From positions 1,421,818 through 1,485,817 of the forward strand of contig NZ_JAQZZL010000001.1 of NCBI RefSeq assembly GCF_028745505.1: a stretch of DNA of 64,000 nt. Reading direction: 5' to 3'. This document shows positions 1-64,000 of the stretch, in pieces (within the stretch, counting starts at the first letter, position 1; every line of letters starts with the position of its first letter). Below the pieces are notes generated by a model. The model was given only the letters and a program-made list of their open reading frames with translations, was not told the DNA's origin and searched no databases. Made by a program: the position numbers and the translations under genes. This DNA comes from Lentisphaera marina. Its GTDB lineage: Bacteria; Verrucomicrobiota; Lentisphaeria; Lentisphaerales; Lentisphaeraceae.

Positions 1-623
1 ACCGCCATGCGGTCAGCAAAATCAAAGGCTTCTTCCTGATTGTGGGTCACTAGAATAGAACTGACGCCTTCTGATTTGAAGATTTGGCGAATTTCATTGC
101 GCAAGCGACGTGCGAGCTTCGCATCGAGATTCGAAAAGGGTTCATCCATGAGTACGAGTGAGGGTTTGATCGCTAAGGTTCTTGCAATGGCAACGCGTTG
201 AAGTTGGCCACCAGAAACTTGGTGAGGCATTTTTTTTGCGTGTTCTTCAAGTCCTAAAAGTGTAAGTAGTCGTTTTAGTGTACTTTGCTTTTGGCTCTTA
301 TCTTTAAGGCCAAAAGTAATATTCTCCTCAATAGACAAATGTGGGAAGATAGCGTAATCCTGAAAGATAAAACCGGTATTTCGCAGGTTAGGGGCGAGGT
401 CGGTTTGATGATCAAAAAAAGTCTGGTCGAGGTGAAGGATATGGCCTTGACTTGGTTTTTCTAAGCCTGCGATCGCGCGCAGTGCCGTTGTTTTGCCACA
501 ACCACTGGAGCCGAGAAGTGCAAAGCACTCTCCAGGCATGAGGTCGAAAGAAATATTATCGACAGCACAGAAAGAACCAAAATGGCAACTGAGTTCTTTG
601 ATGGTGAGTAAGGCTTTAGTCAT
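1..623 (-). CDS. ABC transporter ATP-binding protein (Fe3+/spermidine-type importer ATPase), 5' part of gene only; C-terminus runs off window
   Basis: Reverse-strand translation shows Walker A (LGSSGCGKTT), signature LSGGQLQRVAIAR, Walker B LVLMDEPFSNLD and an H-loop; ATG at 623 overlaps the downstream permease by 8 nt. Confidence 0.8.
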   Translation of the reverse strand, partial: MTKALLTIKELSCHFGSFCAVDNISFDLMPGECFALLGSSGCGKTTALRAIAGLEKPSQGHILHLDQTFFDHQTDLAPNLRNTGFIFQDYAIFPHLSIEENITFGLKDKSQKQSTLKRLLTLLGLEEHAKKMPHQVSGGQLQRVAIARTLAIKPSLVLMDEPFSNLDAKLARRLRNEIRQIFKSEGVSSILVTHNQEEAFDFADRMA

Positions 624-2190
624 TGCTTTTAGTCAATTTTTGATTGAGGATAAAGTATAGAGATATACTACTAATTCCCAATAATAAAAGTGCGGGAGCC
701 GCAACTAGCGAGTATTCGGCTTCATCAATGAGGTTCCATATATTTTGAGTGAGATAAAATTTTCCTGGTTGGGCTAGAAGTAGAGTTATGGGTAGTTCTT
801 TGAGGGTGGAAATAAAAACAAGAGCAAAACCAGCGAGTAAGCCAGGGCGAAGCAGTGGGGCAGTGATGCGAAGCTTAGTGGAGACTGAATCATGGCCTAG
901 CATAAGTGAAGCCTCTTCGAGGCGAGGATTGATTTGGGCGAGTGAGGTTTTTACCGAGCTAACCGCTTGGGGGAGGAAGCGAATAGCACAGCCAAGCACT
1001 GGAAGCCAGAGAGTTTGATAGAAGGAATAACCGAAGAGTTTAAAGCTAACAAAGAAGCTGATAAAGGCTAAGCCAATCACGAGGCCCGGGAACATATTCC
1101 CCAAGAAGCTGATGCGATCTGCGAAAGTCGCAAAGAGACCTTTTTTGCGAAGGGCGCACCAAGCACATGGTACGGCAAATAGAATAGAGATGATGGCAGC
1201 CAAAAAGGCTAGGGTGGCAGAGTTAAAGGATGAATCAAAAAGATTCTTTGGGAAAACGAGTTCACTATTGCGACCTTTGGAAAACCAGTAAAGGATAGTA
1301 AGTAGGGGGAGCAGGCAAGCCATGAAAATTGTCGATGAGTAAAAAATGATAATTAGTAGAAGTTTACTCGGCTTTGCTTTTTTGATGATTTGTCGAGCCT
1401 TGTTGTCAGTGATCCGTCCTTGAGAACGGTTTATCCAGGATTCCAGTTGGAGGAAAATAAAAGCAATGATTATAAGTAGAAGTGAAAAAAATGAGGCCTT
1501 GTCAAAACTGCCTCTATCAAGATGGCGAAAGATATAGTAGGTCATGGTTTTGTAACGCAGAATCGCAGGGGTTCCAAAGTCACTTAAGGTGTAGAGGGCT
1601 ACTAATAACATTCCTGAGGCAATGGGTATCTTAAGGGCAGGTAGTGATATCTTGAAAAAAACTTGTGTGGGATTAAAACCAAGTAGGCGCGCACTTTCTT
1701 CTTGGGAAGGTGATTGCCTTTGTAGAGCGGCGTAAGTCATGAGGAAGATGAGTGGGCTATTGACGAGCGTCATGCTCATCCACGTACCAAAGAGTCCGTT
1801 GCGAATGGGGATGGGGAATGCCATGCCAGTTAGGTTTTGATAAAAGCCCATGTGATCAAAAGCAGCTAAGTAGCTATAAGCAGAGATATAAGAGGGGAAA
1901 ACTAAGGGGAGTATACAAAGAATGAGGATTATTTTTTTCCCAGGGATATGGTAGCGGGCTAAAAACCAAGCTTGTGGTACGGCAATCAAGGCGCCGCCAA
2001 TGGCCGTCAAAGAGGCGAGTAATAAGCTGCGACCAATAGTTGGCCATAAATCACGGGTAGCAAAGAGTAAATTGAGTTCATTTTTTGAATCCAATACATC
2101 TTTGACTGAAACGTATAAAGGCAGCAACATAAAAAATGCTACTGCCAGAATAGTAATTTTCAGAAATAAATCTGAACTTTTAAGCGTCAA
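616..2190 (-). CDS. Iron(III) ABC transporter permease, double permease domain (FbpB/AfuB-like)
   Basis: 524 aa with two repeated 6-TM permease modules; translationally coupled to the ATPase and substrate-binding protein genes. Confidence 0.75.
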   Translation of the reverse strand: MTLKSSDLFLKITILAVAFFMLLPLYVSVKDVLDSKNELNLLFATRDLWPTIGRSLLLASLTAIGGALIAVPQAWFLARYHIPGKKIILILCILPLVFPSYISAYSYLAAFDHMGFYQNLTGMAFPIPIRNGLFGTWMSMTLVNSPLIFLMTYAALQRQSPSQEESARLLGFNPTQVFFKISLPALKIPIASGMLLVALYTLSDFGTPAILRYKTMTYYIFRHLDRGSFDKASFFSLLLIIIAFIFLQLESWINRSQGRITDNKARQIIKKAKPSKLLLIIIFYSSTIFMACLLPLLTILYWFSKGRNSELVFPKNLFDSSFNSATLAFLAAIISILFAVPCAWCALRKKGLFATFADRISFLGNMFPGLVIGLAFISFFVSFKLFGYSFYQTLWLPVLGCAIRFLPQAVSSVKTSLAQINPRLEEASLMLGHDSVSTKLRITAPLLRPGLLAGFALVFISTLKELPITLLLAQPGKFYLTQNIWNLIDEAEYSLVAAPALLLLGISSISLYFILNQKLTKSND

Positions 2191-3243
2191 TTAGAGTGCG
2201 CCGTTCTCTTCGAGTACTTGAATAGTCTCTTCGATTTTATCGAGATCACCGAGGTCGATTTTGATTGGGTCGATTTGATCGAGGGGCTTAAGCTCAGAGA
2301 AAGCACTCACACCAGCCGCAAGTGGATACTCAAAGTTGGAGTCTTTAAAGAATGATTGCGCTTTTTCACTTAGAATCCAGTCGATGAATTTTTGTGCAGC
2401 CGCTTTGTTTTTAGAACTCTTTAGAAGAGCAATTCCAGAAACATTAATGAACATACCAGCATCTCCATCAGCAAAAAAATGATTTTCAGCATCGAGTGCT
2501 TCTTTCATATCCAAGCGGACTTTGTAGAGGTAATAGTGATTCACTAAGCCGGCTGCAACTTTACCTTCAGCAACAGCTTTAACGATGGGAGTGTTTTTAG
2601 GGAAATCTTGAATCTCGTTGGCTTTGAGTGCTTTGATCCATGCAGCAGTTTTTTCCTTGCCGAGAACTTTAATCATTGCCGTGACGTGTGATTGGAAAGA
2701 ACCATTGCCGGGTGCCCAGCCAAGACGACCTTTCCACTTTGGATCAGCTAAGTCTTCAATACTTTTTGGGAGTTCTTCAGCTTTGACCATCTTTTTGTTG
2801 TAAACAAGGACACGAGCACGGCCAGAAGTTCCCACCCAGTCGCCTTTGGGGCCAGTATAACGAGCATCAACTTTTTTTACTGTTTCAGCAGGGAGTACTT
2901 CAAGAACATTTGCTGAAGATAAAGCGCCGAGGTTTGATGAGTCTTGTGCGAAGAAAAGATCTGCAGGAGAGTTGTCGCCCTCGCGTAGAATCGTATTGGC
3001 AAGTTGAGCAGTTTTACCTTCTTTCACAGTGATTTTAATGCCAGTTTCTTTGGTGAATAAATCAAAGAGGGGCTGAGCATACATGGTTTTTCGTCCCGTG
3101 TAAATGAGAAGGGCTTGTTCAGCTTCAGAGTTTTGTTTTACAACTGGTGCATATTCTTTTGCAGTTTCAGCACTAGGAGTCTGAGTTTTGTTATCGCAAG
3201 AGGCAAAGAAAATTGCTAAAGCAGCGATGAGTAGTTTTTTCAT
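2191..3243 (-). CDS. Fe(III) ABC transporter periplasmic substrate-binding lipoprotein (FbpA/AfuA-like)
   Basis: Lipoprotein signal MKKLLIAALAIFFASC; length and fold typical of the iron-binding SBP family; first gene of the SBP-permease-ATPase operon. Confidence 0.7.
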   Translation of the reverse strand: MKKLLIAALAIFFASCDNKTQTPSAETAKEYAPVVKQNSEAEQALLIYTGRKTMYAQPLFDLFTKETGIKITVKEGKTAQLANTILREGDNSPADLFFAQDSSNLGALSSANVLEVLPAETVKKVDARYTGPKGDWVGTSGRARVLVYNKKMVKAEELPKSIEDLADPKWKGRLGWAPGNGSFQSHVTAMIKVLGKEKTAAWIKALKANEIQDFPKNTPIVKAVAEGKVAAGLVNHYYLYKVRLDMKEALDAENHFFADGDAGMFINVSGIALLKSSKNKAAAQKFIDWILSEKAQSFFKDSNFEYPLAAGVSAFSELKPLDQIDPIKIDLGDLDKIEETIQVLEENGAL

Positions 3244-3410
3244 TTGGGGTTCATTCCTAAGTTAATGAGATAAAGTCTCAGTAGAGTACATAGAGATAAA
3301 CTTTATTCAAGAACAAATAGGTGTGAGTCGATAATTTATCATGTAAAATACAAGAGCCCCTCAAAGATAAAATTTGAGAGGCTCCTAAGAATGTTTACTA
3401 TCGACGCGTT

Positions 3411-4670
3411 TTATTTAAATAAATCGCCGATTTTTGACCCGATTGCATAGTCCAGACGAAGCCAAACGTTCATGTCGTCATTGGCATAGCCATCACCACG
3501 GTCGTCATTGCCGACGAAGTAGGCAGCTTTAACTGATGCGGTTAAGTTGTCTGTTAATTTACGTGCGACCAAGGCATTGTATTCCATACCGTAATCATCA
3601 TTGCCAGCAACATCATCGAAGTAGTGGTAGGCAAGAACAACTTTATTACCCATGAAAGAACCTTTAAGGTCAATATAGTAATCTTGGAGACCATCAGCTA
3701 AGTTACCACCATTAGTTCCAAGGAATCGGTCAGACCATCCGTTGAATTTGTGAGCGGTAGAAAAGAGTGTGTCAAAAGCAAAATTTTCATCTCTTTCATC
3801 GATGAACATGTAACCGAGGCCTGGAGTCCAATCACCCATTTTGTAACCACCGTAGAGGTGTGTGAACATGGTTTCGTTATCATCGGAATCAGCATAGTCA
3901 GTTTGATAAGCAAAAGTTGCATCGTAGATAAAGTCATCAAATTTACCATCTACACGAACACCATAAGTAGCAGAATCGTTTGTAGTTGCACCCTTGTGAG
4001 CAGTTCCACCTTTGGCTTTTAAGTCTTCGTCACCGTCTACAAAGTAAGAAAAACCAGTTAGAGTGTGAGTTTCAGCTAATTTGTATTTAGCATTAAACAT
4101 GAGGATATGATCGTATTCTACGCTGTTACCAAAAATGGTATTGACTTTATCGGCATAAGCTGCAAAGAGCTCGAGTTTATCAATAGATTTGTTGGTGATG
4201 CTAACTGCATCAAAAGTTTGCTCGGTTTGTCTCCAACCAATATTACCAATGAAACGAACATCGTTTTGAAGAATTACTTGACGACCAACACGAACTTTAG
4301 TGTCTGGTATGAGAGTGAAATCAGCGTAAACTTGTTGCCAACGAGTTACATCGGGATCAGCTACAACCTCATATTCACCAGCGCCATGGCCCTCAGTATC
4401 ATTATAATCGGATACGACTCGTTGATTCGAATGATATTGTGCATAAAAACTTAAACCGCCAATTTCAGCAGTTCGAAAGCCAACATAGTTAGATAGAGTT
4501 AAGGCATTGGCATCATCATTAGCACTTCCCTGTACAGAAGCATGCTCATAGCCGAGTCTTGCTTTTAGGTCTAGTTCACCTTTCGTAAATATTTCGCCAA
4601 AGTCATTGGCTTTTTCTGCTGCTGTAGCTGCAAGTGCAGACATTAAGAAGCATGTTGCGAATTTTTTCAT
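3411..4670 (-). CDS. Putative outer-membrane beta-barrel porin
   Basis: Signal peptide starting at MKKFATCFLMSALAATA (internal ATG at 4670 with AAGGAA SD 8 nt upstream); alternating hydrophobic/polar pattern; aromatic-rich C-terminal strands. Confidence 0.45.
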   Translation of the reverse strand: MKKFATCFLMSALAATAAEKANDFGEIFTKGELDLKARLGYEHASVQGSANDDANALTLSNYVGFRTAEIGGLSFYAQYHSNQRVVSDYNDTEGHGAGEYEVVADPDVTRWQQVYADFTLIPDTKVRVGRQVILQNDVRFIGNIGWRQTEQTFDAVSITNKSIDKLELFAAYADKVNTIFGNSVEYDHILMFNAKYKLAETHTLTGFSYFVDGDEDLKAKGGTAHKGATTNDSATYGVRVDGKFDDFIYDATFAYQTDYADSDDNETMFTHLYGGYKMGDWTPGLGYMFIDERDENFAFDTLFSTAHKFNGWSDRFLGTNGGNLADGLQDYYIDLKGSFMGNKVVLAYHYFDDVAGNDDYGMEYNALVARKLTDNLTASVKAAYFVGNDDRGDGYANDDMNVWLRLDYAIGSKIGDLFK

Positions 4671-4931
4671 TTTTTCATTCCTTGTTTGACTTAGGGTTAT
4701 CATTCAACATGACTGCGAATAATAGGGATTATTGTATAAAAGCTTAGAGCTTAATGCAAAGGTTTTTATCAAAATTTCATTTGATTAAATTATTTATCTT
4801 AGCTTTAAAAATTTAATCTGATTTATTATAATTAAGTTTAAGGGAAGGTCAATCCCTTTTTTATACAAAATACCAAAAAAGTAATATATAACACAAAAGT
4901 TACAGTTATCGTATGTTTTTTTACTTGCCTT

Positions 4932-4961
4932 AAAAAACCCTCAGTAAATCTTTACTGAGGG
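4932..4961 (-). terminator. Rho-independent terminator downstream of narK
   Basis: Perfect 9-10 bp stem CCCTCAGTA(A)/(T)TACTGAGGG followed on the minus strand by T6. Confidence 0.6.
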
Positions 4962-4983
4962 TTAAAGGAAGAGTAACTTAAGT

Positions 4984-6390
4984 TTAAGCGGGAAGAGCAG
5001 CTTTTAGAGCAGCGGCTTCTTCTTGAGCTTTTTTGGTAGCGACAGCAGCAACTTCTTCATCTTTCGCAGAGAAGCGAACAAAAGCAGTAGCAATACCTGA
5101 GAGTATAATTAACCCACCAAGGATTAAAAAGCTACTTGATATACCAGCTGCTTCAGCAGCTTTTGTAGTGACTTCAGAAACCTGTGTAGGATCAATAGCT
5201 GAATGAGTATTTTTACATTTTTCCCTGATGAGCCAAGCGGCTAAAACAGCACCTGCATTACCACCAGCACCAACGATGCCAGATACAGAACCGACGCATT
5301 TTTTATTGATGAAGGGAACCACTGTAAAGGTTGCTCCTTCGGCCATTTGAACGCTGAGAGAGAAAAGGATTAGAACAACGACGGCGAGTGGGAAGTAAGT
5401 AATTTGTGAGAAAGAAGCTAAAATAATACCTTCGATAACCATGATTAACATGAGGAACTGAACTCGACCTTTAAGACCTTTTTTAATACCGAATTTATCT
5501 CCCAAGAACCCACCAGTAGTACGGGCAAATATGTTCATGAGTGCGAAGCATGCTACGAGTGTTCCTGCTTGACCACGACTTAAAGCAAACTGTGCTTGTA
5601 AGTAATCATCCATTTTGCCATAAACAGTGAGTTCGATACCGAAGCAACCTGCATAAACGAGGAAGAGGATCCAGCTACGGTAGTCTTTTGCAGCCTCAGT
5701 GAAACTACCTGATTTTTTAGCGTCAAGCATTTTACCTGCGGCACGTAGATCTTTGAAGTTACCTTCAGGAGTATCTTGGGTGAATTTGTAGTAGACGAGA
5801 CCCATGATGAAGCAACTCACACCAGCAAAAGCCATAGACCACCTCCATGCTTCTGCTTCAGCAACTCCACACGCAACCACACCTAGTGCAATAATTGGCA
5901 TTATAATTCGATTAGCACCACCACCGAGGTTACCCCAGCCAGCAGAAGTAGCGTTTGCTGTGCCTACACAGTTAGGAGCAAACATGAGAGAAGTGTGAAC
6001 TTGTGTAATAACAAAAGAGGCACCAATAAAACCAATGAGAATACGACAAAAAAGGAACTGTTCAAAATTTTGAACAAAAGCTATTCCGATAACTGGAAGT
6101 GAACCGAGTATAAGCATCCAAGTGTAGCATATTCTTGGACCATATTTGTCGCATAGTTTACCTAAAAGAAGGCGAGCAAAGATAGTGCCGGAAACGGCAG
6201 CAATTACTGAAAGGTTTGCTTGATCACCAGTCATTCCTAAAGATTTTTTTACCGCAGGCATAAATGGAACTATACCGAACCATGAGAAAAAGCACATAAA
6301 GAATGCGATTGCGGTTATCCAGAATGTGCGAATTTGAGGACTCTTAAGATCCGTCAACTTTAATTTTGTGGCTTTGCCAGCTATTTCCAT
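4984..6390 (-). CDS. narK: Nitrate/nitrite transporter, MFS NarK/NasA family
   Basis: 12-TM MFS with the NarK signature GWGNLGGG; start taken at internal ATG 6390 (MEIAGK...) with AAAGGAAG SD. Confidence 0.85.
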   Translation of the reverse strand: MEIAGKATKLKLTDLKSPQIRTFWITAIAFFMCFFSWFGIVPFMPAVKKSLGMTGDQANLSVIAAVSGTIFARLLLGKLCDKYGPRICYTWMLILGSLPVIGIAFVQNFEQFLFCRILIGFIGASFVITQVHTSLMFAPNCVGTANATSAGWGNLGGGANRIIMPIIALGVVACGVAEAEAWRWSMAFAGVSCFIMGLVYYKFTQDTPEGNFKDLRAAGKMLDAKKSGSFTEAAKDYRSWILFLVYAGCFGIELTVYGKMDDYLQAQFALSRGQAGTLVACFALMNIFARTTGGFLGDKFGIKKGLKGRVQFLMLIMVIEGIILASFSQITYFPLAVVVLILFSLSVQMAEGATFTVVPFINKKCVGSVSGIVGAGGNAGAVLAAWLIREKCKNTHSAIDPTQVSEVTTKAAEAAGISSSFLILGGLIILSGIATAFVRFSAKDEEVAAVATKKAQEEAAALKAALPA

Positions 6391-6595
6391 CGTAAACTTC
6401 CTTTTTACATCATCGTAGTATATATACATAAAACGACGATTTTTCGTCTGCGTCAGTAGATTACTTAAATGCTGTGGAATATCAAACAGGAAAAATAACA
6501 AATTTACAAAAAATCTACAAAAAAGTAAAAATATATACCAAAATTACAATTACGTAAAAATATTCAGGGTGATTGTGTAGGTGCTGATAATAATT

Positions 6596-9500
6596 TTAAA
6601 CTTTATTACTTATCCAAGCACATTGGTAAGGGGCCAGTTCAATAACTGCACTTAAATCATCATAAGATTGGTCACTGAGCAAGTCATGCCAAGTTTCTGT
6701 AGCTATTAGGTTAAGTTCGACTAAGGGGATTTTTTGAACTTGGTCACTAATATTATGAATCGCAAAAATATTTTGATGGCGATCTAGGCTCTCTCTCCAA
6801 AAAGCAAAGAGGGTGCTACCTAAGTGTAAAGTATATTGAGTGGCATTTGGATGAAAAGCTGCTTGTTTGCGGCGAATTTTAATTAGTTGCTTGAGTCTAT
6901 TAAAAACCGTCATGTGGTGACTTGAGGGGTCTTGTAGTTTTTCATTTAGTTCATTAATATCCCATTGGCTACGATTGATCGAACGCGCGCGACCCGTTTT
7001 CTCAGCAAATTCGTGATCATTTTGTGTGCCAAGTAAGCTGTGGATATATATAGCAGGGATACCCTCGAGAGCTAACATAATAGTGTGGGCGCATATAAAT
7101 CGATCTAGATGCCACTGATCCGACTCAGAAGAATTGGCCTTAACGGTAGATTTAAGTGCATCAAAAAGTGAAATGTTGACTTCATAAGGTTTGTTTTGAC
7201 CATCGGGAGTCTGTCTCATAGAGATATGACCGCCAAAATTACTTAAGGTCGAAAGCATATTACTCAACTCTGTATCATTTAATAAACCTTCAGCAGGGCG
7301 CACACCTATGCCGTCATGGGAGGCTATAAAGTTAAGATAAGTACGACCTCGTTTGGCAGGAGGCATGGACATCATCCAAGTTTTGAGGTGTGAGCAATCC
7401 CCAGTCAGTAAACTATTAATTAGTAAGGGGGGTAAAGAAAAGTTATAGATCATATGAGCTTCATTATCATTGCCAAAGTAACTTAAATTCTCGCGATTTG
7501 GGACATTAGTTTCAGTGATGATTAAAGCGGATGGCTCGATGTTTTCGAGAACCAAACGGATGAGTTTTATGATTTCATGTGTTTGATGAAGGTGCACGCA
7601 TTCAGTGCCGCTTTCTTTCCACAAAAAGGCAATGGCATCGAGTCTGAAGAGCCTTACGCCATGTTTAAGGTAATCAGCCAAAATACGAATCACTTCAAAT
7701 AGGACTTCAGGATTAGCATAATTGAGGTCGACTTGGTCAGCACTAAAGGTACACCAAACAGATTTTTCCCCTTTTTCAGTTTTGAATTCTGTTAGCAAGG
7801 GGGTCGCTCGAGGTCTTACGACTTTACTGAGATCAATCGAATCTTCAGGGATAATAAAATAGGATTTTCCAGGGGATTTATCCTCGAGGAAATTCTTAAA
7901 CCATTTTGATTGACTTGAACAGTGGTTAATAACAAGGTCGGCCATGAGTTTGAACTCACTGGCAATGGCTTCGACCTCTTGCCAAGTACCGAGGTCAGGA
8001 TTAATGGCATCATAATCAATAACTGAAAAACCGTCATCAGAACTGAAGGGTGAAAAGGGTAAGATGTGAACCGAGTTAACTGTTTTGTTTAGTTCTCTAT
8101 GCAGGAAACGGTGAAGGGTTCGAAGAGGAGGTTCACTTTGGTCAGATTTTTTTATGCTGTCCCCATAGGTGATAAGGACCACATCATCTTCTGACCACTT
8201 ATCCTGTTTAGTGTTTGTCAAAGGGCTAGCAGAAAGATTTAATTGCTCCATGAGTTTATCTGTTAGAGTATTAGTACAAATATCTTTATCTAATGACCCA
8301 TAGATTTCTCTTAAATGTAGAGAAATACGCTCTTTTAAGCGTTGTGTAGAAGGAGAAAGTACCGGCGTTTGTAGTGCGGAAGTGGAAAAATCACGATGAT
8401 CTTTTTCAACGGCATCCACAAGTCGTTCAAAAATATCTGGTACGGCAGCGCTAACGCGTTTCCAGCTAGGCATAAAGGGACTTTCCATAGCTTTTTCAAG
8501 AAAGTCTTGTCCTGCGTGAAGAATGTTTTCGGCAAATAGTTCGACCGCTTGACCTTCTTTATGGCGATCATAGGATAGACCATTAATGAGGGCGTCATTG
8601 TTATAACTATCGATGAGGTCTAGTGCCATACGGTAGTAGGTTGCTTTGATAGTTCGTATTGTCCCGGTAGAAAATACGGTGCCTTGTGTCGCCATCTTGC
8701 GAAAGAGTGATTTCGCGATGTCCGCACTCATTTTAGAAAGACCTTTGGAGCGATCACTTTCAGATAAGATCTGATGTTTATGGTCATAATTGTCAGCAAT
8801 ATCAACTTGGCAGATTTGGTTGCTAGAATAATTGCGTTGCAATTCTGAGAGTACGCCCATTTCAAGTCCCCAATCCGCAGGGATTCGTATATCTTCCAAA
8901 ACATCACTTTTCATAGAGAATTCCCCTGCTAAAGCATAGCGAAAACTATCGAGATAATCCAGGTACTCATTGGGTCCACAAACCTGTTTCATAGCGCGTA
9001 TAAGAGGAGTGACCAGAAGCCTGCAGGCGCGGCCATTTAATTTCTGACTCGCAATGCGCGAGTAAAACCCCTTACAAAATTTATAGCTAAAGTTGGGATG
9101 CACAACAGGGTAAATGAGTCGAGCAAGTAAATCGCGCTTATAGGTGAGGATATCACAGTCGTGAAGGGCGACAGCTTTAGCTTTTTCAGTAGCTAAAATA
9201 TAACCGAACATGTACCAAACATTTCTTCCTTTTCCCGGGTGTGGAGGGGCTAGATCATAGGACTGGAGCAAGGCATCGATGGCGCGGAGTCGAGGTCCAT
9301 CATGCCACATGACTTGAGGTTTTTGCGGGAGGCAATTAAAAAATTGTAGGGCATTGCGGTATTGGTCTTCATCGGCACGGTCCAGTCCGACAACAATTTG
9401 CTTTAAGTAATCCACATCTCTAAGTTCTTCGACAATATTAGCTAATGCGGGACCTTCTAATTCAGAGTAAAGGGAAGGCAATAATAATGCCATTGGTTTT

Positions 9501-9601
9501 TTTTTACTAAAAGTCCTTAGCTCATCTTCTAATTCGTTGATCGGTCGTTGGTTAAGGCTGTGAAGAGTTGTTACAATACCGTGCTGATGAAAATCACCCA
9601 T
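6596..9601 (-). CDS. Bifunctional protein: N-terminal GT-A glycosyl-3-phosphoglycerate synthase-like domain (GpgS/MpgS-like) fused to C-terminal GH13_18 sucrose-phosphorylase-family glycoside phosphorylase
   Basis: N-terminus has a GT-A DxD region (ALHDCDIL); C-terminal half carries sucrose-phosphorylase hallmarks ILPFSPFSSDDGFSVIDY, LVINHCS, FRLDAIAFLWKESGTECVHL, IASHDGIGVRP. Confidence 0.6.
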   Translation of the reverse strand: MGDFHQHGIVTTLHSLNQRPINELEDELRTFSKKKPMALLLPSLYSELEGPALANIVEELRDVDYLKQIVVGLDRADEDQYRNALQFFNCLPQKPQVMWHDGPRLRAIDALLQSYDLAPPHPGKGRNVWYMFGYILATEKAKAVALHDCDILTYKRDLLARLIYPVVHPNFSYKFCKGFYSRIASQKLNGRACRLLVTPLIRAMKQVCGPNEYLDYLDSFRYALAGEFSMKSDVLEDIRIPADWGLEMGVLSELQRNYSSNQICQVDIADNYDHKHQILSESDRSKGLSKMSADIAKSLFRKMATQGTVFSTGTIRTIKATYYRMALDLIDSYNNDALINGLSYDRHKEGQAVELFAENILHAGQDFLEKAMESPFMPSWKRVSAAVPDIFERLVDAVEKDHRDFSTSALQTPVLSPSTQRLKERISLHLREIYGSLDKDICTNTLTDKLMEQLNLSASPLTNTKQDKWSEDDVVLITYGDSIKKSDQSEPPLRTLHRFLHRELNKTVNSVHILPFSPFSSDDGFSVIDYDAINPDLGTWQEVEAIASEFKLMADLVINHCSSQSKWFKNFLEDKSPGKSYFIIPEDSIDLSKVVRPRATPLLTEFKTEKGEKSVWCTFSADQVDLNYANPEVLFEVIRILADYLKHGVRLFRLDAIAFLWKESGTECVHLHQTHEIIKLIRLVLENIEPSALIITETNVPNRENLSYFGNDNEAHMIYNFSLPPLLINSLLTGDCSHLKTWMMSMPPAKRGRTYLNFIASHDGIGVRPAEGLLNDTELSNMLSTLSNFGGHISMRQTPDGQNKPYEVNISLFDALKSTVKANSSESDQWHLDRFICAHTIMLALEGIPAIYIHSLLGTQNDHEFAEKTGRARSINRSQWDINELNEKLQDPSSHHMTVFNRLKQLIKIRRKQAAFHPNATQYTLHLGSTLFAFWRESLDRHQNIFAIHNISDQVQKIPLVELNLIATETWHDLLSDQSYDDLSAVIELAPYQCAWISNKV

Positions 9602-9636
9602 GGTGTTCTCCTTGTTTTAGACATCATTTGTCTTTG

Positions 9637-11421
9637 TTAAAATTGTATTCCATAGAGGGATAGAAAAAGTTCTTTTATGGCTTGCTGCCAAGCGGTGGGC
9701 CCGCTTTCGGTACATTTGATTGTATGAGGGGCAGATATTTCAAATGCAGCATGTTTTTTGTTAGGGATCAAAGCGCCTATGTCAGCTTTATTGAGCATTG
9801 TTTGATCATTAGGGCTATCTCCAAGGGCAACGACTAGCCAATGATCTGAAGTCTGTGTTTTAATATAATGGGATCGTAAGCTTTCAAGGGCGTCGGCTTT
9901 GTCGGCTTGTCCCATGAGGTGGATAAATTGACCGCCACGAATGACTCTGACGCCATGATCTTCGAGGCTCGCTTTGAACTCGGTGAAATTCTCAAAACTA
10001 TCATACCATAAGATAGGTTCAGTGGAATTGCGTTGTTTTGCTAAGTTCGCAGACTGTGGCTTAAGTCCAGTGGCAGAGCTTATTTCTTCCGCAGTCATAT
10101 CACTAAAACCAGTAAATTTATAATTGTGTTTCTGACGTAAGTTATGCGCTAGCTCTAAGATTGATTTTAAATCAATTGAACTTACAGAAATCTTGTAGTT
10201 TTCATGGTCGGGGTAAGCAATGATTCCACCGTTTTCAGCGACGATGGGTGTTGGTGGTGTTTTGAATTGTTGCTGAATTTGTTCAGCTAAAGGGATCATT
10301 TCCACAAGAGTTTTACTTGAATTGAAAATGACAGGGAAAGAAACTTTAGACAATTGTTCTAGGCTTTGATTGGCAGCTGCCCAACTATAGTTTTCATCTA
10401 GTAAGCTAGCGTCGAGGTCAGTAACCACTATGAGTTTAGACTTACTAATGTAGGGCGGCCAGTTTGATTCCTTATAAGATTGAGTATCGATCCCATGATT
10501 TTCGTTGAGATAAAAGGTGAGATCGCTTTTTTGAGGCATATCTTCAAGCATCCATCGAGTCAGCCTTTCATAGTGCATAATAAAGCGTTTCAACTGAGAG
10601 CTATTCATAATTTGAGAACTAGCACTCGGGTCAGTCTGTTGCTTTAATAATCGTTCTTCTTGTTGACTTCGCCATAGGTGAATACGTTCGAAATTGGGTG
10701 CTTTCAGCATAGCTAAATAGTCGAGTTTGCTGAAAAGGGCTTGGTAATCTTCCGTGAGTTGCTCGTTGATGTAGTGGCGCCAATGACCTTCTGGGTCCTC
10801 TAGCTGCTCTAGTTCATTAACATGTTTTTCTAGATGTTCGATGGCTTGTGGCTCGGCGCCAATACACCAACCTTCAAGAATAATGACATCAATAAATTGA
10901 TCTGGTAAATCGTCTCCATCGGGGAAGCGGTCATCTATGGCTTTATTGAATCTTGGGATTTGTATGTTTGAAATCTTTTCATCATCGGGTAGTGCCGTCA
11001 AACTGTCTAAGATTTGCTTAGCGAGTTGAAGGTCATGCGTGCCTGGGACCCCTCGCGTTTTTAAAAGTGGATGAATCGAATCGGCTAATTCGTCTCTTTC
11101 TTTTTTCGTCAAATAGAAATCATCAATGGAAAGAGTGATGACATTAAGGCCGTATTCCTGCAATAATTCTTTGAGTAAATCTGCGAGGGTTGATTTGCCA
11201 GTTCCTTGCGCACCATTGATGCCAAGAACAAAACTTTTCTTTTGCTGAGTTTTCTTTTCTTGTGACCATTGAAGTAAATTTAGGGACAATGGGAGGTAAT
11301 ACTGCCAAGCGGTACTTAAAAAAGAAGAAGGCAGTTCGTTCTTTTTGATGAATTTTTTTATAAAAGCTAAATGTGAGGAGGCTTTTTTACGCTCTGAGTC
11401 AAGCTTTGATTGGTCTTTCAT
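9637..11421 (-). CDS. Bifunctional protein: N-terminal P-loop D-glycerate 3-kinase-like domain (PRK/uridine-kinase fold) fused to C-terminal HAD-IIB glycosyl-3-phosphoglycerate phosphatase-like domain
   Basis: Walker A GINGAQGTGKSTL plus IDDFYLTKKER (glycerate-3-kinase family motif); C-terminus has HAD motif I VVTDLDASLLD and MpgP/GpgP-like cap region. Confidence 0.55.
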   Translation of the reverse strand: MKDQSKLDSERKKASSHLAFIKKFIKKNELPSSFLSTAWQYYLPLSLNLLQWSQEKKTQQKKSFVLGINGAQGTGKSTLADLLKELLQEYGLNVITLSIDDFYLTKKERDELADSIHPLLKTRGVPGTHDLQLAKQILDSLTALPDDEKISNIQIPRFNKAIDDRFPDGDDLPDQFIDVIILEGWCIGAEPQAIEHLEKHVNELEQLEDPEGHWRHYINEQLTEDYQALFSKLDYLAMLKAPNFERIHLWRSQQEERLLKQQTDPSASSQIMNSSQLKRFIMHYERLTRWMLEDMPQKSDLTFYLNENHGIDTQSYKESNWPPYISKSKLIVVTDLDASLLDENYSWAAANQSLEQLSKVSFPVIFNSSKTLVEMIPLAEQIQQQFKTPPTPIVAENGGIIAYPDHENYKISVSSIDLKSILELAHNLRQKHNYKFTGFSDMTAEEISSATGLKPQSANLAKQRNSTEPILWYDSFENFTEFKASLEDHGVRVIRGGQFIHLMGQADKADALESLRSHYIKTQTSDHWLVVALGDSPNDQTMLNKADIGALIPNKKHAAFEISAPHTIKCTESGPTAWQQAIKELFLSLYGIQF

Positions 11422-11495
11422 ACTTTCCCTTCATTTAGTTTTAGATACGATATAGAAGTTCTTGTGTCATCAATTAATACCTATATATCTATTTA

Positions 11496-11520
11496 AAAAG
11501 CGGGCCGAAGCCCGCTTTAT
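11496..11520 (-). terminator. Rho-independent terminator ending the cytochrome operon
   Basis: Perfect stem AAAGCGGGC-cgaa-GCCCGCTTT followed on the minus strand by TTTTT, right after the DUF3365 gene stop. Confidence 0.75.
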
Positions 11521-11528
11521 GTCATATC

Positions 11529-12128
11529 TTAGTTCATTGGAATACGTATAACAACTCCGCCCATGACTTCGCCCATAGCAAAGTCAGTTCTAGGACTATC
11601 TTTGTGATCGTTGTGGCAGTCGATGCATGCATCAGAAACTGCGACGTCCGGATAAACTGCAGTATAGAACTTTTTGCCACCGAGATCTTCAGTACCATAA
11701 AAGTTTTTACCTGGATTAGCACCAATGTATTTCAAGCCTTCTTTCTCCATGGGAGTCTTTGGAGCATTTTGCTTGTTAATAGGCCACTCTGACTGTAAAG
11801 AGTATGTGAAACCAGGGTTTTGTTCCATGGCTAGGTCACGTGCATAGCGGAACATTTGAGCTGGTAGCATGACACCATTTTCTTTGTCTTCCCATTTTTC
11901 GTGGGGTTTAATGATCTTCTTTTCTTTACCTAAGTTTTTAATAACGTGTTTCGTGTAGGCTGTACGAGTACCTTTCATAACGGCAAATAATGCATCGGCC
12001 ATTTTTTCTGGTTTTACACTTTCTTCTGCAGCTGCAGGAGCAGCGGCGGGTTCGGCAGGTTTGTTGCAAGAAGTTAAAAAGCTAGCTCCAAAAGCTAGAG
12101 TTAAACATGTTGTTGTGATGAATTTCAT
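11529..12128 (-). CDS. DUF3365 family haem-binding lipoprotein
   Basis: Lipobox LTSC, single CIDCH haem motif, overall match to the DUF3365 family that accompanies multihaem cytochrome operons. Confidence 0.6.
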   Translation of the reverse strand: MKFITTTCLTLAFGASFLTSCNKPAEPAAAPAAAEESVKPEKMADALFAVMKGTRTAYTKHVIKNLGKEKKIIKPHEKWEDKENGVMLPAQMFRYARDLAMEQNPGFTYSLQSEWPINKQNAPKTPMEKEGLKYIGANPGKNFYGTEDLGGKKFYTAVYPDVAVSDACIDCHNDHKDSPRTDFAMGEVMGGVVIRIPMN

Positions 12129-12222
12129 GATGGTTATTCCTTGAATTGACTATGGTGGTTATGCCTGCAAAATTGTTTTTCTTGTTGAGGTCGATAAATG
12201 TAATGTTTCTATATATGCCTCC

Positions 12223-13494
12223 TTATTCTCGTTCTTTCGCCCATTTGAGCGAGGGGATCTCTTTACTTGGAGATCGATTAAAATTGTGCTGAATGAGCTC
12301 CTCATCAGCAAGAGCGTTAATGGAAAATTCTAAACCGTGGCACTTCATGCACGCACTACGAATCATTTTTTCGTTGGGACGCAGATTATTATTTTGATTA
12401 TGATCGACGATGACCTTGCCATGTTTCTTTATTCGTGGCATGTGACAAGTTGCACAAGAGACACCTTTATTAAATTCGCCCATTTCGCTATCTATTCGCC
12501 AGTATGTGTAGTGCGGCGATTTTTTGTAGTTGAGTGAATGGCTATCATTATGGCATTTTAGGCAGGCATCCATGGCGGCAGTTCTTAAGCTAAAACGGTG
12601 GTCATTGTGGCAACTAATGCAGTTAACTTCGCGGTGTGCAGCAGAGGCTTTCATTTCTAAACGTGCATCAGCAACTTTCATTGCAGGTAGGCCAACACTT
12701 AAACGCATGCCATGGCGACCTTCTTGGAAAGATTTGCTCTCATCTTTATGGCATTTCTGGCAGGTTTGCCAAGGGACTTTATTGTTCCAAGTTTTGTCCT
12801 CTTCATTTTCATGGCATGCACGACAATTCACCCCAGCCGCCGCGTGAGCCGTGGAACTCCAGTCATGAAGGATTTGAGGATTAGGTAATTCGGGTGAATC
12901 GTGTTCTATGAGGGCTTTTTTCTTATCAATTTTTTTGTGGAGCGCCAACTCGCTAGCTGCGTGTAAGTGGTCATCTTCTCCGTAGTGATCGACTAAGAAG
13001 TCTTCGTATAAGGCACGGTTGTCGTGATAGTTGTGACAGCCTGCAGTTGCACAAGTCTGAAAATCTAAACCCTTATGGGATTCACGTTCTTCGCCAATTT
13101 CGCTGTGGCACTCGAGGCAATAATTTTCAGGTAGAGTGACGCCCATTTTCCCTGTAGAGTGAGGTACATGCTCGCTGTGGCAAGTGACGCACTTTCGTCC
13201 ATCTAATTTTTGAACCATTTCAAAATTACGAGGATCATTAAATTTATTAGCAGGGTGAGAATCCTGAGAGTCCTTTAAATCTTGTTGGTGACAATCGATG
13301 CAGGCATTTTCTTTAATACCCATATTGGGAGTATGGCAAGCATCGCATTTTAATTCGATTTGATAGTGACCATGGCTCGTTTCATTAGGTAGAAAGTTGG
13401 GCTTCAGTTCTTCATTGAGCAACTCATTTCCAAAGAAAATAGAAGCGAGGGTGCTGAGGATGATCCAAGCAAGTATGGGGATGAGTGTTTTCAT
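12223..13494 (-). CDS. Periplasmic multihaem cytochrome c (10-11 haem-binding motifs), membrane-anchored
   Basis: Motifs CDACH, CIDCH, CVTCH, CLECH, CATAGCH (CX4CH?), CRACH, CQKCH, CISCH, CLKCH, CATCH, CMKCH; N-terminal signal/anchor MKTLIPILAWIILSTLASIFF; ATG at 13494 overlaps the upstream stop (ATGA). Confidence 0.85.
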   Translation of the reverse strand: MKTLIPILAWIILSTLASIFFGNELLNEELKPNFLPNETSHGHYQIELKCDACHTPNMGIKENACIDCHQQDLKDSQDSHPANKFNDPRNFEMVQKLDGRKCVTCHSEHVPHSTGKMGVTLPENYCLECHSEIGEERESHKGLDFQTCATAGCHNYHDNRALYEDFLVDHYGEDDHLHAASELALHKKIDKKKALIEHDSPELPNPQILHDWSSTAHAAAGVNCRACHENEEDKTWNNKVPWQTCQKCHKDESKSFQEGRHGMRLSVGLPAMKVADARLEMKASAAHREVNCISCHNDHRFSLRTAAMDACLKCHNDSHSLNYKKSPHYTYWRIDSEMGEFNKGVSCATCHMPRIKKHGKVIVDHNQNNNLRPNEKMIRSACMKCHGLEFSINALADEELIQHNFNRSPSKEIPSLKWAKERE

Positions 13495-15434
13495 AATGAG
13501 AAATAGTAGGCTTGTAAGATGTGAAAAGTAATGAGCACGGGAATGGGCCAAAAGACGAGAAAATGAATAAAGGTGATTTGTCGACGCCAACGACGACAGA
13601 AAGCGGCAACTCTATTCGTTCCATAAAATTCAAAACTAGTGGTGAAACCCGTAATAACTCCAAATAAATTCATGGTAGTAAAAGTCCAGAATAAGTAGGC
13701 GTTGATATTTTTTCCTGGGTTGAACCCAGTATGAAGCATAAGGATGATAAGACTAATCAAAGCGAATACAGCATGAGAAACACGCCATAAGTTGTAGTTG
13801 CCAAAGCGGAAAAATTTAAAGCGCTTTCTTAGACTAATAGCAGCGGCAAATAAAGTGAATGCGAGGATTGAGAAACCAGTAATTTGTCTCCATAGGCCCG
13901 AGCGTAAAGTTTGACTGATTTTGTAAGAAGTAGAGTTGTAGGAATCTATATTCCAGTACACAGGAGAGAAATAGATTACAGCAAGAGCGACTACGCAAAG
14001 ACTTGAGAAGATTAGTAAGCCGCGGTTGGGTTTGTTTCGTAATTCAACTTCTTTGCCTGCGAGTTGGGCAATAAGGCCTTCGCAAGATCCACAAGCTGTA
14101 CAGGCACCAGTTTCTTTTTTGAGCGTATCAATATTGTTGTTACAGGTTTTGAAGCACTGAACAATTTCACCTTTAGAAACTTTGAGGCAGTTACAGATGA
14201 TTGTTTCGTCAGGCCATTTTTCAACTGAATCACTTATATTCCAAAAGCTACCCGTTTCTAAAAAGCTATTGATTTCTTCATCTGTTACTAGCATGCGGTT
14301 TTCGATAGCACTTTGAATACGACCAAGATCGGACCATTCACCGATGCCTATAGCGCCAACTAAATGCTTTTTGTCAAAGTTGAGCATGCGATAGCTAGTT
14401 TTATCTTTGTAGACTAAAGATTTAAATGGTTGAAGTGCAGCACCTAAGCTGACGACATTTTCTCCTAAAAGTTTGAGGCGGGTGGAGGTGTCGGCTCCTT
14501 CGAAAGTTTTTTCTTGACCAGAGAAGTTAGCCGCAAGAACTTCGGCCATTTTATAACCTGGAGCAACGAGGCCATAGACCGTGTTTTGGTGGCGAACGCA
14601 CTCACCCATAGCATAAACATTAGCTTCAGAAGTTTTTAGCTGGTCATCACAAATGATGCCTCCGCCAAGAGATACATCAATTTTAGCTTTTTCTGCTACT
14701 TGATGATTGGGACGAATACCTGCCGAAACAACGATGAGGTCACAGTTTATGCTTTCTCCATTTTTAAAGTGAATTTTTAGGCCAGTTTCTCCTCCGGAAA
14801 TTTCTTTACTGGCAGTCCCCGTGTGGACAGTGAAGCCTTTTTGTTCGATGCTTTCTTTTAAGCGTTCAGAGGCTTCGGGGGTTAATTGGCGCGGCATTAA
14901 AAAATCGGCCATTTCTACGATGTGAGTTTCTAAGCCCTGAGCTTGGAGGAAGTCAGCAGCTTCGATGCCTAATAAGCCACCACCAACGACGACGGCGGTC
15001 TTTTTATTTTCGGAAAAAGTGCGGATGGCATCCACGTCTTCGATAGTTCTATAAGTAAAAACACCTTTTTTTTCAACTCCAGGTATGGGAGGGAGAAAGG
15101 CGGATGAACCTGTTGCAAAAATTAGTTCATCATAGGGATACATTTGCCCAGAATCAGTTTTTACTATTTTGCTTTTGGGTTCAATTTGGGCAATGCTCTC
15201 ACCTAAGCGTAATTCAATGTCATTATCCTTAAACCATTTTTCATCACTGAGTTGGATACTTTTGAAATCCTTGTTACGTGCATAAGTTGTCAGTTGCACG
15301 CGATCGTAGGCTAGATGCTTTTCTTTACTGAAAATGATCAATTCATATTTGTTCATGAGACCAAGTTTTACAAATTGGTCACAGAAGTGCTTGGCAACCA
15401 TGCCAAAGCCGATGATGATCATTTTTTCTTTCAT
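13491..15434 (-). CDS. Fusion flavoprotein: NirB-like FAD/NAD(P)H pyridine-nucleotide-disulfide oxidoreductase plus BFD-like [2Fe-2S] domain plus C-terminal ferric-reductase-type (FRD) di-haem transmembrane domain
   Basis: FAD site IIGFGMVA, NAD site VVVGGGLLGIEAA, BFD cysteines CNC...CTACGSC; C-terminus has about 6 TM helices with His pairs spaced 14 residues apart (SHAVFALISLIILMLH; IHFLVFWPIPVLITFH) typical of bis-haem b ferric reductase domains. Confidence 0.7.
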   Translation of the reverse strand: MKEKMIIIGFGMVAKHFCDQFVKLGLMNKYELIIFSKEKHLAYDRVQLTTYARNKDFKSIQLSDEKWFKDNDIELRLGESIAQIEPKSKIVKTDSGQMYPYDELIFATGSSAFLPPIPGVEKKGVFTYRTIEDVDAIRTFSENKKTAVVVGGGLLGIEAADFLQAQGLETHIVEMADFLMPRQLTPEASERLKESIEQKGFTVHTGTASKEISGGETGLKIHFKNGESINCDLIVVSAGIRPNHQVAEKAKIDVSLGGGIICDDQLKTSEANVYAMGECVRHQNTVYGLVAPGYKMAEVLAANFSGQEKTFEGADTSTRLKLLGENVVSLGAALQPFKSLVYKDKTSYRMLNFDKKHLVGAIGIGEWSDLGRIQSAIENRMLVTDEEINSFLETGSFWNISDSVEKWPDETIICNCLKVSKGEIVQCFKTCNNNIDTLKKETGACTACGSCEGLIAQLAGKEVELRNKPNRGLLIFSSLCVVALAVIYFSPVYWNIDSYNSTSYKISQTLRSGLWRQITGFSILAFTLFAAAISLRKRFKFFRFGNYNLWRVSHAVFALISLIILMLHTGFNPGKNINAYLFWTFTTMNLFGVITGFTTSFEFYGTNRVAAFCRRWRRQITFIHFLVFWPIPVLITFHILQAYYFSL

Positions 15435-15533
15435 TATATAGATAAATTCAATTTAAAGTTTATTATAAAGAAGTCCCCGGGCCACCTCAGTGGAAGTTTG
15501 CAGGCGAAAACCAAGGCAGCCCGGGAGATTGTT

Positions 15534-16334
15534 TTATGCGTGCTTTTTCTTTAATTCTTCTTGTTCTTCTAAGAATGAAATCAAGTGCTCGCGGTAAGGG
15601 TAATAATCTGGATGATTTAGCAGTGTTTGACGGTCTCTAGGGCGAGGGAGGTCATTAATTAAAATATCTCCTAAAGTTGCCTTCGGACCATTAGTCATCA
15701 TAATGACACGGTCTGATAAATAGAGGGCCTCATCAACATCATGTGTCACCATAAGTGTAGTGAGTTTGTGTTCAGCATGAAGTTTAACGATAAGATCTTG
15801 TAGTTCGTACTTTGTGAGTGCATCGAGCATGCCTAAAGGCTCATCGAGTAACATGATTTTTGGCTTGAGGGCAAAAGCTCGGGCAATACCAACGCGTTGA
15901 CGCATGCCACTGGAAAGCTCTTTTGGTTTTTTCTCGATAGCTCCACCTAAACCCACGGCGTGAAGGTAATGCATAACAATTTCTTCTTTTTCTTTAGCTG
16001 ATGCATGTGGGTAAACTTTTTTTACACCGAGCATGACATTGTCATAAGCACTGAGCCAAGGAAGGAGGCTTGGAGCTTGGAAAACGACGCCACGATCAGG
16101 GCCAGGGCCATTGATTTCTTTATCGGCAACTGCAACAGAACCTTTGGTAATGTCGTTGAGCCCTGCGGCCATAGAGAGGATAGTTGACTTGCCACAGCCT
16201 GAGTGTCCGATGAGGCAAACAAATTCTGATTCTGGTATCTGTAAACTAAAGTCTTCTAAAACGACAAAAGGGCCTTTTTTAGTTTCGTAAACTTTACTTA
16301 AATTTGATAGGTCTAAATAACGGTTTTTATCCAT
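15534..16334 (-). CDS. Nitrate/bicarbonate-type ABC transporter ATP-binding protein (NrtD/CmpD-like)
   Basis: Walker A GHSGCGKST, signature LSSGMRQRVGIARA, Walker B IMLLDEP. Confidence 0.8.
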   Translation of the reverse strand: MDKNRYLDLSNLSKVYETKKGPFVVLEDFSLQIPESEFVCLIGHSGCGKSTILSMAAGLNDITKGSVAVADKEINGPGPDRGVVFQAPSLLPWLSAYDNVMLGVKKVYPHASAKEKEEIVMHYLHAVGLGGAIEKKPKELSSGMRQRVGIARAFALKPKIMLLDEPLGMLDALTKYELQDLIVKLHAEHKLTTLMVTHDVDEALYLSDRVIMMTNGPKATLGDILINDLPRPRDRQTLLNHPDYYPYREHLISFLEEQEELKKKHA

Positions 16335-16343
16335 GGTTTAACC

Positions 16344-17195
16344 TTAAATTGCTGCTGGAGCGATGTCAGGTAGCGGGTAACTGTTGCTATCTGTCGTCTC
16401 GTTTAATTTTTCTTTGCGCTTTTCTTCGTTTAAGAAGCTAATAACTTCTGCACGTAAGCGACGGAATTCTTCGTTTTTATTGAGAGTTTTACGATCTCTG
16501 GGGCGAGGAATATTGATTTCAAATGATGGGCCTAAAGTGGCATTTGGACCGATGCTTATAGGTATGATTCTGTCGGCCATGTAGAGGCCTTCATCCACAT
16601 CATTAGTGATGAGAACAATAGTCTTGCCAGTGGATTTCCAAATATCGAGGATTTGATCTTGAAGAACCGAACGAGTTAGGGCATCTAGAGCACTTAAAGG
16701 CTCGTCCATGAGCAAGATATCCGGATCCATAGAGAGGGCGCGTGCCACAGATACGCGTTGGCGCATCCCTCCTGATAACTCTTTAGGTTTTTTGTGAATC
16801 GCTGGGCTTAAGCTTACCATATCGACATACTTTTCAATGATGGCTTGTCGTTCAGTCTTTGATTTGTCTTTGTATATTTGGTTGACTGCTAAGCCCACAT
16901 TGCCCTCAACTGATAACCAAGGAAGTAGGGAGTAGTTTTGAAAAATAACACCACGGTCTGGTGCAGGACCAGTGACAGGTTCACCTTTACTTCTCACTTC
17001 ACCTTCACTTGGCTCGAGTAAGCCACCCATGAGGTTGATGAGTGTGGATTTGCCCATTCCAGAAAAACCTACGATGGCAACAAATTCCCCCTTTTTAATT
17101 TGAAGGTTAATATCTTTAAGGATTTCGGCGCGATTTTCCTTTTCGCCAAAATGTCTTGAGACATTATTGAGTTCTAAAATATAATCCATTTTCAA
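16344..17195 (-). CDS. Nitrate/bicarbonate-type ABC transporter ATP-binding protein (NrtC/CmpC-like, single domain)
   Basis: Walker A GFSGMGKST, signature LSGGMRQRVSVARA, Walker B LLMDEP. Confidence 0.8.
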   Translation of the reverse strand: MKMDYILELNNVSRHFGEKENRAEILKDINLQIKKGEFVAIVGFSGMGKSTLINLMGGLLEPSEGEVRSKGEPVTGPAPDRGVIFQNYSLLPWLSVEGNVGLAVNQIYKDKSKTERQAIIEKYVDMVSLSPAIHKKPKELSGGMRQRVSVARALSMDPDILLMDEPLSALDALTRSVLQDQILDIWKSTGKTIVLITNDVDEGLYMADRIIPISIGPNATLGPSFEINIPRPRDRKTLNKNEEFRRLRAEVISFLNEEKRKEKLNETTDSNSYPLPDIAPAAI

Positions 17196-17202
17196 ATCCA
17201 GG

Positions 17203-18720
17203 TTAGGCTGCTACGTCGTCGTTAAAACTCACGAGTTTTTGGAAGACTGACATGATGCGGTCGAGCACGGCTCCAATGAGGCCAATGATAAAGATACATA
17301 CGATAATATTAGCGAGAGACTCAACTTTATTGTTTTGGTATTCTTGGTCAATAAACCAACCGAGTCCGCGTGAAGTTGCCATCATTTCTGCAACAATGAG
17401 TACCATCCAGCCCACACCGAGTGTAATGCGAAGTCCTGTGAAGATGTAAGGGATTGCAGATGGGATGACAATTTTGAAAATGCGATCAAACCAGTTGAGC
17501 TTAAGAACTTTTGCTACGTTCATGTGATCTGGATCCACAGAGCTTACACCAAGTGCAGTGTTAGAGAGTGTCGCCCACATAGAGCAGAGCGCTACCGTGA
17601 TACCAGCGTGAAGGAAGGTGTTCTTTAAAATTTCTCCAGTTAGAGCATTGTCACCCACAAAAATACCGTCGATAATTTGGATTGTGATTAATACCCAAGC
17701 AAGAGGGGAAACAGGACGGAAAGTTTGGATCAGTGGGTTTAAAGCAGTCATGATAGAAGGACTCAGCCCACATAGGATACCCATGGGGATAGCAATACCT
17801 GCGGCTAGACAGAAGCCAAAGATTACAGTCGTGATACTGAGCTTAATATAGTCAACAATACTACCATTAGAGTTGTATTCCTTTCCTTTGAAAATTTGCT
17901 TTTCAAAAGCGTCGAGTTTCTTCTTGTTAGAGATGATTTTCTTCTCGAGTTCATCTTTATTGAGTGCGGCTTGGTAGGCGATGTCCTGTTGGTAGTAGGT
18001 ATCAATTTTTTCGATTTTCTTAATCAGGCTTTTTGCCGTGTTTTCACTGCTTTTGTAAATGCGAACCAAGTTGCCTTCGAATACAGCTACGCGACGGTTA
18101 TTTATATTAGCTAGTTTAGATAGACTTTCATCAGAGAGTTTAGGTTTTCCATCAGGGCCTAAAACAGCTTTGTTATTTTCGTCAAAGACAAATTTTTTGA
18201 GAGAGTTTAGCTGAGTTGTCATAGCTGTGACTTGCGCTTTTTTATCCGCTTCAGCTTTGTCTACTATTGCCTGATTAACCTTGATCTCGTTTTCGAGTTG
18301 ACTTAAGTGTTTAAGTATTACGGCCTTAATAGAGTTGATTTTAGAAGTTAAACTCTTTTTTGTTTCTAAAGAAGTCGTTTTTTGTCTTTGCTCAATGAGT
18401 TCAGCGACACTGATTCGCAATTCTTCGTTAGTTTTAAATTCTTCTTTATTAAATTTTTCGCTCTTGTGGGTGGCCCACATAGCTTTGGCCTGACTTAATA
18501 CGTATGAGGGTCCAGGAAGTTGGCCAACAGATGTTTTGATTTTTGTTGAGCAGTAGCTCCAAATCATAAAAAAGCTTACCATTGCGGCAAGGGGTAGGGC
18601 TATTTGACGAGAAAGATCGCCGATTTGTTCTTTTGGGTCGTCCCCCGTGCATAGTCGCACAATAGGGATGAACCATGTAAGTCCAGTTAATTCGAAAAAG
18701 TTAATGAGCTTTTGTTTCAT
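17203..18720 (-). CDS. NrtB/CmpB-like ABC permease with a ~250-aa coiled-coil insertion between TM1 and TM2
   Basis: N-terminal TM1 and C-terminal permease core with the EAA-like region (AIPYIFTGLRITLGVGWMVLIVAEMMATSRGLGW) are split by a long K/E-rich predicted coiled coil. Confidence 0.65.
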   Translation of the reverse strand: MKQKLINFFELTGLTWFIPIVRLCTGDDPKEQIGDLSRQIALPLAAMVSFFMIWSYCSTKIKTSVGQLPGPSYVLSQAKAMWATHKSEKFNKEEFKTNEELRISVAELIEQRQKTTSLETKKSLTSKINSIKAVILKHLSQLENEIKVNQAIVDKAEADKKAQVTAMTTQLNSLKKFVFDENNKAVLGPDGKPKLSDESLSKLANINNRRVAVFEGNLVRIYKSSENTAKSLIKKIEKIDTYYQQDIAYQAALNKDELEKKIISNKKKLDAFEKQIFKGKEYNSNGSIVDYIKLSITTVIFGFCLAAGIAIPMGILCGLSPSIMTALNPLIQTFRPVSPLAWVLITIQIIDGIFVGDNALTGEILKNTFLHAGITVALCSMWATLSNTALGVSSVDPDHMNVAKVLKLNWFDRIFKIVIPSAIPYIFTGLRITLGVGWMVLIVAEMMATSRGLGWFIDQEYQNNKVESLANIIVCIFIIGLIGAVLDRIMSVFQKLVSFNDDVAA

Positions 18721-18785
18721 AGTGATTTATTCCTGCAAGTTTCCGCTTAGTGTGTCCCTCCCGCAGGAGGGACTGGTTTTATTAT

Positions 18786-20150
18786 TTAAGGTGCTTTGAT
18801 TTCGAAACTATCGATGTAGTCGTTGGGTTTAGTGCCATCATAGGCTTTGCCGTCAATGAAAATGTCTTCTGCAGTTACAGGTTTGAAACCAGTTTCGTCA
18901 TCTCCAGGAATTTCGCTTTCTTCAATATTGCCTTCTTCAACGAGGAGCTTGGCCGCTTCCATGTAGAGGTCTGGTTTGTAGATTTTTTCAGCTGTCTTCT
19001 TGTACCATTCGTCAGATTGATCTTCTTTGAGCTGCCCCCATCTGCGCATTTGAGTGAGGAACCAAACACAATCAGAGTAGAAGGGGTAAGTGGCGTTATA
19101 TCGGAAGAATACGTTAAAGTCAGGCATTTCTCTGCGATCACCGCGTTCGTAAACAAAAGAACCAGTCATTGAGTTACGAAGAATTTTAGCTTCTGCACCT
19201 ACATAGTGTGATCTAGAAAGGATTTGAACAGCTTCTTCACGATTTTCCATAGAAGCATCTAACCATTTACCAGCACGAATGAGCGCTTTCAGAACTGCAG
19301 TGTGAGTTTTTGGGTGTTTTTTAGCCCATTCTTCAGTGACACCAAATACTTTTTCAGGATTGTTTTTCCAGATTTCATAGTTAGTTACGACAGGTACACC
19401 GAGTTGCTTACCATCTTTTTCAGCAAATACAGCTTTCTGGTTCCATGGTTCACCTACGCAGTAACCGAGGATGGCGCGACTGTTGAGGTAAGAAGGCATG
19501 AGTGGTGGCGCATTAGGAGAAATAATAACTTCTGCATCGGTATGGCCTTTAGAATCAGATTCAGTATAGAAGCCTGGGTGAATTCCTGCAGCCGCTAGCC
19601 AATAACGCAGTTCATAGTTGTGAGTAGATACGGGGAATACCATGCCCATGTTGAAAGGTCCATCCCATTCTTCAAGAACTGGCTTGAGGGCATCGGCTTT
19701 AATAGGGTGAATTGGCTTGCCATCGGCATCCTTGGGAACGTGCTCTTTCATTTGTTCCCACACATCAGTTGCCATTGTGATACCATTACCATTCAGGTCC
19801 ATGCTGAAAGCTGTAATAACATTAGCTTTTTGGCTTACACCTACTGTAGCACCAATAGGTTGACCAGCGAGCATGTGAGCGCCATCCAAAGCGCCTTTAA
19901 TAACGTTGTCCAAAAGAATAACCCAGTTTTTTTGAGCCGTTAATTTTACATTGAGGCCTTCTGCTTCAAAGAAGCCTTTCTCTTTAGCAATAACAAGTGA
20001 AGCACAGTCAGTGAGCTTAATGAAGCCAAAGTGAAGGTTAGTTTTTTCAACATCCAAAGGGATGGTGTTTTCGTCGACGCTCTCCGCCATTGTAGGGATG
20101 GTGCAAAATAGGAAAAAGCTTAAAAAGGCTTTTCTGATTTTATGTTTCAT
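18786..20150 (-). CDS. NrtA/CmpA-like periplasmic substrate-binding protein of a nitrate/bicarbonate ABC transporter
   Basis: 454 aa (size of NrtA/CmpA, not TauA/SsuA); signal peptide; first gene of the four-gene ABC operon. Confidence 0.7.
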
Positions 20151-20434
20151 TCTTTATTCTCTCTTTTTACGATTATGTAATTAATAGTTAATTACTTACT
20201 ATTTTGTAACTAAGCATAAACTATTAACCTATTTTTGAAATTCAAGTTAAGATCCAGAGGAAAGTCATAAAAATAAAAAATATTTATCTAAATCATTGTA
20301 TTTGAATAATTTATAAAATAATATATGGGAGTCTAGCTTGTTTTTAACCTTATTATTATAGTCAAGTATAATTATCGGAGGCTAAATAACTTACAAAAAT
20401 AAAAGCTCAGCTTTGTGTGATTCGGACACAAAAA

Positions 20435-20470
20435 AACCTCATGTAAGGCGTAGCTTAAATGAGGTTTTTT
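20435..20470 (-). terminator. Rho-independent terminator downstream of pspF
   Basis: Stem ACCTCAT...ATGAGGT flanked by A7 / T6 runs (bidirectional potential). Confidence 0.6.
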
Positions 20471-20488
20471 AGGTGAGTTCTATTTGAA

Positions 20489-21427
20489 TTAGGGGCAGTA
20501 CTTTTGGTAGAAGTGACGGAATTGGTTGTAGGTCATTTGTAACTGTCGTGCTGCCTCGCTCTGATTGCCTGCGCAATCTTCGTAGGCTTTTAAAATTAGT
20601 TTGCGTTTAAAGTTCTCTACTCGTTCGTCATAGCTTAAACCCAAGTAATCAGCACCCGAAATAATAGCGGGGAGTTCATGTTCTTCTATATATGGCGTAT
20701 CACCAAAGAGGTAGAGTCGTTCAACAATATTTTTGAGCTCTCGAATATTACCTGGCCAATAATAGTCCATGAGAATCTCTATTGTATTACTACGGAATTT
20801 ACGTTCCTGCAAAGAAGGCATTTCTTCGTGAAGTAATTTTACGAAATGAACAATGAGCGCCGGAATATCATCCTTTCTTTGACGTAGAGAAGGGAGTTCG
20901 ATTTCAGCAAAAGTGAGACGGTCATATAAGTCGCGACGAAAAAGCTTTTCCTCCATGAGTTCTTCGAGATTTGCGTTTGTCGCAGAAATGAGGCGAACGT
21001 CAACTTGGATGGCTTTGGAGCTACCGACACGTTCAAAAGTTTGGTACTCAACCGCACGTAAGATTTGTTCTTGGAAATTCATCGGCATAATACCGACCTC
21101 ATCCATAAAGAGACTTCCTTTATCAGCCTGCTCCATACGACCAATTCGTCTTTCATTCGCTCCCGTGAAAGCGCCTTTTTCATGACCAAACATTTCCGAA
21201 GCAATAAGCTTTTCGGTAAAAGCTGCACAGTTTATGGTGACAAAATTTTCTTGAGCACGTGAACTAGCGCGGTGAATATAATTCGCCATCAGTTCTTTAC
21301 CTGTTCCCCGTTCACCTCTAATTAAAATAGGGCGAGGGACCTTAGCGATTTTTGCGACTTTCGCAAGTAATTTTTGCATCACTTTTGATTGTGCGATTCC
21401 AGTATATTCCATAATTGTAGCTCCCAT
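20489..21427 (-). CDS. pspF: Sigma-54-dependent transcriptional activator lacking an N-terminal receiver/sensor domain (PspF-like)
   Basis: AAA+ sigma-54 interaction domain with GERGTGKE Walker A, GAFTGA motif, WPGNIRELKN, C-terminal HTH; about 312 aa with no regulatory domain; divergent from pspA as in the enterobacterial psp locus. Confidence 0.8.
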   Translation of the reverse strand: MGATIMEYTGIAQSKVMQKLLAKVAKIAKVPRPILIRGERGTGKELMANYIHRASSRAQENFVTINCAAFTEKLIASEMFGHEKGAFTGANERRIGRMEQADKGSLFMDEVGIMPMNFQEQILRAVEYQTFERVGSSKAIQVDVRLISATNANLEELMEEKLFRRDLYDRLTFAEIELPSLRQRKDDIPALIVHFVKLLHEEMPSLQERKFRSNTIEILMDYYWPGNIRELKNIVERLYLFGDTPYIEEHELPAIISGADYLGLSYDERVENFKRKLILKAYEDCAGNQSEAARQLQMTYNQFRHFYQKYCP

Positions 21428-21603
21428 TAATCTCTTTATGGCTATACAAATAGAGCCGATTTACAGACTTTCAAGAATGTGGGGTTTTTCAATAAGTCAT
21501 CTATTGAGAAACCATAATTTATTTGCGCTTGATTAATTATTCAAAATAAATTAATTAATGTAAGTGTTTATTTATAAATATTTTATGTATTTTGATTGGT
21601 GGT

Positions 21604-21619
21604 TTGGCACGGGTTTCGT
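21604..21619 (+). promoter_or_regulatory. Candidate sigma-54 (-24/-12) promoter for the pspA operon
   Basis: TTGGCACGGGTTTCGT: good -24 element (TGGCACG), degenerate -12 element (TTCG rather than TTGC); lies about 45 bp upstream of pspA ATG, divergent from a PspF-type activator gene. Confidence 0.4.
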
Positions 21620-21662
21620 TCTATGTTCACCATCTCAACAAAAATAAACGAGGAAACAAAAA

Positions 21663-22361
21663 ATGAATATCTTCAAAAGAGTAAGCAATATTATTAGTAG
21701 CAAGATTGATGACTTAATCGCTGGTTATGAAGATCCTGAAATGGCATTGGATTCTCTTATTCAAGATATGGAGAAGGGGATAGCTGAACTAAGAACTAAT
21801 GCCGCTAGTTGCATCAGTCAGAAAAAAATGACTGAGAAAAAATTAGCAAGCGCCGAAGCTGAAGTGAAGAAATGGCAGAACAATGCCATTGCTGCTTTAG
21901 AGAAAAGTAATGAGGACTTAGCTCGCAAGGCTTTGGAGCGTAAGAAAAGTTCTGAAGAAGAGCGTTTGGCATTAACGGCTCAATTAGCTGAAGAAACAGC
22001 ACTTGTTGATAAGATTAAGACCCAACTTCATCAAGTTGAAGATAAGATTCAAGAAGCTCGCAAGAAGCGCGATACGCTCATAATTAAAAAGCGTGCCGCA
22101 GATGCTCGTAAGAAAATGGCTGAAACTTCTCAAGCGCTTGATACGGGTATTAGCTCGAGTACAGATTCAGTATTGAATGGCTTCGCGGAATTCAATAAGT
22201 ACGAAGAGAAAATTGAGCGCGATGTCGCTATGTCTGAGGCGATGATGGAAGTCAATAAAGTTTCTGTCGATGACTTAGAAGAGCAATTCAAAGAATTACA
22301 GGCAGATGATGAAATCTCTGCTGAGCTTGAAGCACTAAAAGCTCAAGTTAAGAAGAAGTAA
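21663..22361 (+). CDS. pspA: Phage shock protein A (PspA/IM30/Vipp1, ESCRT-III superfamily)
   Basis: Collinear with E. coli PspA over its full length (e.g. NEDLARKALERK vs REDLARAALIEK; FKELQADDEISAELEALKAQV vs [21 protein letters not shown]); SD GAGGA 9 nt upstream. Confidence 0.85.
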   Translation: MNIFKRVSNIISSKIDDLIAGYEDPEMALDSLIQDMEKGIAELRTNAASCISQKKMTEKKLASAEAEVKKWQNNAIAALEKSNEDLARKALERKKSSEEERLALTAQLAEETALVDKIKTQLHQVEDKIQEARKKRDTLIIKKRAADARKKMAETSQALDTGISSSTDSVLNGFAEFNKYEEKIERDVAMSEAMMEVNKVSVDDLEEQFKELQADDEISAELEALKAQVKKK

Positions 22362-22374
22362 GTTCAGAGAAGGT

Positions 22375-22818
22375 ATGAATCCACAGATTTCTCAGATTTT
22401 CACAGAGCTGAGAATGATGTGGTTTGATGAAGGAGAAGGGGTGAATTATTCAAAACAGGATGATCCAGAAACTTATGAAGTGATTGGAGCAGCTTATAAA
22501 GTGCATGGAGAGTTAGGTCATGGTTTTTTAGAGGCCGTTTATCAAGATGCTTTAGAGGTGGAGTTATTAAAACAAGAGATTCCGTATCAAAGGGAATTGA
22601 AGTTGGATATTTATTATTCAGGAGAAAAGTTAAATTCTTTTTACAAAGCGGACTTTATTTGTTATGGAACTTTGCTAGTAGAATTGAAGGCATTAACGAA
22701 GTTGAGTGGAGCCGAAGAATCTCAAGTTTTAAATTATCTAAAAGCTACTGGTCTTAAAAAAGCTCTATTAATCAACTTTGGATCAAGCTCAATCCAAATA
22801 AAACGTTTTGTTCTGTGA
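22375..22818 (+). CDS. GxxExxY family protein (PD-(D/E)xK-like fold)
   Basis: Core ETYEVIGAAYKVHGELGHGFLEAVYQDALEVEL matches the GxxExxY signature; gene starts 13 bp after the pspA stop. Confidence 0.65.
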   Translation: MNPQISQIFTELRMMWFDEGEGVNYSKQDDPETYEVIGAAYKVHGELGHGFLEAVYQDALEVELLKQEIPYQRELKLDIYYSGEKLNSFYKADFICYGTLLVELKALTKLSGAEESQVLNYLKATGLKKALLINFGSSSIQIKRFVL

Positions 22819-23021
22819 GAATCTGAGGAATCTGTGGATGAATTTTAAAAAATTCTTGCGAGGGACAAAAACAAGACACTTTAGCAAAATTAGTCATCCA
22901 CCAAGATAAAGTTGCAGGTTTTTGGCTGCAGTGACAGGAATCTTGAAACATGTTCAAAAACTCAGTGTTGATTTAGATCGAGAACAAGTCATAGTTAATT
23001 ATTATTTATTAGGAGTGAGTA

Positions 23022-23657
23022 ATGTCTGAAATATTAGATTATGCCATGCGGCTACATATCTTTCCATTTAGTGCTTTGTTGGTGCTAATGATACTGTTTT
23101 GGTTAACAGTCATTATTGGAGCTGCCGATGTGTCTCTCTTTGACTTTGATTTGGACGTCGATGTAGATGCTGACCTTGATATAGATGCGAGCTCCGAATC
23201 GAGCCCGAGTTTCTTTCGATCACTTGCAGATTTTCTCAATTTGGCTGAGGTCCCCTTTATGGTGGTACTTACTTTCTTTGTGCTCTTTTCATGGGCGGGC
23301 TTAGTCTATGCTGAGTCATTAGTCAATGTGTCAGGCGAGGGCTTTATTCAATGGATCAGTTACGTACCAATTTTATTAGGGGCTTTGATTATCTCAAAAT
23401 ATATTTCATCACCTTTTGGTAAAGTTGTTAAAGTTTTAAACAACAACCCAGAAGACCAGGATACTGCGGTGGGAAACATGGGAGTACTTTTACAAGATGT
23501 GAATGAAGAGCACGGACGTGCAAGTATTGAAACAAAATCCGCACCCATAGAAATTCTTTGTTATACAGAAAATGAAAAAATAAAAAAGGGGGAGAAGGTT
23601 TTAGTTTTAAGCTGGAATGAGGGAAGGCGAAAATTTTTAGTTACAAAATATTCATAA
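23022..23657 (+). CDS. YqiJ-like inner-membrane protein with C-terminal NfeD-type OB-fold
   Basis: N-terminal TM, acidic DxD repeat segment (FDFDLDVDVDADLDIDA), two more TMs, and a C-terminal beta-rich tail like NfeD/YqiJ; directly upstream of a flotillin gene as in E. coli yqiJK. Confidence 0.55.
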   Translation: MSEILDYAMRLHIFPFSALLVLMILFWLTVIIGAADVSLFDFDLDVDVDADLDIDASSESSPSFFRSLADFLNLAEVPFMVVLTFFVLFSWAGLVYAESLVNVSGEGFIQWISYVPILLGALIISKYISSPFGKVVKVLNNNPEDQDTAVGNMGVLLQDVNEEHGRASIETKSAPIEILCYTENEKIKKGEKVLVLSWNEGRRKFLVTKYS

Positions 23658-23682
23658 ATTTATATAAAAGAAAAAAATAGGA

Positions 23683-25821
23683 GTGATTATGGAATCATTA
23701 TTAAACGTATTTGTTGCCGCAGGTAACGTAGTGGGTCTCGTTGTAGTCGGGGTCATATTATTATTATTGGTAGGCTTTTTCTTTATGCTTGCCAGTTGGT
23801 TCAAAAAAGTGCCGCAGGGTAAAGCTATTATTAGAACGGGTCTAGGTAAAACCAAAGTATCATTTACTGGTATTTATATTGTACCAGTCGCTCACAGACT
23901 CGAGCTCATGGATATCGCCGTGAAAAGAATTGAAATAAATCGTCGTGCATCAGATGGTCTGATCTGTAAAGACAATATGCGAGCAGATATTACAGTAGCA
24001 TTTTTCGTACGTGTGAATAAAACAGAGCACGACGTACTTTCTGTAGCGAGTATGATTGGTGTTGAACGTGCATCTGATCAGTCTGCCTTAGTAGAACTTT
24101 TTGATGCCAAATTCTCTGAGGCCTTAAAAACTGCGGGTAAAATGTTCGATTTTGAAGATCTTTACACACAACGCCAGCAATTCAAAGATGAGATTATCCA
24201 GATTATTGGTACTGACCTTAATGGATATAGTCTTGAGGATGCCGCGATTGACTACCTTGAGCAAACGCCAAAAGAGATGCTGAGTTCAGATAATATTCTC
24301 GATGTTGTTGGTCTAGAAAAGATTGCGACTATTACTCGTGAGAAAAAAGTTAATATTAATGAACAAGAACGCGAAGAAGAAAAAGCGATTACTCGTCAGA
24401 ATGTTGATGCACGTGAAAAAATCCTCGACATGGAAAAAGAGTTAGCTGAAGCAGAAGAAAAACAAAAACTCGAAATTGCAAACATCGAAGCGAGAACCAA
24501 AGCCGAAGCTGAAGTCGTTTCTCAGCAGGAACTCAAGCGTTCAGAAGAAGCGCGTATTCGTACGCAAGAAGACGTTCAAGTTGCTGAAGAGAACAAAGAT
24601 CGTCAGATCATTGTCGCTCAGAAAAATAAAGAACGTACTGAAGCAGTTGAACAAGAACGTGTCATTCGTGATCGCGATTTAGAAGCTACAGAGCGTGAGC
24701 GCGTGGTAACTCTTGCGGATATCGCAAAAGAAAAAGCGGTGGAAGTTGAAAAGAAAAATATTCAAGAAGTCATCCGTGAGCGTGTTACTGTAGAACGCAG
24801 TGTTGTGGAAGAAGAAGAGAAAATTAAAGATACCAAAGAATTTGCTGAAGCAGAACGTCACAAAGGCGTTGAAATCACTAAGGCAGAGGAAGAGGGTAAA
24901 AGTACTCTGATTCGTGAAGAACAAATTGCCGCCGCACATAAACGTGCAGCAGAACTCAAGGCCGAAGAAGAAAAAATTGTTGAAGTTACGGCTGCAGAAG
25001 CTCGCAAACGTTCGGCAGAACTTTGGGCTGAACAAGAAGTTATTGAAGCGGAAGCGCGTTTTGAAGCCAGCACGAAAGATGCTGAAGCCAAGAAAAAACT
25101 TGCTGAAGGTGTAACTGCGGAAGAAGCTGCAGTTGGTTATGCAGAAGCGAATGTAAAAACTGCCATGGCAGATGCACTCGAGAAAGAGGGTACTGCAGAG
25201 GCTAAAGTCATTGGTATGAAAGGCTCTGAAGAAGCTAAAGTTATCGGCCTTAAGGGTGAAGAAGAAGCGAAAGCTACTGGCGCGATGTACACTGTAGAAG
25301 CAGAAGGTACACATGCTAAAGCCGAAGCAATGAAAGCCCTTGATGGTGTGGGTAAAGAACACGAAGAGTTCAAACTCCGACTCAATAAAGAGAAAGAAGT
25401 GGAACTCGCGGAAATTCGTATCCAGGCAGAAATTGCCGATGCACAAGCAAGTGTGCTTAAATCAGGTCTCGAAAATAGTAAGATCGAGATTGTCGGTGGC
25501 GAAAGTATGTTCTTTGACAGCATGCTTCAGTCAATCACCAAAGCTCGTCAGACTGATCAGCTCATTGGTAAATCAGAAGTTCTTACAGATGTTAAAGAAA
25601 CTTTCTTCAATGACGATAAGAGCTTTAAAGAAAGCTTAGCTGACTTTGTCGATAAATTTGGTGTGAGTTCTGAGGATCTCAAGAATTTATCTGCAGCAGC
25701 GCTTTTAACTAAGCTTTCAGGTCAGGCTTCAGGCGGAGATAAAAGCCTAATTGATGGCTTGCTCAGTAAAGTTGAAGCACTGGGCTTAGGTAGCCAGAAC
25801 GCTGGCAAGTTCCTTAAATAG
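23683..25821 (+). CDS. Flotillin-like SPFH/Band-7 protein (YqiK-like) with long E/A/K-rich coiled-coil tail
   Basis: N-terminal TM, SPFH core (VPQGKAIIRTGLGK...), then about 300 aa of charged heptad repeats typical of flotillins. Confidence 0.8.
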   Translation: MIMESLLNVFVAAGNVVGLVVVGVILLLLVGFFFMLASWFKKVPQGKAIIRTGLGKTKVSFTGIYIVPVAHRLELMDIAVKRIEINRRASDGLICKDNMRADITVAFFVRVNKTEHDVLSVASMIGVERASDQSALVELFDAKFSEALKTAGKMFDFEDLYTQRQQFKDEIIQIIGTDLNGYSLEDAAIDYLEQTPKEMLSSDNILDVVGLEKIATITREKKVNINEQEREEEKAITRQNVDAREKILDMEKELAEAEEKQKLEIANIEARTKAEAEVVSQQELKRSEEARIRTQEDVQVAEENKDRQIIVAQKNKERTEAVEQERVIRDRDLEATERERVVTLADIAKEKAVEVEKKNIQEVIRERVTVERSVVEEEEKIKDTKEFAEAERHKGVEITKAEEEGKSTLIREEQIAAAHKRAAELKAEEEKIVEVTAAEARKRSAELWAEQEVIEAEARFEASTKDAEAKKKLAEGVTAEEAAVGYAEANVKTAMADALEKEGTAEAKVIGMKGSEEAKVIGLKGEEEAKATGAMYTVEAEGTHAKAEAMKALDGVGKEHEEFKLRLNKEKEVELAEIRIQAEIADAQASVLKSGLENSKIEIVGGESMFFDSMLQSITKARQTDQLIGKSEVLTDVKETFFNDDKSFKESLADFVDKFGVSSEDLKNLSAAALLTKLSGQASGGDKSLIDGLLSKVEALGLGSQNAGKFLK

Positions 25822-25963
25822 AAAGCTTTAGAGGAAGAGTTTAGGCTCTTCCTCAAGCTTCATAACTTGTTCGAATAGCCTCTGATTCGAAAGGATTTGG
25901 ATTAGAGGCATTATTGAATAACAAAGTTAATAAAATTTAGGGATAAATTAGAGAGGAGAGTCT

Positions 25964-28900
25964 ATGTCAGAAGAAGAAAAAACAGAGCAACTTGGGGGTG
26001 GAACCTACGAGCTACTAAAAGGTCGTATCGATACTCAGGTTAAAGATTTACAGGGCCGCATGGAGGGGCTCAATGAGCAGCGAAAAGAAGTCTTTGGCTC
26101 TATTGCGACATCACTTATTGGAAGTGATAAAATTACGACGCCAAACAATTGCATTGCACAAGATTTTTGTACGATAGGTCAGAACTTTATTTTTGGTTAC
26201 AATGTAACTTTAGGGCTTAAGAGCCACACGAGTTTAGAGGACGTCTTTGCGATTTATTTATACGAAGATGGACGTTTTCACGAACAAAATTTAGAGCTTA
26301 TACAAAGCGACGAATTTCTAGACAAATTTGCCGACCTCTACAAATACTATAAAAAAGCGCAGTTTGTGCGTTTTTCGACTCGTGGGCACAAGCTTTACAT
26401 GGTCTTTCGCATTGGCGAAGATATTGATGATCTCAAGGTTTTTAAGTGGACGATTAATGAAGGTTCATTGACTTATGTTGATGACCGTAGTGTGCACGAA
26501 TACAGTTATCCCCCACAGCATGAATTTGAATGGCAGCGTACGACCCGCGACATGCACGTAGAAGGCGATCACCCGCACGTTTCCATTGATGATCGCGTTT
26601 TTGTAGAGACAGTTGGTGGTGACTTGACGATCAAAGTAGAAAATAATACTGGTGATGGCAGTGGTATCTACGAAGAAGATGTGGAAAACAAAGACCAAAC
26701 TTTAGACGATGGCGATATTAATTACGCAGTATTAGATAATCTAATTATGCTAAAAATACGTCCTTATCAAGAGAAAGAGGACCGTTATATTGTCTATAAT
26801 GACAAGTTGAAAGAAGCGGTTAGGATTGATCGAATCCGCAATTCATGCGTGCTTTTGCCAGAAGGACACGGGATTATATTTTCCAATGGTTACTACCTGC
26901 AAAATGGTGAGTATAAGCTCTTTGATCTCGATGTAAATAATTTAAAATTTGACCGTAAGCAAGCTTCTCCAAATGGCGAAGATATGCTTTACGTTTTTTA
27001 TAATCGTGAACAGGGCGTGTATGTTCTGCAGTTTTATAATCTAATTGATCAGCGTGTGTCGACTCCGATTATTTGTCATGGTTTTTCACTATTCCCCGAT
27101 GGTAAGATGGTTTACTTCAAGTCAGAGGATGAACCACGTAAGCACCATACGATTCAAGTTTGGCAAACCCCATTTACTGCTGCTGATTTTATACCAGAAG
27201 TGAGTGAAGAACAGGCACAGAGTCAGATTTATAAAATTGGCAATAAAGAAGTTGTCAGTTGCATGGCGGAATGTCAGGAAGTTATCAATTTACTTTCCCG
27301 TGGCGAGAGTTACGCCGACCTCTATGTCGATGTCGTCAAAAAATCGACAGATATTCTCGATGGTTACTTTTGGTTGAAAGAAGAGGGCGTGGGTAATTTA
27401 GCTGACCCACTTGATGGCATTCGCTTGGCTTCGACCACGGCAATTGACGAATACGAGAAAGTCAAAAAACTTCGTAAAGAAACGGATAAAATGACCAAAG
27501 AGGTTGCGGCTGAGGCTGAAGAATTATTCCGCCAAATTCCCTATACCGCCTTTGATCATATAGATAAATTTGTTGGGAAACTTAGTGAGTTACGTCAGTT
27601 GCGTTCACATGTGATTGAACTCAAAGAACGCGCTTATGCAGATATTAACTTTTGTGATGAAATCGAAAAAGAAATCTTAGAGAACTCGGACAAAATTTCT
27701 GGACGTTGCATCGATTTCCTTGCCGATGAAAAATCACTCGATCCCTATCGTGAGCAAATTTCAGCTCACGAAGAGCAACTTGCGGTTTTTGCAAAAGTGA
27801 TGGAAGGCAAAGAACTCGAGGAAAAGCTTGCGGAGACCGCAAGTCAGCTTGAGATGTTAATTGAAACAGTTTCGAATTTAAAAATCGATGACCCGACGCG
27901 GACCACGCAAGTCATTGATTCCATCTCTAGTGTTTTTACTATACTGAACCAAACGAAAGGCAAGCTCAAAAACCGTATCAAAGACTTGATGTCTGTGGAA
28001 GGGAAAGCCGAGTTTAATGCACAGCTCAAATTACTCAATCAAGGTGTGGTCAATTACTTAGATGTGGCGAATGAACCAGCTGTGGTAGAAGAATATTTGA
28101 CTAAGGCGATGGTGCAGTTAGAGGAACTTGAGAGTCGTTTTTCTGAGTTTGATGAATTCATCCCCGTCTTAGCTGAAAAACGCGATGAAATTCAAAATGC
28201 GTTTGAGCAACGCCGTATTTTCCTTAGTGAAGAGCGTGCAAGAAAAGCAGAAGCCTACATGGCCGCTGCCGACCGAATTTTAAAATCCATTAGCAATCGC
28301 TTAAAGAACTTTAAAGAAGTTAAGGAGATTTCTTCTTATTTCGCCGCGGATATGATGGTGGATAAACTACGTGATTTAGTTGGTAAACTACGTGATGCGG
28401 GTGATTCAGTTCGCGCAGATGACTTGGAAAGTCGTTTGAAAAGTCTTAAAGAAGAAGCGATTCGTCAGCTCAAGGATAAGACTGAACTCTATGTTGAAGG
28501 AGAAGATGCAGTACGTTTTGGTAAGCATGTTTTCTCGGTCAATAAACAGGATCTCAAACTCACCTTAGTTTCGCGTGAAGGCGACTTTTATTACCATTTA
28601 ACAGGAACTCGCTTTTTCGAGAAAGTTGAATCAGAAGAACTAGAAGAGACACGTGAAGTCTGGAGCATGGAATGTGTTTCGGAGAATAGCGAAGTCTATC
28701 GAGCAGAGTTTTTGGTTAAAGCCATAATTGATGACTTAGAAGAGAAAGACTTAGCTGAACTTATTGCTAAAAGTGATGAAGAATTAGTAGAGTACGTTCG
28801 CCAATTTATGGCACCGCGTTACGAGGAGAATTATACCAAGGGTATTCATGACCATGATGCCGCTTTAATTCTCCGACAAGTGCTCATCCTCATGCGCGAT

Positions 28901-31165
28901 ATGGATTTACTTAACTTCTCGCCAATGGTTAGATCTGCAGCACAGCTCTTTTGGTTGAGTTTGGAAGAAGGTGAAGACAAAGAAAAACTCCTGAGCCGCA
29001 TTAAGAATTTTGGCATTATGTATCAGTTATTCCCCGGTCGTAAGCCAGGTCAAGATTTAGTTGATGATTTGAGGGAGTCTTTTGATGTGTCTTTAGCGAG
29101 TGAACTATGTTCCGAACTCGAGAGAGGCGAAGCGGTGGACTACCTCATACGCGAATTGGGACGTCATGATCACTTCATTATTTCTCATGCGGCGAGTCAA
29201 TTGCATCACGCATTTGAAGCCCATTTGAAGTCGGCGCGTTTTAAGCTCAAATTAGACGAATCCTTGGATGCTCAATTTGCGGGCAATATTTCTCAACGTT
29301 TTGAAATTGTCAGCGAATGGATGAAGGCGTTTATCGAAATGAAAGGGGATGAATTTAATTCTGCTTACCTCAATGAAGCCGCTTTAATTTTTGCTGCCCA
29401 GAGTTTTAATCCTCTGCACGTGATTCAGGCCGAGATGGAAAAAGAAATCGCAGATATGGTCGGTTCACATTCACTTCTTAAAGAAGGTGGAATTTATAGC
29501 TTAGATTTCCAAGACTTTTCAAAGCGCTTAGATAGTTTCGTACATATAACGGCACCAAAATATCGTCGCTATGTGGATCTAAAGCACGAATTAAGTGAAC
29601 AGCAAAAAAGCTTCATGCGCCTAGATGAATTTAAGCCACGTGTTTTGAGCTCATTTGTTCGTAACCGTTTAATTAACGAAGTTTATCTCCCCATGGTTGG
29701 CGATAACCTAGCGAAACAAATGGGGACCCTAGGTGAGAATAAGCGTACTGACCTTATGGGGATGTTGCTTTTGATTTCACCTCCAGGTTACGGTAAGACG
29801 ACTCTGATGGAATACATTTCCTCATGCTTAGGCTTAGTCTTTATGAAGATTAACGCTCCAGCCATTGGTCATGCCGTCACTTCTCTAGATCCTGCGGAGG
29901 CACCCAATGCGTCTGCAGCGGAAGAACTCAAGAAATTGAATTTGGCTTTCGAGATGGGAGATAATGTGATGATTTATCTTGATGATATTCAGCACTCCAA
30001 TCCCGAGCTCTTACAGAAATTCATTTCCCTCTGTGATGGTCAAAGAAAAATTGAAGGTGTCTACAAAGGGCAGCCAAAGACTTATGACCTACGTGGACGT
30101 AAAGTTTGTGTGATTATGGCGGGTAACCCCTATAATGAATCGGGTGAAAAATTCCAGATTCCAGATATGCTTTCCAACCGTGCAGATACCTATAATTTGG
30201 GTGACATTATCGGCGATACCAAAGAGGCCTTCTATTCGTCTTACTTAGAAAACTCATTAACATCTAATCCTGCACTTGCGAAACTCGCAACCGCAGGTCG
30301 AAAAGATGTGGAATCCTTTATTGCCGCGGCTGAAAAAGGAAGTAGTCAGGGGGTTAGTATTGAGGGTGATTTCTCAACGGCTGAAATGAACGATATTATT
30401 GAAGTTTTAAAGAAATTACTCGTCGTCCGCGATGCTATTGCGGCAGTCAACTTAGAATATATTCGTTCAGCTTCTATTCAGGATGATTACCGTACAGAAC
30501 CTTCCTTCAAACTACAGGGTTCATACCGTAATATGAATAAGATTACTGAGAAGGTATTGCCCATTATGAATGATGAAGAATTGGATACACTGATTCAAAG
30601 TCATTATAATAATGAATCGCAGACGCTAACGGGTGATGCTGAATTTAACTTACTCAAATTCCGTGAACTCACCGATCATTTGAGTGATGAAGATATTCAG
30701 AGAATTGGCGATATTCGCAATACTTTTGGTCGTAATCAACTCTTTGCGAATGCAGATGAGAATGATCCAGTGTCGCAAGTTGTGGTTCAGCTCGGTCAAT
30801 TTTCTGAAAAACTTAGTCAGATTAGCGAAGTTATTGCTGCGGCCTCCGCAAGTAATTCCAAAAAGTCTGGTTTTAGTTTAGATGAAGATACCATGGCTAA
30901 GTTGACGAAATTATTCTATCCAGATGAAAAGGATAAACGTGATCGTCATGTTGTTGTTCCTGGTAAGGTAGAGATCGTCAATAATGTTCCAGACTTTTTC
31001 TCTCACATCCTCAAGGATCAATTTGAGGTCATGAAGAATTGGATTAAGCCCTTGATGGCAGACAACATGATCGAACGCGATGATATTGCCGACCTCAAGA
31101 ATTCAATGCTCGACCTTTCAGCTAATTACCAACAGCTACTCGAGCGCATGGGCCAAGACGAATAG
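25964..31165 (+). CDS. Giant (1733 aa) uncharacterized protein with a single C-terminal MoxR/AAA_5-class AAA+ ATPase domain
   Basis: Continuous 5.2 kb ORF. Walker A LLLISPPGYGKTTL near residue 1290, Walker B MIYLDDIQHSNPELLQKF, sensor-1-like VCVIMAGNPYNESGEKFQIPDMLSNRADTY resembling the MoxR ATQNP...LDRF block. The about 1250 N-terminal residues are mostly helical/coiled-coil with no motif I recognise. Confidence 0.7.
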   Translation: MSEEEKTEQLGGGTYELLKGRIDTQVKDLQGRMEGLNEQRKEVFGSIATSLIGSDKITTPNNCIAQDFCTIGQNFIFGYNVTLGLKSHTSLEDVFAIYLYEDGRFHEQNLELIQSDEFLDKFADLYKYYKKAQFVRFSTRGHKLYMVFRIGEDIDDLKVFKWTINEGSLTYVDDRSVHEYSYPPQHEFEWQRTTRDMHVEGDHPHVSIDDRVFVETVGGDLTIKVENNTGDGSGIYEEDVENKDQTLDDGDINYAVLDNLIMLKIRPYQEKEDRYIVYNDKLKEAVRIDRIRNSCVLLPEGHGIIFSNGYYLQNGEYKLFDLDVNNLKFDRKQASPNGEDMLYVFYNREQGVYVLQFYNLIDQRVSTPIICHGFSLFPDGKMVYFKSEDEPRKHHTIQVWQTPFTAADFIPEVSEEQAQSQIYKIGNKEVVSCMAECQEVINLLSRGESYADLYVDVVKKSTDILDGYFWLKEEGVGNLADPLDGIRLASTTAIDEYEKVKKLRKETDKMTKEVAAEAEELFRQIPYTAFDHIDKFVGKLSELRQLRSHVIELKERAYADINFCDEIEKEILENSDKISGRCIDFLADEKSLDPYREQISAHEEQLAVFAKVMEGKELEEKLAETASQLEMLIETVSNLKIDDPTRTTQVIDSISSVFTILNQTKGKLKNRIKDLMSVEGKAEFNAQLKLLNQGVVNYLDVANEPAVVEEYLTKAMVQLEELESRFSEFDEFIPVLAEKRDEIQNAFEQRRIFLSEERARKAEAYMAAADRILKSISNRLKNFKEVKEISSYFAADMMVDKLRDLVGKLRDAGDSVRADDLESRLKSLKEEAIRQLKDKTELYVEGEDAVRFGKHVFSVNKQDLKLTLVSREGDFYYHLTGTRFFEKVESEELEETREVWSMECVSENSEVYRAEFLVKAIIDDLEEKDLAELIAKSDEELVEYVRQFMAPRYEENYTKGIHDHDAALILRQVLILMRDMDLLNFSPMVRSAAQLFWLSLEEGEDKEKLLSRIKNFGIMYQLFPGRKPGQDLVDDLRESFDVSLASELCSELERGEAVDYLIRELGRHDHFIISHAASQLHHAFEAHLKSARFKLKLDESLDAQFAGNISQRFEIVSEWMKAFIEMKGDEFNSAYLNEAALIFAAQSFNPLHVIQAEMEKEIADMVGSHSLLKEGGIYSLDFQDFSKRLDSFVHITAPKYRRYVDLKHELSEQQKSFMRLDEFKPRVLSSFVRNRLINEVYLPMVGDNLAKQMGTLGENKRTDLMGMLLLISPPGYGKTTLMEYISSCLGLVFMKINAPAIGHAVTSLDPAEAPNASAAEELKKLNLAFEMGDNVMIYLDDIQHSNPELLQKFISLCDGQRKIEGVYKGQPKTYDLRGRKVCVIMAGNPYNESGEKFQIPDMLSNRADTYNLGDIIGDTKEAFYSSYLENSLTSNPALAKLATAGRKDVESFIAAAEKGSSQGVSIEGDFSTAEMNDIIEVLKKLLVVRDAIAAVNLEYIRSASIQDDYRTEPSFKLQGSYRNMNKITEKVLPIMNDEELDTLIQSHYNNESQTLTGDAEFNLLKFRELTDHLSDEDIQRIGDIRNTFGRNQLFANADENDPVSQVVVQLGQFSEKLSQISEVIAAASASNSKKSGFSLDEDTMAKLTKLFYPDEKDKRDRHVVVPGKVEIVNNVPDFFSHILKDQFEVMKNWIKPLMADNMIERDDIADLKNSMLDLSANYQQLLERMGQDE

Positions 31166-31237
31166 TCGCAGTTCAATCATAATAATAAAAAGACTCTAAT
31201 TACAGAGCAATAATAAAATTAACAGGAGAGGAGATAT

Positions 31238-32764
31238 ATGTTTATATTTGTATTGGGATTAATGGTACTAGCTCTAGGAGCGGTTATACCCATTCTTTTA
31301 GGCGATAAAATGGATGGGGTGATTAAAGTATTCTTCCGTGTTTCGGCAGGAGTGATTGCTTTGGTGTTAATTGTAGCTTCGACTGCAATTTATGTAGAAG
31401 ATGATCAAGCGGGAATTGTGATTGTTAAATTTGGTAAAGATTTACCTGTGGGGCAAATTATTGCCACCAAGGGAGAAAAAGGACCACAAGCCCAAGTATT
31501 GCCTCCAGGCTGGCACTTTTTATACTGGCCTTGGTTATATGATCTAAAAACAGTCGATAACATGACGATCCCCCAAGGAAATGTAGGTGTTGTAGAAGCG
31601 ATGGACGGAGCCAATTCTTTGCCTAAAGGAGAAATATTTGCTCAAGAATGGGAGAACCCCGTTGATATGCTCAATGCTCAGATGTTCATGGAGAAAGGAA
31701 ATAAAGGACCTCAATTAACTGTATTAACGCCAGGTCAATACCGCTACAACCCACGCCTTTTTAAGATTACGGTGAAAAAAGCCTTAGAGGTGCCCATTGG
31801 TACCGTTGCCGTTATTAAAGCGAATGCGGGTAAACCTTATGAAATCACAGAGAAAGTGGAGATGGTTAATGGCGTGCCAATTGTACCCAAAGGTTTTAGA
31901 GGGATTTGGAATAAAGCACTTTCACCTAATGCGTATTACCTGCATCCTGATGCCTTTGTTGTGACTTTAGTTCAGACAACCAATCGAGTTTATAATTACG
32001 TTCAAAAGAATAGCATTACGGTTAAAACGAGTGATTCATTTGAGTTCCCAGTGGATGTTCGTGTATCAGTGAAAATATCAGCTGAAGACGCTCCCTATGT
32101 CGTTGCAATGTTGGCAAATCCTGACGCCGACTTGGACCGTAATGGTTTTGTCGTACTTGAAGACCGCGTCATTCTCCCCACTATTCGTGCTATTTTTAGA
32201 AATAATGCTGAATCGCGTGGAGCAATTCAGTATGTTCAGGAACGTTCTCAGATCGAAGAAAGTGCGACGGCCACGTTTGCAGAAAAGTTAGCGACATACC
32301 GAGTGACTACGGATGGAGTCTATGTGGCAGATATTGGTATTCGTGATACTGAAGAAGGCAAGAAGCTCTTGTCGACTCAAACTGATAAAGAAGTTGCTAA
32401 GCAAGAAGTAGATACTTTTAAAGTACAGCAAACAGCTGAAATTGAGCGTGCACAAGTAGTAAAAGCTAAAGAAGATGCGGAACAAGAGCAGTTAAAAGCT
32501 AAAGCAAGAGCCAAAGTGGATATTGCTGAGCAGGAGGCTCAGGCTGAGATTAAATTGGCGGAAGGGCGAGCTCAAGCTTACATGAAAAAAATGGAAGCAC
32601 TTGGAGGTGTTGATAATTTTGTTAAACTAGAAATGCTTCGCTTAGCGATGGAGCAGTGGGACGGTAAAGTCCCAGAAATTCTTCTCATGGGTGGAGGTGA
32701 TTCAAGTAGTGCAGAAGCAGTGAACTCATTGATAATGAAAAAGCTTCAAGCAGATAAGAAATAA
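31238..32764 (+). CDS. Second SPFH/Band-7 family membrane protein with coiled-coil C-terminus
   Basis: Two N-terminal TMs, SPFH-like core, then Q/E/A/K-rich coiled coil (QEVDTFKVQQTAEIERAQVVKAKEDAEQEQLKAKARAK). Confidence 0.6.
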   Translation: MFIFVLGLMVLALGAVIPILLGDKMDGVIKVFFRVSAGVIALVLIVASTAIYVEDDQAGIVIVKFGKDLPVGQIIATKGEKGPQAQVLPPGWHFLYWPWLYDLKTVDNMTIPQGNVGVVEAMDGANSLPKGEIFAQEWENPVDMLNAQMFMEKGNKGPQLTVLTPGQYRYNPRLFKITVKKALEVPIGTVAVIKANAGKPYEITEKVEMVNGVPIVPKGFRGIWNKALSPNAYYLHPDAFVVTLVQTTNRVYNYVQKNSITVKTSDSFEFPVDVRVSVKISAEDAPYVVAMLANPDADLDRNGFVVLEDRVILPTIRAIFRNNAESRGAIQYVQERSQIEESATATFAEKLATYRVTTDGVYVADIGIRDTEEGKKLLSTQTDKEVAKQEVDTFKVQQTAEIERAQVVKAKEDAEQEQLKAKARAKVDIAEQEAQAEIKLAEGRAQAYMKKMEALGGVDNFVKLEMLRLAMEQWDGKVPEILLMGGGDSSSAEAVNSLIMKKLQADKK

Positions 32765-32817
32765 TTCAAATTTATCGGTGCTAGAGTTTTTTAGCACTGA
32801 CGAGTTTTGGGAGGGAT

Positions 32818-33309
32818 ATGAAATATATAATGAAGGATAAGTTTTTTTCTCTTGGTGATAATTACGAGATTAAAACCGAGGATGAAAAATTAGCTTATAC
32901 AGTGAAAGGCAAATTTCTGAGTTTTGGAAATAAGCTCGATGTTTTTGATCACTCAGGTAAAAATGTTGCCTTTATTGAACAAAAGTTATTATCAATGATG
33001 CCCTGTTATCGTTTGTACAAAGGAGGGCTTATGTTTGCCGAAGTCATGCAAAAATTTGCTTGGTTTAAAAAGAATTTTCTTTTGGATGTTCCAGGACCAA
33101 ACGATTACACTATAAAAGGTGATTTTTGGGGACATAAATACAAATTTTATCGTTCGGGAAAAGTTGTGGCAAGAGTTGATAAGAAAATGTTTACTTGGGC
33201 CGATAGCTATGGAGTTGATATCGTCGAAGGAGAAGATGATCTTTCAATTATCTCAACAGTCATCATTATTGATCTAGTGAGTAATAATAATAGTGGTTCA
33301 GAGTTCTAA
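32818..33309 (+). CDS. LURP-one-related / tubby-C-terminal-like (DUF567, scramblase-like fold) protein
   Basis: 163 aa; pattern DKFFSLGDNYEIKTEDEKLAYTVKGKFLSFGNKLDVFDHSGKNVAFIEQKLLSM...FKKNFLLDVPG matches the LOR/DUF567 family repeating beta-hairpin motif. Confidence 0.5.
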   Translation: MKYIMKDKFFSLGDNYEIKTEDEKLAYTVKGKFLSFGNKLDVFDHSGKNVAFIEQKLLSMMPCYRLYKGGLMFAEVMQKFAWFKKNFLLDVPGPNDYTIKGDFWGHKYKFYRSGKVVARVDKKMFTWADSYGVDIVEGEDDLSIISTVIIIDLVSNNNSGSEF

Positions 33310-33392
33310 TACAACAATAGCATTTTGATGAATGTAGGCCATGGAAGTGGGCTTATGAACAACTAGTAATTAGCCATAGATGATAGTAAAAA

Positions 33393-33426
33393 AAGACGAA
33401 CTTGTGAAAGTTCGTCTTTAGTTTTT
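33393..33426 (+). terminator. Rho-independent terminator ending the pspA operon (bidirectional)
   Basis: Stem AAGACGAACT-tgtgaa-AGTTCGTCTT followed by TAGTTTTT; preceded by A7, so it can also terminate the convergent minus-strand gene. Confidence 0.75.
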
Positions 33427-33787
33427 AGGGACCTACAAGCTTAAAACAGAGTTGTTTGGTTAAGGTGTCTTGGGGCCCAGAATCTTTTCGAGATAGCAAA
33501 GTTTCTCCATTGTGATTATAGTAGTTGAGCTGGTTGAGCTTACAGAAGTCAATAAAGGCTTCGCAATGAAAATCTTGATCACAATTAATGACGGCCCAGA
33601 AATTTTTGAGTGAGTGTTCAACTTTTTTGAAATTTTTTCCCAGATAATTAAATGAATACTTTTTGGCGATGTTTTTGAGCTGAGGTGCTGCACCTACAAT
33701 GCTCACATCCATACCTTGTTTAAATGCTTTTTTAAGAATTGCTTTACCACGTTTTGTTACGCTGCCAAGTATAAGTATCTTTTTCAT
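33425..33787 (-). CDS. Small hypothetical protein, possibly truncated NAD(P)-binding Rossmann-like domain
   Basis: 120 aa; N-terminus MKKILILGSVTKRGKAIL resembles a dinucleotide-binding beta-alpha-beta; too short for a complete SDR/NmrA protein. Confidence 0.3.
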   Translation of the reverse strand: MKKILILGSVTKRGKAILKKAFKQGMDVSIVGAAPQLKNIAKKYSFNYLGKNFKKVEHSLKNFWAVINCDQDFHCEAFIDFCKLNQLNYYNHNGETLLSRKDSGPQDTLTKQLCFKLVGP

Positions 33788-33987
33788 TTAGACTATTCCT
33801 CTTTAGGTTTAGATCTTATAAAATAATGCCAAAACTTACTTGAAAGCAAACTTTTTTACTTGCTAATTGTGAGTATGATTAATTAAATTTACTCATGGGC
33901 TCTGAAAATGAATACATGACGACAATGAGTGCCAATTTTATGGGAGTTTAGCTATTAGTAAATTCTAATATTGAGAGGTCAAAGTGA

Positions 33988-34905
33988 TTATTTGAAGTCT
34001 TTTTTATGAAAACTTTGTATGGCTTGAGAGATTTCTTCTGAACTGGCATAGAGAACACCTTCGTGGTTCATGAAAGTGGAATCTGTGCGGTTGAGATCAA
34101 GCTTATTGCCATGAATATTTGAAGCTGGTTTCTGAGCTTCTTGGAATAGGTTGGCACTTGCAGCAAAATCCCATAAACTCCCGCCACCTAAACTTACTTT
34201 AGGTAACTTGAAATAGCAGGCGTGTTTATGACTTAGCGTCAAAACTGCATTCATGGCTCCGCCACCTTGGTGTAGGATTTTTAGTTTATTACAGCCCAAT
34301 TTTTCACTTAAACTGTGGATGAATTTTTTGGCAGTGGCAAAATTTTTGTTTTCATAAAAGCTACGATCACACATGAAGTAGAATGTGCTCTCTGAAGATT
34401 CATTCGTGAGTTTCCACGGGAGTTGATTTTTAAAGATACCTTGCTCTTTAATAGCGTGATATAGATCGTCTTTTACGGGGTCGTAAATGACTCCAATCAA
34501 AGGGCTGCCATCTTTTGCGACGAGAGCAATGCTGACCGAATAACCATGAATACCTTCAGTGAAGGGTAGCGTTCCATCCAGGGGATCTATGCACCAAAAA
34601 GCATCTTTGATATGTCGTTGTCCATCATCAGTACTTTCTTCGGCGAGCAATGCGAGGTCGAATTTTTCTAAGCTTGGTTTGAGGGTTTCTATAATGATTT
34701 TTTCGGCTTTGAGGTCAACTTCAGTGAAAATTTCTGAAGCTTTGGAACTCGCACCAAGTTTAAATTCATGTGTGAGTGCTTTGCCAGTATAAGATTGAAT
34801 GAGCTGGCCAGCTTCTTTAGCTGCTTGAATAGCTAATTTGCTGAGTTCGCAAAGTTGATCTTGATTGAGTCTCATGAGTTCAGCTCTTGAATGACTTGTC
34901 GGCAA
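33988..34905 (-). CDS. Inositol monophosphatase / CysQ-family phosphatase
   Basis: Metal-binding motifs EESTDD and WCIDPLDGT, and a C-terminal GGG...D region characteristic of the IMPase/FBPase/CysQ superfamily. Confidence 0.7.
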
Positions 34906-35852
34906 ATGCGTTCACTATATGAATTTATTTTCCAATGTCCTGGACTCCATCCTTTGAGGAAGCGATGGAAATCTGCCCAAGCGTAGTGATAAAGCTCTCG
35001 CCAGTTATTTTTGAGTTCATTTAAATCGACATCTTTTTGATAGAGAGTGCAAGCTTTGCGGAGTTCGTAAAAATAAAAATTGAGAATTTCTTTTTCCATT
35101 GATTCACAATCTTCTTCATTAAGACAACTACCGACAAAATAGGCGAGGTCTTTCATTCCACAGCCGTGGCCGACGTATTGAAAGTCTACCGCAGCGACAC
35201 GGCTAGCATCTGGACTAAAGCAGAAATTCGCGAGTTTAGCATCGCCGTGAATAATAGTTTGATATGGTGATGATTTGAGCTTGTGATCAATGGCTTTAGC
35301 AGCTTTTTTGAGGGGAAGATCATCGAGAACTTCTAATTCATCGGGACGAGTTTCTAGATGCCAGTATGAACCGCTTTCCCAGAGACCAGTTGAGTTATTT
35401 TGAAGGAATTTAGCATGGAAATGTGCTAGCCAAGTTAAGCAGACTTCGAGTGAAGTTTGATTAATAGTATTCAAACGTTTTGGGAAGCCAATGGCATCCA
35501 TATCTTCTAAGATAATTAAAAAGTCATCATCGTTTTGCTCACAGGCAATGAGTTTTGGAACGGGAGCCATTTTAGGGCATAGTTCACTAAAGTTCTTGTA
35601 CCAAGAAGACTCAACGCGGTAGGATTTTAGTTTGCGTTGGTGGGAAATATCACTATTCCAACCTCGCGGATGATTTTTGTTGTTGGGTGGATTGACGTGC
35701 TTAACAATCAGTGATTCATACTCAGAAGATTTGAGCTTGATTCTAAGTATCTGGCCGTACCCACTCCACAATGACTGAACGAGTTCTGTAGATGTAATTT
35801 CAACAGGGCCAATCAGTCTTAGGAGTCGAGCTTTTAAATCTTTATCTAGCAT
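34872..35852 (-). CDS. Protein-kinase-like phosphotransferase (APH / fructosamine-kinase / choline-kinase-like fold)
   Basis: Catalytic-loop-like [11 protein letters not shown] and DFQYVGHG (DFG-like) motifs. Confidence 0.55.
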
Positions 35853-35880
35853 AGAGTTTATCCTCTAAGCATAGTCGTTT

Positions 35881-36633
35881 TTATTGCTTAGTGATGAGTA
35901 CGGAGCCACTTTTGTCTGGCATAGGTACAGGAAGTTCGGGCTTATCGGCAAAAAAGTCATCGACCGCTTTACGGGCACCAATCCAAGCATTGTAATCATG
36001 GACGAGAATAATACCCTTTTTGGACATGCGTTCATAGAAGTATTTTAGACCTTCGAAAGTTGGCTCATAGAGGTCGGCATCTAGGTGTACAAAGGCGAAT
36101 TTTTGTTCTGGGAAGTCATCAGGAAGACTATCTGGGAAGTAGCCTTTATGAAAGTGAACGTTGTCATTTTGTGGAGCAATATGAGCGCGGACTTTTCCCA
36201 TTGAGGTATCGGAGAACTTACTGCCTTTAGTTTGGAATTCAGTATGACCTTTTTCAGCCGTTACACTGCGATCGGTAAAACCTTCAAAAGTATCGAAAAG
36301 GTGAAAAGGTCGCTCCGGCATATAGTTGTGAATAAGCTTCGAAGTGTTGCCTTTGTAGACGCCAAGCTCGGCCATGCTGCCTTCAATTTTTTTATCAATG
36401 AGGGTGCGGAGCATGAGTGTGATCATGTCGCGGCGAGTGTTATCCCATGCCTCGAGGTTATTGATACAGCGTTTCACCGATGTTTCTTTTGGGTAAAAGC
36501 CACCAGTCTCTTTTTGAAGATCGGGATTAGTCCAACGCGATTTCGGGTTTATATCCATTTGCCCCTGCATAAAAAAGGAGGTATTTTGGAAAATTGGGGT
36601 AAATTTCTTTAAAATTGACTTAGCGAGTTTCAT
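35881..36633 (-). CDS. Class I SAM-dependent O-methyltransferase, TylF/MycF (macrocin-O-methyltransferase) family
   Basis: MAELGVYKGNTS SAM-binding motif, FDTFEGF and HLDADLYEPT motifs typical of the TylF family. Confidence 0.65.
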   Translation of the reverse strand: MKLAKSILKKFTPIFQNTSFFMQGQMDINPKSRWTNPDLQKETGGFYPKETSVKRCINNLEAWDNTRRDMITLMLRTLIDKKIEGSMAELGVYKGNTSKLIHNYMPERPFHLFDTFEGFTDRSVTAEKGHTEFQTKGSKFSDTSMGKVRAHIAPQNDNVHFHKGYFPDSLPDDFPEQKFAFVHLDADLYEPTFEGLKYFYERMSKKGIILVHDYNAWIGARKAVDDFFADKPELPVPMPDKSGSVLITKQ

Positions 36634-36773
36634 CCGAATCCTAATAATTAAAACTTTTTTTCTATTTTAGCAGTGAGACAAGTTTTAGGCAAATCTCTTT
36701 TGCTTATTGCGCTCGGTTTTGACTCTAAAAAGAGATAAATAAAACCTGAAGTTATCCATCTTAAGTCCAAGCT

Positions 36774-36808
36774 TAAAAGATCCTTAGTTCGTACAGCTTA
36801 AGGATCTT
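36774..36808 (-). terminator. Possible terminator after the lemA-TPM operon
   Basis: 10 bp stem AAGATCCTTA/TAAGGATCTT with a 12 nt loop, followed by only a short T3 tract on the minus strand. Confidence 0.35.
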
Positions 36809-36836
36809 GAGATTAAGTTTTTAAGTCGATTTATAG

Positions 36837-37556
36837 CTACCAACTTCCTGATGAACCACCACCAGAGAAACCGCCACCGCCGCCTCCCCAGCAACCACCG
36901 CCGCCAGAGAAACCACCACCATGTCCACTGCCCATGATGAAGATGCCACCGCCACGTCTGCCTCTAGAAGTGAAATTGAGGATGAAGACAATGATAATGA
37001 TAACTAAAAAGATGAAATCACCAGCAGTTTTTTTCTTCTTTCTAGCGGGCTTGACTTTAGTATTAATCTTCCCACCAGAAGCTTCTGCGCAACTCGCAAT
37101 AATCATTACGGTGCCACCAAAAAAGTCTCCTGTTTTGAAGTAGGGAGGTAGTGCACGTAAGAAATCGCCAGCTTTTGCGTCTGGAATATCACCTTCTAAA
37201 TTTCGTCCGACTTCTAAGCGAGTTTTACGGTCGTTTTTTGAGATGATGAATAAGAGGTCAGATTTATAAGGCGTTTTAAAGGTTTTATCTTTTTCCCATT
37301 CGTCAACGGTTCTAATAGAAAAACTCTCGATAGCTTCCCCTTCAAGACTTTTGATGGTGAGGATAGTCATCGTAATATTGGCTGACTGATGATATTGCTT
37401 TAGAAAAGTAGAGAGTTGCTTTTCTTCTTTATCTGAAAATAATTGCGCTTGGTCAATTATATGAGAATCTAAAGCGGGTCTTTTAGGGATTGCGATTTCA
37501 GCAAAAGTTACATTTGCTAGCACGAACAGAATAAGAGAGAAAAGTTTAATCTTCAT
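36837..37556 (-). CDS. TPM-domain protein (YgcG-like), secreted or membrane-anchored, with Gly-rich C-terminal tail
   Basis: Signal peptide MKIKLFSLILFVLANVTFA; TPM domain; TM; C-terminal GGGFSGGGG repeats; start ATG at 37556 overlaps upstream gene codons. Confidence 0.65.
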   Translation of the reverse strand: MKIKLFSLILFVLANVTFAEIAIPKRPALDSHIIDQAQLFSDKEEKQLSTFLKQYHQSANITMTILTIKSLEGEAIESFSIRTVDEWEKDKTFKTPYKSDLLFIISKNDRKTRLEVGRNLEGDIPDAKAGDFLRALPPYFKTGDFFGGTVMIIASCAEASGGKINTKVKPARKKKKTAGDFIFLVIIIIVFILNFTSRGRRGGGIFIMGSGHGGGFSGGGGCWGGGGGGFSGGGSSGSW

Positions 37557-37974
37557 GAATGATCTCGTTAGATAGTTCATTGACATCATCAGATTGATAA
37601 GGGAAATGAACTTTAAGCTTCTCTCCAATCATTTGTATACCTTCACTTAGGCCATCTGTATAAGCACCATCTTTGAATTGAGTAATCATATGACTGATGA
37701 CATCGTCCCAAAAACAGTCTTCAACGACTTTGTTAATACCTTCATCTCCTAAGACGGCGAGTTTATGGTCTTGGTAACAGAGGGCAATTAGTACGCCATT
37801 TCTTTGTTCAGTTTGATAGAGTTCTTTCTTGTTAAAAACTTCTTGTGCATGCTCATAAATATCGCCTTTGCACTTCTTGCAGAGGTAGAGGACAACTTCA
37901 CCTGAAGTGTTTAATTCAGCAGCACTGATGGCCTCTCCAATCTGAGCTTGTTGCTCTTTGCTGAGAAAATTCAT
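37546..37974 (-). CDS. Cytoplasmic TPM-domain protein
   Basis: 142 aa TPM/DUF477-like domain; ATGA overlap with lemA upstream. Confidence 0.6.
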   Translation of the reverse strand: MNFLSKEQQAQIGEAISAAELNTSGEVVLYLCKKCKGDIYEHAQEVFNKKELYQTEQRNGVLIALCYQDHKLAVLGDEGINKVVEDCFWDDVISHMITQFKDGAYTDGLSEGIQMIGEKLKVHFPYQSDDVNELSNEIIHED

Positions 37975-38549
37975 GATTCGAAATCGACTTTAGGAACTTC
38001 TTTATCCTCAGGGTTTTCAATTTCGAAGAAATCTCGTTTCTCGTAGCCTTGCATGTTAGCGACAATAGATTTAAAGAATTGCCTAATGGCTGTGTTGTAT
38101 GCTTTGACGGTTTCGTTATAGCGTGTTCTAGCAACCGCAATACGGTTTTCTGTGCCAGTGAGTTCATCTTGTAGGCGAATGAAGTTTTGATTGGCTTTTA
38201 GGTCGGGATATTTTTCTACGACTACAAGTAGGCGACTTAAAGCACTATCCATCATGGATGATGCAATAGATTTTTGTTTGACAGTTTTTGCTGAACCGAT
38301 TTTTGCACGAGCTTCGGCAACGGCGGTGAAAATTTCTTTTTCGTGTTTAGCGTAACCTTTTACTGTATTGACCAAATTTGGAAGTAGATCAGCACGACGT
38401 TTTAGCATGTTGTCAATTTCTGATAGTTGCGTGTCACAAGCGACGTCGAGTTTTACAAGTTTGTTGTGTGACATCCAGAAAGTTAAGCCAAGAATGCCAA
38501 GAATTGCTAATGGAGCAATAAAGCAGATTGCAATAATAATTTTTTTCAT
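37971..38549 (-). CDS. lemA: LemA family membrane protein
   Basis: N-terminal TM plus conserved LemA core (RRADLLPNLVNTVKGYAKHEKEIFTAVAEARA...); forms the canonical lemA-TPM-TPM triad. Confidence 0.8.
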   Translation of the reverse strand: MKKIIIAICFIAPLAILGILGLTFWMSHNKLVKLDVACDTQLSEIDNMLKRRADLLPNLVNTVKGYAKHEKEIFTAVAEARAKIGSAKTVKQKSIASSMMDSALSRLLVVVEKYPDLKANQNFIRLQDELTGTENRIAVARTRYNETVKAYNTAIRQFFKSIVANMQGYEKRDFFEIENPEDKEVPKVDFES

Positions 38550-38632
38550 TTAATTTCCCTCGTTTAGTTTTGAGGATTTTACTGCTTCAACAAAACTTTT
38601 CTATATTAGATAAGTAGATAAATGTGAGGATT

Positions 38633-39712
38633 TTAAAAAGTTAGTCCTAAACGTAGGAAATATTTGGTGTCATCTTTTGATCTCGTGCCATTTGGGTGGC
38701 TGACGTACTCTTGATCCATTCCCATATTTAAACTGAGTTTTAGGGTGTCATCCATGGTGAAAGGAATCTCATAACCACTTTCCTGATTGATTATGTAATG
38801 ATTGAAATCATCTATGGCCGGATTGTAGCGTACTTTGCTATAAATGGCGCCCCAAATTTTGGTTTGCCTTTTGAAGCTGACTTCCATTTCTAGACCGTGG
38901 CCAGTGTTATTTCGTTCACTTTCCTTTTGGTAATCTTCGTGGCGCATTGCTAATCCCAGTCGGCTTCGCAGAATATGGCGTTCATCATCTAAAAAATAAT
39001 AGCCCATACCACCCGCTAAATCATAGCGGTTTTGTATGTCTTCAAAACGGTCTTTTTCCCAGCGTGAACGAAGATAGATGGAACTCGGGTCATTTAGGGC
39101 TTTCGGATGCTCATAGTCTGATCCGAGAACGTATTCCTCTTCGTTATTTACTTTATTGTTTTCACCAAGAATGAATGAACCATAATTGAGTAATTTGACA
39201 CCGTCTCGCTCCCAGCCAATTGATCCACCGCCACGATAATTTTCTTTATCGGAGTTGCCGGTTTGTTTCGCCAAGTTTAAATAGAGCTTATACTCCCAAG
39301 GACTGACAGGTTTTAAGTAAGAAGGGTGGTTAGCACCGAGTTCCCACAAAGAGAGAATTGATTGAGTTTGTATATTATCTAAGTCATTAGGCACAAAGAC
39401 AGATTCTTGCTCCAGTAATTCGTCTTTGGATGGGAGGATTAAAGTGTTTTCAATAGTGTATTTTATATTGCCTTGAGTGGTTTCGTGCTCATCGTATTCA
39501 ATGTTTTTCGGAGAGTCAGTTTCGTAAGAGTCAACATGAACCACAGGCACAATAATAAGCCCACTAAATGCCGTTTCTATACTGAGCTGATCTTTATAAA
39601 CTTTTTTGATAGTACCAAAAATTCTTGAACCATCAGTTAATCGAATTATATCAGCATTTATTTGCGAGCTTACGCATAAGAAAAATAATAATTGAAAAAA
39701 CTTTCCAAGCAT
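38633..39712 (-). CDS. DUF481-family (YdiY-like) putative outer-membrane protein with N-terminal extra domain
   Basis: Signal peptide; N-terminal about 70 aa beta-rich domain (IRLTDGSRIFGTIKKVYKDQLSIETAFSGLIIVPV); C-terminal DUF481-like beta-barrel ending in F. Confidence 0.45.
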   Translation of the reverse strand: MLGKFFQLLFFLCVSSQINADIIRLTDGSRIFGTIKKVYKDQLSIETAFSGLIIVPVVHVDSYETDSPKNIEYDEHETTQGNIKYTIENTLILPSKDELLEQESVFVPNDLDNIQTQSILSLWELGANHPSYLKPVSPWEYKLYLNLAKQTGNSDKENYRGGGSIGWERDGVKLLNYGSFILGENNKVNNEEEYVLGSDYEHPKALNDPSSIYLRSRWEKDRFEDIQNRYDLAGGMGYYFLDDERHILRSRLGLAMRHEDYQKESERNNTGHGLEMEVSFKRQTKIWGAIYSKVRYNPAIDDFNHYIINQESGYEIPFTMDDTLKLSLNMGMDQEYVSHPNGTRSKDDTKYFLRLGLTF

Positions 39713-40830
39713 TAGAAATTAAGCAAAAGTTTTAGATAGAATTCGTTATCAGCTTTTTCACTTTCGTCAGAAGGCATGCTGGTATATTCACGGTTGTAGC
39801 CGACTTTTAAACTGAGTGTCATTGTCTCCGACAATTTGAACGGCAATTCATGGCTGATATCTAAATAATAAATATAATCTTCATTGGGATCTTCAAAAAC
39901 AGGTGCATATAAGGCTTCTGTCCTAAATTTCCCCCATTGTCCAAAGTTTTTAATAAAGAGTGCCTGGAAATCACCAGCGAGTTTTTCATTGTCGGCACTA
40001 TCGTTTTCACGGTAGCGTTCGACCCTTTCAGCTATACCTGCACGAGTTCTAAGTGTTATATCTTTTTCATCACGTAAAAAATAATGACTGTAACCACCAG
40101 CTAATGTATGTCGGGCTTCTAGATCATCAAAACGGTCTTTTTCCCAGCGATAACGTGCATACCATGCTTGCATGTGGTCTAGGCTGATTGGTGTTTTGTA
40201 GTCAAAACCGCCAGTATACTCTTCGTCGGTATTGGCACCATTTTTATTGCCTAAATCGAAGGCGGCAAAGAGTTCGAATACTGTTCCATCTTTTTCATAT
40301 TTGGCTTTAAATCCCCCTTCGTATTCATCTTCATCGGTATTGCCAGTTTCTTTGAGTATATTAAGGTCAATTGTGTAATTCCATAATTTCAGAGGTTTGA
40401 CGTAATCTGGGTGTTTACTGCCTATAGGCCACAAGTTTTTAAAATCTTCAGTGGAAAGGATAGGCTCAAGTGCATCAACTTTTGTTGTTTCGTTTTCTTT
40501 CTTTGGGGCGGTGTCGGATTTCTTGAAATCTTTCTCGTTAACTTGTTTTTTTGGAGTGATCAGGGCTTGGCCATCATGATATTTCACTAAGCCAACAGCA
40601 GTTTGTCTGTTGTCGAATTCTAGGTTGGCTTCTTTTTCAGTTTTAAAAGATTCAACTTTGCTAAGTTGAATGATGATTTCACCAGCAAAATCAGTTTGAA
40701 AGGTAATTGAGCCTTTGGTGATTTTTGTGATGGTTCCTGGAAGAGTTGCACCATTTTTCAGGGTAACTTCGTCGGCATTTAGTGTGCAAAAACTTAGTAT
40801 AAGTAATAAACTTATTAATTTGAAATACAT
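39712..40830 (-). CDS. DUF481-family putative outer-membrane protein (tandem paralogue)
   Basis: Same architecture as the downstream gene (N-terminal VTLKNGATLPGTITKITKGSITFQTDFAGEIIIQL domain plus DUF481-like barrel ending LLLNF). Confidence 0.45.
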   Translation of the reverse strand: MYFKLISLLLILSFCTLNADEVTLKNGATLPGTITKITKGSITFQTDFAGEIIIQLSKVESFKTEKEANLEFDNRQTAVGLVKYHDGQALITPKKQVNEKDFKKSDTAPKKENETTKVDALEPILSTEDFKNLWPIGSKHPDYVKPLKLWNYTIDLNILKETGNTDEDEYEGGFKAKYEKDGTVFELFAAFDLGNKNGANTDEEYTGGFDYKTPISLDHMQAWYARYRWEKDRFDDLEARHTLAGGYSHYFLRDEKDITLRTRAGIAERVERYRENDSADNEKLAGDFQALFIKNFGQWGKFRTEALYAPVFEDPNEDYIYYLDISHELPFKLSETMTLSLKVGYNREYTSMPSDESEKADNEFYLKLLLNF

Positions 40831-40909
40831 ATTCTATCCATGGAATGATTTTTAATTTTTTGCAACTGTACTTGCAGTCTAAGCTTTAGGCAAGAATAAA
40901 ATATTTTTT

Positions 40910-41665
40910 TTATGATTGTAGCACAATGAGGGTGGGCCAAATCAAAGCGAGATCGTATTGGAAATGAGACGCATGGATTTTTTTTGCAAATAAAATATGA
41001 ATGAGTGCTAAAGCAAAGCCCCATTCGTTTAAATAAACGCAGAGAATGACATAAATAGAGCATAATAAATAAATGTAAGCGTTCGCTTGTTCAGAAGTGT
41101 TGGCAAGTGTTTTTATCTTGTTCTTGGAGTCGCCTTTTTGGTCTAATTGATCACAGGCAATGACGTTGATGAAGGCCAAAATAAAACAAAGGATAAAAAG
41201 TTTGAAGTTAAGTTCTGGATAAGGTAAAACGGCCGTGATTAATGCCCATGAAAAGGCAATACTAAATTCTTTAGCTAGAAAAATCTCTTTCAGTCTTTTT
41301 TTTGAGAAATAGAGTTTTGGGGAAAGATAGAGAAATGTGGGGATGCTGGCAATGATCAAAGCTAATATTTGAAATTTTGATAGGAAGAAAACAAAATATG
41401 AGCAAGCTAATATAGATAGGAAACAGGTATATCGAATAGTCGTTTGATTCTTTTGTAAATAAATACGACGTTGAGGATGGTTGATTATATCTTCTGGGGA
41501 TTTTTGATAAACACGCTCAATATTGTAGGTGAAAAAACAAGCGAAGTAAATGAAAAACATTAAGTACCATTGCGTAGGCTCTCTATTGTATGCATAAAGG
41601 CTTGTTACAATACAGGTGATTTGGCTAGTGTGGATAAAAGTAGCTTTTGCTTTGCTAAACCACAT
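40910..41665 (-). CDS. Polytopic integral membrane protein of unknown function
   Basis: About 7 predicted TM helices; a DQLDQKGD Asp-rich patch is weakly reminiscent of UbiA-type prenyltransferases, but the protein is short. Confidence 0.35.
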   Translation of the reverse strand: MWFSKAKATFIHTSQITCIVTSLYAYNREPTQWYLMFFIYFACFFTYNIERVYQKSPEDIINHPQRRIYLQKNQTTIRYTCFLSILACSYFVFFLSKFQILALIIASIPTFLYLSPKLYFSKKRLKEIFLAKEFSIAFSWALITAVLPYPELNFKLFILCFILAFINVIACDQLDQKGDSKNKIKTLANTSEQANAYIYLLCSIYVILCVYLNEWGFALALIHILFAKKIHASHFQYDLALIWPTLIVLQS

Positions 41666-42823
41666 TTAGTTAATTTGTTTTAGTATTTCTTCTTTGCTAA
41701 AGCCTTCGATTTGAAGGATTGCGGAGCGATCTAAAATATGGCGAAATTCAGGGCTAGGTTTTATATTCATTTTATGAAGGTCACCTCCATTAATTAGCGG
41801 CTTGTTTATAGCCTCATAAATTTGATCGAGTTTTTCTAGTGTTTGATCAAGGGTAGGGGTCGCTTGTGAATGTTGAATCACATTTTGAAGATAATTGATC
41901 AGGCGTGGGGCGTTATCACCACATGCTTTTAATATTTGATATGAATTCTCAAGAGAAAACTCTTCATGCATAAAATAGGGGGCATGTTGTACTAGTTGGC
42001 AGGAGAAACGAATGATTGATCGACTAAGTTTGTATTCGCGACAAACTTCTTCAACGCGATCTCTATTAGCAATTGGGCGAAAGAGGGACGCGAAATAACT
42101 TTCTACGTCAAACTGAGCTGCACGGCCAACTTCTTCCCACCAAAGTTCATTTGCATGGTGATCGCTAGTTCGTTTAAAGAGGTTTTCTAAAATATTCATC
42201 GAATAGAGAACTTTTAGAAATTCTTTTGCGTGTGCTTGAGCTTTTTTAAATTCATCACTAATACGTTCAACTGAAACATGTTCGATGATTTTTGGAGCAA
42301 GGTGTTTAGCTGCGATCAAGAGTTCAGTATCAATGGACATGTTAAGTCGGGAGGCAAAGCGGGCAGCTCGAATAATGCGTAAATAGTCTTCTGAGAAACG
42401 TTCTTCAGCTAGGCCGACTGTTTTGAGGATTTTATTTTCTAAATCTTGCTGTCCCTGAAAAGGGTCGATAATTTCATTTCGGAGTAGGGCAATTGCATTG
42501 ATAGTGAAATCTCGGCGAGAGAGATCTTCTTCAATTGTTTTTGAAAAGCTGACATTCGCATTGCGACCATCGCAAGAAACATCAGTTCTGAAAGTGGTGT
42601 GTTCGTAGGCTTTACCATCAATTAAAACTGTGACAGTGCCATGCTCAATACCCGTGTCAAAAGTTTTGTGCCCAAGACTCTTACAAAGTTTCTTGAAGTC
42701 GTGAGGGTGAATTGCAGAAGCAATATCTACATCACAAACATCAATCCCTAAAAGCTGGTCACGAACGGCGCCACCGACAATATAGATATCCTGATCAAAA
42801 ATTTTACAAAAATCAGGGAACAT
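41666..42823 (-). CDS. cca: CCA-adding tRNA nucleotidyltransferase / poly(A) polymerase family protein
   Basis: Pol-beta-type motif IVGGAVRDQLLGIDVCDVDIA, RRDFTINA motif and downstream tRNA-NT head/neck helices. Confidence 0.8.
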   Translation of the reverse strand: MFPDFCKIFDQDIYIVGGAVRDQLLGIDVCDVDIASAIHPHDFKKLCKSLGHKTFDTGIEHGTVTVLIDGKAYEHTTFRTDVSCDGRNANVSFSKTIEEDLSRRDFTINAIALLRNEIIDPFQGQQDLENKILKTVGLAEERFSEDYLRIIRAARFASRLNMSIDTELLIAAKHLAPKIIEHVSVERISDEFKKAQAHAKEFLKVLYSMNILENLFKRTSDHHANELWWEEVGRAAQFDVESYFASLFRPIANRDRVEEVCREYKLSRSIIRFSCQLVQHAPYFMHEEFSLENSYQILKACGDNAPRLINYLQNVIQHSQATPTLDQTLEKLDQIYEAINKPLINGGDLHKMNIKPSPEFRHILDRSAILQIEGFSKEEILKQIN

Positions 42824-43420
42824 TCAGAGACTCTCCAAAGTGAAGACAGAGAATTCCGAGAATAAATTTTTATTGAAGGACCTTAGGAAGTGTTCACCGC
42901 CTGGGCAGACATTGGTAATACGAAAGTCTTCTTTTTCACACATGGAGTAAAAGTCGCGTATGGAACCTAAATGGATGTTGGGTGTGTTATACCACTCGTA
43001 GGGGAGGTGCTTGGTGTTGGGCATCATACCTCTTAGCATGATTTGAAGTCTTGATTTCCAATAAGCTAAATTATGCACTGAGACAATGACTTTTTTACCA
43101 ACTCGTAATGCTTCACGAATAAGTTTATCGGGATTATGTACTTGTTGCATAGTTTGGCTAATGACGACAAAATCAAAACTCTTGTCTTGGAAAAAACTCA
43201 TACCTTCTTCTAGATCCAGCTGTAGGACAGGCACGGCATTGGCAATACAGTCAATCACTTCTTGCTGACTTACATCAATTCCTTGGACTTCACATTTTTT
43301 TTCGAGTTTGAGGTGCTTAAGAAGTTTGCCTTTTCCGCAACCAAGATCAAGGACACGTGATTTTTTATCAATGAGTGACGTGATGATGGAGAAGTTGGCG
43401 TCTAGTAACTGTTTATGCAT
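42824..43420 (-). CDS. metW: Methionine biosynthesis protein MetW (SAM-dependent methyltransferase fold)
   Basis: LDLGCGKGKLL SAM motif, about 198 aa, immediately downstream of and overlapping metX as in metXW operons. Confidence 0.75.
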   Translation of the reverse strand: MHKQLLDANFSIITSLIDKKSRVLDLGCGKGKLLKHLKLEKKCEVQGIDVSQQEVIDCIANAVPVLQLDLEEGMSFFQDKSFDFVVISQTMQQVHNPDKLIREALRVGKKVIVSVHNLAYWKSRLQIMLRGMMPNTKHLPYEWYNTPNIHLGSIRDFYSMCEKEDFRITNVCPGGEHFLRSFNKNLFSEFSVFTLESL

Positions 43421-44570
43421 CAGCGAAACTCTCTTGTTGTTGAGCGAGGAAGTTACTGATGATGGGAGCTAAAATATCAACCTCAAGTAAAAAAGCGTCG
43501 TGGCCTGCATCACTTTTAATATTACAGTATGTTGCAGTGCGATGATTCTCGGCGAGTGCATTGACGATTTCGACTGATTGATAAGGGGGGAATAGCCAAT
43601 CGCTTGAAAAAGAGACAATACAAAACTGACAGAGACTCTTAGCTAAAGCGTGAGCAAGAGTCTTTTTCTCTCCTTCTTCAGCCAGATTGAAGTAATCCAT
43701 AGCACGGGTGATGTAGAGGTAGGCATTGGCGTCAAAGCGATTGACGAACTGTCGACCTTGATAGTTAAGGTAGCTTTCTACTTGGAAATTATGGCTAAAT
43801 TCGTAATTGACGTCGTCCATTTCTTGAAGTTTACGTCCAAATTTATTTTGCATTGAGGCATCAGATAAGTAAGTCATGTGTGCAATCATCCGTGCAATAG
43901 ACAAGCCTTTCTCGGGTTGACTGCCACTTGGGTAATTGCCTTCTTGGAAGTTTTCATCTTTTCTGATTGATTCACGCCCGACCCAGTTAAAGCCGATACT
44001 TAATGGCGAGCATTGTGCGGCCGTGGCAATGGGAATGCATGAGTGAACTTTGTCAGGGTAAGATACAGCCCATTGCAATGCTTGCATGCCCCCCAAGGAA
44101 CCACCAGCAACGGCGAGCCATTTATCAATCTCAAGGTGTTTCATGAGTTCGTGCTGAACATTGACCATGTCGTGTATTGTGGTCATGGGAAAATCGAGAT
44201 TATAAGCTTCGCCAGTTTCGGGGCAGATAGACTGTGGGCCTGTAGTGCCATAGCATGAGCTCAAGATGTTGCTGCAGACAATGAAATATTTATTCGTGTC
44301 AAAGCTTTTGCCAGGACCAATCATTTCATCCCACCAGCCGGGTTTGCGGTCATCCTCTGAATGACGTCCTGCGGCATGGGCGGAACCAGTTAGGGCATGG
44401 CAAATGAGAACAGCATTATTTTTTTCGGCATTGAGTTGGCCGTAACTTTCAAAGCACACGTCAACTTTACTGAGGCTTTTGCCGCAGCGAAGTTGAAAGG
44501 CTTGCTCTTTTGAAGCAAAGCTAAAAAACTGTTCTTTAACAAGCATTAACCGCAAGTGCTTGGGGCACAA
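43413..44570 (-). CDS. metX: Homoserine O-acetyltransferase
   Basis: Alpha/beta-hydrolase with MetX hallmarks (NAVLICHALTGSAHAAG; nucleophile elbow GGSLGGMQALQWA; C-terminal DxxH region). Confidence 0.85.
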   Translation of the reverse strand: MCPKHLRLMLVKEQFFSFASKEQAFQLRCGKSLSKVDVCFESYGQLNAEKNNAVLICHALTGSAHAAGRHSEDDRKPGWWDEMIGPGKSFDTNKYFIVCSNILSSCYGTTGPQSICPETGEAYNLDFPMTTIHDMVNVQHELMKHLEIDKWLAVAGGSLGGMQALQWAVSYPDKVHSCIPIATAAQCSPLSIGFNWVGRESIRKDENFQEGNYPSGSQPEKGLSIARMIAHMTYLSDASMQNKFGRKLQEMDDVNYEFSHNFQVESYLNYQGRQFVNRFDANAYLYITRAMDYFNLAEEGEKKTLAHALAKSLCQFCIVSFSSDWLFPPYQSVEIVNALAENHRTATYCNIKSDAGHDAFLLEVDILAPIISNFLAQQQESFADA

Positions 44571-45652
44571 CCTTCAGCTTTAGTAGTTTTTGGGTTGAGA
44601 ATAGAAGGGTTGTCATCAATAGAGAATTTTTGTGATGAAGCTTCATCATCTTCAATATTAAAAGCTTCTTCATTTTCAATCTCAAAGCCAGCATCTTTAA
44701 TGAGGCGGAAAACTTTGTTTTTACGGTCGCCACGAGTCACTAAGTAACCTTCGACAAAAACTGAGTTAGCAGCATAGAGTGCGAGACTTTGAAGTCCGCG
44801 TAAATGACCTTCACGACCACCGCCCATACGTATTTCGGCTTTTGGGTTGAGGAATCTGAAGAGACATAAGATGCGAACGCAACGGATAGGATCTAATTGA
44901 TCAAAGTCAAAAATACGATTGCCTTCAACAGGGACTAGGAAATTGACTGGGATAGAGGGGACGCCGAGACGACGAACTTCTAGAGCTACATCAACGACAT
45001 CATTATCACTTTCGCCCATGCCAGCAATCATACCAGAGCAGTTTTCCAAGCCAGCTTTACGTGAATTACGCAAAGTTTCTAGGCGGTCTTCGTATGTGTG
45101 AGTTGTGACAATCTCTGGAGTGTGAGACTCTGAGGTGTTGAGATTGTGATTGAGGCGATCAAGTCCAGCTTCTTTAAGCTTTTTAGCTTGCTCATATTCA
45201 ACAAATCCAGCCGATAGGCAAGTCTTGATGCCAACTTCGTCTTGGATGCGTTTAATGATGTTGGCAAATTGGTCGGTACGTTTTTCGTTTAAGCCAGTTC
45301 CAGATGATACCATGCAGTAACGGTAAACGCCACGTTCTTTAGCTTGACGTGCTTCTTCAACAATTTCATCTTCTGGTTTAAGAGCGTACTTATTGACTGG
45401 TAGGTCAGAATCTTTTGATTGACCACAATAACCACAGTCTTCAGGACAAAGGCCATTTTGTACATTGTTGATTTGATGGATTTTCACTTTTTTACCAAAA
45501 GTTTTTGTGCGGACATCACCTGCTGCCGAAGCGAGCTTGAGAAGGTCAAGTTCCGGAGATGCGAGGATTTCTAAGCATTCTTCACGAGTGAAGTCCTCAT
45601 TAGCGAGAGCTTTACTAGTCCATAATTGATATTTGCTTGACTCTGAAGTCAT
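44546..45652 (-). CDS. bioB: Biotin synthase (radical SAM) with acidic C-terminal extension
   Basis: CxxxCxxC radical-SAM cluster motif CPEDCGYCGQS, YCMVSSG and downstream BioB core; about 40 aa D/E-rich tail ending CAPSTCG. Confidence 0.85.
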   Translation of the reverse strand: MTSESSKYQLWTSKALANEDFTREECLEILASPELDLLKLASAAGDVRTKTFGKKVKIHQINNVQNGLCPEDCGYCGQSKDSDLPVNKYALKPEDEIVEEARQAKERGVYRYCMVSSGTGLNEKRTDQFANIIKRIQDEVGIKTCLSAGFVEYEQAKKLKEAGLDRLNHNLNTSESHTPEIVTTHTYEDRLETLRNSRKAGLENCSGMIAGMGESDNDVVDVALEVRRLGVPSIPVNFLVPVEGNRIFDFDQLDPIRCVRILCLFRFLNPKAEIRMGGGREGHLRGLQSLALYAANSVFVEGYLVTRGDRKNKVFRLIKDAGFEIENEEAFNIEDDEASSQKFSIDDNPSILNPKTTKAEGCAPSTCG

Positions 45653-45654
45653 TG

Positions 45655-46905
45655 TTACTTCCTAATGATTTTATATTTATCCATATGGAAAACTGGGCGC
45701 GACCAACCTTCCTTACGTTTTTTTATTCCAGTCATGGCGATCTCCTGCTCATATAAAGTATGCAGGTTTTCTACCTTGCCGATTACATAGCACAGAGGAT
45801 AATACTCTTTGTCAATTTTTACAGCCAAAGCGAAATCAACTATTTGTCTATCTTCACTTCTGACGGGCATGATAATACCTTTGACCGCCGTTTGTCCTTG
45901 TCTAATAGTGAGTGTTACTTCGTCTATGCTACCTAACTCTGCCGTGATCTCTTCCACGGCTTGGCTTTCGAATTCATCGCGGCTTATATCGTTTTTAGCA
46001 TTATTAATGACTTCTATTATTTCTTTACCTCTAAGTATGTCTTCATTTTTATCGTAAATTTCTTTTTCAGCTTGATTGATTTCACTGATTTTACTTTCAT
46101 TATTTTTTTGTAGTTCAGTCAATTTTTTTTCTAGGGCATCCCGCTCTTTTTCAGCAGCGGCAATTTCGTCTCGAAATTCTTGTTTAACTTTTTTGAGCTC
46201 GGCTCGACGCTCCTCGAAATCATAACTTTTTTTAATGGCTGTATTAACTTCTTGGCTCACCTCGTTGTCTGCTGTAGGGTTTGTTGATCTTATAGGTATG
46301 GGCCTAATGTCTTTTGCAGATTTATCTTCAACTTGAGCAATGGATTCTTGCTTCTTTTCAAGTTTGACAAACTGTTTACTAACCCAAGCATGCATCCAGT
46401 TTTGTGCTTTGATTTTAAGCCAAGTGTTATCTTTGCGATAGAGGATCTCGACTCGGGTATTGATAGGAGCTGTACCAAGAGGCGAGAACTCAATGCCAGC
46501 GCCAGCATAGGCCTGTACATTACTTTTGGTGATTTTTCCTTCTTCGTCTACGTTGCTAGCGGCAATCCACGCAGCACTATGTTCAGGAGCGACAATTTGT
46601 AGCCATGATTCTGTTTCTTTGATGACTTCTACCTTGCTGTCGCGTTTGATTCGGTCAATGATTTCAAAACGAACGGAAGGGCGAGCGCGAACATTTAGGC
46701 GATTTGTACTTACGATTCCTTCAATTTTCTCTAATTTGATTTCGGGTATTTCTGAGTTGGCTGGTTTGGCTTCTTTTTCAGCCGAAACTTCTTTTTGAGT
46801 TTCAGTAGCAGTTTTGGGTGCTTCTATCCCCTCGATAGCGGGTTGTTCATAAGGAAAACTTGTGAAGTGGAATATGAGGAAAAGGCTTGTGAATAGATGT
46901 TTCAT
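45655..46905 (-). CDS. Secreted protein with two bacterial SH3-like domains and a central coiled coil
   Basis: Signal peptide; two segments with SH3b-like pattern (RLNVRARPSVRFEIIDRIKRDSKVEVIKETESWLQI; RVEILYRKDNTWLKIKAQNWMHAWV); K/E-rich coiled coil. Confidence 0.4.
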   Translation of the reverse strand: MKHLFTSLFLIFHFTSFPYEQPAIEGIEAPKTATETQKEVSAEKEAKPANSEIPEIKLEKIEGIVSTNRLNVRARPSVRFEIIDRIKRDSKVEVIKETESWLQIVAPEHSAAWIAASNVDEEGKITKSNVQAYAGAGIEFSPLGTAPINTRVEILYRKDNTWLKIKAQNWMHAWVSKQFVKLEKKQESIAQVEDKSAKDIRPIPIRSTNPTADNEVSQEVNTAIKKSYDFEERRAELKKVKQEFRDEIAAAEKERDALEKKLTELQKNNESKISEINQAEKEIYDKNEDILRGKEIIEVINNAKNDISRDEFESQAVEEITAELGSIDEVTLTIRQGQTAVKGIIMPVRSEDRQIVDFALAVKIDKEYYPLCYVIGKVENLHTLYEQEIAMTGIKKRKEGWSRPVFHMDKYKIIRK

Positions 46906-46914
46906 TTAAAAATC

Positions 46915-47613
46915 CTATTTGAGAATAATGAGTGCCAAGCATAATGAGGTTAGCTCTAAGTATTCTCTATGACTATTGATTTGATCTTCAAAATCAAGTT
47001 TTTGAAGCTTGGAACTTATATAGGGAGATGCGAAATAGATAGCGGCAAAGCAAAGAGCGACTGGGATTATCTCTTGAGTGAAAAAGCAGGGTATAACTGC
47101 GAGACCAATAGTTACATAAAGGCACATGTTTTGTAGGTTGGAATCTTTGTTCTGCAGTTCAGTTAAAAACCTAGTACTTAGAGTATAAGCGGGGAATAGT
47201 GGGATGAGGATGAGCCACCAAGTAAGGCCACTGTGAAGTAGGTAGGCAACAGCTACGAGGCGAAAAAGTATGACAACTTGAGTGATGGCAGTTGGCGCTT
47301 GAGCGAGTTTTAAGTTATGAGCCTTGTTAATCGCGTCGCCAAATTTTAGGATATGAAAATTATTAGACCAAGAGAGTAAAGCATTAATTAGAAAACTACC
47401 GACAATAATGGCGCCGGCATTGGATTGTTGTTGGAAAAACAGAATGAACTGAGCACAAAACCACAAAGCGAGCCCATTGAGAAAGCCAGCAAGCGGTAAG
47501 TAAACACAATCCCCGCAATTGAATTCACTGACTTGGTCACGTTTATGGCCAGAGAAAATTGCCCAAGAGCGCTGAAGTGATTCTAAGTGCGTTTTATTTT
47601 CGAAAGTTTTCAA
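46915..47613 (-). CDS. Integral membrane protein of unknown function
   Basis: 232 aa, about 6 TM helices; no motif recognised. Confidence 0.35.
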   Translation of the reverse strand: MKTFENKTHLESLQRSWAIFSGHKRDQVSEFNCGDCVYLPLAGFLNGLALWFCAQFILFFQQQSNAGAIIVGSFLINALLSWSNNFHILKFGDAINKAHNLKLAQAPTAITQVVILFRLVAVAYLLHSGLTWWLILIPLFPAYTLSTRFLTELQNKDSNLQNMCLYVTIGLAVIPCFFTQEIIPVALCFAAIYFASPYISSKLQKLDFEDQINSHREYLELTSLCLALIILK

Positions 47614-47826
47614 GATTGGCTATCTCCATAATGTTTTCGCTAAAGTAGCATAAGGACTTTGTTTATCACCTAAAGAAATTCTCGCTTTCTTGAAAAAAGC
47701 TTAGAAAGTAAGCTCTCTCGTCCAGCGAATGAAGCTTTTTAATCTTTACCGTGGCTTTTTGCACTTGAGAATTGATATATTCAGCCAGTCTTCCATATTT
47801 AGGCTAATTAAATTAAAGGACTTCAA

Positions 47827-50643
47827 ATGGAAGATATTTTTATTAAAGGAGCTCGTCATCACAATCTGAAAAATGTTGATGTGCGCATTCCGCGAAATAA
47901 ACTAGTAGTTGTAACGGGGTTGAGTGGCTCAGGGAAATCTTCCCTGGCGTTTGATACTCTATATGCAGAAGGGCAAAGACGTTATGTCGAGAGTCTTTCA
48001 TCCTATGCGCGTCAGTTTATGGATCAAATGGAAAAACCCGAAGTGGAGCAGATTACAGGTCTTTCACCTGCCATTGCCATTGAGCAGCGAGGGGGCGTTG
48101 GTAGTCCTCGTTCCATAGTAGCAACTAGTACGGAAATTTATGATTATTTGCGTCTCATGTACGCTCACGTCGGAAAGCGTCATTGTCCCCAATGTGGTGA
48201 ACGAGTGCAGAGCCAGAGTGCCGAAGCGATTGTGCGCAAAGCGCAAAGTTTTCCAGATGGAAAAAAAATGATGATCTTGGCGCCTTTAATAGAAGGGCGC
48301 AAAGGCAAGCATAAGGAAGTTTTTGAAAAAGCCGTTCGAGATGGTTTTGCACGAGTTCGCGTTGACGGAGAAATGTGCCGTCTCGAAGATGTTCCTGATT
48401 TAGATAAGAATTTTAAACACAGCATTGATTTAGTAGTCGATCGTATTAAAACAGGTTCTAAAAGTAGTCGATTGACAGACTCTGTTGAAACAGCACTTAC
48501 CTATGGTGGTGGATCAATAATTTTTCAGGTCGAAAATGAAGGTAGCGATTGGGATGAGCATAAATTATCGGAGCACCTCGCCTGTGATGCTTGTAGTATT
48601 AGTTTTTCAGAGCTTCAACCTAGAGATTTCTCTTTTAATAGTCCCTATGGTGCTTGTGGTGAATGTCATGGTTTAGGATCTGTTCAAACACTTGATATAG
48701 ACATGATTGTCCCCGACAAGCATAAGGCAGTAAAAGATGCTTTCCCCTTTTGGAAAAAAGGGCCTCGTCGCTTGGTCTTTTACTATAAAAACCTTTTAGA
48801 ATCAGTCGGGAAAGCTTATGATTTTGAATTGACCACACGCTTCGAAGACTTGTCGGAGAAGCAACGAGATGTCTTGTTGTACGGCACCGGGAAAGCCATT
48901 CGCATGGTTTACAAAAATGCCGGGCGTTGGTATGACGTCAATAAACCCTTTGAAGGAGTCGCAAGAAATATTACTCGTCGTATGAATGAGACTGGGTCAG
49001 AGCGACAACGTGAAAAAATTCTTAGTCTTATGGTGCGTCGCGAATGTAATTCTTGTCATGGCGATCGCCTGAAACCGGAATCCTTAGCCGTTACCGTAAA
49101 GGATATGCCAATTAATCATTTTTTACGCATGTCTATTGCAGAGGCTGCCGATTTTATTAAGAATTTGGATTTTAATGAAACTGAAAAAGTTATTGCTGGG
49201 GAAGTGAGTCGTGAAATAGATTCGCGCTTGGGCTTTCTCAATTCAGTTGGACTCAATTATCTTAACTTAAATCGCGAATCTTCATCCTTGTCGGGTGGTG
49301 AAGCACAGCGAATTCGTTTGGCGACGCAATTAGGAGCTGGATTGGTAGGGGTACTGTACATCTTGGATGAACCGAGTATTGGCCTTCACCAAAGGGATAA
49401 TGATCGTCTGTTAGCGACTTTGGAACATTTACGTGCCCTTGGAAATACCGTGGTAGTCGTGGAGCATGATACAGATACAATTTTGCGTGCAGACTACTTA
49501 ATTGACATGGGCCCCATGGCGGGGCGTCTAGGCGGTGAGATTGTTTTTGCGGGACCTCCAAAAGATATCATGAAAGCAGATACATTGACGGCTCAATACA
49601 TGAGTGGTCGCAAAGAGATTGCGGTTCCCGCAAAAAGAGAAAAAGGCAATGGCAAAAGTATCAAAATTAAAGCAGCTGAGTCTAACAACTTACAAAAAGT
49701 GAATGTCAGTGTTCCCTTAGGACGTTTTGTCTGTGTTACAGGTGTCTCGGGTTCAGGGAAATCGACTCTAGTGCATGAGATCTTAAAGAAGAGTATAAAT
49801 AAACATTTGGGTATTGGTAGAGAACGCCCAGGAAAAGTACGCTCTGTTGAGGGCCTTGAAGAGATAGATAAACAAATTGTGATTACTCAGTCTCCCATAG
49901 GCAAAACTCCACGTTCGAATCCGGCGACATATACGGGTGCCTTTGATCACATTCGAACTCTTTATGCTTCCACACCAGATGCAAAAGCACGCGCCTATAA
50001 GCCTGGACGTTTCAGTTTTAATGTTAAGGGTGGGCGTTGCGAAGAATGCAAAGGTGATGGTTATCGCAAAATTGAAATGAATTTCCTCCCAGATGTTTTT
50101 GTTGAATGTGAAGTTTGTCGTGGACGACGTTATAATACCGAGACCTTGAGTGTGCTTTATAAAGGACGTAGTATTGCTGATGTTCTAGAAATGACCATAG
50201 ACGAAGCTTATGAGTTTTTTGACAAAGTACCCAAACTCAAAAAGATTTTAGGGACATTGGAAGAAGTCGGCTTGGGGTATCTGCACATGGGGCAGGCTGC
50301 GACTACTTTGTCCGGTGGAGAAGCTCAGCGAGTGAAATTAGCTTCGGAGTTATGTCGTATTCCTCGTGGTCACACTATGTATATTCTCGATGAACCGACA
50401 ACGGGTTTACATATCGCTGATATTGACCGTCTTTTACAGGTACTTCACCGTTTGCGTGATGCAGGCAATAGTTTAATTGTCATTGAGCACAACCTTGACG
50501 TAATAAAAACGGCAGACTGGATCATAGATATGGGTCCAGAGGGTGGTGCTGGCGGAGGTCAAGTGATGGTCAGTGGGACTCCAGAAAAAGTTGCAAAATG
50601 CGCAGGATCTCATACGGGGCATTACTTAAAAGAGATCCTCTAG
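47827..50643 (+). CDS. uvrA: Excinuclease ABC subunit A
   Basis: 938 aa; two ABC ATPase modules ([14 protein letters not shown]; [11 protein letters not shown]), zinc-finger cysteines (CPQCG, CDAC, CGEC..HG, CEEC..C..CRG) and overall UvrA collinearity. Confidence 0.95.
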
Positions 50644-50700
50644 GAAAATGTATCAGCTTCTTTTTTTTCTAGAATTTATCTAGGGATTATGTAAATAAAA

Positions 50701-50733
50701 AGCCTTCAATGATTACTCATTGAAGGCTTTTTT
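50701..50733 (+). terminator. Bidirectional rho-independent terminator between convergent uvrA and the K/E-rich repeat gene
   Basis: Stem AGCCTTCAATG-attact-CATTGAAGGCT followed by T6 and preceded by A5. Confidence 0.8.
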
Positions 50734-50749
50734 GTGATAATTATAAATC

Positions 50750-51214
50750 TTAGGGGCGTTGAGGTTCAATACCTTCAGGCTTTACATCATTATTTGCTTT
50801 AGGCCCTTTTTTCCCATCTTTCCCTTTTTCACCATTCTCTCCTCGTTTCTTTTTCATTTCTTCAAAGAAAGCCTTTTTCTCTTCGTCACTCATGCCTTCG
50901 AGTTTTTTCTTTATTTCTTCTTTGCCTTTCCCATCCATGCCGCCTTTTCCGCCACGCTTCTCTCGCATTTCTTTGATGAACGCTTGCTTCTCTTCGGCGC
51001 TCATATTTTTCATCTTCTCTTGTATTTCTGCGCGACGTTTTTGCATTTTTTCTTTGAAGGCAGCTTTTTCTTCATCACTCATGCCCTGCATGCGTTTTTC
51101 CATGGCAGCTTTGCGATCACCGCCTTTTTTTCCTTTGCCTTTTTTCTTTTCTTCTTCAGCAAAAATATTGAAACTAAGGAGAAGTGATATGGTAAGGATA
51201 ATTATTTTATTCAT
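50750..51214 (-). CDS. Secreted lysine/glutamate-rich tandem-repeat protein (possible Spy/CpxP-like periplasmic chaperone)
   Basis: Signal peptide MNKIIILTISLLLSFNIFA; three copies of about 25-aa repeat MSxEEKxAFxxEMxxKRxE; AAGGAA SD; the + strand ORFs over the same DNA are Phe-rich antisense artefacts. Confidence 0.45.
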   Translation of the reverse strand: MNKIIILTISLLLSFNIFAEEEKKKGKGKKGGDRKAAMEKRMQGMSDEEKAAFKEKMQKRRAEIQEKMKNMSAEEKQAFIKEMREKRGGKGGMDGKGKEEIKKKLEGMSDEEKKAFFEEMKKKRGENGEKGKDGKKGPKANNDVKPEGIEPQRP

Positions 51215-51298
51215 GATGGCGTTCCTTTTAATTAAATTGTTTAAAGCTATATCGCAGTAAAAAACTCTAATCTTTCAGCAAAATTGAAAAAATCCTAT

Positions 51299-52639
51299 TT
51301 ACATTAATATGTCTGTTGCAACATCGCCATATACATCGGTAGGACGAAAGTCCCGTCCAGCGTATTTATAAGTTAATTTTTCATGATTTAAGCCCATTAA
51401 ATGAAGTATCGTGGCATGCCAATCATGAATTGATAAACGACCGCTTACGGCCTCGTAGCCAAATTCATCGGTAGCACCATAGCGAAAACCACCCTTGACT
51501 CCGCCACCAGCCATCCAAGTTGTAAAACCTTTAGGGTTATGATCGCGACCATCCATATTTGGTGATTCAGGAGTGCGACCAAATTCCGTGCACCAAACAA
51601 TGAGGGTGTCTTTTAATAGTCCCCTTTGTTTCAGATCTGTGAGTAGGCCTGCAATAGGTTTATCAATTTCGCTACATCTTGCAGTTAGATCATTTTTAAG
51701 GTTTGAGTGATGATCCCAACCGCCATGGCCAAGTTCAATATAGCGGGCTCCCGCTTCAGCAAAGCGACGAGCTAAAAGGCATTGACGCCCGACCTTTGAA
51801 CTATTCTCATTATCGATTCCATAGAGTGATAACATCTTCTTTGATTCTTTACTGATGTCAAGTATTGCTGGCATCGAACTTTGCATACGAAAAGCCATTT
51901 CGTAGGAATCTTGGATAGCGCTGACTCCAGGGTTATACCTGTCTTTCTGAAGTTTTTTCTTGTTTAGATTGGAGATAAAGTTGAGCTGTTTACTCTGAAG
52001 CTTTGTTGAGAAAGACTCATTTTTAATGTTTGGAAATGAGCTTGGGTCGCCTGAAGCTCGGTTGCCACGAATCGGACTGCCGACTGCAGTCCCCTGATAC
52101 TTTGAGGGTAAGAAGGCGCTGCTGAAATGAGCCCCATCACCAGCCCCAGGGTTTAAGGAAATGAAGCCCGGTATGGATTTATTTTCACTTCCGAGACCAT
52201 ACATTACCCAAGCTCCTAATGAAGGACGTGCAAACTGTACATTGCCAGTATGTATTTTTGTTTGTGCTTGAGGATGATTTGGTTGATCTGTTGAGTGACC
52301 GTGGAGTAAGCAGAGTTCATCGGCATGTTTTCCTAGCTCAGGAAAAAGAGTGGAGATGGGCAGGCCGCTTTTGCCGAAGCGCTTAAACTCCTTTATGGGT
52401 GGCATGAGCTTGCGCCCATATTTTCCGCGCTCACCAGCTTTTTTAATTAAATTTACTTTGTAATCAAATGTATCTACATGAGAAGTGGCTCCTCCCATAT
52501 TAATAACTATGATGCGTTTAGCTCGAGCGTTGAAGTGCGGTTTTTGTGAGCTTTGCCCATTGGCGAAAATATTTAAATTGAGGCCAGTGAGTGCGGCTGT
52601 GGAACCTAGGTTTATAAATTGTCTGCGATTAAAATTCAT
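51299..52639 (-). CDS. DUF1501 family protein (sulfatase-like fold) with Tat signal
   Basis: N-terminal twin-arginine motif NRRQFINLGSTAALTG; conserved DUF1501 blocks (HSTDQPNHP, GGWDHH); pairs with the DUF1553 protein as in PVC-superphylum genomes. Confidence 0.75.
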   Translation of the reverse strand: MNFNRRQFINLGSTAALTGLNLNIFANGQSSQKPHFNARAKRIIVINMGGATSHVDTFDYKVNLIKKAGERGKYGRKLMPPIKEFKRFGKSGLPISTLFPELGKHADELCLLHGHSTDQPNHPQAQTKIHTGNVQFARPSLGAWVMYGLGSENKSIPGFISLNPGAGDGAHFSSAFLPSKYQGTAVGSPIRGNRASGDPSSFPNIKNESFSTKLQSKQLNFISNLNKKKLQKDRYNPGVSAIQDSYEMAFRMQSSMPAILDISKESKKMLSLYGIDNENSSKVGRQCLLARRFAEAGARYIELGHGGWDHHSNLKNDLTARCSEIDKPIAGLLTDLKQRGLLKDTLIVWCTEFGRTPESPNMDGRDHNPKGFTTWMAGGGVKGGFRYGATDEFGYEAVSGRLSIHDWHATILHLMGLNHEKLTYKYAGRDFRPTDVYGDVATDILM

Positions 52640-52648
52640 GGGTCTCTC

Positions 52649-55099
52649 CTAATTGAGGTAGCGGAATTCTGAGCTGGCAAAAAGTGCTTGAACGACAGCG
52701 GCGAGTGATTTAGCTTTTCTTTCATTTGTGGTCTTTTGACGCATCTCTGAGCTTTGATAAAAATTTTGATAGAGTTGTCGGGCTCCAATGAGTTCACCAG
52801 AGTCAGCTTGTCGTGCGAGACAAATGATAAAAGCGGTTTGGATCTGTTTGTCCAGATCGGAATTATGTTTGATGAGCCTTTGTGCCGTGAGTTCGCTACT
52901 TGTAATAACAAAGTCATTATTGAGCATATATAGAGCTTGAGCTGCATTATTGTTGATTTCTCTTTTACTTGCGGTGGTCATTGATTCGGGAAAATCGAAA
53001 GTTTTGAGAAAATCAGGTAGGAAATCTCGAACCACAGGTAGATAGATGGAGCGATAAGGGGCACTAATATCTATGGTGAGTTGACCTGCTCGACCAATGG
53101 TGGTCTGGCCTTTCTCAGCAACTTGAGAACCAATGGGTTGAGAAATAATAATTTCACCTGAGATTTGTAGAATGGCATCGCGGATGGATTCCGCTTCTAT
53201 TCGTCGTTTATCGATTCTCCAAAACTGCTCATTATCAGGGTCAATTTTGAAGTTATTGGCATTGTATTCAGAACTACTGCGGTAGGCTCTACTAAGTACG
53301 ATGTTTTTAATAATACCTTTAAGTGACCAATTATTTGTCATGAATTTAAGAGCTAAAAAGTCGAGGAGTTCTTGATTGGTAGGAGCGGTCCCGGTGAGGC
53401 CAAAGTTGTCCGTGCTACGAACGATGGCTTGACCCATGAGTTTCATCCAAATGCGATTTACCATAACACGTGCGGTTAGAGGGTTGTCTTTTGAGGTGAT
53501 CCATTGAGCTAGTTCTAAACGGCCATTTGAACTTTGATTAATCGTCATGTCATATGGAGCAACAAGCTTAATAAATCCACGTGCAACTTCCTGGCCAGGA
53601 CGATGAACTTCGCCACGTTCAAGGATTTTTGCATTTTGCAGTTCCCCAGGTTGAGTACCCATGCAGTAGGCGATAGGACGTCCGTTACTGTCCACGGAAT
53701 TAATCTTTTCTTGTATGGCAAAATATTGATTTTGTGAACGAGCAATGTCGCGTTGGATTTGGTTGTTGTCAACGTTTTGCATATTGCGAGAATTTCTGCG
53801 AGCCATGCGAGCTACTTGCATATCCTCCTGGGCTTTTGTGAGTTGTTCTTTGATTTGACTTATATCACTGGGGCTCATGGGGGCTGTGATATTCCTTTCC
53901 ATATACACGGGAAGTTTTATGTGCGTACTGGGGTGTTTATTTTGAGCATTAGGTGTTGTGCCATAGAAGGTTTTTGTACTTTGAAAAATGCCTGCAAGAG
54001 CATAATAATCACTTTGAGGTATGGCGTCGAATTTGTGGTCATGGCAGCGTGCACAGGCAACGGAAATCCCCATGATCCCACGTGTCACCAAATCAATTTG
54101 TTCATCTACCATTTCAGCATTGAATTTGCGTTGGTCATCTTCGGGTAAAGCTTTAGAGCCCATGGCCAAAAAAGAAGTGGCGATTAAATTCTCGGCCCAT
54201 TTTTGATCGCTCGTGGTTTTGATTAAATCCCCTGCAATTTGCTCACGAATAAATTGATCATAGGGCTTGTCTTGATTAAAAGATTCAATCACATAATCCC
54301 GATAACGCCAAGCATGGGGGTAGGTCATATTTCTACCTTGTCCAGTGGATTCCGCATAGCGTGCAATGTCGAGCCAGTGGCGTCCCCATTTTTCCCCAAA
54401 ATGAGGGCTTTTTAAGAGTTCATCAACTGTATTATAAATAGTGGACTCAGCGTTCTTTTCATAGTTAGTGTTGAATTTGTTGATTTCACCAGGTGAAGGG
54501 GGGAGGCCTATTAAATCAAAATAAAGTCTTCTAACAAGTGTCTGGGAGCTCGCTTCAGGTGTGATTTGTAGATTGTTTTCTTGGAGATGGAAGTAAACAT
54601 ATCTATCAATTTCAAGTTGATTCCATTGTGAATTATTATTGCTAGGAGAAGGTGAATATTTTGGTTTCTGCATAGACCAAAATTCTCGTCCTTCTCGAAT
54701 ATCATTTCTCGTCACGGTGCTTTTTACAACAATTTTTTCTTGCTCACGGGGGTCCGGTGCTCCCATGAGAATCCATTTTTTGAAGTCCGCAATCACACTA
54801 TCCGGCATCGGCTCTTTGGGAGGCATTTCGGATACTTCATAGGTGATCGCTAGCCAAAGTTCACTATCATCTAATTTGCCTGGTACAATGGCTGGACCAG
54901 AATCTCCTCCGACTAAAAGGCCATGTTTAGAATCGAGAACTAAGCCACCTTTAACTTTATTCTCTTTATCGGAGTGACAGCGATAGCAGTATTTTTCTAA
55001 AGCTGGGCGGATTTTCTTTTCAAAAAACACTATGCCTTCATTTGCTCGTAGCAAAGGAGAAGAAATTAGCATCGCAGTGATAAGGGATATGTATTTCAT
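52649..55099 (-). CDS. Planctomycete-type cytochrome c (PSCyt) / DUF1549 / DUF1553 multidomain protein
   Basis: Signal peptide from MKYISLITAMLISSPLLRA (ATG 55099; the six-frame ORF extends to 55237); haem motif CYRCH in the N-terminal PSCyt-like domain; large DUF1549/DUF1553-like body. Confidence 0.7.
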   Translation of the reverse strand: MKYISLITAMLISSPLLRANEGIVFFEKKIRPALEKYCYRCHSDKENKVKGGLVLDSKHGLLVGGDSGPAIVPGKLDDSELWLAITYEVSEMPPKEPMPDSVIADFKKWILMGAPDPREQEKIVVKSTVTRNDIREGREFWSMQKPKYSPSPSNNNSQWNQLEIDRYVYFHLQENNLQITPEASSQTLVRRLYFDLIGLPPSPGEINKFNTNYEKNAESTIYNTVDELLKSPHFGEKWGRHWLDIARYAESTGQGRNMTYPHAWRYRDYVIESFNQDKPYDQFIREQIAGDLIKTTSDQKWAENLIATSFLAMGSKALPEDDQRKFNAEMVDEQIDLVTRGIMGISVACARCHDHKFDAIPQSDYYALAGIFQSTKTFYGTTPNAQNKHPSTHIKLPVYMERNITAPMSPSDISQIKEQLTKAQEDMQVARMARRNSRNMQNVDNNQIQRDIARSQNQYFAIQEKINSVDSNGRPIAYCMGTQPGELQNAKILERGEVHRPGQEVARGFIKLVAPYDMTINQSSNGRLELAQWITSKDNPLTARVMVNRIWMKLMGQAIVRSTDNFGLTGTAPTNQELLDFLALKFMTNNWSLKGIIKNIVLSRAYRSSSEYNANNFKIDPDNEQFWRIDKRRIEAESIRDAILQISGEIIISQPIGSQVAEKGQTTIGRAGQLTIDISAPYRSIYLPVVRDFLPDFLKTFDFPESMTTASKREINNNAAQALYMLNNDFVITSSELTAQRLIKHNSDLDKQIQTAFIICLARQADSGELIGARQLYQNFYQSSEMRQKTTNERKAKSLAAVVQALFASSEFRYLN

Positions 55100-55502
55100 T
55101 GTAACCTTGAGTTTATATGTCTTTATATTCTCAATCGTGTCAATGAAAGGAAATCTTTCATGAAAAACAATATATTTTATGAGATATAACTTTACTAGGT
55201 TTTTATAAACTGGCTGGAAAATTTTTTTCAAACTCAAAATACTATTGAGATTAGTTTGAGAATGACTGTTTGGTTTAAAGAAATCGTTAGTTTGGAGTAG
55301 TCTATCAAGACTGAGCCGGGCATGTTTTGTGTATTCTTAATTATAAAATGTAGTTTAAATATTTTGACGTATTTGATTAATGAAAATGTGCCAAGCTTTA
55401 TAAGAGAGTAGGGTATACTCGATAATAGGCTTGGCATAATTTTTTAACAGCTCTTGAATATGAACTGTTCTGATGAGTTACTTGTATTGTAGCTAGAGAT
55501 TT

Positions 55503-56468
55503 TTACTTAATGCTAGCAGTGGCTGTTTCTACGGGGGCTGAAAAGTGTATGGAGCAATCTTGAGCTATTTTTCCGCCGCTAGCTGTAACAGTGAGCTCAA
55601 ATTTTTTCAAGTTAGTTAAGTCGATACCTGGGTTGAGGACTAGTTTGCCAGACTTTATTGAACATAGGCTTGCATCTGGGCCACTAAGTTTAAATTCGGT
55701 GTCGAAACCAAAGTTGAGAGAACTGAGTTTGATCTCGGCAATTTGAATTTCTTTCTCAATTAAACGAGCAGGTAGGCTAAGGCTTTTAGACTTAAAGCTA
55801 ATAAGTGGGCTGTCCCAATATTCAATATTATCAATAAGCCCTTTGAAGTTGGCTGTGCCTACGGTACTTGATCCGATACTAAGTTTGGATTTTGCTGCTT
55901 TGTATTCAGTATATGTATCCACTTTTAGTTCACCATTTTGCCAGATTTGTAAACGACCTTGATCAAGGTTTTCTGGGTTCACATCATCGGCATTATATGA
56001 AATGAGAAACTGTTCCCATTGATTTTCTACTACCGGGGCAATCTGGTTTTTTGTCCAAGTCATCCCACCGCCTTTTGTCCAAAGCTCCCAGTTTCCACGA
56101 GGGCTCATGTAGAGTGCAAATCCATCCCTTTCTCTAGCGTAGAAAATAGCACGATATTTTCCGTCCTTTTTAATAACCGGCTTTGCGTGAGCTAACAAGC
56201 TAAAGGATGGAGTATTAAAATCTTCATGAGCAGTAATGAGCATCATGCTATCTTCGACACCACTAAATTCAGCAGCAAACTTAGTTCTTGCATCAAAACC
56301 CTTTTTGCCAAATTTAGCAGCAGGGCCAATCATTTTAATATGATGGCCTCTAGAGTTAGAGTCATCTAGCTTTTTTTTACTACTGTCAAATTTCCAGCTG
56401 GAAATTTGACCAGCAAAAATTTGAGTACTTAAGCCAATTAGGCATAAAATAAATTTATTTGATTTCAT
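55503..56468 (-). CDS. Secreted hypothetical protein, probable concanavalin-A/LamG-like jelly-roll plus Ig-like C-terminal domain
   Basis: Signal peptide MKSNKFILCLIGLSTQIFA; beta-rich composition; no catalytic motif identified. Confidence 0.35.
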   Translation of the reverse strand: MKSNKFILCLIGLSTQIFAGQISSWKFDSSKKKLDDSNSRGHHIKMIGPAAKFGKKGFDARTKFAAEFSGVEDSMMLITAHEDFNTPSFSLLAHAKPVIKKDGKYRAIFYARERDGFALYMSPRGNWELWTKGGGMTWTKNQIAPVVENQWEQFLISYNADDVNPENLDQGRLQIWQNGELKVDTYTEYKAAKSKLSIGSSTVGTANFKGLIDNIEYWDSPLISFKSKSLSLPARLIEKEIQIAEIKLSSLNFGFDTEFKLSGPDASLCSIKSGKLVLNPGIDLTNLKKFELTVTASGGKIAQDCSIHFSAPVETATASIK

Positions 56469-56741
56469 AATATTTAATTCTTATGTTTTGACGTTATATA
56501 AAATGTTATTCATTTCTTAATACGGTTGGTAAACAACAAATCTTTCCTGTGGCAACAAGAAATATTAAATTTTTCTTAAAAAAATTATAAAACCTTCATC
56601 TTTACACCTCTCTTTTCTCCATTTCCCACCCAAAAAATTCTTTTACAGATAAGTATAGTTTTATGTGTGGTGGAGTCAAAAATTCTTTTGTAAGAAAAGT
56701 GTAAAGTTTGTATTAAGGGATGAAGTCGTTGTGAAATGCTC

Positions 56742-56775
56742 AAAAAAAAATCCCCTCATTTAAAATGAGAGGAGA
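56742..56775 (-). terminator. Rho-independent terminator downstream of queA
   Basis: Minus-strand stem CCTCTCAT-tttaaa-ATGAGGGG followed by T9. Confidence 0.65.
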
Positions 56776-56813
56776 TGAAAAAACAAGCTGACTTAATGTG
56801 TAGTAGGCAAAGC

Positions 56814-57851
56814 TTATACAATGAGCATGCAGTCGCCATAACTAAAAAAGCGCATTTGTTCTTTAACTGCTTGTTCATAGGCTTCTAGTACTTGTTCCCT
56901 TGGGAAGAAGGTCGAGACGAGCATTAGCAAAGTTGACTTAGGTAGGTGAAAATTGGTTAAAAGACAATCAGTTACTTGTGGTACTTTGGGAGGGTAAAGA
57001 AATATTTGTGTTTTGCCTTTTCCAGGATTAATGAAATTTACGGGGTCAGCACATGTTTCAAGTGTACGAACTGAAGTCGTTCCAATGGCAAAAATACGCC
57101 CACCATTTTTTTTAGTTTGACGAATTTTTTCTGCAGTAGAATTGTTGAGTTCATAAAACTCACTATGCATTTGGTGTTCGGATAAATCCTCACATGAAAC
57201 GGGTTGAAAGGTTCCAATTCCCGTATGAAGAGTGACATCAGCAAAATCAGCACCGTTCTCGGCACATTGAGAAAAAATATCTTCTGTGAAATGTAAGCCC
57301 GCAGTGGGAGCTGCGACGGCACCTGGTTGATCTGCAAAAACAGTTTGATAGCGTTTGCGATCTTGGGCATCATCTTCCCGATTCATATAAGGGGGGAGGG
57401 GGATGTGGCCAAATTTATCAAGTATGTCAAGTACGTCGGGATTTGAGAATTGTATCAGATAAGTTCCGTCATCAAGTTTTTCTTTGACGGTAAAATATTC
57501 TTCATGTGAATTTTCAATGAGGATTTGAGTTCCTGCCCGTAGACGTCGACCAGGTTTGAGCATTGCTTGCCATAAACCTGTGTTGCGCTCTTCGCAAAGA
57601 AGAGCTTGGACTTTGCCTCCAGAATCCTTTTTGGTACCAAAAAGACGCGCAGGAATAACTTTGGTATTATTTCGAATGATTAAGTCACCTTGTCTTAAGA
57701 AACTAGGGAAGTTTTCAAAGGGCATGATTTCTCTACGAGATTTTTGCCTATCGATTACCATCATTCGCGATTGTTGGCGCTCTGCGGGAGGGCGCTGAGC
57801 AATGAGTTCTTCGGGTAAATGAAAGTTGTAGTCACTAAGGTGAGTACTCAT
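56814..57851 (-). CDS. queA: S-adenosylmethionine:tRNA ribosyltransferase-isomerase
   Basis: N-terminal YNFHLPEELIAQRP...R motif and full-length QueA collinearity (345 aa). Confidence 0.9.
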   Translation of the reverse strand: MSTHLSDYNFHLPEELIAQRPPAERQQSRMMVIDRQKSRREIMPFENFPSFLRQGDLIIRNNTKVIPARLFGTKKDSGGKVQALLCEERNTGLWQAMLKPGRRLRAGTQILIENSHEEYFTVKEKLDDGTYLIQFSNPDVLDILDKFGHIPLPPYMNREDDAQDRKRYQTVFADQPGAVAAPTAGLHFTEDIFSQCAENGADFADVTLHTGIGTFQPVSCEDLSEHQMHSEFYELNNSTAEKIRQTKKNGGRIFAIGTTSVRTLETCADPVNFINPGKGKTQIFLYPPKVPQVTDCLLTNFHLPKSTLLMLVSTFFPREQVLEAYEQAVKEQMRFFSYGDCMLIV

Positions 57852-57854
57852 GAT

Positions 57855-59156
57855 CTAATCAGTCCCAAACCATTCGTTTTTGTATTTTTTCTCATAAATA
57901 TCAATGAGCTCAGGTACTGGTGTTTCTTCTAGTGTGTTGGTGTCAATGAGGCGTGTATGCTTTAGACAGTCGATGATAGCCTCGCTAGCCTCGTACCTGC
58001 GTTCTTGGTCTTCTAGGAGTCTAGGGTTACCGTTGGTTGCAGGTTTGCCTGGGGCAAAAGTCGTACAAGAATCGGCACATTGAATATTGGAGACCTCAAA
58101 AGTACCGGCTTTTTCGGCAATCGTAATAACTTCATTTTTATCCATGCAAACTAGGGGGCGTAGAACTAAGGTGTTTGTGGCGCGATTAATGGTATCCATA
58201 TTGGCAAGAGTTTGTGATGCAACTTGACCAACGGCTTCTCCTGTTAAAAGTGCTTTGGTCTTTAGATGATCGGCAAGAACAGTTGAAACGCGCATCATAA
58301 TTCTACGATAAAGAATGGTTCTAAAACGCTCTGAGCAATTATCGCGAATCATCTTTTGGGATTCGGCCATGTTACAGGCATAGAATTTTGCTGGATGGTC
58401 TTGGAATTTATCTAAGATGTTTTGTAGGTTTGCCACTTTATCAATTAATTCGGGTTGTGTGTAGGGGAAACTTTCAAAAGTGATAGAATTGACATGGCTA
58501 CCACGTTGCATAGCTTTGAATGCGGCAACTGGGGAATCAATACCTCCTGATAAAAGACATAATACGGGGTCGCTAGAGCCTACTGGTAAACCACCTAAGC
58601 CTTTGTGGTCTTGGAAATGGACAAAGGCAATATCTGGGCGAACTTCAACGCCAATTGTTAAATGAGCTTTCTTGAGGTTGACTTTTAAGTCCTCATATTT
58701 GGGGAGGACTCGATCAGCAATGGCGATTTCCATTTCTTTAGAAGTATACGGAAATTTTTTCCAGCTGCGACGGCAACGAACACGACAAGTATAATCTTGC
58801 ATAGGTAAGAGTTGGTTTTTACCGATCTGGTAAGCAGTGTCGAAATGTTTTTCTATGAGCTCAAAAATAGTGTCAGCATCAGGATCAGTGAAAATGCCTG
58901 GTGCATATGATTCGAGGCCAAAGGTTCTATCGAGTGCTTCTGTCGCAATTTTAATTTCTTTGGCGGAGAAAAAACTATTATCGCGTTTTTTGAGTGCAAA
59001 ACGACCTTGGTCGCGATAGTAATTAAATTCACTTCTTTTGGTGAGTTGGCGAGAGATGTTATTCAGTAATTTTTGTTCAAATTGCCAACGATTTTTACCT
59101 TTAGTTCCAATTTCGTTGTAGCGAAGTAGGAAGCAGTTCACTGGAATGTCTGACAT
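57855..59156 (-). CDS. thiI: tRNA 4-thiouridine synthase (THUMP plus PP-loop ATP pyrophosphatase)
   Basis: PP-loop SGGIDSPVAA, THUMP-like N-terminus; 433 aa with no rhodanese domain. Confidence 0.8.
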   Translation of the reverse strand: MSDIPVNCFLLRYNEIGTKGKNRWQFEQKLLNNISRQLTKRSEFNYYRDQGRFALKKRDNSFFSAKEIKIATEALDRTFGLESYAPGIFTDPDADTIFELIEKHFDTAYQIGKNQLLPMQDYTCRVRCRRSWKKFPYTSKEMEIAIADRVLPKYEDLKVNLKKAHLTIGVEVRPDIAFVHFQDHKGLGGLPVGSSDPVLCLLSGGIDSPVAAFKAMQRGSHVNSITFESFPYTQPELIDKVANLQNILDKFQDHPAKFYACNMAESQKMIRDNCSERFRTILYRRIMMRVSTVLADHLKTKALLTGEAVGQVASQTLANMDTINRATNTLVLRPLVCMDKNEVITIAEKAGTFEVSNIQCADSCTTFAPGKPATNGNPRLLEDQERRYEASEAIIDCLKHTRLIDTNTLEETPVPELIDIYEKKYKNEWFGTD

Positions 59157-59240
59157 AGATAATATCCTTAAGGGTTCTTTAATTGCGCGGAATATAGTCG
59201 CATCTATTTAAAAGAACAGTAGGGAATTAGAGTCAATGAA

Positions 59241-61184
59241 TTAGGTGGTAGGACTCGAGCTTTTAGAGAAATCTGGTGAGCTGTCTATGGAAGGGGAGGC
59301 GGAGTCTTTGTTAGAAAAGAAACTTTTATAAATTCTAGGAGATAGGTATTTGATAATAGAAGCTGCGGGTACACCGAAAATCGCGCCGCCAATTCCAGCT
59401 GTGATTCCCCCAAGTAAAACAACGATAATGGTTTCGAGTAAGGTTAAGCCCAAAGAAGCGCCTACGAGTTTGGGGTAGAGGAAAAAGCCTTCGAGTAGGG
59501 TGACAATTAAAAAGTATGCAAGAGCTAGACCTAAGTAAAACGCTGGGTCAGTGATACCGTTAAATAAGCATGTCCCAAAAGTTAAAGCAATGGCAATGAT
59601 AGGGCCAAGGAAGGGGAGTAAGACCTGTAAACTAGAGATGATGGCAAGAGGGATTGCATAAGGGACACCCATGACACTAAAAATGATTAGGAATATGGGG
59701 AGTTCAATGAGAATGATGAACATACATCCACGAACCCAACGCTGCATTTTGTCGATAACGACATCTAGGATTGAAATAGCTTCTTGTTTAGTTTCTGAAT
59801 TAAGACTTGGGGTCCAGGTACTATTAAATATGCCATCAATTATGTACTGGCCAGTGGATTGACCACCTGATACGAGTTGAAATAAAGCCATTTTCTTGAG
59901 GAAAAAGATGAAGAAGAAGAGGCCCATAAAAATATCTAAAACTATATTGATGAAAGTCCCTGCCATAACTTGAAGTGTCCCTAATAAGCCACCAGAAGCT
60001 TTGGTGATTTTGGCAGCAATGGCATTGAGGTTTTGCTTGTCTTCGAGAGCCAAGGATAATTGAGTCGTAAAAGCAGACAATATGGGAAATTCCTGAAGTT
60101 TAACTTCGAGTTCTTTGACTTCTTGACGGATCCAGTTTACATAAGTTTGAGATACTTGCGTGGTTTGACCATCTGTAGCTGTGTTAGAATCGGAGATTTC
60201 TCCTTCTAATGGAAGGGAAGTATTACTTGAGTTAGTTTGTTCAGTAAGCTCTCCTTCGTCTTGTTGCTCAATGGTCTTTTGGTCAATGTTTTTATCTTGT
60301 TGCTGGTGATGCTCTAAACGTTCTTGTTTAATGGTGACTATTTTTTTCTGGGTGTCCTTAAGGAAAGTGTAACTAGCCGTAGTAAAAAGAGATATAACTA
60401 AAATGAAACCCAAAAAAACAGAAGCAATAGTTAGGTTACAGGCGATGTTCATTTTCTTGTTTGCGCGTTTTTCTAAGATTTTACAATCATCTAAACTACG
60501 GCGCTGTGGTTTTAGCTCCATGATTCGTTGAACAGCTTTATTATTCATGAACTTTTTAAGGTAGAACTGCTGCAGAGGTAGGAAAAAATAAGCTAAAGCA
60601 ACGCCAATGAGAACCGATTTAAGATAAATAGCTGTGATAATAAAAAGGATTGAAACGAGAAGGATAGCTAGTACACCGGCTAATGATAGGGCGCGTTTTT
60701 TCTTTTTGTCTTCACTTTCAAAAACTTCTTCTTCAATGGCTTTGTGTTTGTTTTTTGATATTTTTAAATGTTGAGCGAGCCGTTTGATGAATAACTTTTC
60801 TTCTTCTGGATACTCTCCTTCAGAATAGGCAATTTTAATGAATGACTTGAGTAAATTAGTCCTGTCTTGTGTAGAAAAAAGTAAGAGTGCTTTGCAAGTA
60901 ATGTTCCAGTCAAGTTCATGTTCGCGAGTAATTTCTTGAGAGAATTTTTGTAAGGCAGCGTCGCCAAAACTTTCATGTAAGTAATTGCGGACGGATTTTA
61001 TTTGGCTGAGGCGGCTTCTTTTTGATTGTTTCATCAATTCAGCGGCTAAAATAATGACTGAGTCAATCGCTTCGCTATGTTCTTTGTCACCTACAGAGTG
61101 AAAAGCTAGTGAATCAAAACTAGCTTCAATGGCATGAGTTAGTGGTGATGTAAATTTGTTGAGTAAGTCGTGTTTGTTTTTCAT
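59241..61184 (-). CDS. AI-2E family (PerM-like) membrane transporter fused to an N-terminal TerB-like soluble domain and a Q/E-rich linker
   Basis: C-terminal about 330 aa with 7-8 TMs and AI-2E-like blocks; N-terminal about 150 aa helical domain resembling TerB/co-chaperone-like modules; central low-complexity linker. Confidence 0.5.
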   Translation of the reverse strand: MKNKHDLLNKFTSPLTHAIEASFDSLAFHSVGDKEHSEAIDSVIILAAELMKQSKRSRLSQIKSVRNYLHESFGDAALQKFSQEITREHELDWNITCKALLLFSTQDRTNLLKSFIKIAYSEGEYPEEEKLFIKRLAQHLKISKNKHKAIEEEVFESEDKKKKRALSLAGVLAILLVSILFIITAIYLKSVLIGVALAYFFLPLQQFYLKKFMNNKAVQRIMELKPQRRSLDDCKILEKRANKKMNIACNLTIASVFLGFILVISLFTTASYTFLKDTQKKIVTIKQERLEHHQQQDKNIDQKTIEQQDEGELTEQTNSSNTSLPLEGEISDSNTATDGQTTQVSQTYVNWIRQEVKELEVKLQEFPILSAFTTQLSLALEDKQNLNAIAAKITKASGGLLGTLQVMAGTFINIVLDIFMGLFFFIFFLKKMALFQLVSGGQSTGQYIIDGIFNSTWTPSLNSETKQEAISILDVVIDKMQRWVRGCMFIILIELPIFLIIFSVMGVPYAIPLAIISSLQVLLPFLGPIIAIALTFGTCLFNGITDPAFYLGLALAYFLIVTLLEGFFLYPKLVGASLGLTLLETIIVVLLGGITAGIGGAIFGVPAASIIKYLSPRIYKSFFSNKDSASPSIDSSPDFSKSSSPTT

Positions 61185-62068
61185 GATCTCAGTGGGATAG
61201 TGAGCCCTTCTCGTGCCCAGATGACCTGCATTGCTGGAGTTAATGATTCATATTGTTGCATGTACTTATGCGACAAGTCTTCTAAAATACTATCAGTATG
61301 CATTGGGTCATGGTGATATATAACTAAATTTTTTACACCAGCGGCGTAGGCAACTTTGTGTATTAAGCTTAATGAGGTGTGGCCCCAGCCGACTTTATCG
61401 AGGTATTCTTCATCAGTGTATTGGCCGTCGGCAATAAGGTAATCGACAGCTGAGATGAAGTTGAAGTAGCGTTGGCCCATTTTATTTTTTGGAGTTCCAT
61501 CACTATTAAATTGTAAATCTAGTTCATTGTCTGTGGCGTAAACAAAAGTACGGTCTTTGTCTAAAATGGTTTTGAAAGCAGTTGAGCCTCCTGGGTGATC
61601 TTGGTCCGTTGAAGAAATTTTCACTCCATGAATATCGATAGCATGAAGATCAACATGAACATTTAAGTCCGCGTTTAATTGGGACATTGGCACGGGGAAA
61701 TAGACGGAATTCATTTGCCCTGACAAAGTTTTTTCTAGCATTTCATCTTGGTTTTCAGATCCGTAGATATTAAGCTTAAATCGCGAGTCGTAGGCAGGTT
61801 GAAAAAAAGGTAGTCCTTGAATGTGATCCCAGTGTGTATGGCTGAGGAATATATTGAGTTCAATTGGCTCGCCATCATAATGATCCTCGACGAAGTCCAT
61901 GAGCTCAACACCTAAGCCACGAATGCCTGTGCCAGCGTCAAAAATGTAGTATGCGTTATCATATTTTAAACAGATACAGGAAGTGTTGCCCCCATAACGC
62001 TCCGTAGATCGACCAGGAGTCGCAATGGAGCCGCGACAACCCCAAAAAGTAATAAAGGCGTTTTTCAT
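61181..62068 (-). CDS. MBL-fold metallo-hydrolase
   Basis: HxHxDH motif LSHTHWDHIQG, downstream His/Asp ligands; overlaps upstream and downstream genes (operon). Confidence 0.7.
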   Translation of the reverse strand: MKNAFITFWGCRGSIATPGRSTERYGGNTSCICLKYDNAYYIFDAGTGIRGLGVELMDFVEDHYDGEPIELNIFLSHTHWDHIQGLPFFQPAYDSRFKLNIYGSENQDEMLEKTLSGQMNSVYFPVPMSQLNADLNVHVDLHAIDIHGVKISSTDQDHPGGSTAFKTILDKDRTFVYATDNELDLQFNSDGTPKNKMGQRYFNFISAVDYLIADGQYTDEEYLDKVGWGHTSLSLIHKVAYAAGVKNLVIYHHDPMHTDSILEDLSHKYMQQYESLTPAMQVIWAREGLTIPLRS

Positions 62069-62458
62069 TTAGGAAATAAGCTCTTCGCGTTCATAGTAAA
62101 AAATATGGGTTTCTCCAATTTCTATAACATCATTTGGGTGTAATACGCATTTTGCAATACTAATTCCATTCACGAATGTGCCATTGGTCGACTCTAGATC
62201 TTCAATTAGGTAGGAGTCATTGGAGAAAGAGATCTTAGAGTGGTGACGTGAGATATTGGGAAAAGAAAGTTGTATCGGATTGTCGCTAGTACGTCCGATA
62301 ATGACATCTGTTTCTTGAAGTTTGTAAGTTTGAACTTGTTCGTTGACACGTTTGATATCAAGGAATGAGACGCGACGTTTTTTCATTCCACGCATGACAC
62401 TAGATCGTGATATAGCTAAAGTCCGTACATCCCCTTCTAGATGGTTTACATCAGTCAT
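62069..62458 (-). CDS. FHA-domain protein
   Basis: GR..x(n)..SRHH..x..L.DL.S.NGTFVNG pattern (IGRTSDNPIQLSFPNISRHHSKISF...IEDLESTNGTFVNG). Confidence 0.7.
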   Translation of the reverse strand: MTDVNHLEGDVRTLAISRSSVMRGMKKRRVSFLDIKRVNEQVQTYKLQETDVIIGRTSDNPIQLSFPNISRHHSKISFSNDSYLIEDLESTNGTFVNGISIAKCVLHPNDVIEIGETHIFYYEREELIS

Positions 62459-62715
62459 TTATTATTCCAAGTTTATTGAATGGCTCTTTCGTTTAACTAT
62501 ACACAGGCACTGTTTTAAAATCAATAATATAGTTTGAAGCTCTTGTGAAAAATAGAGAAATATTGTGTCTCTAAAGCTTCAAAAGTTGATAAAGTAATAA
62601 GCAAAAATAATTTTTGTTGACTTATGCTTGAAAGAAAAAGCGTTTCCAGTGAGACAATAGAGCTTTTCGATTTAACTTGAAAAGAAAAAAATGTATAGCA
62701 AGGAAATGTAATTTA

Positions 62716-64000
62716 GTGGATAAAGAACAGAACGTAGAGCGCCTTAATTTTGGAGATCGAGAAGTTATTCTTATCGGTACGGCTCATGTATCGAAGGCGA
62801 GTGCGGAGCAGGTGATACGGGTTATTGAAGAAGAGCAGCCTGACGCGGTATGTGTAGAGTTGTGTGACGCACGCTACCAGAAGATCAAAGATCCTGATTC
62901 ATGGAAAAATATGGATTTAGTGAAAATTCTTAAAGAGGGTAAATTAATACTCTTTATAATTAATTTGGTACTTGCTTCACATCAGAAAAAAATTGCTGAA
63001 AAAATGGGAATTAATCCAGGGCAAGAAATGTTGAATGCTATTACTTCAGCCGAAGAGTATGATATGAGTTTGGAATTAATTGATCGCGATGTGAAAATAA
63101 CTCTAAATCGTACTTGGGGGCTGATGTCTTTAAGTAACAAGGCCAAGTTACTGGCTTCCATGTTAGGGACTCTGACGATTGTGGCGTGGAGTGCGTCCTT
63201 GGTGCTTTTTCTTGTTCATCAAATGAGTGATGTTTTTATAGGTTATGATAAAATTATAAATATCGTGACTGTTGCCCTGTTCCTCGTGCCCTTTTTTCTC
63301 CCTGAAAATGGAGCGAAAGAAGATGAGGTTACAGAGGAAAGTTTAGAGAAGCTAAAAGAACAAGATATGCTTGAGAATTTACTGGCTGAAATGGGAGACA
63401 ATTTACCTGATGTTAAGAAACGTTTGATTGATGAACGTGACCTATATATGGTGAAAAAATTGCAAAATTGTGAAGCAAAAAAAATGGTTGCAGTTGTAGG
63501 GGCGGGGCACGTGCCTGGTATGCTTCGTCACTGGAATGATGAAATTGACTTAGCCTCTTTGGAAGAATTGCCTAAGCCTGGTCTCGTATCAAAGTTTTTC
63601 AAATATGCTTTTCCTGCGGCCTTAATTGCAGTGGGAGTTGCGGGGATGTTTTTTCTTGATTTAGATAAAATTAAAGATTTGATTGTCTCGTACATTTTGA
63701 TTACAGGTGGAGGCGCTGCAATTGGTGCGGTAGCCGTGTTGAGTCATCCATGGTCAATTTTTCTTGCATTCATTTCAGCTCCTATCACTATATTGCATCC
63801 TGCTTTAGGTGTGGGAATGATAACAGGTGTGAGTGAGGCCGTAAAAAGAAAACCAACTGCAGGTGATTTTGAAAGCTTGCTGGATGATTTTGGCTCGGTA
63901 AAGGGCTGGATTAAAAACCGTGTAACTAGGGTCTTATTGACTTCAGTGGCAAGTTCAATCGGCGCGATTTTAGGTTTACTTTATTTTTGCCATAAGCATG
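62716..64000 (+). CDS. TraB/GumN family protein; 3' end beyond window
   Basis: GTG start at 62716 with AGGAAA SD; N-terminal TraB motif REVILIGTAHVSKASAEQV, later GAGHVPG, C-terminal TM helices; not in the ORF track because no in-window stop. Confidence 0.6.
   Translation, partial: MDKEQNVERLNFGDREVILIGTAHVSKASAEQVIRVIEEEQPDAVCVELCDARYQKIKDPDSWKNMDLVKILKEGKLILFIINLVLASHQKKIAEKMGINPGQEMLNAITSAEEYDMSLELIDRDVKITLNRTWGLMSLSNKAKLLASMLGTLTIVAWSASLVLFLVHQMSDVFIGYDKIINIVTVALFLVPFFLPENGAKEDEVTEESLEKLKEQDMLENLLAEMGDNLPDVKKRLIDERDLYMVKKLQNCEAKKMVAVVGAGHVPGMLRHWNDEIDLASLEELPKPGLVSKFFKYAFPAALIAVGVAGMFFLDLDKIKDLIVSYILITGGGAAIGAVAVLSHPWSIFLAFISAPITILHPALGVGMITGVSEAVKRKPTAGDFESLLDDFGSVKGWIKNRVTRVLLTSVASSIGAILGLLYFCHKH

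Follow-up and report, generated by a model that had tools for sequence, protein, structure and literature searches.

The DNA analyzed here is a stretch of 64,000 nucleotides from Lentisphaera marina (the window, to whose positions all coordinates refer), and one of its genes, which encodes a large protein with an AAA+ domain at the C terminus, lies between two genes for SPFH proteins, raising the question of what such an ATPase does beside membrane scaffolds. According to a 2025 review (PMC7619361), bacteria appear to be without a Vps4-like ATPase regulating the polymers of PspA (ESCRT-III). A large and very well-conserved ATPase family is an obvious candidate for the energy-dependent step in remodelling both these polymers and flotillin assemblies, because its genes nearly always neighbor those of a dedicated flotillin subfamily.

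Family and domain anatomy of the 1,733-residue protein

The open reading frame, delimited exactly in the preliminary description of this DNA, starts with ATG and encodes 1,733 amino acids, and its product matches the NCBI entry "DNA repair ATPase [Lentisphaera marina]" at 100% identity. Searches yielded over 4,500 homologues, and full-length relatives in other phyla share 48 to 56% identity with it, which indicates a real gene under strong purifying selection. Pfam assigned three domains: DUF3686 (PF12458; E = 4.1e-182), matched over its full length (profile positions 1 to 448 of 448) at aa 28 to 469; DUF7902 (PF25472; E = 2e-25) at aa 591 to 673 (window 27734 to 27982), within the central helical region; and the generic AAA domain (PF00004; 27.4 bits) at the C terminus. 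The same three domains are common to all 120 homologues among the matches listed, 102 of which are 1,730 to 1,901 aa long; their order is identical in distant representatives, and no fusion to flotillin or to other domains occurred among the unusually long or short representatives checked. The family is present in at least 431 of the scanned species representatives, while NCBIfam and PADLOC gave no match for the ATPase and sequence searches against solved structures returned no member of the family. The L. marina protein is thus an ordinary member of the DUF3686/DUF7902/AAA family, and the N-terminal part, which had been called uncharacterized, is covered by two Pfam families rather than by a known enzyme family. 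The architecture is not new either: the gene carries an annotation, Pfam and NCBI list the family, and the operon was published by Ravi et al. in 2024 (PMC11237479). The regions of the protein are as follows.

25964 to 31165, + strand: full open reading frame, DUF3686 + DUF7902 + C-terminal AAA+, 1,733 aa (Pfam; 100% identity to the L. marina protein)
25997 to 26095, + strand: N-terminal long helix, aa 12 to 44
26111 to 27166, + strand: beta-propeller-like domain, aa 50 to 401, about 27 to 28 strands or about seven four-stranded blades
27206 to 27460, + strand: helices closing the head domain, aa 415 to 499 (AlphaFold2 model)
27413 to 28498, + strand: conserved helical region with heptad-like segments, aa 484 to 845, including DUF7902 (Pfam, heptad scan, conservation)
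28541 to 29668, + strand: region without Pfam match or heptad signal, aa 860 to 1235 (Pfam, conservation, self-comparison, heptad scan)
29741 to 30208, + strand: AAA+ alpha/beta core, aa 1260 to 1415
30764 to 31162, + strand: poorly conserved C-terminal tail, aa 1601 to 1733 (pLDDT below 55, conservation 0.34 to 0.59)

AlphaFold2 models were made of the N-terminal head and of the C-terminal ATPase. The former (pLDDT 85, pTM 0.83) places about 27 to 28 strands in aa 50 to 401, in agreement with the beta-rich N terminus described earlier, and as modelled the N terminus is a propeller-like beta domain of about seven blades clasped by a helical bundle, in which, we infer, the helix at aa 12 to 44 packs with the helices at aa 415 to 499. 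The roughly 900 residues of coiled coil claimed to follow were an overstatement, as a crude heptad scan confined heptad-like segments to about aa 484 to 845 and found none in aa 860 to 1235. Conservation is 0.75 to 0.84 over aa 631 to 870, and aa 860 to 1235 form the least conserved internal region of the protein. Searching aa 470 to 870, 860 to 1260 and 1561 to 1733 against Pfam at E values up to 10 gave nothing beyond DUF7902, and profile-profile self-comparison revealed no internal repeats in the protein. The idea that aa 860 to 1235 are a degenerate second AAA+ copy was rejected on the negative outcome of that comparison. Midasin and dynein, to which the protein had been likened, carry six concatenated AAA+ modules per chain, whereas the L. 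marina ATPase has a single one, and the force-transducing machine read into that likeness is speculative. No transmembrane segment was found in the ATPase, and Pfam detected no protease or other effector domain and no DNA-binding or nuclease domain in it.

The ATPase module and its relation to MoxR

The AAA+ module contains the following elements, with residue counts taken over the aligned family sequences.

29777 to 29803, + strand: Walker A SPPGYGKTT, aa 1272 to 1280 (K1278 in 121/121 sequences)
29855 to 29908, + strand: conserved 18-residue loop between beta2 and helix 2, aa 1298 to 1315 (AlphaFold2 model, conservation)
29966 to 29995, + strand: Walker B VMIYLDDIQH, aa 1335 to 1344, with D1340-D1341 (D1340 in 121/121, D1341 in 120/121 sequences)
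30044 to 30103, + strand: pre-sensor-1 beta-hairpin, aa 1362 to 1375 within 1361 to 1380 (AlphaFold2 model)
30110 to 30193, + strand: sensor 1 (N1388), MoxR-like post-sensor-1 block NPYNESGEKFQIPDMLSNR and candidate arginine finger R1406 (N1388 and R1406 in 121/121)
30512 to 30535, + strand: candidate sensor 2 LQGSYRNM (R1522) at the start of a lid helix (R1522 in 120/121; helix start in the model)

Walker A, Walker B and sensor 1, all noticed at the outset, are present and far from degenerate: conservation among 120 representatives of 50%-identity clusters is 100% for K1278, D1340, N1388 and R1406 and 99% for D1341 and R1522. The ATPase site is therefore intact and conserved. The second acidic residue of Walker B is an aspartate (D1341) in the place where a catalytic glutamate is usual, and this DD pair may favor slow, switch-like hydrolysis instead of processive remodelling.

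The class of the module could not be assigned from sequence alone. When the C-terminal fragment and the family profile were run against solved structures, the only matches were at P-loop level, to p97, Rix7 and RuvB at E values of about 1e-3, those to RuvB and p97 spanning only about 40 residues around the P-loop; the AAA_5 match stood at its cutoff (22.2 versus 22.0 bits), and the MoxR-specific AAA_3 was not reported. The Vps4-type signature, a classical-clade AAA domain plus an MIT domain, is absent from the ATPase, and only 801 of 1.84 billion cluster representatives matched the module. On the other hand, two structure searches with the AlphaFold2 model found the MoxR ATPases NorQ and CbbQ (AAA+ clade 7) to be the nearest structures, the best matches being PDB 9qh4 and 6l1q, at a sequence identity of 10 to 15%. 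Shared with CbbQ and NorQ are (i) the pre-sensor-1 hairpin, the strands of which (aa 1362 to 1367 and 1370 to 1375) lie in the model directly ahead of the sensor-1 strand; (ii) the post-sensor-1 block NP..E.G..F.IP..L..R, including the arginine finger, which follows sensor 1 in the L. marina stretch VIMAGNP...SNRADTY (aa 1383 to 1410); and (iii) the G-S-x-R sensor-2 motif.

Other features set the module apart from its structural neighbors. NorQ and CbbQ are stand-alone proteins of about 250 to 270 aa, whereas the ATPase module is the C-terminal quarter of a chain of 1,733 aa, and the MoxR Walker B ends in DE (hhhhDE), in contrast to the invariant DD of this family. A beta-hairpin inserted in helix 2 is the defining feature of the MoxR family, and NorQ and CbbQ act with a VWA/MIDAS partner through this long hairpin (PMC13036017). 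No such helix-2 hairpin is predicted in the confident part of the AlphaFold2 model, itself a predicted structure, and the position of the pore loop and helix-2 insert is taken by the loop at aa 1298 to 1315, for which no strands are predicted (pLDDT about 83 to 86) and in which G1302, V1305, L1308 and D1309 are invariant and H1303 and P1310 are at least 90% conserved. In an operon-level search, no VWA domain was found in the ATPase or in its six operon neighbors, as the preliminary description had also observed. Because both the helix-2 hairpin and the VWA adaptor were not found, the MoxR "finger-in-pore" mechanism may not apply to this family. In the region of the MoxR pre-sensor-2 insertion, which repositions the lid, the model has about 110 residues, forming five helices, between beta5 and the sensor-2 helix, more than a minimal lid contains. 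Taken together, the assignment to the MoxR class made from the motifs holds as far as structural proximity to NorQ and CbbQ is concerned and is at odds with the DD Walker B, the lack of a predicted helix-2 hairpin and the lack of a VWA domain in the protein and its operon; the protein is no canonical MoxR ATPase, and the module is best placed in a separate AAA+ family related to MoxR.

Genomic partners: flotillin, YqiJ and PspA

In Lentisphaera, the ATPase is the fourth gene of an operon with the order pspA, yqiJ, flotillin, ATPase, second SPFH gene and LOR-fold gene, the other features of which are given below.

20489 to 21427, - strand: divergent PspF-like sigma-54 activator with Sigma54_activat and HTH_8 and no receiver domain (E = 1.9e-64)
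21605 to 21620, + strand: tentative sigma-54 -24/-12 element TGGCACGGGTTTCGTT, 43 bp upstream of the pspA ATG (position, conservation)
21663 to 22361, + strand: pspA (PspA/IM30), first gene of the operon
23022 to 23657, + strand: YqiJ/YuaF-type protein with three TM-like segments (YqiJ_N, E = 1.8e-9)
23683 to 25821, + strand: YqiK-type flotillin, 712 aa, with a TM segment, SPFH domain, EA-rich coiled coil and distinct C-terminal region (hhalign)
31238 to 32764, + strand: second SPFH/Band_7 membrane protein, 508 aa (Band_7, E = 2.4e-8)
32818 to 33309, + strand: LURP-one-related (LOR, Tubby-like fold) protein, last gene of the operon
33392 to 33419, no strand assigned: bidirectional terminator-like hairpin with a 12-bp stem at the operon end

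The psp operon is probably controlled by PspF and sigma-54, as judged from the divergent activator. The promoter upstream of pspA is tentative: matches to the sigma-54 consensus occur across the window at chance level (33 versus 30.8 expected), so the call draws only on position and on the block being identical in one sister species, L. araneosa. Scanning the window for Rfam families and tRNAs gave no hits.

The placement of the ATPase gene between two SPFH genes, first read from the sequence, holds on both sides, with a Band_7 protein downstream and a flotillin upstream. In the latter, the SPFH domain was missed by Pfam Band_7 and phmmer, and a prior search with an upstream-flotillin family profile had QmcA as its sole, weak match; comparison of the family profile with E. 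coli YqiK by hhalign gave a probability of 100% (E = 1.6e-39). The membrane context also proved far stronger than had been proposed. Among 80 loci spanning at least six phyla (Bacteroidota, Planctomycetota, Verrucomicrobiota, Desulfobacterota, Clostridia and Fibrobacterota), a flotillin gene lies immediately upstream of the ATPase gene on the same strand in 76, with homologues at about 50% identity, and a YqiJ-like gene precedes the flotillin in 65. Of the four remaining loci, three are truncated by contig ends and one lies among abundant mobile elements. No conserved gene was found downstream of the ATPase in these 80 loci, nor any conserved neighbor family beyond flotillin and YqiJ; the second SPFH and LOR genes are restricted to the genus Lentisphaera and absent from the 80 other loci. 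The flotillin-ATPase pair extends to Streptomyces and to the Pseudomonas plasmid pQBR103, where the ATPase is 38 to 41% identical. Carriers of the cassette also include Proteus mirabilis, Vibrio campbellii, P. fluorescens with pQBR103, Hymenobacter and flavobacteria. Flotillins linked to the ATPase possess a conserved C-terminal region of about 250 aa (E = 2e-34 and 5e-23), found also in the Streptomyces and pQBR103 partners and without a match in E. coli YqiK, which is also without such an ATPase partner; this partner-specific region suggests direct contact by the ATPase.

These neighborhoods bear on the name "DNA repair ATPase", under which the protein would act in repair as an SMC/RecN-like ATPase. 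The name goes back solely to the Pfam description of DUF3686 ("ATPase involved in DNA repair") and the NCBI names taken from it, and probably arose from coiled-coil similarity to SMC/RecN-type proteins. Apart from the name, the RuvB matches at P-loop level are consistent with a repair function, but they have the short span and marginal E values given above, and the structurally nearest proteins are MoxR chaperones, not RuvB. Given, moreover, that Pfam detects no DNA-binding or nuclease domain in the ATPase and that it has membrane proteins as neighbors in 76 of 80 loci and no repair gene conserved beside it, we consider a role in DNA repair highly improbable.

Somewhat less improbable, though still quite unlikely in our view, is a role in anti-phage defence or conflict, with SPFH/NfeD proteins as the membrane sensor and the large ATPase as the effector coupled to it. 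Small genes with a nuclease fold (PDDEXK_3 "GxxExxY", DUF559) recur as insertions within the cassette, the ATPase gene is carried by some megaplasmids, and at one locus a STAND NTPase and mobile elements are found next to it. The insertions nevertheless differ in where they sit, and those of L. araneosa are in decay, as would be expected of selfish elements; PADLOC (PADLOC-DB v2) models matched none of the seven operon proteins; and the ATPase was absent from 50,697 phage records and matched on only 13 of 72,556 plasmids, mostly megaplasmids or chromids. Full-length identity of about 50% across phyla and a fixed three-gene core are likewise atypical of fast-evolving defence genes.

Association with PspA is more restricted. 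PspA and the ATPase are encoded together in both the L. marina window and L. araneosa, as well as on pQBR103 and in about 26 loci of Bacteroidota, where a CesT/Tir chaperone accompanies them, and this linkage is lineage specific, being absent from most Planctomycetota and Verrucomicrobiota loci, for which reason PspA cannot be a universal substrate. Flotillin, not PspA, is the universal partner of the family. A "Betapropeller+Coiled-coil+AAA-ATPase" beside flotillin, YqiJ and PspA was described by Ravi et al. (PMC11237479), who drew the same contextual inference and left the AAA+ clade unassigned. The L. marina window has their flotillin/YqiJ/AAA+ cassette and agrees with their family in domain architecture, in the flotillin and YqiJ neighbors and in the presence of PspA in some lineages. 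It is a variant of their extended operon, with PspA and without CesT/Tir: no CesT/Tir protein is encoded in the L. marina operon, CesT_Tir_1 being found only in Bacteroidota loci. Unlike the Bacteroidota operons, the Lentisphaera operon has a PspF-like activator in place of the HTH-S24 regulator and CesT/Tir, and it adds the second SPFH and LOR-fold genes. In the literature found on DUF3686, "DNA repair ATPase"/flotillin, MoxR/flotillin and SPFH/NfeD/AAA+, there was no experimental study of any family member.

Proposed function at the membrane

On balance, we favor, by a modest preference, the explanation that the ATPase is a MoxR-related partner that remodels flotillin and/or PspA assemblies at the membrane at the expense of ATP. 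It would be a cytoplasmic, probably hexameric protein and an obligate partner of the YqiK-type flotillin and of YqiJ, the NfeD-like membrane partner of the latter. Through its head, composed of the propeller and the helical bundle, and through its helical stalk, the protein would dock onto the cytoplasm-facing flotillin oligomer, and the C-terminal AAA+ ring would use ATP to assemble, disassemble or reshape flotillin assemblies; where PspA is co-encoded, its ESCRT-III-type assemblies may be remodelled likewise during membrane stress, and in Lentisphaera the module is built into the psp operon. A link between SPFH proteins and PspA has a precedent in B. subtilis, where an SPFH protein is reported to recruit PspA to the membrane (cited in PMC10936438). 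Gene adjacency proves neither physical interaction nor which protein acts on which.

The same adjacency data fit equally well a scheme in which the flotillin is the organizer, concentrating or gating the ATPase at microdomains, and the substrates are other proteins, for example damaged or mis-inserted membrane proteins or PspA polymers; the propeller head could then be a substrate-recognition module. SPFH cages enclosing or regulating an AAA+ enzyme are known from HflK/C with FtsH (PMC13220708 and PMC12005517), and the likeness lies in the genetic coupling between an inner-membrane SPFH scaffold and an AAA+ ATPase. FtsH is, however, a membrane-anchored AAA protease of another clade, whereas the L. 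marina ATPase is soluble, has no protease or effector domain and no TM segment, and carries an N-terminal extension of 1,250 aa. Besides YqiJ, there is no conserved neighbor to serve as a substrate, and the partner-specific C-terminus of the flotillin argues for direct contact with flotillin itself. We therefore regard action on other clients as an unlikely but substantial alternative to remodelling of flotillin and/or PspA.

A further-reaching version of the remodelling explanation, which we put forward with considerable doubt, is that the family may be the missing ATP-driven remodeller of flotillin and, where linked, of PspA, a counterpart of Vps4 with a MoxR-type ring in which the place of the VWA "finger" is taken by the partner-specific C-terminal region of the flotillin or by the head of the ATPase itself. 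The comparison with Vps4/ESCRT-III of archaea and eukaryotes is a functional analogy only, with an AAA+ protein standing beside ESCRT-III-superfamily PspA in some lineages.

To conclude, the widespread database name "DNA repair ATPase" is unsupported and misleading, and the earlier comparative genomics is sharpened in that (i) the protein is a MoxR-like ATPase with a DD Walker B and no VWA partner in its operon, (ii) the partner it has throughout is flotillin and not PspA, and (iii) the partnered flotillins have a conserved C-terminal region of their own. If the family is indeed such a remodeller, bacteria would gain an energy-dependent cycle of membrane-scaffold assembly and disassembly in envelope stress.

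Domain architecture of the ATPase

The uninterrupted open reading frame of 1733 codons at window positions 25964-31165 (+), which the preliminary description had read as continuous, encodes a protein 100% identical to NCBI 'DNA repair ATPase [Lentisphaera marina]'. It shares 87-89% identity with its L. profundi and L. araneosa orthologues. Full-length relatives (47-56% identity) were recovered from Planctomycetota, Acidobacteriota (Sulfidibacter) and Gammaproteobacteria, and more than 4,500 homologues scored significant among the matches listed. Sequence comparison thus indicates a real gene under strong constraint, and its product is an ordinary member of a catalogued family (Pfam DUF3686/DUF7902, NCBI 'DNA repair ATPase'). 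Both the architecture and the operon association have already been published (Ravi et al. 2024, mSystems, PMC11237479). The family and operon are known; we found no experimental study of any DUF3686/DUF7902/AAA member in the literature, nor any family member in a search of solved structures.

Features of the ATPase (amino acid positions)
12-44, long N-terminal helix (model of aa 1-500)
28-469, DUF3686, 'ATPase involved in DNA repair' (Pfam, E 4e-182, entire profile covered)
50-401, about 27-28 beta strands in four-strand groups (model of aa 1-500)
415-499, helices (model of aa 1-500)
591-673, DUF7902 (Pfam, E 3e-24)
1268-1390, C-terminal P-loop domain (Pfam AAA, E 5e-6; AAA_5, 22.2 bits, cut-off 22.0)
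1272-1280, Walker A
1335-1344, Walker B
1383-1410, sensor 1 to arginine finger

The model of aa 1-500 (pLDDT 85, pTM 0.83) bears out the beta-rich N-terminus proposed earlier. The approximately 900 aa of coiled coil proposed to follow it stand only in part: a crude heptad scan restricts coiled-coil-like segments to aa 484-845, and gives no heptad signal in aa 860-1235, the least conserved internal part of the protein, which also has no Pfam match and no profile similarity to the AAA+ module. The very high conservation of aa 631-870 (0.75-0.84) suggests that the coiled-coil-like region makes specific contacts rather than serving as a generic spacer. No transmembrane (TM) segment is predicted anywhere in the ATPase.

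A search with aa 1230-1600 against 1.84 billion cluster representatives returned 801 matches at E <=1e-3 and 323 at E <=1e-30. Complete matching representatives are 1590-2036 aa long, with the AAA+ module near residue 1200-1650, and in five of unusual length, long or short, the order of domains was unchanged and no fusion was seen. With so few matches and one module position, the module therefore constitutes a sequence-isolated family with a single fixed architecture. All three motifs named in the preliminary description (Walker A, Walker B and sensor 1) are present, and the degeneracy it had allowed for is not seen: across 120 cluster representatives plus the ATPase itself (n=121), K1278, D1340, N1388 and R1406 each occur in 121/121 sequences, and D1341 and R1522 each in 120/121, so that the active site is maintained. 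Walker B reads hhhhDD, not hhhhDE, consistently across this sample. DnaA, a slow, switch-like ATPase, has a similar 'DDIQF' box, a likeness that may serve as a lead.

The AlphaFold2 model of aa 1201-1733, built from 41 sequences (pLDDT ~70-92 in core and lid), shows the canonical beta1-P-loop-alpha1-beta2...beta5 order, a beta-hairpin (aa 1362-1375) immediately preceding the sensor-1 strand, and a long helical lid after the core, with R1522 at the start of a lid helix. Two structure searches with this model place the module nearest to NorQ/CbbQ. According to a 2026 study of NorQD (PMC13036017), a beta-hairpin insert in helix 2 defines the MoxR clade, and MoxR ATPases typically target a partner with a VWA domain, the 'finger' of which is inserted into the pore. 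The module departs from this pattern in three ways: (i) its Walker B is of the DD type; (ii) no helix-2 hairpin is predicted, the position being taken by a loop of only 18 residues (aa 1298-1315, pLDDT ~85) that is highly conserved; and (iii) no VWA domain was found in the ATPase, its operon neighbours or any conserved neighbour family, in agreement with the earlier reading. The MoxR-class assignment thus holds as to structural proximity; with no hairpin predicted and no VWA partner found, the modelled domain is best described as MoxR-like rather than filed as bona fide MoxR.

The flotillin partner and the conserved neighbourhood

The 712-aa protein encoded upstream received no SPFH assignment by Pfam (Band_7, Flot), NCBIfam or phmmer against the PDB. 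Across its TM, SPFH and coiled-coil parts, a profile of 33 orthologues aligned to E. coli YqiK (hhalign probability 100%, E 1.6e-39), which identifies the protein, by homology, as a flotillin; as the downstream 508-aa protein is of SPFH/Band_7 type, the placement of the ATPase between two SPFH genes stands. Conservation of the flotillin's last 250 aa extends to the partners from Streptomyces (39% identity, E 2e-34) and from pQBR103, a megaplasmid of Pseudomonas fluorescens (37%, E 5e-23). Nothing in E. coli YqiK, whose gene lacks an ATPase of this kind as neighbour, matches the region significantly. With this single unpartnered comparator, the specificity of the block to ATPase-partnered flotillins is suggestive.

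The phyletic and neighbourhood analysis that the preliminary description had called for was run on one genome per GTDB species. At least 431 species encode a relative, and neighbourhoods were drawn from the best 80 of these, in Bacteroidota, Planctomycetota, Verrucomicrobiota, Desulfobacterales, Clostridia and Fibrobacterota. A flotillin orthologue (~50% identity) lies immediately 5' on the same strand in 76/80 loci, and a YqiJ-like family is present in 65/80. In three of the four exceptions the contig extends less than 1.5 kb upstream; the remaining one (L047) is surrounded by a STAND NTPase, a toxin-like gene, a transposase and an integrase. No downstream gene is conserved across the 80 loci. 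Among more distant members (35-41% identity; Proteus, Vibrio, Photobacterium, Halomonas, Streptomyces, Nonomuraea, Deinococcus and pQBR103), both neighbourhoods inspected, those of pQBR103 and Streptomyces, have a flotillin/SPFH gene directly upstream, the annotated order in Streptomyces being hypothetical protein, flotillin family protein, 'DNA repair ATPase'. The ATPase is therefore a near-obligate neighbour of a dedicated flotillin subfamily and a YqiJ/NfeD-like protein. A function in DNA repair, which the database label alone would favour, is contradicted by this conserved membrane context and by the structural neighbours of the module, and we regard it as highly improbable.

The embedding of the cassette in a psp operon is lineage-specific. 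Some 22-26 Bacteroidota loci also carry PspA, a CesT_Tir_1 protein and a divergent HTH-S24 regulator, exactly matching the Dokdonia operon of Ravi et al. (PMC11237479). The pQBR103 cassette (NC_009444.1, 85112-97641) has PspA and polyamine-related genes upstream of the ATPase, in the order PspA, rhomboid protease, DUF2491, DUF350, DUF1190, glutathionylspermidine synthase, hypothetical protein, SPFH, 'DNA repair ATPase', and so combines the cassette with the psp operon of polyamine type; Ravi et al. treated these as separate operon classes (PMC11237479). An anti-phage role is unlikely: it finds no support from PADLOC, the distribution is unfavourable (13/72,556 plasmid and 0/50,697 phage records), and evolution appears slow and vertical.

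Small nuclease-fold genes recur in these cassettes. In the Akkermansiaceae loci L040, L050 and L075 the gene immediately 5' of the ATPase is of PDDEXK_3 type, and in the first two it is preceded by the flotillin gene. An unrelated second one, DUF559 (Vsr-like endonuclease fold, ~140 aa), is near the ATPase in seven Bacteroidota loci (L007, at 9536-9958, L009, L013, L026, L046, L071 and L079), usually upstream, between flotillin and ATPase genes.

The operon in Lentisphaera

Genes and elements (window positions, strand)
20489-21427, -, PspF-like sigma-54 activator (Sigma54_activat, E 2e-64, and HTH_8), divergent from pspA
21663-22361, +, pspA
22375-22818, +, GxxExxY PD-(D/E)XK gene
23022-23657, +, YqiJ-type 3-TM gene
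23683-25821, +, 712-aa TM protein (flotillin)
25964-31165, +, ATPase
31238-32764, +, 508-aa SPFH/Band_7 protein
32818-33309, +, LOR-fold (LURP-one-related, Tubby-like fold) protein
33392-33419, bidirectional hairpin with 12-bp stem, after the LOR-fold gene

The block 21663-33309 is on the + strand, and nearly all other long ORFs of the window are on the - strand; scans of the whole 64 kb detected neither tRNA genes nor Rfam families. The activator has no receiver domain. The element TGGCACGGGTTTCGTT (TGGCAC-N5-TCGT; 21605-21620, +), 43 bp 5' of the pspA ATG, resembles a sigma-54 -24/-12 element with two mismatches, a kind of match that occurs in the window at chance frequency (33 observed vs 30.8 expected). 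It is a plausible candidate for a sigma-54 promoter element because the PspF-like gene adjoins and the surrounding 25 bp are perfectly conserved in L. araneosa, the whole intergenic region being 82% identical.

In the second SPFH protein, Band_7 is preceded by two N-terminal TM segments and an additional domain of 200 aa. Outside the genus Lentisphaera neither its gene nor that of the LOR protein was seen, both being absent from a 55%-identical Lentisphaerales MAG and from all 80 loci; L. araneosa has the two, with an IS110 transposase inserted between them. The 147-aa GxxExxY/PDDEXK_3 gene is wedged between pspA and yqiJ, a site at which L. araneosa retains no more than tiny ORFs and a PDDEXK_3 remnant of 53 aa; it resembles a selfish element that inserts repeatedly and decays, not a system component. 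A 255-aa ORF (24679-25446, -) is wholly contained in the part of the flotillin gene that encodes the Glu/Ala-rich coiled coil; rather than a gene, it is most probably a shadow ORF produced by the repetitive coding sequence.

Possible function of the system

The observation made in the preliminary description is confirmed, and its interpretation is partly supported: an intact, conserved, MoxR-like AAA+ module is carried on a propeller-plus-helical N-terminal extension. We consider it somewhat probable that (i) the ATPase forms a ring, (ii) its head and stalk dock it on the cytoplasm-facing flotillin assembly, and (iii) ATP would then drive assembly, disassembly or reshaping of flotillin and/or PspA polymers under membrane stress. 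The main rival, a less likely yet appreciable possibility by analogy with HflK/C-FtsH, is that the flotillin scaffolds an ATPase acting on other substrates.

To conclude, the existence of the family will not surprise a specialist. This study adds the MoxR-like assignment with its three deviations, the counts that make flotillin, not PspA, the universal partner, a suggestive partner-specific flotillin C-terminus, the Lentisphaera-specific PspF/SPFH/LOR extension of the operon, and the judgement that the name 'DNA repair ATPase' is unsupported. A 2025 review (PMC7619361) treats the energy-dependent step in the dynamics of bacterial flotillins and PspA as missing, and the family is an attractive, entirely unstudied candidate for that step.
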